A stretch of 64,000 bases of DNA from Azolla caroliniana (Eukaryota; Plantae; Polypodiophyta). The position numbers and the translations under genes are program-made. Within the stretch, counting starts at the first letter, position 1. Each line of letters begins with the position of its first letter. The DNA is taken from positions 10,292,001 through 10,356,000 of the forward strand of contig JBHGNT010000012.1 of the NCBI GenBank assembly GCA_043228905.1. Direction: 5' to 3'. The notes under the pieces are model-generated. The model saw only the letters and a list, made by a program, of their open reading frames with translations. It had not been told where the DNA came from and searched no databases. Shown in pieces: positions 1 to 64,000 of the stretch.

Positions 1-85
1 GGAAAGCTGGAACTCCAGAGGTAAGGGAAAAGAAAAGGCGACTCCGGCATTCAAGCTCGCCTCGGACATAGAACAACAAACCGAC

Positions 86-765
86 TTGAAAAGAGTGTTC
101 GAGGAAAGAATCTTGGATAGCCGGGTAGATTTCTCGCTTCGGGAGCTACTCGGAATAGCAAAGAAGGAGTTCCACGATCTTCTCGTGGATCTCGTGAAGC
201 GAAAAAGACAAAGTACGGAGGAAAATGCTCCGAGGGTGAATGCGAACACCGTTTTAATGAACGACACCGAAGTGGAGGACGAAATTCCGAACTCCCACTA
301 TACAAGGCCACATTGGGCACGCGCGACTACGGAGACTCCGGTCCGAATCGGCAACATCAAAGAACCCGTGCTAGCATTGATTGATCACAGATCGGAGATC
401 AACTTGATGTCCAAGGAGTTCTACCGGAAGGGGAAGTGGCCTATTAACACCAACCATGGATGGAAGATTCGGGCGGCCACCAAAGCAACGGAAGATCTAT
501 TTGCGACTTGTCCGGATGTGACGATGAAGATCGGGGATGTCGAGATCGACCAAAATTTCTTCGTGCAAGATGAGGTTTCACATTCCGTCATCCTCGGCCC
601 TTTATCACGGCATCACTGATGGAGACGAAGGTGCTCGATAGCGGTGCGGCTTTTGCACGAATTCGGAGCCAAAACGGTGGGAAATCCGTCCAATTCCTAA
701 CGGTGCCGGCAAATCACGAAAGGAACAAGAAGGAACTCTTGTCCCAAGTGAGAATGGATTTTTAA
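86..765 (+). pseudogene. Element A Gag C-terminus and aspartic protease (frameshift near 597)
   Basis: ALIDHRSEINLM protease-like motif and VILG; a small deletion shifts the frame, which continues FITASLMETKVLD...VRMDF to TAA at 763-765. Confidence 0.8.
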
Positions 766-3700
766 AGCGGACTGTTGTGGAGTGGGGAAGTGATAGTCCG
801 AGAAGCCCTGATACCCCACACAGGAAGAAAACTCTCGGAGCAAAACATGTACGAATCGGTCTGGATGGGGCATCTACGTACACGACCGTAACCGGAGGAT
901 TGAAGAAAGGATACCGACAAGTGGAGGATAAGTTGCGGTCGGCATCAATAGTAAAAGAAGATGAAGAAATCGTGGGGATAGTCGAAGAAGTGTTCTATGG
1001 GAGCACGCTACAACGACTTGAAGAGCTTGCGGAAGATAAAAGCCAAGGGAACCGGGTAGTCCCGGTGGAATCGGTCGAGATGTACGAGATCATTGCGAAA
1101 ATGGAGCCGGATACGCTACGCAAAGAAGAAGCAATGGTAAGTACGAAATACAAGACCGTGGAGAAGAAGGTGAAACCGGCCGCGGGACCACTACCCGCCA
1201 ATACCGAACAAAAGAGGAAAGAAGTCTCGGGAGACCCGACACTTCGGAAGACCGTGGATATCGGACATGCCTTCACGGATGAGACCCGGAAGAAACTTCG
1301 GATCGGTGGAGGTGGGTTCCTATTACAAAAAGAAGAAGAACGGTTTCGCGAGATGTTGGAGCAATACGGCAAAGCATTTGCATTTACATCAAGGGAGATA
1401 GGGTGCGTCGATCCGAGAATAGTGGAGCCGATGGTGATCTTTACGATTGACCATGTACCGTGGAACCTGAAGCCGACTCCGGTGCCACGAGCGCATATTC
1501 CGAAAGTCATTGACTTGCTCAAGGCGAAGGTGGCGATGGAGATTCTAGAGCCATCAACTGCTCCGTACTCAAATCGATGGTTTACGGTTCCGAAGAAGAA
1601 TGGGTCACTCCGATTTATCCAAGACTTGCAACCGGTGAATAAGGTCACGATCCGGAACTCGGGAGTCGGTCCGATAGTGGACGAATTTGCGGAAGCTTTT
1701 GCCGGTCGTGCGATATACTCCATCGGAGACCTATACTCGGGGTATGACCAATTCCAACTAGCCGTGGAGAGCCGAGACATCACAACCATGCGAACACCGA
1801 TAGGATTAGTCCGAATGTGCACACTACCACAAGGAGCGACAAACTCGGTTGCTCATATGATGAACGCGATGAACAAGGTGCTTCGAGACTGCATTCCGGA
1901 GATAACGATGTCGTTCCTCGATGACCTTCCGATGAAAGGATGCGCGGTAGAAGAAAAAGATGAGACTATGGATGATCGGGGATGCCGAAAGTTCGTGGTC
2001 GACCATATTCATGATTGCGAGAAAGTGTTGCGAAAGCTAGAAGATGTGCACCTAACACTTTCCGGGGAGAAATCGGCATTTGGGCAAGAAGAAATATTGG
2101 TGGTCGGACATCTATGTGGGCCCTACGGCCGAAGACCGTCACCAACAAAGATCGATGCGATTCAAGCTATGGAGGAAGTATGCGAGTCAACATCCGAAGT
2201 CCGAAGGTTTCTCGGTGCATGTGCATTCTATCACATATGGATTCCGCACTATGCACATATAGCGGATCCGCTCTACCACTTGTTGCGGAAAGGTAAGAAA
2301 TTCGAATGGAAACCGGAACACACCAAAGCCATGAAGAAATTGAAGAAGACACCTCGGAGGGCAGAAGCACTTAAGAAGCCGAGCTATGACCGACCGATCA
2401 TAGTAACGGTTGATACAAGTCCAACCGGTATCGGGTGGGTCATCAATCAAGCCGACTCGGATGATTCGCGGTATCCGATCCGATTCGGAGCAAAGGTTCT
2501 CAACGAAAGGCAACGTGGATATGCGCAAGTCAAAAGAGAACTGTGGGGAGTCGTGTCGGCGATAAAATCGGATCGGGATTATTTGATCGGAGCCGAAGTG
2601 GTGATCGAAACGGATTGTCTTCTGATACTCGGGATGATGCGGTGTTGTAGGATACCGGATGTAGCTATGCTAAGGTGGGTTGCATATGTCAAGTCGCTTA
2701 ATCCGGAGGTTCGACACATCTCGGGGAAGGACAACGCGGTAGCGGATATGTTATCAAGGGCTCGGTTCGGAGACGACATAACCGAATCGGATAATGATGA
2801 AGTTTCCGAAGACTACTTCGCGTCGGAGCACATATGCCGAGTAAACGTAATTCGGGAATTCCGGGAAGAAGAATACGAGGGAGAAAGCTTGATGATCGGG
2901 AAGATATTACAAGAGGCCGAGGATTCAACAAACGATAAAGGAAGAAGAGCCAAGATCCGAAGGAAGAAGAGACAAGTCCAAAAGTTCTTCTTGGAAAACG
3001 GATTAATATGGAGGGCGCCGAAAAGACCGGATGGTATACCACTTCGAGTAGTCGGAACAAAAGAGCAACGAAACCGGATAATGTCCGAGTTTCACGAATC
3101 CGATTGGGCTGGACACCGAGGAACATGGGCAACATTTGTGAAGATCAAGCAAAAATATTGGTGGAAGAAAATGTACAAAGATGTCACGGAGTTCACGGAG
3201 TTCACGGAAAGCTGCGAGAAATGTCAAGTCTACTCCAGGGTTCGACATCGAGATGAGTTACATCCGACATTCTCACCGACAATCAACTTCAAGTGGATGG
3301 TTGACATAGTGGCCATGCCGACCGGGATCGGACAAAAGAAATACTTGGTATTAGCTCGGGAAGATCTCACGAATCAAGTAGAAGGTCGAGCGCTTCAGAG
3401 GAAAACGTGTTCCGCGGTATGCCAATTTCTTTTGGAGGAAGTATTTTGCAGGTACGGGTGCGTAGGACAAGTGATTGCGGACCGGGGAGAACTCGACTCG
3501 GACAAAGCTAGGGGATTCTTCGTTAAACACGGAGTTCGGTTATCGCTGACAACGGCATACAATCCGGAGGCCAACGGGAAAATCGAACGAGGACATAGTC
3601 CGATCGTGAAAGCACTTGCGAAGGCATGCGATGGAAAGGTGAAGGACTGGCCGTAGATGCTTCCGTATGCACTATGGGCGGATCGGACGACGCATAGTTC

Positions 3701-4406
3701 CATAACCGGTTACATGCCGGTAGAACTCATGACCGGACAAGCACCGGTAATGCCGAGGGAAACCGCGATCGCAACATGGACAGTGCTACCGTGGAAGGAA
3801 GAGATGAGCCGGGAAGAACTACTAGCGGTCCGGATACGACAACTAGAGGGAAAACCGGCAGACATAGCAGAAGCAATACGCCGACAACAAGAAGCACGAT
3901 TAAGGAACAAAAGCCGGTTCGACACAAAGCACCGACTACGACCGAGGAGGATTGAAGAAGGAGATTGGGTGATCGTCTATGACAGTAGTTTGGACCATCA
4001 ACATACAACGATGCGGAAATTCGCGAAAAGGTGGTTCGGGCCATACGAGGTTCAGAAAGTCTTCGACAACAGAACGTACCGACTGTCCGAGTTGGATGGA
4101 ACAATACTACGAGTGCCTATAGCCGGGAAGTGGGTGAAGATTTTCAAGAAGCGGACCGACGACAAACCCTATGTGATCCAAGCCAAGGCCGACAACGAGG
4201 AGCAATCGGATGAAGACCACGGTGATGCGAGAAGCGAAGAAAGTGGATTACAACTCATAGTCGGCATAAGGGGAGAATCGGAGGAAGCTTTGGGTGAAGA
4301 CGGATATGGGGGATCGAGAACTTCGGCACATACCGGAGGATGTGCGGGTTCGGAGGGGGCGAATGTCGTAGTGTATTCCGCACACTACGTGAAAACCATA
4401 AAATAA
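756..4406 (+). pseudogene. Element A Pol (RT, RNase H, integrase) with premature TAG at 3654-3656
   Basis: RT motifs DLYSGYDQ, LPQGATNS, FLDD; RNase H VDTS, KRELWGV, NAVADMLSR; integrase HHCC, ADRGE, NGKIER, WFGPYEV. ORF 3657-4406 continues in the same frame after the stop. No chromodomain. Confidence 0.92.
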
Positions 4407-5068
4407 TATATCCGATTTTAGATACATATAACTAGATAAATAATATATCAAATGAATTTATCACGTGCATAGGGCAGGATTCGAACCATGCACCTCCACG
4501 TAGATAAACCCCAACTTTACCATTGTAATAACTTATCTTTAGTATTATAAATATAGATTTAATACGTATAAGACCTTTATTTACACATACCTTTATTAAA
4601 AGGTAAAAATCATGTATTCTTTAGAGTGTGAATATTTTATTTACACGTGACATTAAAAGTGACTCATGCACATCTAGCGTGCATGAGCCCTATATTTAGG
4701 AAATGACAAAGCATCACATGCACATTTAGTGTGCATGGACACTTTAGGTGAAAAAGCATGAAGCCATGCTTAGCCTCTTTCATCTTTATATAAGGAGGAG
4801 AGAAATATGTATATGGTTGTTGATTAATATACAAGGATTGATCAATCTAATATATTCGTGGGATTCACGAATTTTGCCATCTAAATTACTCTTATAATCT
4901 AAATATTATTTGAATTACACTAAACTCGTGGGATTCACGAGATTCCTATCTTACTTCTCTTCCTATTATTCATAACTAGCCTTAAGTGTTATTCCTCTTC
5001 CTCCTAGTCCAAAACCTCGGCGGTTCCCACCTGACTCACGCAACGATCCGGAGCCGAAGGGCTCGACA
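4364..5068 (+). repeat. 3' LTR of element A (705 bp)
   Basis: Follows the PPT; TGTCG...CGACA termini; TATA-like TTTATATAAG near 4785. Confidence 0.88.
4466..4535 (-). other. Degenerate tRNA-like (A-box/B-box) cassette in LTR A
   Basis: Minus strand reads TACAATGGTAAAG...GGTGCATGGTTCGAATCCTGC; 34 nt between the D-loop GG and TTCGA; anticodon and acceptor stems decayed. Confidence 0.6.
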
Positions 5069-7790
5069 ACGGCATAGAATGTCGTCAGGCTTTCAACTAC
5101 TTGGCCGAGAAAGTGCCCCGCTTGGTCGCTTATTAATTCGATTGGGCATCCGTAACGACACCAGATGTATTCGTATAGAAATTTTGTCGTTGATGCAACG
5201 GTGTTGTCTTTTAAGGTTTTGGCCTCCACCCATTTCGTGCAGTAATCCGTCGCAACGATGACATACCGATTACCTGTTCTCATTGTCGGTGTTTTGAACG
5301 GTCCAACAAAGTCCAGCCCCCACTTTTGGAATGGTTCGAGCGGTAGTACAGGCTGGTGTGGCATCCGAGCTTGCTCCGTTGGCTGGCCCATTCGCTGGCA
5401 TAGGTCACATTCTTTTGCGTACCATACAACATCTCTTAATGTAGTTGGCCACCATAGGCCACTTTGCCATATTTTCCTGGCCGTCGCATCTCCGGCATAG
5501 TGACCTCCGGCAACTCCGCAGTGGGCTTCCCTCAATATGAGGTCCTTTTCATCGCTGCGCACAGCCCGTCTCCATATGCCGTCCGCGCCCCTGTGGTAAA
5601 GTGTGTCTTGCAGTAAGCAGAAATGTCGGCTTTGCACCGCCAGGCGTTTCCTTTCGTCCCGGTTCATCTCCTCCGGAGGCAGTCCTGTACTCAGAAACTG
5701 GTGCATATTTGTGAGCCACTTGTCTTCCTGTGCCACCGTTTGATCTGCTGCCGTTTCCGTAGTGACTCGAAACAACTCCGCATCCGGAAACTCGTCCGCT
5801 ACTCCGTCGCCCGTCTCTCCGGACTCTAATCGGCTTAAATAATCCGCTACGGCATGCTGTATACCGGGTCGGTGGAATATTTCGAACTCGAATTCCTGTA
5901 ACACTAAGGTCCACCGGGCCAACTTACCGGTGAGTGACGCCTTGGACACCAGGTAGAGGAGTGCCGAATGATCTACATGGAAGGAAAACTTCCTTCCCAA
6001 TAAATAATGCCGAACCTTTGTCACATTGTAGATCATCCCTAGAGTTTCCCGTTCCGTGGTAGAGTAGTTTCGTTCCGGTTGGGATAGCTTTCGGCTGGCA
6101 TAGTACACTGGCCAGTACCACTTTGGCTCCGTAAGTTGCATCAGTGCACTTCCGATTGGGATGTCGGAGGCATCCACGAATACATGAAATTCTTTACTCC
6201 AATCCGGAGGCTGCACTACCGGTGCTTGCGACAATAGTACCTTGAGGGCCCTATATGCCCTATCCTCGGTGTCAGTCCACTGGAATGGTGTTCGATGTAC
6301 CGCGACATGGAATGGTGTAGCCAGGTCAGCCAAGTATCGGAGCATCTGGCTGTGCCACCGGATCTGGCCTAAGAACCGGCTCAATGCCTTTGTCGTTGCT
6401 GGCGCCGGTGCTTCTAATATGGCTTTCATTTTGTCTGGGTCAACGACAATGCCTTCCTTGCTCACAATATGTCCTAGTAGGGTTCCACTGGACATGCCAA
6501 ATACACACTTCGCCGGATTCAAGCTTAGCCGGTACGCTCTACACTTTTCAAGACAAAGACGGAGGTGCTGCAAATGATCCTTTTCCCGACTATAGACGGC
6601 AAAATCGTCAAGGAAAACCTACATAAAAGCCGGGATATATTCACCAAAGATTTCCATGATGATTCGTTGGAACGTTGCCGGCCACAAACACCCCCCATTC
6701 GGTGACGAAAGTCGTTTTCTCTTGGTCATCGGGGTGCATCCGGATCTGATTATACCCGTTGAATCCGTCTAGAAAGCTATAGACCTCATGGCCAGCGACG
6801 GCATCCAACACCCATCTGTGAACGGAAGTGGAAACGCATCCGTTACCGTAGCCGCATTCAGTTTCCGGTAGTCCACACAAACTCGAATTTTTCCGTTCTT
6901 CTTCGGTACGACTATGATCGGGCTCAGCCATGTCGCTTTCTTTACCAGACAGATAAAGCCAACTCTTAGCAGTTTGTCGATTTCCTCCTTGACTTTGGCG
7001 GCATAATTGGGATTCATCCGGTACCGTCTTTGTGCCACTGGTTTCGCGTCCTTGCTCAAGTGAATCTGATGCTGGTATAACTGAGGGTCGAGCCCTCACA
7101 TGTCTTCGTATGACCAGGCAAACACGTCGCGAAATTCCGTGAGAAGTGTGATCATTGCCGTTTTGTCTTCGGACTTCATCTCCTTGGCGATGTGCACCGG
7201 TTTTGCTTCGTCCGTGGTCCCTAGGTTCACCTCTTCAAGTTGCGACGCTTTTACGCGCTGTGAAACGGCCATTTCCCGTTCCAACGGTTCTTGCGCTTGC
7301 CGTAACTCTCGGATTGCATCCTTATCCGGTTCTGCTTCAGTCTCTTCCGGCTGCGGTAAGTATGGTGCTACTGCTTCGACAATGTCAATTTCGAAGAGGG
7401 GTACGATCTTCGGGTTTTCCTGCAAGTACTGAGCTTCTTCTTCATCAACTAACCCTTCTAGCATGTTGATGCACTCTGCATACAACAGTGTACATTCCTT
7501 GCCAGTGCTCGTCCTTGGCTGTGTTGGTACACGTACCTTGGCTTTTCCTCGCCGGAAGGTAATTATATTTTTCCTCCAATTATGTTTGATATGTGCCATT
7601 TTCAACCATGGCCGCCCCAGCAATAGCGGGTATGCGCCTTGTGCCTGTAATTGTGGCACTACTGTGGAGATGTGAAATGTATGACCGCCAACGGTGACTT
7701 CTAATTTACGTATTAATCCTGTTGGCCGCACTGAGCTTGTATCGGCCATCCGTAACCAGAACGGACACGGCTCCCACTCGTGGATTCCCC
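5069..7790 (-). pseudogene. Element B Pol (protease C-terminal part, RT, RNase H, integrase), frameshifted
   Basis: LLLGRPWL; CVDYRKLN, LDGFNGYNQI, FLDD; FVDASD, HAVADYLSR; HHCC, WGLDFVGP, ISDQAGHF. The protease DSG region appears deleted near 7800. Confidence 0.88.
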
Positions 7791-7811
7791 GGGCATCACA
7801 CGTCCGGAGAC

Positions 7812-9370
7812 TTATTCCATGCCCTTCGACCTTGTGGTCACCTGCTGCAAATCTGCCACTTTAGGGACTACCATATTTACTATCGGTCGTTTGTCATAGC
7901 TCTTCGTCGGGCATTGATTACTATAATGGCCTTCCTGTCGGTAGTAGTAGCAGTAGGCTTTCCGGGTATTGCTGGATTCGGCATTGTTTGTTGTACCCGG
8001 GGCAGGTCCTGTGGTAAGCGCGGGGTTTTGGGCCGGTTGGCTGCTTGAAGCTCCTTGTTCCGGATCCCGTGGGTGGCCGCCTTTTTTGAAATGCCGTTTT
8101 CTGTTATAGTTCTTCTTATTGTGGTACTCTTGACGAGGTTGGTCGTTATATCTGCCATATTCCTCCCGTTGCTGACGATACCCGGGGGAGTGCTCCCGGT
8201 CGTAATGTTCGTATCGTCTATTGTAATCCTGGTACTGATCATTTCTATCGTACCGGTCATAGTTATCCCGCTGATCACCATACCGGACATCATTCTCCCG
8301 TCGATCGCCATACCGGACATCCTGTGCCGATTGGTATCGGTCCATTCGCCGCCAGCGTTCCTCTTCTTCATCCCAGCTGCTGCGTGGCTCTATTTGTCGG
8401 ACGGGTGGTGCTTGCCGGTTCAATAGATTATACTCGCACCTATCCGTCGTATGACCCTTGGATTGACAGATTACACATTGCGTCCTCATAGTGCATTCTT
8501 GTGCCGAGTGTTCGGAATTCAAGCAGGTTGTGCACTATATTGCTTGCCGAAACCGGAGGTCTTCATCGGACGGTAACGCCCGTTGGAGTGCTCCCAGTGT
8601 GAGCCAGGAGCTTGTCTTTTCCATCTCTCTCACCCGGTCAATGACCTGGTCGATGGTACTTGCGCGGAAGTCAATTACCGTGCAAACCGTGTGTAGGGGT
8701 TCCTGGAGGGCATTTAGGAATATAGTCCGTAATTCCTCCTCCGGGGGTGCGCGGGCAAGCTGACTATGCATCCGTTGAAACCAGATGACAAACTGGGGAA
8801 TGCTCTCCCCTACCTCCTGTCGGATGGTATAAAACAAGCCCACCATTACTGTCTGGTCCACCTCCTTGTGGAAAAAATGCAAGAATTTAGCTATAAAATC
8901 TGTGAAGGTGGTGATGGTAGACAGGTCCTGCGTCCGGTGCCATCTTGCTACCGGTCCCTCCAATGTGACGCCAAATTCCGCTATCTTAGAGCGTTCCTCT
9001 TCCTCCGGGGTCAATCGCTGGGACACATGGTTTGCTTCCCATGTCTGTTCAAAGGCGTGAACATGAGCTTCCGCGTCCGGATCATCTCTATACTTGGAGT
9101 ACTGGAACGGCATGTCGTCGTCCGGTATCGGTGCGCGAGCTGGTGGTGTTGGTGGTCGTTCCTGGTTTTTCTCCGGCGTCGGTGGTCGTTCCTAATTTGT
9201 CTCCGACGTCAGTGGTCTTTCCTCTTCTTTTGGTGACGGAGGCTTCTCCTCCTCGACTTCCGGTGTCGGAGGTCGCTCTTCCTCTGCTTCTGGTTCCAGA
9301 GGTTCCAGCCTTAGCACTTCCGGTTCCGGTGTCAGTAAGGTGTCTGATCCTTCGTCCTCCGGTCCGCCCG
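7812..9370 (-). pseudogene. Element B Gag (central and C-terminal part)
   Basis: KYRDDPDAEAHVHAFEQTW retrotransposon gag domain; knuckles CVICQSKGHTTDRC and CYYYRQEGHYSNQC; in-frame stop near 8535. Confidence 0.85.
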
Positions 9371-9844
9371 TGTTATGTACACATAACGTTGGTGAGGGTA
9401 GGTCACTAATATTTACATTAGTGAAGGGTATGTTCACTATTATTAAAAAGGGGACTAATGATTGGATAGAATGAATGATATGTGCATGCACTATCATGAT
9501 TTAGACAACCAATGAATAGAGAGCCTTTTAGAAAGGCACATCTATTCAAGGGGCCTAGGAAAAGGTATAAATATGAGGCTTAGCTACCCTCATAAGGATC
9601 ATCACGTCGGAAGGCTGCTGGCGTAGACACCGGTGGTGCGGGCTAGGCTTTCGTCTCGACGATCGTGTTTATCTCTTCCAAGGTATTAGTCATCCTAATA
9701 TCCGGCGGTATGGGACGTCGGTGGTAGGTTGGCTATGTCTAGATCATAGCTCGGGGGTGGTCGGGTGGAACGGGTTCTTCTATCCAATCTATTTTCTTCC
9801 TTTTTACTTGATTTGGTCTATTGATTAGTAATAGACTCTTAACA
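9371..9844 (+). repeat. 5' LTR of element C
   Basis: TGTTA...TAACA, TATAAATA near 9566, followed by the tRNA-iMet PBS. Confidence 0.97.
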
Positions 9845-10089
9845 GTGGTATCAGAGCTTTTACTAACAATTTTTTTGTTGTTTTGATGTTTTTTGCGTGT
9901 GAGCGAGGGGGATCTAACAAGGCTCGTCATGCTCTTCTCAGGATCAAAACAACACTCTAAACCCGGTATTCTTCTTTTTTGATCTCTTCTCTTTTTTTAT
10001 TATGCGTTCTTTATGGTCGAATCAAATTGGTATTACGTTTTATTCTCTTTCTTTCTACCTCCTACTACGCTACGATTTTACTTATTATT

Positions 10090-10615
10090 ATGCATCGGGC
10101 CGAGCATGTTTGCACTAATCGCACACGCTCAACTCATGGCCTTTTGCATATTGCGATATATATCCCACTCTCTCCTCTCTTGAACTCTTACGATAATAAT
10201 TATTCTTGTGCATTGGGTCGAGCGTGTTTGCTCTAATCGCACACGCTTATCTCATGGCCGTTTTGCAGATGATGTTGAGTATACCACTCTTCCCCTCTAT
10301 GGAGCCATCACTTGGCCGATTCTTCTAAGGGATGATGTGGCCTTGACGAGGTGTATGTTGCCTACCTATGCCACTCTACTCTCTATTAAGCCATCAATTG
10401 GCCGATTCTATGGGATGTTGTGGCCTTGACAAGGTATATGTAGCTTACATATGCCACTTTCCTTTTTAATTAGCCATCAATTGGCCGATTCTAAGGGATG
10501 ATGTGGCCTTGACAAGGTATATGTAGCTTACATATGCCACTTTCCTCTTTAATTAGCCATTACTTGGCCGATTCTAGGGATATGTGGTGGTCTTGAGGAG
10601 GTGCATGTCAACTAC
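10090..10615 (+). repeat. Tandem repeats in the leader of element C
   Basis: Two copies of TGCATyGGGyCGAGCrTGTTTGCwCTAATCGCACACGC, then 4-5 copies of a ~70-100 bp unit GCCATCAATTGGCCGATTCTAAGGGATGATGTGGCCTTGAC. Confidence 0.85.
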
Positions 10616-11730
10616 CCTAGGGTTTCGTATCTTAGGGCATGTTTGATTCCATACACCTAATTGTTGATTATTCTAATTAAATTTTAATTTCATAAGTATT
10701 GTTTCACTTATATGATTTTCTAGTAATTATTATTTACCCGCCCACAATTAACTCTCCTTTTTCCACTTCCTTTTCATGTATAAAGTATTTACATCGTTTA
10801 TTTTAATGTAACCTTTACGTGTAGACTATTTTTTCGTATGGAGTGGCTTGTTGAACGATTTTTATTTTTTTTTCAACGGGTCATCTAGGTTTAACTCTTA
10901 TCATCAAGCCTTAGAAAACGAGTAAAACCATATGAGTTCCCTTATTGATGTTTTACTCATGGATTTGAGTATTACATCTTTGCGCACAACACCGTCATCA
11001 CTTGTATCAATTTGTGGCTTATGTCACAATTGTGCAAGTTATAACACTCATATTGGGATGTATATGTGCATACCTCGCACTTCCCATTTATTTGTGACAT
11101 TGTTTTTTTCGTAGGTAACACATGGGTTCTTTTTTTTTACCCTTGTTTTCGTCACTACTTAACTCTTATGAGTAGTGCCTTATTTTATCATTTTATCATC
11201 ACGTTTGCTTATTGCTCGCAAGACTAGAATATTACTTGTGAGTGCACTTGTTTTTTCACGTAATACACTTTCTCGACCATATAATACATGATGGGTTGGC
11301 ATTAATATAAGGCTATCTAGGAAATTTCATTGATGTAAGAACCATCGTTGAGCCTCGGGGAGCCGCCATGATTACTCAAGATAGAGATCCGAGAAATACA
11401 TCTTAGCTATGTTTTCCCCCATGGTTTTTAAAACACCATAGTGTTACCATAGTTATCGGATCTCGAATCACATCTCATATGTCTAGAGGGGTAAAGACAT
11501 GAGATACTTTCTTGGATAAAGTTCTTTCAATCAAAATTTCAAGCATTTGGCTTGGCTTGGTCGTTGGGAGTCTCACTTTGAGCTTCATCCCAAGCCCGAT
11601 GCAGTAAAAAATTGGTTATGTCGGTCGTGAGTTAGGTGGCCGAGCTGCTGCTTGGTGGCGTGGCCTAAGGACCGCAAAAAACTTACCCACAACTTGGGAA
11701 GGTTTCGTTGATGTTTTTAAGAAACAATTC

Positions 11731-14700
11731 TTGCAGCCACCTTCTCAAACCGAACAAGCGCAACACTTGCTCACATTGTCTAGTAAGCCATTTACCTCTC
11801 TCGAGGATTATGTGCATCACGCTCGGACCCAGATCCAAAAATCGGGACTTACGGGTGAGAAATGGTTTGTCGCTTGTTTTTTGAATGGTATTCCCAATGG
11901 GGATTATCATTGGATTGTCCATGACAAGGACCCCACAACTTTCGAGGAAGCCGTCAACATTGTGCTGCGATACCATAGGACTTCCAAGAAAGACCACAAT
12001 AAACCTGAGTTCGCCAAAACTCTGAATGTCAAGTTCATTGGGAAACGTAAGCAATCCAGTGACACTCTTGACCGCGACTCAAAGAAACCGAACCTCTTCT
12101 GTGCATATTGCAAGAAGCGGGGCCACACAAAGGATACCTGTCGTCGTCTTGAGAGGAAGTCAATGAACACCCCTCCTCAAGACAAATCTATGAGTCACGC
12201 AGGTGAGTCTTTTGATATTGTTGAAGTTCATACCAATCACTTAAGTTTATGTGAATGCACTTTTCCTTCACATTTACTTGGACCTAATGATTTACTCCGA
12301 GCAGTCGGATATATCAATGGAACACAAGCACATTTCTTGTTTGATTCCGGTAGTTCTCACAATTTTCTTAATGATCACTTTGTGCAGCAAATGGAGCTCC
12401 ACATAAACGCAAGTGATCATATCTATCAAGTTCACATGGCAAATGGAAACGTTCAATACATCAGTGGCATTGTTTGTCAACTGCCAATTCAAATAGATAC
12501 TTATTTGGAGAAGCTTGACTTTCATGTTATGAAATTACAATCCGCAGATGTCATTTTAGGATATCCTTGGTTTTTTAATAAAAACCCTTCTTTGTCCATT
12601 GATTGGGTTAATCACTCAATCACATTTGAACTTAATAATTGTAAACATTTTATTCAATGTTCCAAACTTCCTTCTCATTCACTTGTGTCTTCTAAATCTT
12701 TAAGTGAGTATTCTAGTTCATTAATTTATTCGTGTGTAATTGATCCTGCGGTTCAATTTTATTATTTTAATATTGACGCCACACAATTACCACATTTTGA
12801 GCAACGATTACTCGACTCTATTTTAGAGGATTTTCAAGATGTGTTTCCTACGGAATTACCGCTTACTTTACCACCTAAACGTAATGTGGACCATCAAATT
12901 GAACTCATCCCTGGGGCTGCTCCTGTGAGCATTCCACCTTACCGACTTAGTCGATTAGAAGAGGATGAGATCGCTAAACAACTTAAGGAATACTTGAGTA
13001 TGGGCCACATTAGGTATAGTAAATCACCTTGGGGTGCGCCAGTTCTATTAGTCAAGAAGAAGGAAGGTTCGTGGCGAATGTGTATCAATTATCGCCGTTT
13101 GAATAAAATGACAATTAAGAATGCATATCCATTACCTCGTGCCGATGATTTGATTGATCGTTTGCACGGGGCTCGATATTTTACGAAAATTGACTTACGA
13201 ACTGGTTATCATCAGATTCGCATCGCCGAGGATGATATTCCTAAAACCGCTTTTCGTACGCGCTATGGCCATTATGAGTTTTTAGTCATGCCATTTGGGT
13301 TGACTAATGCTCCAGCCACATTCCAACAAGCGATGAATGATGTTTTCCGAGATCAACTTGGTGATTTTGTTGTCGTCTTCTTGGATGATATTTTGATATA
13401 TAGCCGTACCTTGCAAGATCATGTTCAACATGTTCGATTTGTTTTGCGAAAGTTGCGTGACAACTCTTTCTATGCAAAACATTCAAAATGTGACTTCTTC
13501 CAAAAATCTATTGTGTACCTAGGTCATTTAATTACAGAAAATGGCGTTGAAATTGAACCTTCTCGTATTGAAAAGGTTAAACTTTGGCCAATTCCTCGTA
13601 ATATTCGTGAACTTAGATCATTCTTAGGGTTTGTTGGATTTTTACGAAAATCAATTCGTAACTATTCCAAATTGACTACGCCATTAACTGACCTTTTAAA
13701 AGGTCATCCACGTAAGTCTGTCAAACCAATTTCATGGAATGAACAACTTGACAAATCATTTGAGACACTCAAGGAGCATGTGTGTCAGGCTCCCACTCTT
13801 CTATTACCAGACCCTTCTAAGCCTTTCTCAATTGAAACCGATGCTAGTGATTATGCTATTGGTGTCGTTCTTTATCAAGGTGGTCACCCTATTGCTTTTG
13901 AAAGTAAGAAGCTTGATGCTGCTCAATCTCGGTATTCGGTTCAAGAGAAAGAGTTGTTTGCGGTGATACACGCACTTAAAACATGGAGGCACTATCTCTA
14001 TGGAAATAAATTTGTGGTTACAACAGACCATCAATCATTAAAGTATTTTTGTGACCAGCCCGATCTTGTTGGTCGTAAAGGCCGTTGGGCTGACCTTATG
14101 CAAGATTTTGATTTTTCCATACGATATCGCAAGGGTTCTATGAACACCGTTGCTGATGCTCTTAGTCGCATTAAAGAAGTTAACATGCTTAGCTTCACGG
14201 AAATAAAATCTGATCTTTTAGATCACCTTCGAGGGAAATACCTTGATGACAGTTATTTCTCAAAATACTGGACGAAAGCCGAATCTGGTTTAGATGCCGA
14301 TACTAGCACCCTACCCTCGAAGGCGACCTTTCACATTACAAACGGTTTGCTCTACCGTAGTGGAAAGGTCTGTGTTCCAGATTTACCAAATGTTAAACAG
14401 AAAATTTTTCATGAATGTCATGATGCACCATCTGCTGGTCATCCTGGAATACAACGCACACTCGTTCTCATCTCGTGTACTTTTTTCTGGCCTAAGATGC
14501 GCTCTGACGTGCATAAATACGTAACTCAATGCTTACAATGTCAGATTAATAAGTCGGAACGACTTAAAGCTGCTGGTCTTTTACATCCCTTAGATATTCC
14601 CAACAATAAATGGGAAAGTATCTCGATGGATTTTATTGTTAGTTTACCTCGTACACAGAGGGGTCATGATGCCATATGGGTTGTCGTTGACAGGCTAACA

Positions 14701-15687
14701 AAATTAGCTAGATTTATTCCTACAAAAACCACGGTAACCGCTCAACAGTTGGCTTATCAATTTGTTGATGAGTTATTTCGTTTTTATGGATTACCGATGG
14801 ATATTGTTAGTGATCGAGATTCCAAGTTTACTAGTGACTTTTGGACTCAGGTCTTTAAGAAACTAGAAACTACGTTGAGCATGAGTTCCGCAGATCATCC
14901 TCAGTCTGATGGACAAACTGAACGAGTTAATCAAATTATTGAGGACATGCTTCGAGCTTATGTAGCAAAAACCCCTTCTAAGTGGGAGCAATACCTTCCT
15001 ATCTTAGAATTTGCCTATAATAGCTCTAAACATACATCCACTGGATATAGTCCTTTTATGTTGATGTATGGTTTTCAGCCACGTGCCCCAGTTGATGTCA
15101 CGATTCATCGTGATACATTTGACAATACACGCAATTTTTTGCAAGACATGAACCAAATATTGCATATTGCCAAAGAAAATGTCAAGACAACTCAAGATCG
15201 TGCTCGATTTTATGCTGATCAAGATAGACGTCCTCGTGCATTTACTATTGGTCAAAAAGTTTTTTTGCGTGTCCCGACTGATTCTACGTCATTATCTATG
15301 GGCAAGTGCGCTAAGTTAGCCCCACGATATTGTGGCCCATTTGAAATCCTTAAGCAAGTTGGGTCATCTGCTTATCACCTTGCCTTACCTCGTAACGTTG
15401 GTAATCATCCTGTTTTTCACGTCAGTCGTCTAAAACCATTTTTAGGCTCTGGTGATAACACCATCACAATCCAAGATCTTGTAACATTAGAGGATTTTTC
15501 TTACAAACCTCATGTTCCTGAACAAATTCTTGATTCTCGTACTAAACGTTTACGTTCTAAAGAGATTCGGCTATTCAAGATCAAATGGATGGATAAACCT
15601 ATTGATGATGCCACATGGGAACGCGAGCATTCGCTTAAGGCACAATTTCCTCACTTTATATTGCAAGAGTGCAATCTTTTGAAGTAG
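11731..15687 (+). CDS. Element C Gag-Pol polyprotein with C-terminal chromodomain (gag 5' end disrupted)
   Basis: [14 protein letters not shown] knuckle, FDSGSSHNF protease, FLDD RT, ETDASD RNase H, HHCC and SDRD integrase, GPF motif, PEQILDSR...KW...ATWE chromodomain. Confidence 0.93.
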
Positions 15688-15694
15688 GGGAGTA

Positions 15695-16168
15695 TGTTAT
15701 GTACACATAACGTTGGTGAGGGTAGGTCACTAATATTTACATTAGTGAAGGGTATGTTCACTATTATTAAAAAGGGGACTAATGATTGGATAGAATGAAT
15801 GATATGTGCATGCACTATCATGATTTAGACAACCAATGAATAGAGAGCCTTTTAGAAAGGCACATCTATTCAAGGGGCCTAGGAAAAGGTATAAATATGA
15901 GGCTTAGCTACCCTCATAAGGATCATCACGTCGGAAGGCTGCTGGCGTAGACACCGGTGGTGCGGGCTAGGCTTTCGTCTCGACGATCGTGTTTATCTCT
16001 TCCAAGGTATTAGTCATCCTAATATCCGGCGGTATGGGACGTCGGTGGTAGGTTGGCTATGTCTAGATCATAGCTCGGGGGTGGTCGGGTGGAACGGGTT
16101 CTTCTATCCAATCTATTTTCTTCCTTTTTACTTGATTTGGTCTATTGATTAGTAATAGACTCTTAACA
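15695..16168 (+). repeat. 3' LTR of element C
   Basis: Matches 9371-9844; preceded by the PPT and followed by TSD GCCCG. Confidence 0.97.
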
Positions 16169-16507
16169 GCCCGGGGTGTCGTTGTTGCTACGGTAGTTCG
16201 TATGCACGTTGTATCCCCCTTCGGAATCCGATTCATACGCTGAAAAGGCTTCTGCTTCGCCTTCTCCGCTTGCCAACGCCTGGAGAAGGGATTCGGTTTC
16301 CCGGAGGCTGCTTAGGCTGTTGTCGTCGTCCGGGTGCGATGTTTGCTGTAACCAGAGGGACTCCTCTGCTACTCTCCGGATTACGTTGGAAAACGAGCGA
16401 TCCGTTCTAATTTCCTGCACCGCTTGCTGGAAAGCCTCACGTCTCCTTTGCCTTTCAGCAAGGCGTTGAGTTTGATCTGTAACCAGGTTGTGCGTTGATC
16501 TAGTCAT
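16169..16507 (-). pseudogene. Element B Gag N-terminus
   Basis: ATG just downstream of the PBS (MTRSTHN...); similar to the element E leader near 51860; joins 9370 once C is removed. Confidence 0.75.
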
Positions 16508-16560
16508 CCATTCATGCCGTCGTTCGCTACAAAAACAGGAATCGTGGTCGCCAAAAACTG

Positions 16561-16995
16561 TGTTAACTCTTAGGGCCGGACAATGGCCTAACGTAGGGTG
16601 TCTACGAAAGACACTTCACCAAAGGGGTGTTACGGCAAGAGGATTAGGCTCAACGATTAATCCGACTTAATTAGGTTACTTAGCAAGATCGTCCTTAATA
16701 ATCACACGCGTAAGATATAACAATGAATGCAGAATGGCAATTAACACAGAGAGATAAAAACACTAAGCTTCATTAATTATCCGCTCCACATTACATTGTA
16801 TCCGGGCCTTTAAATAGGTTTCCGGTTTGTATTACAAAACGGTGCCATTCGCACCTGTTCGGGATCGGTCCGGATCCGGAACGGCATACCGATTCCGGTC
16901 CGTCCGTCCACACTAATAGCTCACTTACAACCATTCCTTAATAATTAAATAACTCCTTTGTTTCACACTCTGGACTCCTTTGCCGGCCGGTAACA
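16561..16995 (-). repeat. 5' LTR of element B (435 bp)
   Basis: TGTTA...TAACA termini next to the PBS; shares blocks with element E LTRs (CACTTCACCAAAGGG, CGGCATACCGATTCC). Confidence 0.88.
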
Positions 16996-17890
16996 GGCGA
17001 CTGAGACTTGGAGTGGATGGCGATGGACAAGATCGGATCGGGATCGGATTGAACCGGTCGGGACAAACGAGACCGGACAGACGGATCGATCGGTTGATCG
17101 CGGTGCATGGTGTTTTGAAGATTTTCGGTGTAAATACAAGACCAAAAGCCTAGTAGTATTTTATTTTTTAAAAGGGATGTGAGCAAGGCTTGAAACTTGC
17201 ACCTCTAAGATAGGAAGCAATATACTTGCCACTAAGCCAACTCATTTCCTTAAAAGCTATATTTTTATCATTATACTTTTACATGTAAATTCTCATACAT
17301 GAGAGCTTAGATGATGATATGGCAAGCATGCATTACATGCATTACATGCATTTCATGCATTACGTGCATGTCTTGCACCCTCACATGCACCATATGCGTG
17401 GGGGCATCTATAAAAGAGTGGAGGAATCAAGCAAATGAAACTAATGAAAAATTTGGGGAAAAATAAGAAACTTGTAATCCCATTGTTGATATATCTTCTC
17501 TCTTATCATTATACTTTTACATGTAAATTCTCATACATGAGAGCTTAGATGATGACATGGCAAGCATGCATTACATGCATGTCTTGCACCCTCACATGCA
17601 CCATATGCGTGGGGGCATCTATAAAAAAGTGGAGGAATCAAGCAAATGAAACTAATGAAAAATTTGGGGAAAAATAAGAAATTTGTAATCCCATTGTTGA
17701 TGTATCTTCTCTCTTAAATCTAAAAGTTAAAAGTTCAATCTTTATCTCAATATCTCTCTTTCGTCATATCAATCTCTCTCAATCTATCTGAAATACTTTC
17801 TCGCTAAAGTTAGTGCAAACTTCAAATCCTTCCGGTCAAGGACCTAGGTGGTTCCATCTCACGATCCGCACGTAGTGACGGATCTTCACA
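16996..17890 (+). repeat. Older LTR remnant related to LTR A, with an internal ~235-bp duplication
   Basis: Ends ...GATCTTCACA; CTATAAAA boxes in direct repeats starting near 17265 and 17503; 3' motif ACGATCCG shared with LTR A. Left boundary uncertain. Confidence 0.6.
17180..17245 (-). other. Degenerate tRNA-like cassette in the LTR remnant
   Basis: Minus strand reads TGGCTTAGTGG (A-box), 34 nt, then TTCAAGCC; GAGGTGCAAGTTTCAAGCCTTGC aligns without gaps to the LTR A cassette. Confidence 0.55.
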
Positions 17891-17934
17891 ACAACGTGGG
17901 CCATCTCTAGTTGAGTATTCTGGCTTAGATTACT

Positions 17935-18835
17935 ACCACTGTTGTTAAACCCTATTGAGTCCACTCCTCCATTACCGCCATTCTACACTCAATTATCGGC
18001 ACTGTGGTCCAAGTATCATCTACCATTGTTCGATCCAACGGAGTTCACTCCTCCATTGCCGCCATTCTACACTCAATTGTCGCCAATGTTCAGTCCAAGC
18101 ATCATCTGCCAAGTTCACTCCTCCATTGCCGCCACTCTACACTCAGTTGTCGCTACTATGCAGGTTGTATATTGCTGCCACTTTTTGATTTGACGGAGTT
18201 AACTCCTTCTCCACTGCCGTCATTCTACTCTCAGTTGTCGTCATTGTGCGTTCCAAGCATCATCTGCCACTGTTCGATCTGACGGAGTTCACTCCTCCAT
18301 TGCCATCATTCTACACTGAGATGCCACTACTATTCGGTTTGGGATTCCTGCCACTGTTCGATTTGACGGAGTTCACTCATCCATTGCCATCATTCTATAC
18401 TTAGTTGTCGCTACTATTCGGTCGTGTATTGCTACCACTTTTCGATTCGAGGGAGTTCACTCCTTCTCCACTGCCGCCATTGTACTCTCAGTTGCCGTCA
18501 CTGTGCGTTCCAAGCATCAACTGCCACTGTTCGATCGGACGGAGTTCACTCCTCCATTGCCATCATTCTACACTCAGTTGCCCCAACTATTCGGTCCTGG
18601 ACTGCTGCCACTTTTCGATTTGACGGAGTTCACTCATCCATTGCCATCATTCTACACTCAGTTGCCGCTACTGTTCGGTCATGCATTGCTGCCACTTTTG
18701 CATCCGAAGGAGTTCACTCCTTCTCCATTGCTGCCATTCTACTCTCAGTTGCCGTCACTCCTCCACTGCCGCGATTCTACACTCAGTTGCTACCACTATT
18801 CGGCCCTGGATTACCACCATTGTTCGGTCTTGGAT
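17935..18835. repeat. Tandem array of ~80-bp units (about 11 copies) upstream of the transposase
   Basis: Recurrent GGAGTTCACTCCTCCATTGCCrCCATTCTACACTCAGTTG...CTGCCACTkTTCGAT. Confidence 0.92.
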
Positions 18836-18965
18836 TTGAATAATTATTATGTCTATTGATTATCTTGTGTGTTGTGGAATATTTTTTTGTATTGTTGTTG
18901 CCCATAGCCATCTTTAATAAGTGTCTTTTTTTTGGGAAAATTAGGGTTTAAACCCATCAAGACAA

Positions 18966-20640
18966 ATGGAAGGGGAAGGAGGGTGTTTAGAATTACCCCT
19001 CAATGATCATGAGGATAGGGATGACGCTATCAGGACACAACAAGCGATACAAAAGTATTGGGTAGAAAAAAAAAGAAAATATTGTCAATTGTTGAAGGAT
19101 ACGAAAGCCACACTCACTAAAGGTAAAAATAGCATTGGTTGCGATATAGGTCTAAATATCACTGAGAATGGAAGTAATGAGACTACTATCATAGAGAGAA
19201 AGGTTGTAGACTATTTCAATGTTCAAACCAAGCACATCAGCAATGAAGACAAGAAGGTAGTGCTTTATGGAATATTAAATGACCCATCGATAAAGGAGTT
19301 AGTTGATTGTGATGGTCCTAATGCAAACATAACATATGTACTAGTAAATAATCTCCGTAATAGTTTCATATCCATGAGCAGGTCAGAAGATGATATTGTC
19401 TTAAAAAGGTCTAGTCTAATGACATTACTTAATAGTGATGTTGACGATAGTAACATCAATGTGTTATGTAAGGTAATTGGTGTTAGTAGAAAAAGTGTGT
19501 ACAATACATTGAACCAGATAGTTTCCTCGGGTGAAGGAACTAGTCTACTAAAGCTAACAACAAGATGCAAGTGAATGACACCCATAACATCAGAAATCAA
19601 GGATATAATCACAATATTTTGGACTAATGAGAGTAGGTTTTTACCGAATAAGAAGCATTTATGTAGGAAACGTGTTGGAAGGAGTCAATACAAGGAGCAT
19701 CCCATTCATCTTCTTGATGTACCTCAAGTATTTATATTTATCTCAACATTTGTTTTGACTTTTGAGCTTAGTTAGTTAGCTTATTAGCTACCTCCGAATA
19801 AGACTTGCATATCTGATTTTCCAAATGATGTAGTAGTCTCAGTAGTAGATTTCGCAGAGAATTATACTTTCAAGCAGTAGAATGAAATTCAATCTATGCA
19901 TTGATGTTCAGCGCACATAACCATTTTTGTGCACATAACATATTTTCAAGTTTCAAGTGATGTTAAAAGAGTAATTCATTTTTTTATTTCTAATGATAAG
20001 AAGCATGATACCTTGCTCGTCCAACATTGTTTTAACTTACATTGGCAATGGTTATTAGCTAAACGTTTGGAGCTTACTCAACATTGGGTCTGGTCTGATG
20101 GAGTTGGCGTCACAATTCAAGGCTAGATTTCCATTTTATTTTGTGGGGAGGTATCCTGCTATAACAGGTTTGGAGATGAGATGGAATTTTTTTGGGTCTA
20201 GCCATGGTAAAGGTGAACATGAGGGTGCAGGTGGTGTTATAAAGCAAGCACTTACCCATGAACAACTAAAGGCAGATGGTGTGCAGATGAATTTTGTGGC
20301 ACATCTAGTTGAATTTTTAAGAGCTAATATGTTAACGAGTGCGACTGGTGTTTATTTCTAGCAAGTTCGAGATATCAAACGTGAATTTTGGGAAGTGAAG
20401 ATAGATGAAGTAAATAGGGAGAAGACTTGAGTGCCAAGGAATTCCTGAATTACGATCTCTCCATGTTGTTCGCGGTTATTCTAGGTTGGATGGTCATTGT
20501 ATTGCGGTTAGAGAATTAACTTGTTTTTGCTTCCATTGTGTGCAGGGAAATTAGAGGTATCGTTTAAACAAAGCATATATTCAGAATTGGGAGTATCATA
20601 CATTGAACGATAAGGAAGCAGTTGATGGAGAATAAAAAAT
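18966..20640 (+). pseudogene. Decayed DNA-transposon transposase, probably Sola2-like
   Basis: Motifs across stops and frameshifts: VDFAENY, EIQSMH, FFISNDKKHD, VWSDG..QFK, WNFFGSSHGKGEHEGAGG, LTCFCFHC. Family assignment is from recalled motif pattern. Confidence 0.7.
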
Positions 20641-21339
20641 GAAGAATATATTAGAATATATTAGATGCTTGGGGAAATGTTTTATCTACCGGGACATTCT
20701 ACATCGAAGGTATTTTTTATGCAAGTCTAGATTATTACGATTATGTGTATAGGCTATTAGAAAACAAACCAATGGCGTACATGTACTCTCATTTAGTTAG
20801 GTGCATCAATGCCCCAATGTCGCAATACAATAGGTGCTCAGGTTTATACACAATTAGTGCTTTATGTGTATGAATGTATTTACAACAGTATGCCATGGAA
20901 TTTGTAGCTACATGTAGCAATTACCAGTTTTCTTGTAAAACAAACAAAGCACATTTATTGAAAATAAACAGTTTAATGGACCTGTTTGGGAGTTTTTTTT
21001 TTATATACAGTCTACTTTTTGTGCTTCTTTCTCAATAAAATCGTGTGTCTTTTTTATATACAGTCTTCTTTCTAATATACAGTTTAATAATATCGTTTAG
21101 GGTTCTTCTTTCTGAGATACAAATTTACTCAAGTGAACCATGTACAAGTTAAAATAGTTTGCATAATTTTAAGAAAAAGCACTATCATGAAATCAGCAAT
21201 CCGGAACATACTCTTAAAATTACACATTGGATAAGTTACTCAAAACAAGCAATTTAATTCTTCATTGATTAATCAGTCATCAAATTACATATTTATAACA
21301 TCCCATTGCCAATGTCTTCAAATCACCTATAAACAGCTA

Positions 21340-24300
21340 AGCTCTTACTGGTCAGTGGAATTTCTCTAAATATATGATCTGCATATCGAGCTCGATATGG
21401 AGTCCACAACCATGTAGCTAGTTGGCAACTCAATGTTTTCACCAAGTATTGTTCAGGCATTTCATCAGGTAGAATGAGACAGCATCAACGAATGTTGAAG
21501 TAATGTCGGAAATGTTCTGTATCCAAAATCAACGTATTGTCGGCATTATAATCTGGCCAAGTGGCCCAAAAATCAGAAAGTCTTTTGAATCTTGCAACAT
21601 CCTTCTACTCAGAATTCTCTCGTGTCCACTGACCCTTGAAATGTTGTCGCCACTTCGGGAAGAATCTTTCTACACACTTCCACACATCTATACATAGTTT
21701 TTCACTCCAAATAAACAAATCAAAGTATTGCACAGCCCACTCCAGAAATTGATTTGTGTCCCTCCTTGGTGTCATATATCGCACACTCATCAGGACTTTA
21801 TCAAGCTCTAAGATCAAGGCTCTTCTTTCGACTTCTAATTGTTTAGGTTTCCATTCCTGTAATTGAGCCTCTGTTACACCAATTACTGGTAGCACACAAT
21901 CAATTTCAATAAACTCAAGTTCTGTCAGCATAATTGGTTTCCTTTTCCTCTTCAAACCCCTGGTCGACTGTGTTGGGCCTGGCTTCACATTCTGGTGCTC
22001 TTGTGTTGTCGACTTTATCATTGGCTCGGTGCATGTAGATACTGATCTAGTCAATATTAGCCCACTGATATCACATGTTGCATCTATCTACAAAATCAGA
22101 TCATCTGTGCAACATGCTTGATCAACTTGCGTGACCAGATCATTTGTGTCAATTGCTACATCTACTTTCAAGATGTGACCTTCTAAACACACAGCAACAT
22201 CAACAGTTTCCACACTACCATCAGCCTTAGGAGCCATAGATTCAAACCCTTTAGACTCTGCAAAATCAGAAAACACCAACATATTCACACTCACAAAGTA
22301 ACTAGCAGTCTTACAAAACAACATAATGAACATCAAATATTTTCCATCATAGAACAATATGAACATAATTATCTTGGAGAAACATCATAGAGTTCCATTA
22401 CATAATGTGGATTAAGCAACAACCAATCTGAGGTTTTACTTCTCCAAATAGATCATAGTAAAATTTCATAAAACCCTAGGAAAATTGCTAACAATCATAT
22501 CCCACTAATAAGTACTTTGCTCCAATTCAAGAGCCCCTTGACCGAGTAACTGGTCTTGTCCCCGATCGTGGCCCCTTCTTCAGCCTTTTTCTAGCCGGTT
22601 GCCCATTTAGCCTTGCTTCTTTGACCCATTGCGCAAGTGTGTCCTCCTCCGACAACCTTTCCATCACCTTAGCAACGGCTTGCACGTCAGCCCCGTCTTT
22701 CGCTAGCTTTTCCAATACAGTGGGATCTGTTTGGACATTATTAGTAGTTGGGCTCAGTGGGGTGGAATCAAGGTTTTGGGATTCAAAGAAATGTTGCATC
22801 AAGTGTTCAAAAACACTATTGTTATGAACCTCAGATTTACATGTTGTTTCAATATTTCATTGCTTTTCACATTGTTTCCTAATTCAGTACCATCTTCCAA
22901 AAGAATAGGGTGGAGCTGATCTGAAGGAGATGTGATAGGAGGACTCTTACTTTCAGCCACATTGGCAACTATCTCCTCATTGGTTGCAACGTCATCAGCA
23001 CTAGACACCTCATGTGCCCTCCTTAATCCACAAGATTCTACAAGAACATGATTGCTATTTAGCTACATCTTAGCTAACTAGCTATTCTTCTAGACTATGA
23101 CAGTAGCAAATTAGCTACCACTGAGCTAATTAGCTACTTCACTTAGGTATGGTACTAGCTAATTAGCAACCACTTAGCTTATTAGCTACTCTTTGTCAAT
23201 ATGGTAGAAACTAATTAGCTACTCTACTAAAGTATGGTAGTAGCTAATTAGCTACCAGTTAGCTAATTACCTACTCAACTAAAGTATGGTACTAGCTAAT
23301 TAGCCACTATAACTAAAGTATGGTACTAGATAATGAGCTACCACTTAGCTAATTAGCTATTGTACTAAACTATGGTAGTAGCTAATTAGCTACCACTTAG
23401 CTAATTAGCTATTGTACTAAACTATGGTAGTAGCTAATTAGCTTCCACTTAGCTAATTAGCTATTGTACTAAACTATGGTAGTAACTAATTAGCTACCCC
23501 TTAGCTAATTAGCTCTTGTACCAAACTATGGTAGTAGCTAATTAGCTTCCACTTAGCTAATTATCTACTCAATTGAAGTATGGTAGTAGCTAATTAGCTA
23601 CTGTACTAAACTATGGTAGTAGCTAATTAGCTACCACTTACCTAATTAGCTATTGTACTAAACTATGGTAAGTAGCTAATTAGCCTCTATATTGAACTAT
23701 GGTAGTAGCTAATTAGCTACCACTTAGCTACTTAGTTACTCAACTAAACTATGGTAGTAGCTAATTAGCTACCACCTAGCTAATTAGCTACTCTACTAAA
23801 CTATGGTAGTAGCAAATTGGCTACCACTTAGCTAATTAGCTACTCAGCTAAAGTATGGTAGTAGCTAATTAGCTACCACTTAGCTAATTAACTACATGTT
23901 AGCAAATTAGCTACTACACTACAACCATAACAGCTAAATAGTTTCCACACTTTATACGGCTTACCTAATTAGCATAGATGGAACTAATTAGCTACACTAT
24001 GGTCATAAGCATCAATTTTACCTGTTAGTTTTCCCCACTCATCTAGGAGAGTTGTACTACAATCCCCCAAACAGAATGCAGCAATGCGACAGGCATATTG
24101 AAAACAAACGATATGGTATGTGTGCTGGCATGGTTGTAGGTGAACCAAGAGAGTAGTAGATTTGTCCTCTACACGTAATCCACAAACGATGCAACGTGCT
24201 TGAACAGTCAATATATCGTTTCCTAGTTCTCCTTCATTCGGTAAGGGAGCAAGAATGTTCAAGTCCAATTCTTGTCTACTCCTTACCATCCCCTCCGCAA

Positions 24301-25350
24301 AATGTAGTTGCTTCTTAAGGCAGCTAACTACCTGTTCTTGACGGGAGTATTGTTCCTTCAACGTAGCCGAGAAATTTACCGATTAATTATTCCTTAATGA
24401 GGAAGATACAACAACAAGAAACAAGAATCATTAACTTACTTGTAGCTTGTCCAAATTGTAATCTGCGACAGTATTTACACCTAGAAGGTATAGGTTCATT
24501 GAAAGAACCTAGATCTATGTCTGCAGTTGAATTTTCCGTTGGGGATCCAATGACCCCTCAATTTCAAGATCATGTTGAGCAACCTGTTCCAGATAATGCC
24601 TCAATAGCACATTTTCATGTACAAGTTATTTATAACATATTACATACTAGCAAAACAATAGGTACCTGAATCTTATTTCGGATTGTTGTAACTGCCAAAG
24701 TGACTTTGCTCTCCATCGCAGCAGCCAATGTTGCTTTCTCTAAATCAGTCTTAAAAAACACCAACGACTCGCAGGCTTCATGGACATTTTTTAGCATATA
24801 GCCAATCAATGTCTCACATGTATCATCGACATTAGCTTTCATTGTGTGTCGGTGTGGTGTATACTTGTAGGTTTGTTGGGAGTCGGCAATTGCATCATCA
24901 ACTGCCATGGTCCAAAATCTTGCCATTTTTTGTTGCAAGCTCCCCATCTTCCGACATCTTTCTACCAATGCCTCACCAAAACATTGCCCAAGCTACCTTG
25001 TACATTTTAGGGTCACGAGATTCCTTCAATGTTTTCCAATACTCATATGCAAAAGCTCTGGCAAATGAAACAGACAACTCGTTGTTGACTGGGATCTCCT
25101 AATGTACTTTCTGGTGCAGCCTCATGCAGTCGTTGTACAGGTCCGGTCGTACATGCTTGAGCTTGACCTTGCCTTTCACTCTAGGCACTTTATATACTGA
25201 CATCCAGTCTACATCACTAATCAATCAATCTGTTAGAACAACAGGGTCAATACCCTCGAGCGACAGACCATAGATGTTGTAAAAGTCCTCCTTTGTCTCG
25301 CAAAAAATTGCGAAGGTCAGCACTCTAGGATAGGGAGGAACGAACCACCT
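21340..25350 (-). pseudogene. Spliced cargo gene with RING finger and FCP1/NIF (HAD) phosphatase-like domain
   Basis: RING CIVC...PCQHTYHIVC...CLGDC (24361-23984); NIF-like ALILELDKVL...FLEWAVQYFDLFIWS...YNADNTLILD (about 21830-21500); splice sites near 25349, 24665, 24440 and 23963; in-frame stops. Confidence 0.6.
23050..23940. repeat. Palindrome-rich satellite (TAGCTAATTAGCTA), ~55-bp higher-order unit
   Basis: Repeated CTAAACTATGGTAGTAGCTAATTAGCTACCACTTAGCTAATTAGCTA; lies in a putative intron of the cargo gene. Confidence 0.92.
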
Positions 25351-26219
25351 GAAATAGAAAATTGGTGCAAAAACAGTATTTTTAATGTGAATTTGGTGCA
25401 AATTTACAACACTTTGAGTCAGTAATCTGAAATTTGTAATCTGTTCTTTTCAACATGTATCAAAAATCAACCATTTAAAAAATTAGAAACCCTAATTAGA
25501 ATTTGTCATGAGAATTGGTGCCAAATTACAACAAATTGCGACAGTAATCAGAAATTTGTAATTAGAAATTTGTAACCAGAAACTTGTAATCTGAAATTTG
25601 TAATTAGAAACCCTAAACCACTTAAGGGAAACACAAACCCTAATCATCACTAAAGGCAGAAATCAACCATACTACGAAATTCTGTCAATCAGAAACACAC
25701 TTGCTGCTACACCTTGCTGGTGTCAATCCTTGTTTAGGACTCCAACGACTTTGCCCTATTCGATTTTTGGGAAAGATGACAGACAATTATCATAAAGGAA
25801 AAAAAAAAGTTCTTTTAATATGTAACTGATACATACCTGGACGAGGATTGACTTGGTTGTGTGTTGTAGCTCTAAAGGTGCAATGTCGATCGCTTCGTTT
25901 GCGTTCATGTTGAGAGTACTCCATCTGTTTGGAGTTCGAACTCGAACTCAAGATTATCAGGAATTTGATGACATTCAAGTCGACCTTAGATGATGGCACT
26001 ATTCCCCATGTTCCACTACGTCAGAAACCAAAGTTCAAATATTTGAGTATTCTCATAAATTAAATGACATGTATTTAACTAATAAAACATAAAATTTCAT
26101 AAACCATCCTTATCATTTTCCCACAAAAAACTAGCTAAACAAATAGCTAATTAGTTGTGGCCATTTTAGTAGCTAATTAGCTATAATAGTGTTTCTCCTC
26201 GCATGCTTTTACCCTGTAA

Positions 26220-26669
26220 TATTATGGGAGTGTCCTCCATGGAGATATTATAAGATATGAACGTACTACACATGTTTCTCATGTCTCTCACTTTTCTTAT
26301 GGACACCTCTCTCTCACATCATTTCCTTCTTCTATTCGACGGTTTAGAATAAAAAATTTGGTTATTTAGCGTACTATAACATCGTTGGCTCTTTGGATAA
26401 TATGGAAAGCGAGATATGATTCTATTTTGAACAATATTCAGATACATCTCCACACTATGCTTATTGAATTTTGGATGTACTTTGTCCACACACTACGTGG
26501 TCAATATGATGATATGCAAGGTTCAGTTGATGTTCTGTGGCAACGACAAGTATTCTTTAAGTACAAATGGAAAGGACTTCACTTATTTTCGTATACAATT
26601 GTTGTTCTGAGGTGGAATTATGCCATACCTTATTTTATATTGCATAGTTGATAATATTGTTCTACTTGT
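26220..26669 (+). mobile_element. LINE ORF2 3' fragment
   Basis: WGVLHG...ALWIIWKARYDS...LRGQYDDMQGS; homologous to 43332-44102 and 52382-52640. Confidence 0.75.
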
Positions 26670-26778
26670 TGTTGACAAACGAATCATCAATCCATAAGAA
26701 AAGGAATATGTTGAAATACACAACAATGAAACACAGAAAACAGTGTGCACAAATTTTACGTGGAAAACCCTAAAGCGA

Positions 26779-28260
26779 TGTCGCGAAAATACGACGAGGA
26801 TACGTGAACGTTGAGGCAAGACCCCGAGGCCTTTGACTAGAGGATATCAAATTCGTGTATTTATGTACTAAGAATTAACCGAAATAAGAAAGATTAACAA
26901 ATTTCATTAACAAGTAGAAAGAAAAATTACAATCAATCCCAAGATTGGGATTACAAAAGTTTTATCTTAAGGAGATTACTAGAATAATAGATTAGAGGAA
27001 ATAAGAGATTATGATTCTTGAGTGATATAGCTTTGATAAGGAATTTTGGATTTTGAGAGATTGCTTCCGCATGGAAATTATGGTTTACTTGAGAGATAGC
27101 TTCCGTAGGGAAGATTAGGGTTCTTGGCTTCGATAAGATAAGAGAGCTCCCAAAGAAAAGGAAAAAAAATTAAGATAATATGGAGAGTGCCTGAGTGTAA
27201 GAAGAAAAATGGAATATATATAGAGTTCTCCTTGATCATATAGCCTTTCCACTTTTTGTTGCATGGCCTCTACTTTTAGTTGCCTAGCTTTTTCTTTTAG
27301 TTGCATCTATTTTTAGTTGCATGGCTTTTTCTTTTAGTTGCATGTGACCGTCCACAAGACCATTACTTTTTGCATGCACTCCAACTTTAGTTGCTTACGT
27401 CCACATGGCCTTTACTTTAGTTCTCTTCACTTTACTTTAGTTTGTTGCATGATCCAATCTTTCGTCCGTCCGCGTCCAACCTCGTCTGGTAGTCGGTTCC
27501 ATTTTGCTTGCCGGCCGGTTCCGATTCCAATTTTGCTTGCCAGTCGGTTCCGGTTCCGATTTGATGGCCCGGTTCCAATTCCGGTTCTGGTTCCGATTTT
27601 GCTTACCAATTCGGGTTCCAGTTTTGCTTACCGGTTGGTTTCCGATTTGCATACCGATTCCAGTTCCGATTTTGCTTATCGGCCAGTTCCGGTTCCGGTT
27701 TTGCTTACCGACCGGTTTCCGATTTGCATACCGGTTCCAGTTCCGGTTTTGCTTACCAGCCTGTTTCAGGTTTGCATACCGTCCGGTTTCCGGTTCCGAT
27801 TTGCTTGCCGGTTCCGGTTCCGATTTTGCTTACCGGCCTATTTCCGATTTGCATACCGGCCAGTTTCCGAATTTGCTTACCGGACCCGTTTTCCGGATTT
27901 GCTTACTGGCCGATTTCCGGATTTGTTTATCGGCCGGTTTCTAGTTTTAGGGAATTTGGCCACCATCATCCATCAAGACAAAGTGGCCAAAGTACTCTTA
28001 GCTCAAATGAAAAATGAGGGAGCTCAAGGTGCTTATATAGCCAGGGCCTTAACTTTCCTATCTATGTGGGATAATTCTAATTTCCCTATCTTCTCAAACT
28101 TTATTTTCACATAACTCGATATGTATTTCTCCATTTTGTATATAGTAAAATACATTTTGAAGCTCTTGAGTATATCCATCTTTCTATAGTAAGTTACTAA
28201 TCTAATCTATAATAATTATTTCACTATTTTTTTACATAGTGTGTGAAGATTCACACGACA
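26779..28260 (-). repeat. Solo LTR (1482 bp) inserted in the copia D LTR, with internal CCGGTT-rich minisatellite (27490-27945)
   Basis: TGTCG...CGACA ends; interrupts CCCTAAAGCG(G/A)GAGAAACC seen intact at 33951; flanks GCGA / GCGG suggest a 4-bp TSD. Confidence 0.8.
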
Positions 28261-30655
28261 GCGGGAGAAACCACGGAGAACAGAGCTTCACTATATAGTG
28301 GATATACAGCAGGGAGATTAGAGTACAACAGTCTCTATACAGAGTGTAAAACAACCTCACAGGGCTCTTGGCGTATGCTATTTCTAAAGCACGGCTATGG
28401 TGTCACTAAGTCACTCACCCTCTCACACACATACTCTTCTCCCCATAACTCTACGTTACAGAGGCTCACACACACACACATATATATATATGTTTGCCCT
28501 AGGTGTATTTATAGTAATACACAAAATGGTTTATTTACAATCATGGCCACTATTACTATCCAATGATAATAATAATAGTCTTACTAATCAGCCGACTTAT
28601 TCGTCGACTATCGGGGTAGTTCGACTGGTAAACCTGGTACTCGACCATCCGGTCGTCCCAACTAGTCAGTCGTGTCTTCGACCTCGATCAACTCTCTCGG
28701 AGTCAACTCCTCTACCGTTGGCTCTCATCCAATCAATCAGCTGCTCCCGGTCTTCGATTGTCGGCTCCCCCCGAGCAGTCGGCTCCTTCCATTGGAGGGA
28801 CATATTCCTAACAAATTCCCCCTTCACTCCTGTGGGGAGGAGTCTATTATTCCTATCCTCTATCGACAGACTCTAAGTCGGTCCATTAGTAGGTGCTTTG
28901 TCAGCATGTCGGATCCATTGTTGTTAGTATGGATCTTCACGAGAGTAAACTCTCCTTCGATTTTCTCCTGTAACCAGTGATACCTTCTCTTTATGTGCTT
29001 GGTCCGGGAGTGGTATGCAACATTCTTGGCTAGATGTATGGCACTCTAGCTGTCACAATGAAGCAAGAAATCCCTTCGCTTCATCCCCAACTCGCTCAAA
29101 AAGTTTCTCATCCAAATCAGCTCCTTACCGGCCTCTACCGTTGCCATGTACTCTGCCTCTATGATCGACAATGCCATAGACTTTTGTAGTCATGACTGCC
29201 ACGACACTGCTCCCCCTGCATAGGTCATCACATACCTTTACATGGATTGACTGGAGTCTACATCCCCCGACATGTCCGAGTCGGTAAACCCTTCGAGCAT
29301 GGGTTTTCCGACACCATACTTAAGACACACACCCGAGGTGCCTTTTAAATACCTGAGTATCCATTTCACTGATGCCCACTATTGCAGTCCTGGATTACTC
29401 ATATATCGGCTTACTATTCTAACACCAAACGTTATGCCTGGTCTCGTACAGACCATAGCATACATTAAGTTGCTGATGGCTGAGGCATATGGAACTTTCC
29501 TCATCTCAGCCTTTTCTTTCTCCCCTCTCAGGCATTGCTTTGAATTTAGCTTGCACTTAGTCGGAAACACTAAGCCGACCGGCTTTGCTTCCGACATGTT
29601 GAATCTTTCAAGGATCTTTGTCATGTATTTCTCTTGTGACAACCACAACACTTTTTTAGTTCTATCTCAAACTATGTGCATCCCTAAGATTTGCTTTGTT
29701 GGTCCAAAGATCTTTCATGGAAAACAACTTGCCTAATGCTTTCTTCAAGCTACCGATCTTCCTTGTATCTTGACCAACTATCAACATGTCATTTACATAT
29801 AATAAGAGAATCAAGAAGTCACCTTCATCGTACCTTTTGACGAACACACAATGATCCGCATGTGTTTTTTGGAACCCATGTTCCACCATGAAGGATTCGA
29901 ACTTCTTGTACCACTGGTGTGGAACTTGTTTCAAACCATACAAGCTTTTCTTCAATCGACACACCAGGTTCTCTTTCCCTTTCTCCTCAAATCCTTTGGG
30001 CTACTGCATGTAAATCTCTTCATCTAGCTCCCCGTGCAAGAATCTTGTCTTGACATCCAATTGTTCGACCTCCAAATTCTTGCTGGTAGCTACGCTCAGA
30101 ACAGTTCTAATGGATGTCATCTTCACGACTATGCGGGCTTTATACCTGGGCGCATTGTTGACTTCTCTAGTCTTCACCTTGTAGACCCATTTATTGCTAA
30201 GTGCTCTCTAACCTTTCGGCAGCTCTACTAGGTTGTAGGTATAATTCTCGTGCAAAGAATCCATCTCATCTTGCATCGCGCTCATCCATTTCTCTCTGTG
30301 CTTATCGGCAATGGCTTCATCATAGCACTGGATTCACCTTCATCAGTCAAGAGGATATATTGGCTAGCATATGTCGTCGGTGCTCTCCTTTCTCTGAGTG
30401 GGTATCTCCTTCTACTCATTGTTGTCCCTCGTTCGGAGGTCTCGACCAACTCTTCTCTTGGTTCCTTCATGTCGATCGGTTGTCGGATGTCCACTGACTC
30501 CGATTCATATTCATCGATCAACTGTAACAAATATGCCGACTCAAGCTCATAGTTGGTCAGTCTCTCCGAATCGACTGACTCGGATTCGGATATGCCGACT
30601 AGTTGGTTGTGTCGGTTCACTTGGCCTCAAGTCGATAGTAGTGGAGGTTGATTGG

Positions 30656-31093
30656 TGTTACGGGCATGACCATATAATATCCCATGGTCAGAATTTACTG
30701 TAGTATTCTATACATGTGGATAAGTGTGAGGGTTAAACGAGAGTGTAAAGAAGGGGAGGATTACTTTTAATCCTCAGGATTGAGACAACCCATTAGGCCA
30801 AGTGTGAGCATGACTGGGGGCCTTGGGCACTCACTACAAGAGTTGACCCACCACAAGACAGAGTCTCGACGTAGTCAACAAGATAATGAAATGAGGGTAG
30901 CTAGGCCGCTTATTTATAGCAATACCGAAGACCCCCAGCCATGTTCACACTTGGCCTAATGGGTTGTCTCAATCCCGAGGATTAAAAGTAATCCTCCCCT
31001 TCTTTACACTCCTTAACCCTCACACTTATCCACGTGTATAGAATACTACAATAAATTCAGACCACGGGATATTATATGGTCATGCCCGTAACA
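30656..31093. mobile_element. 438-bp foldback element with ~170-bp inverted arms
   Basis: TGTTACGGGCATGACCATATAATATCCC...GGGATATTATATGGTCATGCCCGTAACA; TSD ATTGG at 30651-30655 and 31094-31098. Confidence 0.92.
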
Positions 31094-31494
31094 ATTGGTT
31101 AGTCAATTCCAACTTCTGTTGCTTCCAGTCCTCTATGGTCTTGTCTTCCAAGAAGATTACATCCTGGCTCCTCACTACCTTCATGTCGACTAGGTCCCAA
31201 AGCCTATAGCCAAACTCATCTTCTGAGTATCCCATGAATATGCGTGGTTTCGACTTATTGTCAAGCTTTGACCTCTGATCCTTAGCTACATGCATATACC
31301 CTAGGCATCTGAACACCCTCAGGTGTCGGTAGGAGACATCCTTTCCTGACCACACCCTTTGTGGGACATCACCTTTCAACGGTACTAGGGGACTTGTTGA
31401 TCAAATACGCAACCGTGTACAACGCCTCAGCCCAGTAGATTTTCTACAGTTTAGCATCCAACAACATGCTCCTTACTCTCACCATGATTGTCTG

Positions 31495-31949
31495 TGTTGA
31501 GAGACAAGCTCAACATCGGCTGGATCGGCGAAGCAAGCCGAGGACCGGATCGATTGGGACCGATTGGTTAGGCTGGATTTGTTGGAAACCGGTACGCAAA
31601 TCGGTGCGTAGGAAGGCCGGATCGGTGCAGAAACCGGGAGGCCATCGGAAAGATATTCCGCAAGGAATATATTTGGGAGTTAGTGTAGGGGCTCCTTAAT
31701 GAGCATTGAAGTACTGTCAGTACCTATATCAGTCCGAAAAGGACTTCTATAAAAGTGTTCATTGAACACTCACGATGTACAGATTGAGTATTATTTTTAA
31801 AAAGTTCTGGTGTTTACTCTCTCTCTCTCTGTCTCTCCCGTGCGTACTGTGCAAACCTAAGCTTTCCATTAAACCTACGTTTTCTGTTGTTCGGTTTCCT
31901 ATATTGGTTCGGCACGCCATTCTTTTCAGTCTGGTTCATCCTCTCTACA
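31495..31949 (+). repeat. Solo LTR (455 bp) inside the copia D integrase
   Basis: TGTTGAGAG...CTCTCTACA ends, CTATAAAAG near 31747, CT-rich tract; no TSD, and the host AERMN codons are missing. Confidence 0.7.
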
Positions 31950-33400
31950 AGCCCATTCAACTCAGGGGTCTTCGGTAATGTTTATTCGATTCGAATACCT
32001 TGGACCTTGCCGTATTCCTCGAACTGCCCTTTATATTCAACACCATTGTTAGTTTGGACAGCCTTCAACTTCTGACCTGACTCCCGTTCAGCTCTTTCCT
32101 GGAACTCCTTGAAAAATGACAATACTTGATCTTTTGACTTTAGTACGAAAGCCCACAACTTCCAACTATAGTCGTCGATGAAAGTCACAAAGTACTGTCC
32201 GCCTCGATGCGACGAAGCATCTACATAACACACATCCATGTGTACCAGTTCCAGTGCAACTTCTCTTCTTCTTGGTGGTTGTGAGTGGAATGGTTCTTTG
32301 TTCTGCTTTCCGACTAAGCAGTCGACGCACTTCTCTAGGTGCATTCCCTTTACTTCTAGTAGAAGCTTCTGGTTGGCCAACAAATGTTGTCCCTTCTCAC
32401 TCATGTGGCCTAGCCTCTTATGCCATATCTGTTCGGCCGATTCGGCTGCCACATTCACTTCCGACTTGCACAATCTGGCTTGCATCATACACCGTTGTCC
32501 TTCCTTCTTGCTTCCTCATTCAGGATGCTTGTCCTCACCACTTGTAAAGACAAGTTCTCTTCTTCACAAGAGGTGTTGAAAGTAACCACCAGGTTCTCCC
32601 AGCTATCTAGGAGTGTGCACATCAGCAGGATGGCCTGCATAGCATCATCAAGGGGAAACTTGGTTGCAGCAAGTTGATTTACATACCCCATGAATGTATT
32701 GATGTGTTCGACAATGCTCCCACCGTCTTTGTATTTCATTGGTACGATCTTTCTCATCAGTGAGGTTTTATTTAGGGTGTTCTTCCTCTCATATAGACCT
32801 GACAGCTTCTCCCACATCTCGTGGGCATTTCTATCGTTCACCACATGCTGAAGGACACTTAAATCGACACATTGTCGGATGGCAGCCACATCCTTTCTGT
32901 TAAGAAGTTTCCATTCCAACTCTAATACCCCCATCATCATGGGTATTTTTGCTCTCTCGATCGGTTTGTACTGGTATTTGACTATAAGAAGGTCCTCCAT
33001 CTTTATCTTCCAGTTTGCATAGTTCTGAGAGTTTAGAACTATCATTCCTGGGAAGCCACTCACATCTCCTTCCATGTTTGCACCTCAATCTCTAATACCA
33101 ATTTGTTGAGAAATGAATCTCCAATCCACAAGAAAAGGAATATGCTGAAACACAAAAACCAGTGTGCACAGATTTAACGTGGAAAACCCTAAAGCGGGAG
33201 AAAACCACGGAGAATGGAGGTTCACTATACAATGGATATATAACAGCGAGATCAAAGTACAACACTCTCTACACAGAGTGTAAAACAGATTCACAGTGCT
33301 CTTGGCGTATGATGTTTCTAAAGCACAGCTATGGCGTCGTTCAGTCACTCACGCTCTCACACACACACTCTTCTCCCTATAACGCTACATTCTAGAGGCT

Positions 33401-33435
<35 letters not shown>

Positions 33436-35164
33436 CTATTTGCCCTAGGTGTATTTATACTAATACACAAAATGGGCTATTTACAATCATGGCCATTATT
33501 ATTATCCAATGGTAATAATAATAGTCTTACTAATCAGCCGACTTATTCGTCGATTGTCGGGATGGTCCAACTAGTCAACCCAGTCATTGACCATCCAACT
33601 AGCCAATCGTGTCTACGACCTCGATCAACTCTGTTTGAGTCAACTCCTCAACCGTTGGCTCTCATCCAATCAATCAGTTGCTCCTTGTCTTCGACTGTCG
33701 GCTCTCTCCCAGCAGTCGACAAGTATTATTTAAGAACAAATGGAAAGGACTTCACTTATTTTCGGATACAATTGTTGTTCTGAGGTGGAATTATGCCATA
33801 CCTTCTTTTATATTGCATAGTTGATAGTATTGTTCTACTTCTTGTTGATAAACGAATCGTCAATCCACAAGAAAAGGAATATGTTGAAATACAAAACTGT
33901 GAAACACAGAAAACAGTGTGCACAAATTTAACGTGGAAAACCCTAAAGCGAGAGAAACCACGGAGAACAGAGCTTCACTATATAGTGGATATACAACAGG
34001 GAGATTAGAGTACAGCAGTCTCTATACAGAGTGTAAAACAACCTCACAGGGCTCTTGGCGTATGCTGTTTCTAAAGCACAACTATGGTGTCGCTTAGTCA
34101 CTCACACTCTCACACACACTCTTCTCCCTATAACGCTACGTTACAAAGGCTCACATATATATATATATATATATATGTTTGCCCTAGGTGTATTTATACT
34201 AATACACAAAATGGGCTATTTACAATCATGGCCATTATTATTATCCAATGATAATAATTATAGTCTTACTAATCAGCCGACTTATTCGTCAACTGTCGGG
34301 GTGGTCCGACTAGTTGACCTAGTCATCGACCATCCGGTCGGCCCAACTAGCCAGTCGTGTCTTCGACCTCGATCAACTCTCTCTGAGTCAACTCCTCAAC
34401 CGTTGGCTGTCATCCAATCAGTCGGTTTCTCCCAGTCTTCGATTGTCGGCTCTCTCCGAGCAGTCGGCTCCTCCCACTGGAGGGACATATTCCTAACACT
34501 TGTTTCATATATGACGTCATTTGTTTGATCTGATGCTTATACTAGCCTTTGTATCACAATAGAAGTGAGATGAAATGTCCTCTTCTGTTTTCTCTATGTA
34601 CAATTTTCAAGTAATATACTAAGGTGAATCTTTCTTTAAAAAAAAAAAGAATCAATAAATGATAACAACAAACTAGGTTACAAAGTTGGTTACATACTAA
34701 CCAAACTAGGGCAAATGCCCCTTATGCTATTTACAGAAATAGCCTAATCTAGTTTCTCCAATGGGATAATGTGAATACATCCATTATATTATTGTATTCG
34801 ATATTATCCATCTTAATGAACAAACTTATATTGTGAGAGGATAACAAGCTAATAGGATTGTCCCAAACATTGAACCAAAAGTGTAAACAAATTTACAATC
34901 AAACAATTACACTTGTGTCATGACCATTTTTGCTAAGCATTTTGATTACATCTAAATATTTGTCATTATATATTACATTAATGATAGAAAGTTTGATATT
35001 TGTCCCATTATTCCTTACATATCACCAGATAACTTGTATGATGAAGTTTGATATCATCAACGATATATCGTAAATGAGCCACACCATATTTATAAGTGGA
35101 ATAAATTTCTAGCCATAGGTATAAACATTTTGCCACAAAAATAGCTATAAAAGCTTGTATGTTG

Positions 35165-38100
35165 CTACAAGATTATTTTGTAAGGTCTCATCATCGCATT
35201 GTCCTCATGATCGAGTATCTGCAACCAGAAAAGAGCTCTCATTTTAAATATGTTGAATACACCATTTGAAGCATTTTAAGACATCATTTTGTTGTTACAT
35301 GTGTATTCCACAATCCACTAACGCAAAAGCTCCAAGAGTGCTAGATTCTAATAGTGTAATGTTATTAATGTCAACATTGTGTACTATATAAGATTTTAAA
35401 ACCACAGATTATAGATAAAATACATTTTCCTATGTTATTGTCATGGTGTGCCCACTCTTGGGTTGTGGAAAGGGATATGTTGCATTACTTGTTAGCGTCA
35501 CGAATGAAAATGATATTATTTTCAACCCTCTTCAATTGTGGACAAGTAATTTGTCTATATTTTAAGGACCAAATGGATGTTGTGAATGGTGTCAAATTGA
35601 GAATATAAAGAATATTTAATTTCAAGTCCATTGCTCTAGAATTAAACCCATCCTTTAAATATTAGAACACACAAACTTTCTCAACACACTTATCAAGTAT
35701 GCATGTTAAAACATTTCTCATAAGCATAATGATAATTCTTTCACATTGAGCATTCGTGTATAGTATCTTGACTCTTGTTCTTTTCTTGCAACTCAACCAC
35801 GCTTTTTAGGTGGTGTCCCTAAGGATAAAGAAACACTAATTATTTTTTAAGTCTATCAATATTGTATGATTAGTATTGTCACCCCTAGTTTGTCATTCCT
35901 ATTAATGGATAGCATTATGCATACCTACTATCTTATATCTTACACAAACCTCTATTTTGGAAATGTAAACTTGATACAAAATAAACGTTCAATGTATGTA
36001 AGATAATCAAAAGTGATTTCTTTGTACTCCGTGGTTTAAGAAAATAGTGAGAGAGAAAGGAAAAACTCACATGGCAATGATATGTATACCCAGGTTCTAG
36101 AGATGGGTCGAAGGGAAACGGTTGTGAATCCAATAGCGAAAAACGCACCAAGATTGTTGTCATGTAAGAAGGTTTCATCTTGAAAACATTCTTCCAACCA
36201 GCTTCATTTGGTGGTGGTGGCTCAAGAACTCCATCGAGAAACTTTTCAATTTGGCAAGGTTCCACATTGTTGTGTTCCACAACACACTCACTTAGTTGGT
36301 CCAAATTCTTTATTTTTTGTTGACTTTGAACTTGGAAACCCGCAAGATGAACATGAAAGGGATGGTTATCAGGAGTGAGATTGATAATGCGCCAAACCTC
36401 AGTGGTTCCATTTTTTGGTTGCTCTGTCACTGGGTCGGTAAATTGCTTGAAATTTATCAATAGGTGCGTTGGTTCTCCTGTAAATGAGTCAAATTCATAT
36501 AGAACTATGCTCCTCGTCTTAGTTTCCTTTGTGATTTTCAATTTTTCCACTTGCATCAACTTCAATGGGACTTTTGCTTTGTCCTTCAAATGCCTCTTTC
36601 CTACGATAAATTTCATCACTTTTTTATTGATATCATCAACACTATCGCCATCCGGATAGGGAAAGTTTGCACTATTTTCCAAGATTATATGCTGAGCTTT
36701 AGATTTCGAGAAATCAATTATAACATCTACAATCTCTGATGGAGCAACCAATATCTCTTTTACACTTATTGGTCTCTCGAAGTAAAAGCTATCGGATCCA
36801 ATTTGTACAAAATGGAGACCATTGTCCAATGAAAAGCTGTAGAATCTAGCATTGCTTGCATTGATTATTCTAAATCTATATTTTCTTCGTTGAACCCTCA
36901 TGTATGGCCATGCTTTCCCATTCACTATAATAACATTCCCAAAATACTCTGGCTACATAAGAGGAGCAAACGAAGTATTTGTCACTACCAAGTAAATTAA
37001 TATTCTTTTTGGAAATGCAAATAAGCCATTTAAGTTACACCTAAAGACATTGAATATTGTGCAATCATTGTGATAAGGATGTAAAAGGCCTATATTGGTT
37101 AATTTCTTGATAAATGCAATTGAGTAAAGAATTGTTACTTTGTACATTATTAACATGAAGCACGATGTTTCTACCATGCTCCTTGGTATGCTTACCATGG
37201 GAACGCAAAACTATGATTAAGGAAAATGCATATACAATCAGTGGTCGATATAAAGTGTAGTAACATGTGTATGATATAAATTTCTTGAATTATCAGGGAT
37301 GAATTTTTCCTAACATGTGATGTTACATCTAGAATGATGTCGTTGCTATAAAGTCTTTCATATGGATGAACATATTGAAATGATATGGATAAAATAATTC
37401 TATAAGAGATATATCATGGCATATATACATACATATATGTGTGTATAACATAGAGAAGAAAGAGAAGTGTTGGTGTAGGTTTACCTGCCACTCTGGGTGT
37501 ATATTAGGGTTATCCCCCGTAGAATTTATATAAATTTGCCCATTCTTCGTAAAGCTTCTATCCATGACAACAAGTTGCACGTCAAATATTTCACGAGGGA
37601 GTTTCCATGTGCGGAGTTCGAGGGCGGGGTTGACAACTTTGTATGCGCCAATCAAGCCGGCCAAGAGGTTGAGACGTGTGTACGCCATTGCATGGTCATG
37701 GTACCACATGTTGACCGTCCCCTTAGAGTTCTCATACTCATAAACATGTTTCGTCCACTTGGGGCCCGTCTCCCGAAAGCTACGCGTGAACCATGAGAGG
37801 GCATTACCATCACTACCTGGCTCACTTATGCTACCATGCAAGTGTACTACCGTGGGGACACCGACTAAATTGAGGTAAGGTTCGCCCAATGTAGTGTCTG
37901 TGGTGAAGATATGTTGGTTGGGCAAGTGGTTCTCCCATTTGATATATGTCTTCACCCCGACCATTGCCTGTATGCTTGGCCCGGGCACTGTAGCTTCTTC
38001 CTTTGTGGTTCCATATGCGAACACTCGCGATGGTGGAAGGTCTCTATGGAATTTCTAGCAGAATGATATCACCCGACCAAAAAATTGTTAGCATTTGAAG

Positions 38101-38499
38101 TTTGTGAGGGTTTTTTTGCGTTTTTTACGAGTAAAATGCGATTATATTTTTATTTTCCATGAGTTAAAAAAAGAGCTAATGGGAACATACCCAATGTTTC
38201 ATGTACATGCCAATGGTGAGATTGGAAGGTAAGTATTTTCCATCATGTGTTTGAGAATAGCCTTTGATGAGTGGCATGGAAGGAAGCTCATCAACAAACA
38301 TCTTGAGAGCGTAGGCATTCTTCTCCAGGGTCTCTTCTGTCTCTTCAGTAATGGAAGATGAATGCCCAATGGATGAGAATGTGGTAGTGAAGACCAGTAG
38401 AAATAGAATGGGCACATGCACGAAATTACGAGCTTCGGTATACACACATTGCGGGATGTTCCGATTCACATACTGTTCTTGTATGTTTCTCTTCATCAT
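35165..38499 (-). CDS. LPR1: Multicopper oxidase, LOW PHOSPHATE ROOT (LPR1/LPR2)-like; exons 38499-38191, 38054-37485, 36952-36071, 35218-35165; ~604 aa
   Basis: All four Cu motifs (HLHG, WYHDH, HPFHVH, HCHILDHEDNAMM); family motifs LKMFVDELP, KFHRDLP, NPNIHPEWQPEYFG, NGKAWPY; three phase-0 GT-AG introns; hydrophobic N-terminal segment. LPR1 versus LPR2 cannot be distinguished. Confidence 0.93.
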
Positions 38500-39013
38500 G
38501 GTTCCAACTGCAAAATACAATTATGAGCTCTTAATAGAAGTGTCTCGAATTAAGAGAACCTAATATTATCATTACAATTGTTAAAGACCATGTATATGAA
38601 TTGAATGAATACACCCCCCACAAATACACAAAACATGGAGATCAACAATGGCATAACCATGCGCATGTCTATATATTTAGCAAGCCCCCTAATCATAATT
38701 AGTGTTGTTCTGATTCATTTGGTTTGATCCAAGTTGCGATACAATTGAGTTATCGTCGTGGCCGTGATGTTAAAGCCTAGCTCCGAAGCAGTAGAGTAAT
38801 CTATTATGTTAGACATGCCATTCACGCAAACTATCCCCAATCTTCATATATAGTACTTAGGCAATTAGATGCATCAAAATAGTAATTTTTAACAATCAAC
38901 CGTGAAATCTTGTGGATAAAAATTATGCTGAAATAGACATTAAATATGCACTGCAAAATTTGTTCTGAATATATATAAATCTGTCCATGAAAGGGCTGGC
39001 ATTTCAATCACAA

Positions 39014-39151
39014 ACTAGTTGCAATATGTTGTATACATCCTGGAATTGAACATGACAATTGAGTGCAGTAAGTAGGAGGCATACTAGTTGCAATATGTTG
39101 TATACATCCTGGAATTGAACATGACAATTGAGTGCAGTAAGTAGGAGGCAT
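39014..39151. repeat. Perfect 69-bp tandem duplication upstream of the LPR-like gene
   Basis: ACTAGTTGCAATATG...GTAGGAGGCAT occurs twice head to tail. Confidence 0.9.
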
Positions 39152-42100
39152 ATTATTCTTAATTGTTATGTTTATGAAACTTTCACAACAATAGCTGCCG
39201 ATATTCTTCGGAAATCTTCACTACATCCGTGAAACACAACAAATGGTTAAATTTCCTCTTATAATTTTGTGTGCTGGTGCATCACCTTATATAAGTACTC
39301 CCTCACTCTTATTTAAGGGATGCTTAAGGTATTCATTAATATGTAGCAAAATGTGGAACCTTATTCCCCCACGAATGGAGAAAAGAAAGAGGATCTAAGA
39401 TACTCTGAAACAAAAAAGTTCATTGAAGAAGTATATTATTAGAACAAGGAAGTAGTTGAATTTACAATTTCTTCCTTGTCTTCAAGTTTTTAGAGAATTT
39501 AAATGGAATTAAACACTAACCTTGAAGTGAATCCCCTCCTAGGGGACTCTTGCCACCCCAATATGTTGAGCTTAAGCTTGGGCACAACTTATTCAAAGTT
39601 ATTAATGGAGGAGATGAATGGTTAGAAGAGCCTTACTCCACAACATTAGTAATTATTCACTCTTGGAGATAAAAAGGCATCCAAATGTTAATAATGAATT
39701 AAAAAGAAGAGGTAGAGAGATCATAGGGATTGAGAATCAAAGAAATACAAGGTGCTCCTTTCTGAGTTGGCAAGTAGCTTTATATACCAATGGGGGGGTG
39801 GCACACATTGTTTTTTGTGAAAGTTTATTTACTTGGCTTAGTTTGTATGTGTAGAGGTAATATTTTAACATAGTTTTCCTAACATGTATACTAAATAGAT
39901 AATGAGCAAACACTAACACGATAAATTTCTAAAAACGTACAACTTTTATGTCACGATGAGAGCTCTAGTAGTAGGTGGAAAAGAATGCTCCTGAAATAGG
40001 CTCCGTAGAAACAAGTGGATTGGTAAAAGAAGAAAAATATGCTTTGTATGTGTAATTTAAAGAACCCTTAGAAAGTTGCAACAAAGGAATTATGAGGTAA
40101 CACAAAGTATGAAGCAGTTATCTTTATACATCATATACAATACTTTGTACAAGTTAAAATTAAAATGGTTTTGTAGATGTATGTATATGTTTTCAACCGG
40201 TAAGAAACAAAAAAGTTTGATGTGATGGAATTTCACTAGATGCCCAACTTTATCACCTCATAGCTCTTTAAGTGAAAGTCGAATGCTACAAAATAGATGT
40301 GATAAAAGTAATTTGTGAGTGAAGACAGAAACACACAGAGGAAGAAGTGAATGCTAAAGTGACACTTGATGATAAATCACAAGGTGAAAGCATTGGCTTT
40401 ATATGACTTAGAATTGGATGCCCCACCTTAAGATAATGCTAATAAACTAAGAATATGTTCAATAATAGCATATTTTGGCATGAGACATGGCCATCCCAAA
40501 CGTTTTAATTTGTTAGTGGTATGCTTCTCTCACAACACGGTACATAAAAAGTAAATATCTTCTCATTTTCGTTTATGATCATATGCACCCACCCTGTTTT
40601 ACTCCTACAATTATAGCTTTAGAAATCCACGTTGAGGGGTTGAAAACAACATAATTCCTTGATAAGAATGTTATGTTGCTAATGACGAAGGCATAAGTAA
40701 AAAGAATAACTTATAGTGGCATGCACAATTCTCCGATTCGATGATGTTTCATGGTGTTCTCTCCCATTTCTAAATAGAAGAAAATGAACATCATAGACAT
40801 GCAAACATGGCTCACACAAAATCTATTTTAAACCCTTTGAATCACGAGCAATTCACACATCATAGGCATGAGCTTTAGAAAAACTAAAATGTTGTTAGGA
40901 ATTATAACTAAGCTACACATATTTATGTCTCGGATTATAGAGAATGTAAAGTTCAATTTGGACTTTTTAGTTTCAGTGGATCTATTGGTACACAATCTTT
41001 TGATTTTCCTCATTTTACAACCTTCTCTATGTATTTCTTTTTAAGTTTGACTTTGAAAGCACAATAAAATATGAAGCTCCGTAGGTATATGCTTAAAAAG
41101 AACATCTTGTTTCTTATACATATTGATATAAAGTTTTGGTTTTCCATAAAGAGTTAAAAATAATTTTACCAGGTAGGCTCAAGTCAAGTATAAGATACTC
41201 AATACGAGTACTTCGCACTTGGATATCTCATTTTATAAAGTTTAACAGAAGGATTTTTTAGGGGTCATTTCATTCACAACCACAACTATGGAAACTCCAA
41301 AGCAGAAATGGTACAGAAAATAGATTTATGAAATCAGTGCATGGATATTCAAAATAAAAAAGAAAAGCAATAGAAACTCTTACTTTTCACTAATAATCTT
41401 TGCCATCCAACACTTGGTGTCAGGAAGAGAAAAAAAACAAAAATAGGGGGGAATTTGAAAGATACACAATATTATGAGGTATTTTCTTTACACAATAGGA
41501 TTTAGTGGGGCTAATTTAAGCCATCAAATCGTTACGTAGGTATTCAACCACAAAGGTCACTCGCAAATGTTATTGGAACAAGTAGAATTGAGGAAAATCA
41601 TCATTTACGCTAGGAGTTTCAAAAATATTAACTTGCATGCGGGATTTATAACTTAAAGCCTTGTTTTATTATAAAGCAAAACCAAAACCAAGAGAAACAA
41701 AAGTTATAAAATTTTTTTTTGGGATTTTTAGTAACACCATTATATGGTGTTGAATTATGGGCAACCCTAAAAATAAACATGTGGTCATAGTCAGAAGGTG
41801 GTGTAACTTCTTTCAAATAGAATGTTATAGTGGTGAGGTCAATCAATTTAGATGAATTGCAGCCATTTATAAGGGAAAGTTTGTCAACATTATCAACTTG
41901 ACTAAAATTCAGCTTCCATTGTGTTGGCCATTGCAAAAGTTCATTACAATTTTCATTGCCTAGATTAAATGACATACATTGTTTTCTGAGACTTTATCAT
42001 CACATACCTTGTATAAATAGATTTGTTCCCTAAGAAGAATTAACAAGATCATTGTTATGGAGTTGTGATTCGCCCTACGTGTATAACCTAATGTAGTCTA

Positions 42101-43144
42101 TAAATTTCTATGATATCACAAATGAACTCTATTATTGAAAGAGTGTGTGCCACAATAAAGGTAAGGTGGTTCAATTAACGTGAAAGCTAGGAATATGTAT
42201 TTAGATGTGTTATAATGTGAAAATCGACATATCCCATACTTTTTTGGATATTGATATTGGGGTCAAGAAAGAAATTATGTTTGATTCTCAATTTTCCAAG
42301 ATTATCGATTCTTGTTTCTCATGAATGATTACATGAAAAAAAAAAAGAATTAGGGTCCTTATGAGAAAGAAATCCTTGTGGAACAAATGGATGAATGACA
42401 ACAATGGAGTCATTGATAGACACGACTCTACGGTGTCATGTAGCAACGAAAAGGACAATCCCTCTAATCATTTAGGAGTAATAATAAGTTGAAGGATGTT
42501 CACTCTTGACGAATAATTACATTTAAAAAAAATCTAACATCAATACACATCCAATAACAATAAATAATTCATGTGTGACACTTTGAATAAGTTAACATAT
42601 TTTGTGCTTTGAGATTGTCCACTTCTCAAAGCACAAAATATGTTTAAATATATGGGTGTTAGAACTTCAATATATACACTCTTTAATGGGAGAATGTTGT
42701 GGTTCAAAAGGAACTTGCATTGAGTGCTTGAAAATGTATCATTCTTGTAGTGGCATCCACAATGTTGGGTGTTTTAATCAAGAATCTATTAGAATAGGTA
42801 GCCATCTTTTTTACTTAAGAGTTAGCCACGGAAATGAGTTAAATGCATCAATATATCTTATGCAACATAGTACATGTCATAACATGGGTCACCATTAAAC
42901 TATGAACTTTAGGGTCATGCACCCCTATTAAAAATCCAACATTTCACCTTCTCGTTCAAATGGATAACATTACCATTAAAACTATACTCTATTGTTCCCC
43001 TATGGTGGGCAGATCAATATCAGGGCCTGAATGGAACTACCAAGCACCCCGATGCCCGTTTCCCCCAATGGCTTCCATCAGTGTTGTGTTGTAACTATGT
43101 ATAGATATGGTACAAATTACTAGGTTATAGGAGTTGTGGATACT

Positions 43145-44130
43145 TTTTTTTTTCCAAAATGAAGCTACTTTCCCATTAGTTAGGAAGGATTATTACATAG
43201 AGAGTCTACAAGGAGACTTATACACACATCGGGGAGTCTACCTCCGATCAAGTAAAAGAAGATCAGCCTACTTACAATGCCTTGCGGCCTAACTTAATCT
43301 AAGAAGCTACCTATATCTAAGGCGATGGCCTTCAATGTTGCCTAGTACGAGTCGGCTCTTGGGGCCTACAACGAAGAGAGGGTGGTAGGTGAGTAGGAAA
43401 CAACCAGCCTGGGGGCTGGTAATTCCACCTTGGGCCACTCTCGCCTTGCATCACCATAGGTGTGTTCCTCCATTTCTGCCAAAAGCGCAACCGGGCAGAG
43501 ATCACGTCGTTGGAGTGGCTGCAAATCTCTTCCAGTTGCCCTCGTAGGCAACTGATAATCGCGAACCATATGTCCATGATCACTTCCTCCGGGGGCCGTA
43601 CCGTACCTTGGAAAACCTTGAGGCAACGTGCTTTCCATATGTACCACAAGGTGAAACTTGCAATCAGCATCCAGATTTCTGGAAACCTAGGGGATGCGGG
43701 CTGCAAGCCTCTTTCGAAACGGATCTTGACGATTTTGCCTCTCGTGCATACATAGCACCAACTATCCGCATTGACGGTGTCTGTCCACCCTTCGACCGAG
43801 TGACCAATCCATGCCGCAGCGCTCCACGAGGCTGTTCCTTCAACTTCACATGCCACAAGGAGGCGAGTCACTCTATCCCAGATCTTTTGAGCTTGAGGGC
43901 AATCCCACAGACAATGTCTCAGAGTCTCAATAGGTCGAGAGCACAGTGGGCAACCTAACGGGCCGCCGCATTTACCTAGCCATTCACCAACGGGCACCAC
44001 ATTGTGACCGATCTGCCACCAAAAGAGCTTGATCTTTTCAGGCATGTGGAGGCGCCAGAGACCTTTCCAAAAGGTAATGAGCGCCTCATCGGGGATGCCC
44101 AATGTTCGCCATTGTTGTAAATGAGGTGGG
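43145..44130 (-). mobile_element. 5'-truncated LINE with zf-RVT domain and poly(A) tail
   Basis: FWKGLW...PEKIKLFWW...CPLC...ETLRHCLWDC...LWYIWKARC; poly(T) run on + at 43145-43153. Confidence 0.85.
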
Positions 44131-44339
44131 GACTATGTCCACTTTGGTGAGAAGGCCAGAGTGAGGGTTGCTGAATTTCTGGTGGTCTATGATGTAATTG
44201 TTTGCTAAGTAATGCGAAGTAGTGTTTTTTTTTGGGGATAAAAAAAAACTATACTTTATTGTTTTGTTTTTAATCCTAAGTTTTAATTCTAACCCTCTCT
44301 CTTCCTAGATTCTTGACCTATTAAATACTTGGCATTTCA

Positions 44340-44590
44340 CCAAATTTCTAACTTTTGACCCATCAATCATGACATCGTATCCCCAAAACTTGCTTGGAAT
44401 TCCTTGATAAGACCCTCAAAATCATCTAACTTGGAAGAAGTCTTTTCTAATAATGGTGCAAACCATGCGAGTTTTGCCTACAAACCCAACTCGAGTGGCA
44501 TCTGTTGGATATCTTGTTGGATGCATCTAGATGACAATGTGGCACCTAATTTACAAATCCTCGAAATTAAGGTCGAGTTACTTCTTGTTG
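44340..44590 (-). pseudogene. Very degenerate Tcn1-like gag fragment
   Basis: Minus translation MHPTRYPTDATRVG resembles MHPSRYPTYASRVG of the gag at 60639. Confidence 0.55.
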
Positions 44591-45859
44591 GAAAATGTGT
44601 TTAAAAAGCTTATCATGTTGTTGTGCCTTCTCCATACTCACACTAAGTAGGTATGAATCCCCAAGATGTCTCTAGTTTCTTGATCTAAACTCAATTGCAA
44701 AGATAAAGCTTGGAAAACTCTGAAAAGAAAATGTTATTCCAGTTGAAACTACCAAGATTGTCACTGAGAAAAGCTCAAAATGAATTAAGAGTATACGAAA
44801 AAAGAAGAAGAGGAATAAGAAGAACAAGATTAGAAGAATATGTGATGTAATTATATTAACAAGAAGAACAATACTAGAAGAATATGTTTGGACTAGTCAT
44901 GAACCTAGATCTAGATAATGATCTCATGTTTGATCTAACATGACAGCCAACTTTAGATATATGAGTTAAGTTCAATTTATACCAAACAAAATCTAGGTTT
45001 GAACAACTATTCTAGGTTCAATTTGCACTCTACTTAGGTTTGAATAAATAGATGGAACCTAATTCTAATTTACAGCTAACATCTATGTCCAATTTAGAAC
45101 CCTAGGTCTCAATTGGCTAAACACTTGGGAAACCTAGTCCCAGTAACAAAACCACCTGGGTTCAGTTAGAAGGAGTTTCGATCTAACTTAGTTCAATTTA
45201 TGAACCATAGCTCTTTCAATGAGAGGCTATGAGCAAGATTGTACATATTAAACATGCTCGATCACTAGATGTCATTCAAATGGAAACTTCTCTCTAGAGT
45301 GGTTTCATGTTTGTTGTCAAAGGCTTGAACATCCAAGGAGGGCCTTATAAGCTCCATTGAGTTTGGTGTCAACTGCATTGATGGTGGGCAAGTGGTTTGT
45401 CCATAAGTCATCATGAGATGAAAGGACTAAAATATGTGCATTCATGACAAGGTTCCCCAAATTAAGATAGATATGCATTCAAATAAAGGACTTTAAAGGG
45501 TGGGGCATATGGATATGTAAATCTTCTCAAACAATGGGCTATAAATTCTAAAGTACCAACATAACTAAGAACATTCTACTTATAAAGACTTTCTTGTTGA
45601 TTAATATGCTTCTAAAGACTTTCTTGTAGTTCTACTTTTAAATATAGATGGTTTTTGGGAAAAGTGTTCTACACCACCTAAGGAGCTCACCAGTCCAAAG
45701 AGAAAGAAAGTCTAACGAGGTATTGGTTGTGATGGATTCTTCAATATTGTACCTCCCCCCTACCAGATGAATGACAAGAAGAACCAAATTTCACATTTAT
45801 TGACATGTATATTGACCCAATATTATGCCACACTCAAACATTACAAGGTGGTGAATCAC

Positions 45860-46602
45860 AACCATAATTAAGAAATTATAAAAACTTATACTTAACCAAC
45901 ACATAATTAAGTACGGACTTGCGAAGTCCACCAGTTAGATGTGGTTGCTAAAACTAGAAAGAAATGGATCCTTGATCCTTATCGTTCAATTGCTCATATG
46001 TGTGATATCCTATGGTTATACGCAAAAGTTCCTGTTGCAAGATTAACATAGGATCCGGGGGGTTGTCTTTGGTCACAATCCTTGGGGGAAAAGATTGTAA
46101 ATGTCCCCTTCTTTCAGTACTCAATAAAACTTGGAAGATCATTACTACTCTCTCGGAATGTAACGATACCAGCATCTCAGAAACATTGGACCAACTGGGG
46201 TATCTCAACTTTGCATTTGAGAACTTGTGGGAAATGGATCTGGTCATTCAAGGGGCCAACTAAATTTATTCTCTTTCGATGGCTATTAGTGCACATGGCA
46301 CTACTTGTTGGTCATTCATTGAAAGCGAATGTAGCACCCAATTTGTGGCAATGTGGTTTTTGCCATGAACATCAGGAGACTACCAAGTATGTCCTATGGT
46401 ATTGTCCCTTTGCTCAACAAGTATGGAAGAAAGGCATGTCTTTGTTCCTAACAATCAATCTAGGTTGCCTATTCTCATGGGATTGGAGATGTGGGGAGTA
46501 TTACATTCTAACTTGATGTTGTATGAGGCAAACAATGTTCATGAGGCAAACACAAAAGCAGGTGCAATCTGTCTAGATTTGGAAAATAGTAACCATAGTA
46601 AC
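45860..46602 (+). mobile_element. LINE ORF2 zf-RVT fragment, left half (split by element E)
   Basis: KWIWSFKGPTKFILFRWL...CGFC...ETTKYVLWYCP...MWGVLH. Confidence 0.75.
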
Positions 46603-47114
46603 TGTCACTCCTTGGGGCCGGACTAGCCCTAGCACAAGGTGTCCCTCTAGATCACTTCACCAAAGGGTGGTGCAAGTGGGGTAGGCACAGACCGTAATGC
46701 AAATGTATTCCTAACCGGATGTTAACTGGTCTGGTTATTGATCATAATACACGCGTAAGATAGGTTATATTAAGCACAAAACGGTAATTAACTAAGAGCT
46801 TTAAAGATTAAGAAGATGTAGCAGAACATCACTTTCATTAATAAACCACTAATTGATAACAATCTAGCCGGGTCCTTTTATAGGTGACCAACTTTGGGTG
46901 TCAATCGGTGCCAACCAGCATCCGGCTGCGAATCGGTCTGGATCCGGATCGGCATACCGATTCCAGGTTCGTCTGTTCGCTTCTCAAAATAATAATAATT
47001 ATAGATTAATTATCCCTTTCCCATTCTAGACTTAATCTGGCTTTTGAGTCTTTGCCGGCCAACACATGGCACGCCTGTGGGACAGTACCTTGTATGTCGA
47101 ATCCCACAGTTCGC

Positions 47115-49870
47115 CCTTCAGTCTTCCTCCAGAATGTCCATAATGCTATGGTCTAAGGGTTCTAAAGGCTCATTGGGTAGTTGCTCCATCATCTGCTGTT
47201 TTTGTTGCTCCTGCTCCTACTGCTACTGTTATTGCTGCTTCTTCTTCTACTTCTACTCCTGCTCCTCTGGCATCTCCGGTTCCACTTGTCTCTCTGGTTC
47301 TGTTGGTATCTCATGTTCCGCTGGTCTCTCTGGTTCCGCTGGTCTCGCCAGTTCCACCGGTCCCGAGGTTTCCGGTTCTGGTTCTATCGGTTTGGGCTCC
47401 TCCTGCTGATGGTTTTCCATGTGCAGGCTTCCATTTTCGGCTGCTCCTCCGAAGTTATGTTCGGCTAGCTTCCCCCAATTTCGGCTTCATTTAGCGCCTG
47501 CTCCGAAGACTGCTCCTCATCACTGATGTTGATCGTCGTAGTTCTTCTGACCACTTCTTGCCATTGTTGTTCTCGTTCATACCGCTCGAGCTGGAGTTGG
47601 GTATCCAGCTGGTCGTCGTCCAGCTATTCCACCAATCGCCTCACTGCTGTCAATTGGTCCCCAACTAACGATAGGAAGTCGTCCGAAAATTCCTCCCTAA
47701 TAGCTACAATGTTTTCCTCGTCCAGTTTATAGAAATCGTCGTCATCCTTCCGCCGGTTCTCCGCATCCACTCTTAGCAATTGTAACTCCACTGCTTGCTT
47801 AGCCCATTGAGATCACCATTGAACCGAACTTTCTTCCACCAGTCACTTCGTCCGGTCTCTCCATGTCCGCACTAGATCACGGATTCGCCCCAACCCCATC
47901 TTCGACTTGTTCTCCACGACCTGTTTTTCGTCCTTCAATTGTTTGATCAGGTTCGCGGTTGCCACTTCTTGGCTTCTATAATGCATGAGTTGGGTCTGAT
48001 AGGTCGTCTGAACTTTGTTCAAAGCCATTGTAGTGCGCTCCGTTGCCTCCGAGTGCTGCCGGGTCAACTCTACCCGTTCTTTCGCCGCTTCCGCCAGTCG
48101 TTTCGCTGCTTCAACCGCCTTCGACTGCTCAGTGATCAATTTCTTGTGTTCCGCATCCAAGTCTTTGAGATCCCAGTGCAATCACTCAAAGTCGTCTGTT
48201 TTTTGTTTCAGCCATTGGTAGATCAGACATTGAGCATGGTCTTCTCTGTCCTTTTGTTGCCGGAGGTCTTCCTTGAGTCGCTCGATCTCTACTTTCGTCG
48301 AGTGCCGGAGTTTGTCCTTTTCTTGCAGGAGTTTTTCTTTTTCTTCCTTCAGCCGGTCATATGCTTGATGACCTTCACGCAGGCTTTTTTCGACTCGCCG
48401 GAGACTTTCGGCTAATTTCCTTTGCTATTCCTCAGCTACCTTCTTCCCTTCACGTTCTCGCACCCTTAAGGCCTCTTGGGCTTCCAATTCTTCTTTCAGC
48501 GTGGTGAGTTCTTGTTCCTGTGCCTTATTCTTATCCGGGACTGTTTCAATCACCGAGGTCTTATTATTCTGTAACTCATCGGTGCCTCCAGTTCTAATTG
48601 TTGTGGTCCTTCGATGATAAGCTTCCGCCGCCTCTTCTCTGGTCCTTTCCACTTCTTGTTCCATGCTCCGGATTCTTGACTGGGCCTTCTCTAGCTCTTC
48701 GGTTGTGGCGAGCAACCGGTCCAAATGTACTCTCTCTTTCGCTTTTATGTGGCACACCACCCCGATCACTTGTTCTCCTATCCAGCATAACCATTGGCTG
48801 CCAGTGCCTTGTTGTCGGGCCGGTTTTGGTCGTGGGGTGGCTTCTGCACTCGTTGCGAACCTCTTCTGCGTGGTTAGCGGCAAATCCGGTTCTTGTTGTT
48901 GCTGTTGCATCGACGACACTGGCAATTCGATCACTGGTCTTTGAACATCCGGTTCCGCTATTTCTTATCGCACAGGTGCTACTAACACTGGCTCTGATTG
49001 ACCCGGTTCTGACTCCTCCCTTGGTTGCGGCTCCTCGGGGCGGGGCTTTGGTAAACTGTCCTTTACCGGACTTGCTTCCTCCCCATCTGTGCCCCTCGTC
49101 ACGTGTCTGTTTGCGACGTACTAGGGGCTCGACAGGTTCTTCTTCCTGCTCCTTTGCTAGGGTGCCACTATTGATTAGCGCCGTCAAGGGGTCATGCTCC
49201 TGTGGTTGTTTCGATGGTTGTTCGGGCCAACGCAACTTAATTTTTACGGGTCTCACCGGTGTCTCCTTCTTTGCCATATGCTTCCGGCTAGGCCGCTTTC
49301 CATCCGATCACTTGTTTAGCCAGTAGTTGCTGCCTTTTTGACGAGGTGTTGGGGGTTGATTAAGTCGGTCGGCCTCGCTTCTTCGGCTGCATCGGCTCTA
49401 CCGACGGTACTAAAAGAGTGAGCCATTGCGCCACCGCCATCCACATCTTCTTGTCATCCTTTACTGAGGCTATGACCGCGCTTAGACTGTCAGCGATGAT
49501 GACTGGCCAATCCACCTGGACCCCCTCATAAGTTGCTATCATAAAACTAGTTCTGTTCTTTGGCATAGCCGGGGGTCAAGGGTGTACATGGCCATACTCA
49601 TGAAGCACACGAGCAACCTCTTAGAATAGAATGTCCTCGCCACCTTCCGTGCAGTACGCCTTGCTGGCCAGGGAGTACTCACCGAAGAACTTCGTGAGCA
49701 TCTCCGGTGACGGGTTGTCGATCGAGAATAATCCGCCCTCTGGTAGGCTGGTCATGCCGCGGATGACCTCTTTTGTGATGACCTCCGTATCGATCTCTTG
49801 CACAACTCTCTCCGCCTCATTGTGCGGAGGTGCCTCAATGATTCTTAGGAACCCTTCCAAGCCGTATTGT
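47115..49870 (-). pseudogene. Element E accessory 3' ORF (large, coiled-coil rich, unknown function), disrupted
   Basis: Consecutive minus-strand fragments LEGFLRII..., SFMIATYEGVQVDWPVIIADSL, E/K-rich segments and PEPVELARPAEPE repeats, ending DILEED*; no RT or integrase motifs. Confidence 0.6.
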
Positions 49871-49879
49871 GTCGGTGAG

Positions 49880-51862
49880 CTCCACCGGTGCCTCCATTTG
49901 TTGTTTGACTTCGGCTGCATTCCTCTTGTTCGCCTTTTCCACCCATTCAGTGGCCCGTTTCCGGATAGCCTCTTGCGCTTCCCACTCCGTCGTCTTTCCT
50001 TTTGACCTGGTGGTGACTTGTTGTATATCCATGACTTTTGCTACCACCATATTGACCGCCGGTCGTTTTTCATTACTTTTCACCAGGCATTGGTTGCTGT
50101 AATGGCCTTCATGCCGGCAATAATAACAATACGCTTTCCGGGTATTGTTGGATTTTGCTTGTGGCCCAGTACTTGGTTGAAATCTTGTCGCCGGTCCATT
50201 AGGCTCTTCCCTTCGTCTTTGTTTTGGCTGGGTGCCACTCAAACCTCTCTCCGGCTCTTGGGGGTATTCCTTCGCCGGTTCCTGATGCTCCTCCTTTCAG
50301 TTGTTTCGTTTCTTATTGAAGTGTCGGTGGTTCTTGTATCCCTGTCGGCGGCGATCTTCGTAATCCCCGCGCTGATCTTCTCTCCTCTGATTGTAACTTG
50401 GAGAGTGATCGCGATCAGAACGATCACCATTATAATCCTGGTACTTGTCGTACCGGTCCCGGTCATAAGTGTCCCTTCTGTCGGTGTATCAGACATCCTG
50501 TACTGGTCGGTAATGCTCGTCTCGATGCCAACGTTCCTCTTCCTCTCGCCGGTCGCTGCGGGTATCGATTTGTCTTACCTATGCCGCTTGCCGGTTCAAT
50601 AAATTATATTCGCATCGGTCCATTGTGTGCGACCTGGAGTGGCATAACATGCATTGGGACCGCATGGTACATTCTATTGCAGAGTGCCTGACATTGAGAC
50701 AAGTCGTACATTGTATGGCTTGCCGAAAACGTAGGTCTTCGTCTGTCGGTAAGGCACGTTGGAGTGCCCCCATTGTTAGCCATGAGCTTGTTTTCTCCAT
50801 CTCCCTGACCTGGTCAATCGTGCTAGTGTGGAAATCAATGATTGCGCACACCGTACGTAGGGGTTCCCTGAGTGCTGCTAGGAATATTGCTTTAGCCTCT
50901 ACTTCCGATGGTGCTTGATTTAGCTGGCTGTGCATTCGCTGGAACCGGATTACGAATTGTTGAATGGTTTCCGTAGGTTCCTGTCGTATGGTGCAGAATA
51001 AGCCAACCATCTCCCGTTGATCCACCTCCTTATTGAAGAATTGTAAAAATCTGGTTTTCAAGTCTTCAAACGTAGTAATGGTGCCGGGAAGGTGCGTCAA
51101 GCACCATCGCGCGGCTGGTCCTTCCAAAGTCATCCTGAATTCTCAAATCTTCGAGCGTTCTGCTTCGGGTGCGGTTAAGCGTTGCGTCACATGGTTTGCT
51201 TCCCATGTTTGTAAAAATGCATACACATGGGCTTCCGCGTCCGGATCATCCCGGTACTTGGGATATTGGAACGACATGTCGTCGTCCGGTGTCGGAACCC
51301 GACCTAGTGGTGACGAAGGTCTCTCCTCCTCTTCTGTTGGAAGCGGTGTCAGAGGTCTTTCCTCCCCTTCTTTCGGTGTCGAAGGTCTTCCCTCGTCCTC
51401 CGTCAGAGGCTCGTGTGGCGGTGTTGGAGGTTGATCCGCCTCATGCCTTCCTGAAGCTTCCAGTTCTGTTATCGCCGGTTCTGGTGTCGGTATATTATCC
51501 AATTCCTCGTTCTCTGGTCCATCCAGGATGTCGTGACTGCTGCAGTAATTCGAGTGTGCGTTGTATTCGTTGTCTGAATCCAATTCAAACACCTAAAATT
51601 GCTCCGAATCGCCTTCTCCCGCTGCTAATGCCTGCAGGATTAATTCTGCTTCTCTGAAACTACTTAAACTGCTTCCTCTGTCTGGATGGGAATTTTGCTG
51701 CACACGGAGTGACTCCGCGACCACTCGCTAGATCACCTTTGAAAAGGATCGATCCGCGCGGATTTCTTCCGCCACCAGGTGGTACGCTTCACGCTTCCGC
51801 AGTTGTTCGGTGAGTCGTCACGCTCGCTCCTTTGCTGGGTCATTTGGTGGTCTAGTCATCCA
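49880..51862 (-). pseudogene. Element E gag
   Basis: KYRDDPDAEAHVYAFLQTWEANH, CYYCRHEGHYSNQC, QQVTTRSKG; collinear with element B gag; several frameshifts. Confidence 0.88.
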
Positions 51863-52381
51863 TGCCCCCCGTTGTTCACTGCGCTTTAGCAGGAATCGTG
51901 GTCGCCAAAAACTGTGTTACTCCTTGGGGCCGGACTAGCCCTAACACAGGGTGTCCCTTTAGGACACTTCACCAAAGGGTGGTGCAAGTGGGGTAGGCAC
52001 AAACCGTACTGCAAACGTATTACTAACCGGATGTTAACCGATTTGGTTATTGATCATAATACACGTGTAAGATAGGTTATATTAAGCACAGAATGGTAAT
52101 TAACTAAGAGCTTTAAAGATTAACAAGATGTAGCAGAACAACACTTTCATTAATAAACCGCTAATTGATTACAATCTAGTCGGGTCCTTTTATAGGTCAC
52201 CGGCTCTGGGTGCCAATCGGTGCCAACCAGCATCCGGCTACGAATCGGTCCGGATCTGGATCGGCATACCGATTCCGGGTCCATCTGTTCGCTTCTCAAA
52301 ATAATAATAATTATAGATTAATTATCCATTTCCCATTCTGAACTTAATCCGGCTTTTGAGTCTTTGCCAGCCAACGGTAAC

Positions 52382-52805
52382 GTTATAGGCATTATGGAAA
52401 TATCGATGTAACAGACTTTATGATGCGGTAGACATTCATCTCTCAGAAGTGTTGCTTGAGATATGGGAGAACTTGCTGGCAGTAGTCCATGGCCAATATG
52501 ATAATATGCAGGGCTCCCCAGATACTGTGAACAAGAGAAGGAAAAAGCTTCTTCACTTATGGAAAAAGTTGCCCATGTTTACAATGTCAACTCAAGAGCC
52601 TCAATGGCAATATCGACTTCCATGGACTATTTCTTGAATATCAACAAATGTAAACATCTTTTACAAAGTTTGCTATTTGGTCCTAGGATGATTTTACATC
52701 ATTGTATAAGAAAAGTTGCAACCTCCTGGGCAGCTAGGTTCAAGTTGTAGCCTTTGGGCGTTTTTTCTTAATAATATTGAAGAAAACCCTTAACAAAAAA
52801 ACACA
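52382..52805 (+). mobile_element. LINE 3' end, right half of the copy split by element E
   Basis: ALWKYRCNRLYD...LLEIWENLLAVVHGQYDNMQGS; A-rich end near 52795. Confidence 0.75.
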
Positions 52806-53759
52806 TAATTAACTAGAGATAACAATTTTAAATGAGCACAAATAGGTCCACAATTAGTTAACAAGAATGTAAAAGAATACATGCGGAAGCTTAACGGACA
52901 CAATCGGGTAACAAGAGACAAGAGACAAAGAGATAAGGAAGGTTTAATGGAAAGCTTAATCAACACAACTTACGTTGGAGAGATAGAGAGAGTAGAACAC
53001 AAAAAAACTCTATTCCAAAATAATGCTCTAAAACTTTGTACATAGGATGTGCTCAGAGAGCAATTTTATACAGGTCCATTCAGACTGACAAAAGTATTGA
53101 CACGTACTTCAATGCTCATCAATGGGCCCCTACACTAACTCCCAAAATATATTCCTCCACAGAATAACTATCCAACGGCCTCCCGATTTACGCACCGCTA
53201 TGGCCTCTGGTTTACGCACCCAATGCTGAACTTGTATCTCAACACTCCCCCTCAAGCTCAACTTGAGGTTCCGCCTGCTCTTTCGGATCTTCGTTCTGGC
53301 TTCTCCTGGCTTCACGCCTCGCTTGCGCTCCTCGACCCATTCAATTCCGCGCGTCTCGATTCTTTCGGTCAACTTGTCTGCTCATGCAACCTTTCTCAGC
53401 TCCCTTGTTGTCATGGTGTTGGCACCTCTTCCGCTGCCCTTTCCTCCGCTTGGCCTTTAGTTGATTCGGCGTCTCCGAATCAAACATTCGTCTCTGAATC
53501 GTTTCCACACTTGCCCGAATTGGCTGTCTCCAATTCGTCTTCTGTCTTCAGGCCCTTAGCCACATCAAACCATGTCTTGGTCTTGGCCTTCTTGGCCTTC
53601 TTGGTTTCATTTCCCCCTTGTTCAGCTGACTCTGGCTCTTCCCTTTGGTTGTTGCCCTTGTTTCTACCTTCGTCTTCTTCATTCGAACTGAAATTGAATT
53701 CTTCATTCAACTCGACTTTGCGGTCATTTCCGCTCCTTTCATGCTCCCTTTCCTAGTCT

Positions 53760-56240
53760 TTTCTCCCCTCAAGTTCGGCACGTTGAGGTGCCACAAACCA
53801 AGCGCACCTGAGAATTACCGCAACTTGTCGAGACGAAGGGGCTTGGTGAAGATGTCGGAAGTCTGCCAATCCATCAGAACGTATACCAGTTCGACTTCAC
53901 TAGAGAGGACACACTCGTGGACAAAATGGTAGTGCACCTCAATGTGCTTTGTCCGGGCGTGGAAGATAGGGTTCTTCACAAGTTGGATGCTGCTGAGGTT
54001 GTCGTAGTAGATTGTTGTCGGAGCGGACACCTCCACTTGCAGATCCTTCACTAGCCTCTTGAGGCAAATGGCTTCGCATGTCGCGATAGCCGCTCCTCGA
54101 TACTTAGTCTCCGTGCTCAACAATGCAACTGTCGGTTGCTTCAAGCTGCTCCAGGCGATCGCGGCGCTCCCAAGTGAGAAAGCGAGAAAGCGAACCCAGA
54201 TGTGGATCTATGAATACTGGCTTTTCTGGCTCAATCGGAATCCGAGTAGCCGACAAGTTGTTCAGCAATACTGGTCCGATATAGCAGTGCCCTATCGTTA
54301 GTGCCACAGACATAGCACAATATCCTATGTGCGCACTAAAGGTGTTCAGTTGTGGGCTACGACATAAATTGACTGATCAAGCCGCCTGGGTAACTGAGAT
54401 CCGACCGTGTGATCATTAAATAAATTAGGCTTCCGACAATTTGTCGGAACTATGTCGGCTCACATGCCATTCCCGAATCTTGTGCAAAGCTTGACGTTTT
54501 TGTCCAGGGGAGTTGAGATGGACTTACAGTCTACCATCCCAAATTTGAAGAGCATACTCAGCACGTAATGTCATTGGATGATCAGTATGCCTTCGGGGGT
54601 GCGGATCCCTTCGATCCCTAGAAAGTAATGAAGGTCCCCTAGGTCCTTCATGTCGAATAATGCCGTGAGCTGGGACTTTACGCGACAAATTTCATCTTTG
54701 TCGGCGCCGGCGATGACTAAATCATCAACATAAAGTAAAATATTAACCAGTCCATGTCGACCTTGCCGGACGAATAATGAAGATTCTAATTTGGATGAGA
54801 TTGTAACACGAGTTTGGTTCGGGGGTTATAACACTTATAACCCTTCTTTTCGTCTAAGTAGCCAACCAAGATACACTTCTCGGCTCTAGCATCCAACTTC
54901 CTCCGTTTCTCCATTGGCACATGCACATACGCGATGCTACCGAAGACCCTCAAGTGTGCCAAGTTCGGCTTCTTCTTGAAGTACAACTCATGTGGCGACA
55001 CTCCTTCAATGGCAGATGGCCGATTCTGAAGGTAGACAGATGTTTTGACCACTCCGGCCCAATAAAATTCTCTCATGTGGATAACTCGAGAACTGGACCG
55101 AGCAGTACTCCTTCCTGCCATCAGACCTTAGACACTTGATCTTTCACCTGGTTTCCCTTTCCACAAGGCTCCTCACCTTCAGGAAACACACGAAGACTTC
55201 GCTCTTTTTTGTGATCAAGCATGCCCAAGTGTGCCGAGTGAATTCATCGATGAAGGTTACGAAGTAACGGCTTCCTCTGATGCTCTCGTTCCGTGCATTT
55301 CCCCATATATCCGAATGGATCACATCGAGCTGATTTTGACTCTGATTATGCTTGTTGGGAAATGGAAGTCGATGTTGCTTCCTGACCTGGCAGGCTTCGT
55401 AGACTTGGCCGTTTCGGCCACTAAATTTCGGCAAACCGAAAACGATGTTCTTGGTCTGCATTTCACGAAGTCGCCGGAAGTTAACATGGCCGAATCGCTT
55501 GTGCCATAGGTCGATGTCTGACTCGACCTTCTGTCCTTTCACGAACAACGCGGTTCTGACTTCATTGGTATTGAGGATGAACATCCTCCCTTCTCGGTGC
55601 CCTTGTGCAATGACTTTCCACTCTTCTTCGAAGTAGGAACCGAGATGCGTGAATCGAACTTGCATCCCCTGGTCGACGATCTGTCCAACCGACACCAGGT
55701 TCTTTGTTATTGTCGAGACATGTAACACATTGATGAGTTTCCATTTTTGACCGACGTGGCTGAGGGGAACTTCACCGACATGTTCGATGTTATGCTGAAT
55801 GTCATCTCCAGTTTCGACCACTGCTTGTTTTTCCAGTTTCTCCAAGTACGAGAACCATTACTCATGACTTGTCATATGGTTTGATGCTCCGGAGTCAACT
55901 TACCACACCTCGTTCGGGTTCGAGGTATTCACCGCCATCAAATTGTCTTTGTGCTTCATTACCAAGCCTGGGCACGATCCATTTTTGGCTCGTTCGGAGC
56001 CCTCAGTGTAGTGCGATCGTTGCTGATTTCCTTGCTCGGTCCGCCCGGAGCCGGTTGTGGTTTTATCCGAATCGGCGCGTTCCTTCCAATACTCGCTCTG
56101 CCTATGGCCTTTCTTGCCACAATACCAACATTCTGCAGTAGGTTTTCCTTGCAGGTTTCCGGCGCCGCCTCGACTCCCTCTACTTCCAGAGGGTTTGGAA
56201 CTACTGTTGGCATTACGACCATGCCTTCCATCTTGCTCCT
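53760..56240 (-). pseudogene. Copia F gag knuckle and pol, with an internal deletion near 54800
   Basis: CWYCGKKGH, DSGASNHM, LWHKRFGH, HSDIWG, LRVFGS, LLYVDDL, HARTKHIEVHYHF. Confidence 0.88.
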
Positions 56241-56299
56241 TGTTGTTGCAATGCTACCTCGAGTCTTGCCATATCATGACACAATCTCCCCCTTAAAGA

Positions 56300-59200
56300 C
56301 AACGAGTGGAATGAGTCGGCGTTGATTGCGGATCGGGTTTGTCCGGATACTTTCGGTGGAAATCAGCAAGAAGATCCTGAGCATTGGCAACATGCTCGAC
56401 GGGTTCCCAAGTACGTTCGCTCGGACTATAACCAAGCCAATCGACCAAATAATAAATTTTGTTCCGAACAAGTTAGGAATTGAGGATGGCAGTAACTTCA
56501 TACTCCGGGCCGACGTCCAACTCCGGCAGGGGCGGCGGTGGTGTAACACGATCGGGAATGGTGTTTGCTTTATAAGGTTCAAGAAGAGAACAATGGAAAA
56601 CCGGATGTATCTGAAGCTCCGGAGGGAGATCAAGGCGAAATGTGACATAATTAACCTTACCTGTAATACGGAAAGGACCGAGTCGTCAATAATCCAACTT
56701 GTCGCACGGTCGAGTAGTCTTGATGTGACAACGTAAGAGCTATACTCGATCTCCGATGGCAAAAGAGGAGGGAATCCAATGACGATCCGCATAATTCTTC
56801 TGTGTGTGTTGAGCATGACGAAGGTGAGTAGAGAGATCCATTTGGATTTTGCGTAGCCTCTCCAAATGATCCTCAGCACGAGGGTTGGTAGGTAGCTCCG
56901 GGGTGTCGATCACCGACCAACGAGGATGGAAACCGGTATAAGCGAAAAATGGGGAGACCCGAGTCGAGGAGTGAATAGCATTATTATACGCAAACTCCAC
57001 AAAGTGGAGAATCTCAGCCCAATCGTCCTGTTGATAACTCAGGAAACACCGGAGATATTGTTCTAGTGTTTGGTTTGTTCGTTCCGCCTTCCCATCGGTC
57101 TGGGGATGGTAGTCGGAGGAGAGGTTGCAAGAGACCTTGAGCATCTTCAGGAGATGTTGCCAAAATTTGGAAACGAATTGAGGTCCTCGGTCACTGATGA
57201 TACTGTTTGGGTGGCCATGATGCCGAAATACCTCACGCATGACGAGGGCGACAGTTTCCTCGCTAGTGATAGCCTTACTACATGGCACAAAATGTGCTAT
57301 CTTCGTATATCGATCGACGACGGTTAAGATAGCATCGAACCCATTTGAGACCGGTAGATCGGTGATAAAATCAAGACAAATAGATTACCATGGCTTACTT
57401 GGAATTGGTAAGGGTTCCAACAAGCCATATGGATGGTGTCATGGCATCTTTGCTCGACAGCATGCATCACTGGTCCGAACATAGTCGTCGACAAAACGGC
57501 GCATGTGGGGCCACCAAAAAGATCGTTGCACTAGATCTAACGTCTTAGTACTACCGAAATGTCCCGCCGTATGGGTATCATGACAATTCTGGACGATTTG
57601 AAGGCGATAGGAGCAATCGGGGACATATACGCGCTTTTTAAAGAATAACAAATCATCATGATATTCGAATTGTCGGTAGTCAATACCTAGTTGTTGAGAC
57701 TGAGAACAGGATGCCCGAGAAGTATCAATGTGCGCTAGGATGTCTTGAGCAAAACTATCCGTCTTCAAGTTTGCACGTATGTCATCGGTAATCCGGGAAT
57801 CCATCGAGGTGTGAAAAATCCGCGTTGTGTGCAATCGTGTTGGTCCCAAGATTACTTGCTTTTGATTATCAAATGCTGGATCACCAGGACGAGGTGCAAG
57901 ATATGAACGTTGTGATAGTGCATCTGATTTTCCTTGCTGCTTCCCCGGTTGATATGTGATTTCGAAGTCGAAACGCGTGAGGAATTGAGCCCACCGAGTT
58001 TGCCGTCGATTTAGTACACGAGCATTCTGGAAATAAGAAAATTTTTTATGATCACTAAAGACAATGACCTGATGTGGAGAGCCCTCTAAGAAATGCCGCC
58101 ATTGCACAAATGAATCCACGATGGCTAAGAACTCCTTGTCATGTATTTCGTAGTTGATTTCCGCGACATCGAATTTGCGCGAACGGAAAGCTACAGGATG
58201 TAACTCTTCTTTATCTCCTTGTTGAGAAAGGATGATACCGAGGGCGAAATCTGATGCGTCGGCCTCCATGATGAATGGTTTGCTTGTATCCACATGAGCT
58301 AGAATCGGTGCTGATGTAAATGCTTTCTTAAGATGCCGAAAAGCCATATTTGCTTCATTGGACCAAAGAAATTCTTGTCCCTTCTTCGTAAGTTGTGTGA
58401 GAGGTAAAATAATCTTCGAGTAATCCTGTATAAACTTACGGTAGAAGTTAGCAAAACCTAGAAAATATTGTACATCTTGTATCGACCATCCATGGCAATG
58501 CCCTTTGAGGAGATGACATAGCCTAGAAATTCCACTTGCTTGCAGTCAAAGCTACATTTTTCTAGCTTGGCATAAAGACCATTCTCGCGGAGTCGCTTCA
58601 GTACTAATAGTACATGAGAATCGTGCTCTTCCTGGGTCTTCGAGTAAATCAATAGATCATCCAGATAGATGATCAAACAGATATCCAAGAGGTCTCTGAT
58701 TATATCATTTGCCATGTGTTGGAAGACTGCAGGTGCATTGGTTAGGGCGAACGGCATAACAGTATACTCGAAATGCCCATACCGCGTGCGAAAGGCGGTC
58801 TTCCATTCACCTCCCGGTCGGATCCGCACGAGGTTATATGCTCCTCATAGATCAATTTTGGTAAAAAACTTGGCACCATTAACTCACTCTAAAGGACTTG
58901 AGATAAGAGGAAGTGCATACCTATTCCGGATGGTGACCTTATTCAATCCGCGGTAATCAACGACGAGACGAAGTGAGCCATCTTTCTTCTTGACAAAGAA
59001 GATGGGTGCACCGGCCGGAGATTTCGAATGACGGATGAACCCGCTTGCCAAGTTCTCCTCTATGTAGGCTCGAAGGACTTCTAACTTGGTGGGTGACAAG
59101 TTGTAAATTGGTCCCCATGGTGGCTCGGTTCCTGTTGTAAATCGATGGGACAGTTATAGGGACGGTGATGAGGAAGGGTACCGGCTTTTACCTTGTCAAA

Positions 59201-60787
59201 TACATCGGCATAAGGATGATATTTTGTCAGAAGTTATACTGAGGATTCCTTCTTAATAGTGCTGGAAGGATGTACTGAAATAGGAACATTGCCTCCTTGT
59301 GTCCTTCTTCGCGTAATTGATGGAGTGAAATGGTCGAAACTCGGTGAGTAGATTATTGGGGTTGTCGATATCGGACTTCTCTTGTTCTCCAATCTATGGC
59401 TGGATTATGTAATTCAAACCAAGGTAATCCTAGGACAATGGGATGCTCTGGACTACTAATTATATTAAATGATACTACACACACAAACTACCTAGGACAA
59501 CTTGAATGGGTTCTGATTCTTCTACAATATTCCTGGAAGCAATGGGACGACCATCAATGACTACTACAGATGCGGGACAAGGAAGTTTTCTTAAGGATAT
59601 CTGAGAAGCTTGGGCAAAATTTCGATCCATGAAACAGGAATCAGCTCCGGAATCTAAAAGTGCTAGGATGGGTACTAGGGGAGTACTTTTAGTACTAACA
59701 ATGACTTGGGCTACTAACTTGCTTGGAAGGAATGAAACCACTAATGGGCTGTACAGATCTAGGGCTAGTGTCCAACCAAACGGCTCCTATTTTGGCTGGA
59801 CTCAATCATTTAACTCTTCATCTAATTGACTAAGGATTTCAAATTTGTTTGAGATACTTGGGCTATTAGTACTATGAATACTATCTGACACTCTATTAGT
59901 ACTATTAATACTATCAGACACTCCGAAGGGAAGAATTGACTCGGGTTTAGTACAGGCGACGATTTGATTTACCTATCTTCTTGGCCTATGGGGACAATTG
60001 ATGGCGATATGCCCTGGTCCACTACAATAAAGACATAATCGATTGGCACGTCGTCGTTGCTTTCTTCTTCCGATAATGGGCCGCATCGATGCATGGTGTC
60101 GATCTCCATCAGTGTCGGAATATTGGCTTGAGGTATGTCGCATGCAAATGGTTTAGCCGTGACTGAGGCGTATGTGGGTTCTAGCCGAGAGCGAGGTATT
60201 TGTAACTGACGTTCTGAACACCATTCGAAAAGGCGGTTGTCACATCGGACTGCTCGACTCATTGCCTCCGTAAGAGACTTTGGTTCTTCGGGGAAGGTTA
60301 AAACCAAGTCTTTGACATCGTTGCGCAAGCCATAGCGAAACTGCTCCATGAGGGCCTGATCATCCCAGGGGATATCTGAGGTGAGTAGACGGAAATCCGC
60401 CGTGTAGGCAGAGGCTGGACGATCGCCTTGACACAATCTTCGGATTTTGTTGATCGCCGTCCTAATGCTGTCAGTATCTCTAAAGCAGGCTTTAAACTCA
60501 CTAATAAAATCTTCAAAGTTATTAAGCAAGGCAATTGTTTTTCTAGAAGTGGAGCGAACCATGCCAAGGCTGAGCCACTAAGTAATGTGCCTATTAGGCC
60601 GACTCGAGATGCATAAGTAGGATATCGGGAAGGATGCATCTGGATGACTAAGCGTACCTGATTAAGGAATCCCTGGAATTTCGATCACGTTCCATCAAAT
60701 TTTCACAGGAAGTCCAATCTTGGGCTCTTTATGAAATCCTTGGCGACTTGATCCTTGTTGTTGCAACGCTTCTTCGAGTCTGGCCAT
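56300..60787 (-). pseudogene. Element G gag-pol with group I-type chromodomain
   Basis: KEPKIGLPVKFDG gag, [55 protein letters not shown]...YLVDWLGY...TWEP; frameshifted. Confidence 0.9.
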
Positions 60788-60807
60788 ATCATGACACTAT
60801 CTCCCCT

Positions 60808-62335
60808 TTAAAGACGGCGATTGGAATGAGTCGGCGCTGATTGCGGACCAAGTTTGTCTGGATACTTTCGGTGGAAATCAGCAAGAAGATCCTGAGCATT
60901 GGCAACATGCTCGACGGGTTCCCAAGTACGTTCGCTCGGACTATAACCGAGACAATCGACCAAATAATAAAGTTTATTGCGAACAAGTTTGGGATTGAGG
61001 ATGGCAGCAACTTCATACTCCGAGCTGACGTCCAACTCTAGTGGGGGCGGCGGTGGTGTAACACGATCGGGAATGGTGTTTGCTTTATAAGGTTCAAGAA
61101 GAGAACAATGGAAAACTAGATGTATCTGAAGCTGCTGAGGGAGATCGAGGCAGAATGTAACATCATTAACCTTACCCGTAATACGGAAAGGACCGAGTCG
61201 TCGATAATCCAACTTGTCGCATGGTCGAGTAGTCTTGATGTGACGACGTAAGAGCCATACTCGATCTCTGATGGCAAAAGAGGAGGGAATCCGATGACGA
61301 TCCGCATAAGTCTTCTGTGTGTTGAGCATGACGAAGGTGAGTAGAGAGATCCATCTGGATCTTGCGTAGCCTCTCCAAATGATCCTTGGCACGAGGGTTG
61401 CTAGGTAGCTCCGGGGTATCGATCATCGTCTAGTGAGGATAAAAACTGGTATAAGCGAAAAATGGGGAGACCCAAGTCGAGGAGTGAATAGCATTACTAT
61501 ACGCAAACTCCACAAAGTGGAGAATCTCAGCCCAATCGTCCTGTTGATAACTCAGGAAACACCGGAGATATTGTTCTAGTGTTTGGTTTGTTTGTTCCGC
61601 CTGCCCATCGGTCTAGGGATGGTAGCCGGAGGAGAGGTTGCAAGAGACCTTGAGCATCTTCAAGAGATGTTGCCAAAATTTGGAGACGAATTGAGGTCCT
61701 CGGTCACTGATGATACTATTTGGGTGGCCAATGTGCCGAAATACCTCACGCATGACGAGGGCGGCGGTTTCCTCGCTAGTGATGGCCTTAGTACACGGCA
61801 CAAAATGTGCCATCTTCGTATATCGATCGACGACGGTTAAGATAGCATCGAACCCTTTCGAGATCGGTAGATCGGTGATAAAATCAAGACAAATAGATTT
61901 CCACGACTTACTTGGAATCGGTAAGTGTTCCAACAAGCCATATGGATGGTGTTGTGGCATCTTTGCTCGACAGCAAGCATCACTGGTCCGAACGTAGTCG
62001 TCGACAAAACGGCTCATGTGGGGCCACCAAAAAGATCATTGCAATAGATCCAATGTCTTAGTACTACCGAAATGTCCCGCCGTATGGGTGTCGTGACAAT
62101 TCTGGACAATTTGAAGGCGACAGGAGCAATCAGGGACATATACGCGCTTTTTAAAGAATAACAAATCATCATGATATTCGAATTGTCAGTAGTCAATACG
62201 TGGTTGTTGAAACTGAGAACAAGATGTCCGAGAAGTATCAATGTGCGCCAGGATGTCTTGAGCAAAACTATCCGTCTTCAAGTTTGCACGTATGTCATTA
62301 GTAATCCGTGAATCCATCAGGGTGTAAAAATCCAC
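60808..62335 (-). pseudogene. Second copy of the G integrase and chromodomain
   Basis: Aligns to 56300-57820 with scattered substitutions. Confidence 0.9.
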
Positions 62336-62615
62336 AATTAGCGCTAAGAGGCTAAGTACAAAGTCGCTAAGAGGCTTAAGACTGGCGTTGGACCAATTTG
62401 GTTCAAAACAATGCCTTGTGCCTCCTTTTATAGTGTTTTTAGGAATAATCCTGAAGTTTCTAGAATGTTCCAGAGAGATCTGGAATATACATCAATTTTC
62501 TATGATAAAACGTAAATGAAAATAATATCCTACAAATTACAATTCATAGTCTAATGGTAAGAGCTCAATCCATGTAGCATAAGGTCATGGGTTCGAGTCT
62601 TGTCATATCATGACA
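62336..62615 (-). repeat. Truncated 5' LTR of G
   Basis: Starts TGTCATGATATGACA; minus-strand CTATAAAAGG near 62430; fused directly to pol at ~62335. Confidence 0.75.
62540..62610 (+). other. Degenerate tRNA-like cassette in LTR G
   Basis: TAGTCTAATGGTAAGAGC...AGGTCATGGGTTCGAGTCTTGT; 34 nt between GG and TTCGA. Confidence 0.65.
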
Positions 62616-62930
62616 CTGGTTGTGGTGCTCGCGGCGAAAATCTTTTTCAAATTTCCCCAAGCATCCTTCGGCATCCTCACATCCCAAATGTAGCTCAAAA
62701 GCGGGTCACTCACACAGGATGCGAAGTAGTAGAGAACTCTACTTGTTGCATGTTCCTAGGTCGGGAAATCTATGTGTGTTGTTTGGGTGTTGCGTCATTA
62801 GCTCCATCGACATAACTCTAGTAGCCATGCCCGAGCAGGTTCTAGTGCATCTTGTACGACTAGGATATGTAGTTGCTTTTATCGTGCTTCTCCATCAGAA
62901 GCGAGCTAGCCATTCCTCTGTCCATTCTTT
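62616..62930 (-). pseudogene. Copia F gag N-terminus
   Basis: MASSLLMEK.DKSNYIS*SYKMH...AKDAWGNLKKIFAASTTT with TGG-to-TAG stops. Confidence 0.8.
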
Positions 62931-64000
62931 CCTTCTTCTGTTCTTCACGGTGATTAGGGTTTGTCTGTTTGTCAGCAACAAAGGATCACAACCCTCGCGC
63001 TCTGATACCATGTAAAAGAATACGTGTGGAAGCTTAACAGACACAACCGAGTAACAACAGAAAAAAGACAAGAGACAAGGAAGGTTTAATGGAAAGCTTA
63101 ATCAACACAACGTACATGGGAGAGACAGAGAGTGTAGAACACAGAAAAACTCTATTCCAAAACAATACTCTAAAACTCTATACATAGGATGTGCTCAGAG
63201 AGAACTTTTATACAAGTCCATACGGACTGACCGAAGTACTGACACGTACCTCAATGGTCTTCAATGAGCCCCTACACTAACTCCCAAAATATATTCCTCT
63301 ACAAAATATCTATCCAACGGCCTCCTGGTTTACACACCGCTATGGCCTCTCGTTGCACACCCGGTTTACGAACCCAATGTTGAGCTTGTATCTCAACAAT
63401 GAAGGAATACAAAAGATAGAGTAGAAATTGCCCTCATTACTCAAGGACTAAGCTACTGCTTAGGGTTACCCCTAACTCAATAACAAAAACAATCACTTGT
63501 AAAATAATGTTAAACTTTTTAATTACCCCCAAAAAACTCCTTCCATTAGTTATAAAATTTTACAGATGAGAGTGTTATATACAAATCCATGTAGGGATGC
63601 GATAGTTCCATCTTATGTCGATGCCCACTGACTCAAGAAATGGAGAGGACAACCATTCTTGGATGAAGGCTAGTTGTTGTCTTTCAACTCCATTGGATTC
63701 GGCCGTGAGGCCATCATATTTTGGCTCTTTAGAGTGGCTACAAGTTCACTTCATATCTCTTGCATTAACATTACTTGATGCACGGTTTGATTGGAGAAGA
63801 CTCATCTACACTGTTGTTTCCATAGAATCCAAAGAGTTATCGGGCTAACCAATTCCAACACAACTTGAGTTTTGGCATTAATAGGAGTTGAGTGGATATT
63901 GCCGATGGTGTGAAAAAACCCCTCTTGTGCTTTTATCACCAAATTCATCCCCACTTGATGTTCGTACTTGTCAACTACTGTCTGCCATGATAACGAACAT

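Follow-up and report, generated by a model that had tools for sequence, protein, structure and literature searches.

LTR retrotransposons and retroviruses are treated as generally priming their plus strand from a polypurine tract (PPT). In canonical priming, e.g. in yeast Ty3, a tRNA is used at the primer-binding site (PBS), together with a PPT that is resistant to RNase H (both from the accessible text of PMC5371799). Second or bipartite PBSs occur in Ty1, Ty3 and Drosophila gypsy. According to the accessible parts of PMC5371799 and PMC1635307, these sites are on the RNA strand and exist alongside a normal PPT, their role being in minus-strand initiation or RNA bridging. For Athila, the accessible text of the ATHILAfinder preprint (10.64898/2026.03.20.713144) presents an LTR-PBS spacer of several bases as normal. 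The Athila PBS is mostly of the tRNA-Asp/Asn type, with Ala also found as a dominant type, and the PPT junction is conserved (97% in Brassicaceae), as far as covered by the accessible parts of this preprint and of PMC6317226.

We analyzed a 64-kb stretch of plant DNA (the window). It contains an LTR element, here called element E, that has a tRNA-complementary cassette where a PPT is expected. Element E belongs to an Athila-related Ty3/gypsy clade lacking a PPT, and sequence comparison makes it reasonably probable that the plus strand of its members is primed by a second host tRNA, namely tRNA-Arg(UCU) or a 3' fragment thereof. A preliminary description of the locus was not aware of any account of such priming. 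No description of a tRNA-primed plus strand, or of a tRNA site replacing the PPT, was found in the accessible literature, which included PMC6317226, PMC5371799, PMC1635307, PMC3185511, PMC3212995 and PMC11680832 and took in few subscription papers and Repbase reports. A motif search of five supplementary files of Neumann et al. 2019 (PMC6317226) was negative, and a literature search with the cassette sequence motif returned unrelated primers only.

The cassette of element E

The features of element E are listed in Table 1. Its two LTRs differ by 38 mismatches without any gap, and 5-bp copies of GTAAC are found on either side. The preliminary description had placed the element on the minus strand, and this is confirmed by gag, by a TATA-like box in the 3' LTR (TATAAAAG near 46885) and by the 5' PBS, read from 51907 to 51898. 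The stop codon of the 3' extra ORF is at 47118-47120. Pol is absent and gag abuts the 3' ORF; the polyprotein of a relative (P0002) aligns to element E over residues 1-634 only. Element E is a pol-less derivative that has kept gag, the 3' ORF, intact ends and the target duplication. Since its ends and target duplication are intact even though pol is missing, it was likely mobilised in trans. A bacterial promoter scan is inapplicable to a plant LTR and was set aside.

Table 1. Positions, in the 64-kb window, of the features of element E and of the related element B
Feature	Position	Strand	Remarks
Target-site duplication GTAAC, left copy	46598..46602	none	
3' LTR of element E	46603..47064	minus	462 nt
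Spacer between cassette and U3 start	47065..47066	minus	2 nt; identical in 5/5 cassettes
Cassette block 1, TGGCACGCCTGTGGGAC	47067..47083	+	complements tRNA-Arg(UCU) nt 76-59 on minus-strand cDNA
Cassette insert	47084..47096	+	13 nt, separates the partners of tRNA positions 59 and 58; small looped-out hairpin predicted (cofold, RNA parameters)
Cassette block 2	47097..47108	+	complements about nt 58-48 of the tRNA (T-loop and 5' T-stem)
3' extra ORF of element E, broken	47118..49920	minus	conserved N-terminal domain and coiled coil
gag of element E, broken	49898..51859	minus	
5' PBS of element E, TGGCGACCAC	51898..51907	minus	7 nt from LTR
5' LTR of element E	51915..52376	minus	
Target-site duplication GTAAC, right copy	52377..52381	none	
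Element B, related gag-pol copy	4969..16995	minus	5' LTR 16561-16995

No PPT precedes the 3' LTR of element E (8/15 purines, longest run 3). The figures are the same for the metagenome loci L004 and L010 (see below), while two further LTR elements of the window show 11-12/15 purines with runs of 7-8. The nearest runs of at least nine purines fall within the ORF. On the + strand of the window, which corresponds to minus-strand cDNA, the LTR terminus at 47064 reads CCAACA and is followed by the spacer CA and a cassette of 42 nt. The absence of a purine tract and the PBS-shaped + strand site 2 nt from the LTR end had both been noted in the preliminary description, and both hold. Its account of the tRNA-like site is correct for block 1 but overlooked the second block beyond the 13-nt insert.

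In block 1, one tRNA base is left without a partner. Position 47076 is a T in element E, while most copies have the C that is also found in the tRNA complement. The insert separates the partners of tRNA positions 59 and 58. A methylated A at tRNA position 58 stops reverse transcriptase (RT) and sets the 18-nt length of retroviral PBSs. By cofold, the duplex with the tRNA consists of about 10-11, then 7-8, then 9-12 paired bases. In both cassette types, the only ones known at full length, the insert forms a small looped-out hairpin, although the register differs between them. The substitutions in the cassette are mostly C-to-T on the DNA strand and preserve G-T pairing with the tRNA, but C-to-T is also the commonest decay mutation.

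The complementarity is far above background. When 50-mers were taken from the window every 10 nt on both strands, the cassette ranked first of 12,790 with a score of 35 (background mean 8.0, sd 3.5), and the best unrelated 50-mer scored 25.5. The duplex between cassette and tRNA 3' 30-mer has an energy of -44 to -48 kcal/mol in 5/5 cassettes (RNA:RNA parameters standing in for RNA:DNA), a value reached by none of 500 shuffles in each case. In all six controls with a PPT, the energy was at background level, and 41-309 of 500 shuffles did equally well. A search with a single motif gave one match, but 26 of 100 shuffles also have one at 3 mismatches, so that it is uninformative alone. Rfam returned no tRNA match at the cassette.

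Relatives, sister elements and sequencing runs

Element B is a relative in the same window. The Ty3/gypsy gag and the order PR-RT-RH-IN are present in element B and P0002, while element E itself has gag only; a second RNase H family (aRH domain) is found neither in element B nor in P0002. The PBS of element B is TGGCGACCAC (16553-16544, minus strand), with the same spacing to the LTR as in element E, and it is a putative tRNA-Arg(UCG) site. This PBS-shaped sequence was found in E, B, L002, L003, L004, L006 and L017. Element B is split by a chromovirus and is interrupted in its integrase by element A, and its 3' end is outside the window. The chromovirus (9371-16124, inside the gag of element B) has an open frame of 1359 codons, a normal PPT and LTRs that are identical over the 300 nt compared. 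Element A (1-4972) is a divergent Ty3/gypsy element with a normal PPT; it forms a long branch in the RT-RH-IN tree and has 25% identity to P0002. Elsewhere in the window, multicopper oxidase exons (35933-38054, minus strand) represent the only host-like gene among the 28 ORFs scanned. The stretches 17919-18826, 22967-23947 and 30656-31093 contain tandem arrays, with repeat units of about 84 nt and 52 nt, as well as a nested inverted repeat whose arms are 94-95% complementary.

Further relatives were drawn from metagenomes, namely from the best 80 of 445 confirmed stretches. The question whether relatives with gag-pol have a normal PPT could be answered: in 4/4 visible junctions among these best 80 (L003, L004, L008, L010), the cassette is present instead, 2 nt from the TGTTG start of the LTR. 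The remaining loci of the cassette clade end before their 3' LTR. L010 carries on a single contig the PBS, an open gag-pol frame of 1886 codons, an open 3' frame of 976 codons, the cassette and the LTR. The assemblies of L003 and L004 are collapsed: the end of the 3' ORF is followed by the cassette, the LTR, the PBS and gag-pol. L003 has one change within the CCA-pairing triplet. The 5' PBS begins with TGGCACGCC in L008 and L010, so that the same type of tRNA would serve at either end in these two. Their 5' PBS (TGGCACGCCTGG) is unlike that of B/E and of the PPT-bearing sisters, representing a PBS switch within the clade. L031 joins pol to the LTR interior, is uninformative and was set aside. 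Five scans of viral contigs found nothing. The RNase H catalytic residues are retained in the proteins of the cassette clade.

The RT-RH-IN tree (64 rows, midpoint root) was built without a curated reference set and excludes rows with fewer than 540 aligned residues, among them L004. B, L003, L008 and L010 share a clade of 13 rows (SH-aLRT 100). This clade is nested in a group of 47 rows that includes proteins from Marchantia, Riccia and Calypogeia (SH-aLRT 97), and the group is sister to five seed-plant proteins with an inferred Athila label (joint support 94). This placement would make a bryophyte the likely host. Five elements of the neighbouring branch (L045/L050, L047, L049/L052, L055 and L071; seven loci) have a normal PPT before the 3' LTR. 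Those with a readable 5' end (L047, L049/L052, L071) have a TGGYGACCA PBS, which is the same PBS type as in B/E. This count excludes L055b, L079 and L080, where the repeat pairs are not LTRs of the pol-bearing element, and L075, where the junction is at the contig edge; L070 has a PPT but belongs to the aRH branch and is not counted as a sister. Because elements of the neighbouring branch carry a PPT, the cassette is most likely a derived replacement, as read from the midpoint-rooted tree.

The 3' extra ORF of the clade (P0126, L010:6958-9885, L021, and the copy in element E) is in sense orientation and codes for roughly 970 aa (972 aa in one open relative), with a conserved N-terminal domain of 170 aa and a long coiled coil. 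Its stop codon is about 10-12 nt from the cassette. P0126 has no Pfam hit. Its similarity to an Atlas cluster with PF03078 (Athila ORF1) is a weak lead, with a look-alike score of only 0.85.

Contigs from four sequencing runs (four studies, two organism labels) were aligned to 46880-47330; the window may itself come from one of them, X1. The summed contig depth, which is not equivalent to copy number, is maximal within the cassette (47072-47087) in 4/4 runs. In X1, the cassette has a depth of 521,057, compared to 8,476-12,898 in the adjacent LTR bins. In the other three runs, it has 192,394, 286,488 and 11,197, compared to about 2,800-3,800, 1,500-2,700 and 36-112, respectively. The cassette is common to many more copies than its flanks. 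The conservation of the motif, which had still to be checked, is thus evident from the depth in four runs and from the alignment, and it extends across copies and subfamilies. In 90-93% of the depth, position 47076 is a C, so that the T of element E is a minor variant. Among the loose ends listed, LTR-side ends in X1 and X5 resemble the LTR end of element B, with an agreement of only about 0.55.

The tRNA was also searched for. With the insert removed, the two-block pattern has 26 prokaryotic matches, of which 23 lie inside tRNA genes called by ARAGORN (22 tRNA-Arg, one tRNA-Asp). A bacterial tRNA-Arg(UCU) gene (in L091) was used as bait for the DNA of the carriers. X1 (organism A) and X5 (organism B) have contigs identical to the 3' 27-30 nt of this tRNA (L091:148-177) at depths of 60-460, and one further contig of X5 differs from the bait at one position. 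The match to L091 ends at the variable loop, and the tRNA-Arg(UCU) of the carriers is known only as a piece of 27-37 nt on this bacterial bait. The tRNA 3' allele in both runs agrees with the majority allele of the cassette (C at 47076). A match of more than about 8 nt to a host tRNA had been in question; it comprises 10-11, 6-7 and about 10 nt of the tRNA-Arg(UCU) 3' end that is present in the DNA of the carriers. The CCA complement is included in much of the depth of the tRNA-identical contigs (982/1200 in X1, 220/518 in X5). In plants, CCA is usually not encoded in the tRNA gene. These contigs may, therefore, not all be tRNA genes; some may be tRNA retrocopies or come from other elements that carry an uninterrupted copy of the tRNA. 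No tRNA gene was found in the window or in the 32 metagenome loci scanned (of the best 80 of 445). Two presumed RNA runs gave no contig on the tRNA bait, which has no bearing on expression.

Candidate mechanism and alternatives

At the level of sequence, the PPT of this Athila-related clade is replaced clade-wide by a conserved tRNA-complementary cassette. Since there is no PPT, and since a two-part complement of tRNA-Arg(UCU) is located at the PPT position on minus-strand cDNA, priming of the plus strand by a tRNA is likely. The preliminary description had proposed a second tRNA for this role. The conserved cassette and the tRNA match support the proposal, and from these we infer the priming step itself. 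We consider it somewhat more probable than its opposite that the lineage dropped its PPT and primes both strands with host tRNAs, the two-block site being shaped around the modified tRNA position 58.

Minus-strand synthesis would begin at the 5' PBS, and RNase H would then clear the RNA from the minus-strand DNA. A Gag chaperone would anneal nt 76-59 and 58-48 of the tRNA to this DNA. The 13-nt insert would form a loop at tRNA position 58, where the methyl-A58 of the tRNA cannot pair. RT would extend the CCA end of the tRNA across the 2-nt spacer into U3. RNase H would remove the tRNA, as at the other end, and integrase would trim the 2 nt. The internal tRNA site would not be recopied from the tRNA in this cycle, so that only selection would maintain the cassette, in accordance with its tolerated bulge and its insert.

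Unlikely, but the main alternative, is priming in cis: an RNA of the element itself, resembling a tRNA 3' end with CCA, would survive RNase H and be cut immediately behind CCA, in the way a tRNA primer is removed, thus representing a PPT of unusual sequence. Such an RNA is already annealed to the minus-strand DNA at this site, so that no new annealing is needed, and the CCA end is 2 nt from U3 in 5/5 cassettes. The element RNA folds into a T-stem-like hairpin; the self-folded cassette also forms one, which a tRNA would have to invade. However, priming in cis accounts neither for the retention of block 2 (T-loop and 5' T-stem) nor for the location of the insert: between nt 59 and 58, it disrupts a T-loop mimic but is a harmless loop in a tRNA duplex. 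Also, pairing past the T-stem is not conserved in L004, and the stand-alone folding of the cassette RNA is no better than that of shuffles (z -0.09 to -1.18 in 5/5). As this folding is not significant, a reading of the cassette as RNA structure only is likewise unsupported.

RNA ends that resemble tRNAs can have other roles. The cassette might act in packaging, end-to-end pairing, translation, stability or contacts with tRNA-handling proteins, with a plus-strand primer that is non-specific or unseen, but we judge this to be improbable. In its favour, the 3' tRNA site of Drosophila gypsy is dispensable for cDNA synthesis, according to the accessible text of PMC1635307. The 3' sites of gypsy and Ty3, however, complement the tRNA on the RNA strand, while the cassette has the opposite polarity. 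The cassette is located exactly where the PPT would be, at a constant distance of 2 nt from the LTR. There is no conserved purine run near the LTR, and the copies show precise LTR ends and target duplications.

Very improbable is an antisense transcript from the 3' LTR on which the cassette would be an ordinary PBS, each strong-stop DNA being made on its own RNA template. Read as antisense, the cassette has the canonical PBS spacing of 2 nt, and the LTR contains an antisense AATAAA at 46840, both of which agree with such a transcript. Against it, the sense strand carries the TATA-like box as well as the two ORFs, and two templates would need co-packaging. A one-off rearrangement or a chance match in a dead copy, as might be suspected from the decayed, pol-less state of element E, is largely refuted by the cassettes in gag-pol contigs of other samples by the cassette being the deepest part in 4/4 runs, and by a match to the tRNA that is far above chance.

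If priming of the plus strand by a tRNA applies, an abundant natural lineage, with PPT-bearing sisters as controls, would indicate that this step can be rewired, and it would permit a direct test of primer choice by RT and RNase H. Host tRNA-Arg or its 3' fragments would be predicted to control both strands. Annotation tools may orient such elements wrongly, since of the two PBS-like sites the more convincing one points away from gag-pol. For element E, mis-orientation is ruled out, as the strand of the 5' PBS is also that of gag and pol, of the extra ORF and of the TATA-like box.

Comparison with known systems

Tat, Ogre and Retand carry the aRH domain that element B and P0002 lack, and aRH-bearing proteins are on another branch of the tree. 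Phygy and Selgy, the sequences of which are not part of the tree, have a 4-bp target duplication, a tRNA-Trp or tRNA-Ala PBS and no extra ORF, while element E has a 5-bp duplication and a 3' extra ORF. With Athila, as far as covered by the accessible parts of PMC6317226 and the ATHILAfinder preprint (10.64898/2026.03.20.713144), the elements share the absence of aRH, the 5-bp duplication and a 3' extra ORF in sense orientation, as well as a T-rich LTR-PBS spacer of several bases (the latter from the preprint). Unlike Athila in these sources, the cassette clade has putative Arg-type PBSs, which differ from the Athila sequence given in the preprint, has no PPT, and belongs to a separate group with liverwort proteins.

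Measured against the canonical LTR elements of the accessible literature, much is conventional: a 5' PBS adjacent to the 5' LTR, the gene order gag-PR-RT-RH-IN, TG...CA ends, a 5-bp duplication and a signal just before U3. This signal, however, is not rich in purines; instead, minus-strand DNA carries two blocks that are complementary to a tRNA. The bipartite PBSs of Ty1, Ty3 and gypsy, in the accessible descriptions, are similar in having two tRNA-pairing blocks that reach the T-arm and a tRNA-related site near the 3' end. The cassette differs from them in having the opposite polarity, in including the CCA end and in replacing the PPT.
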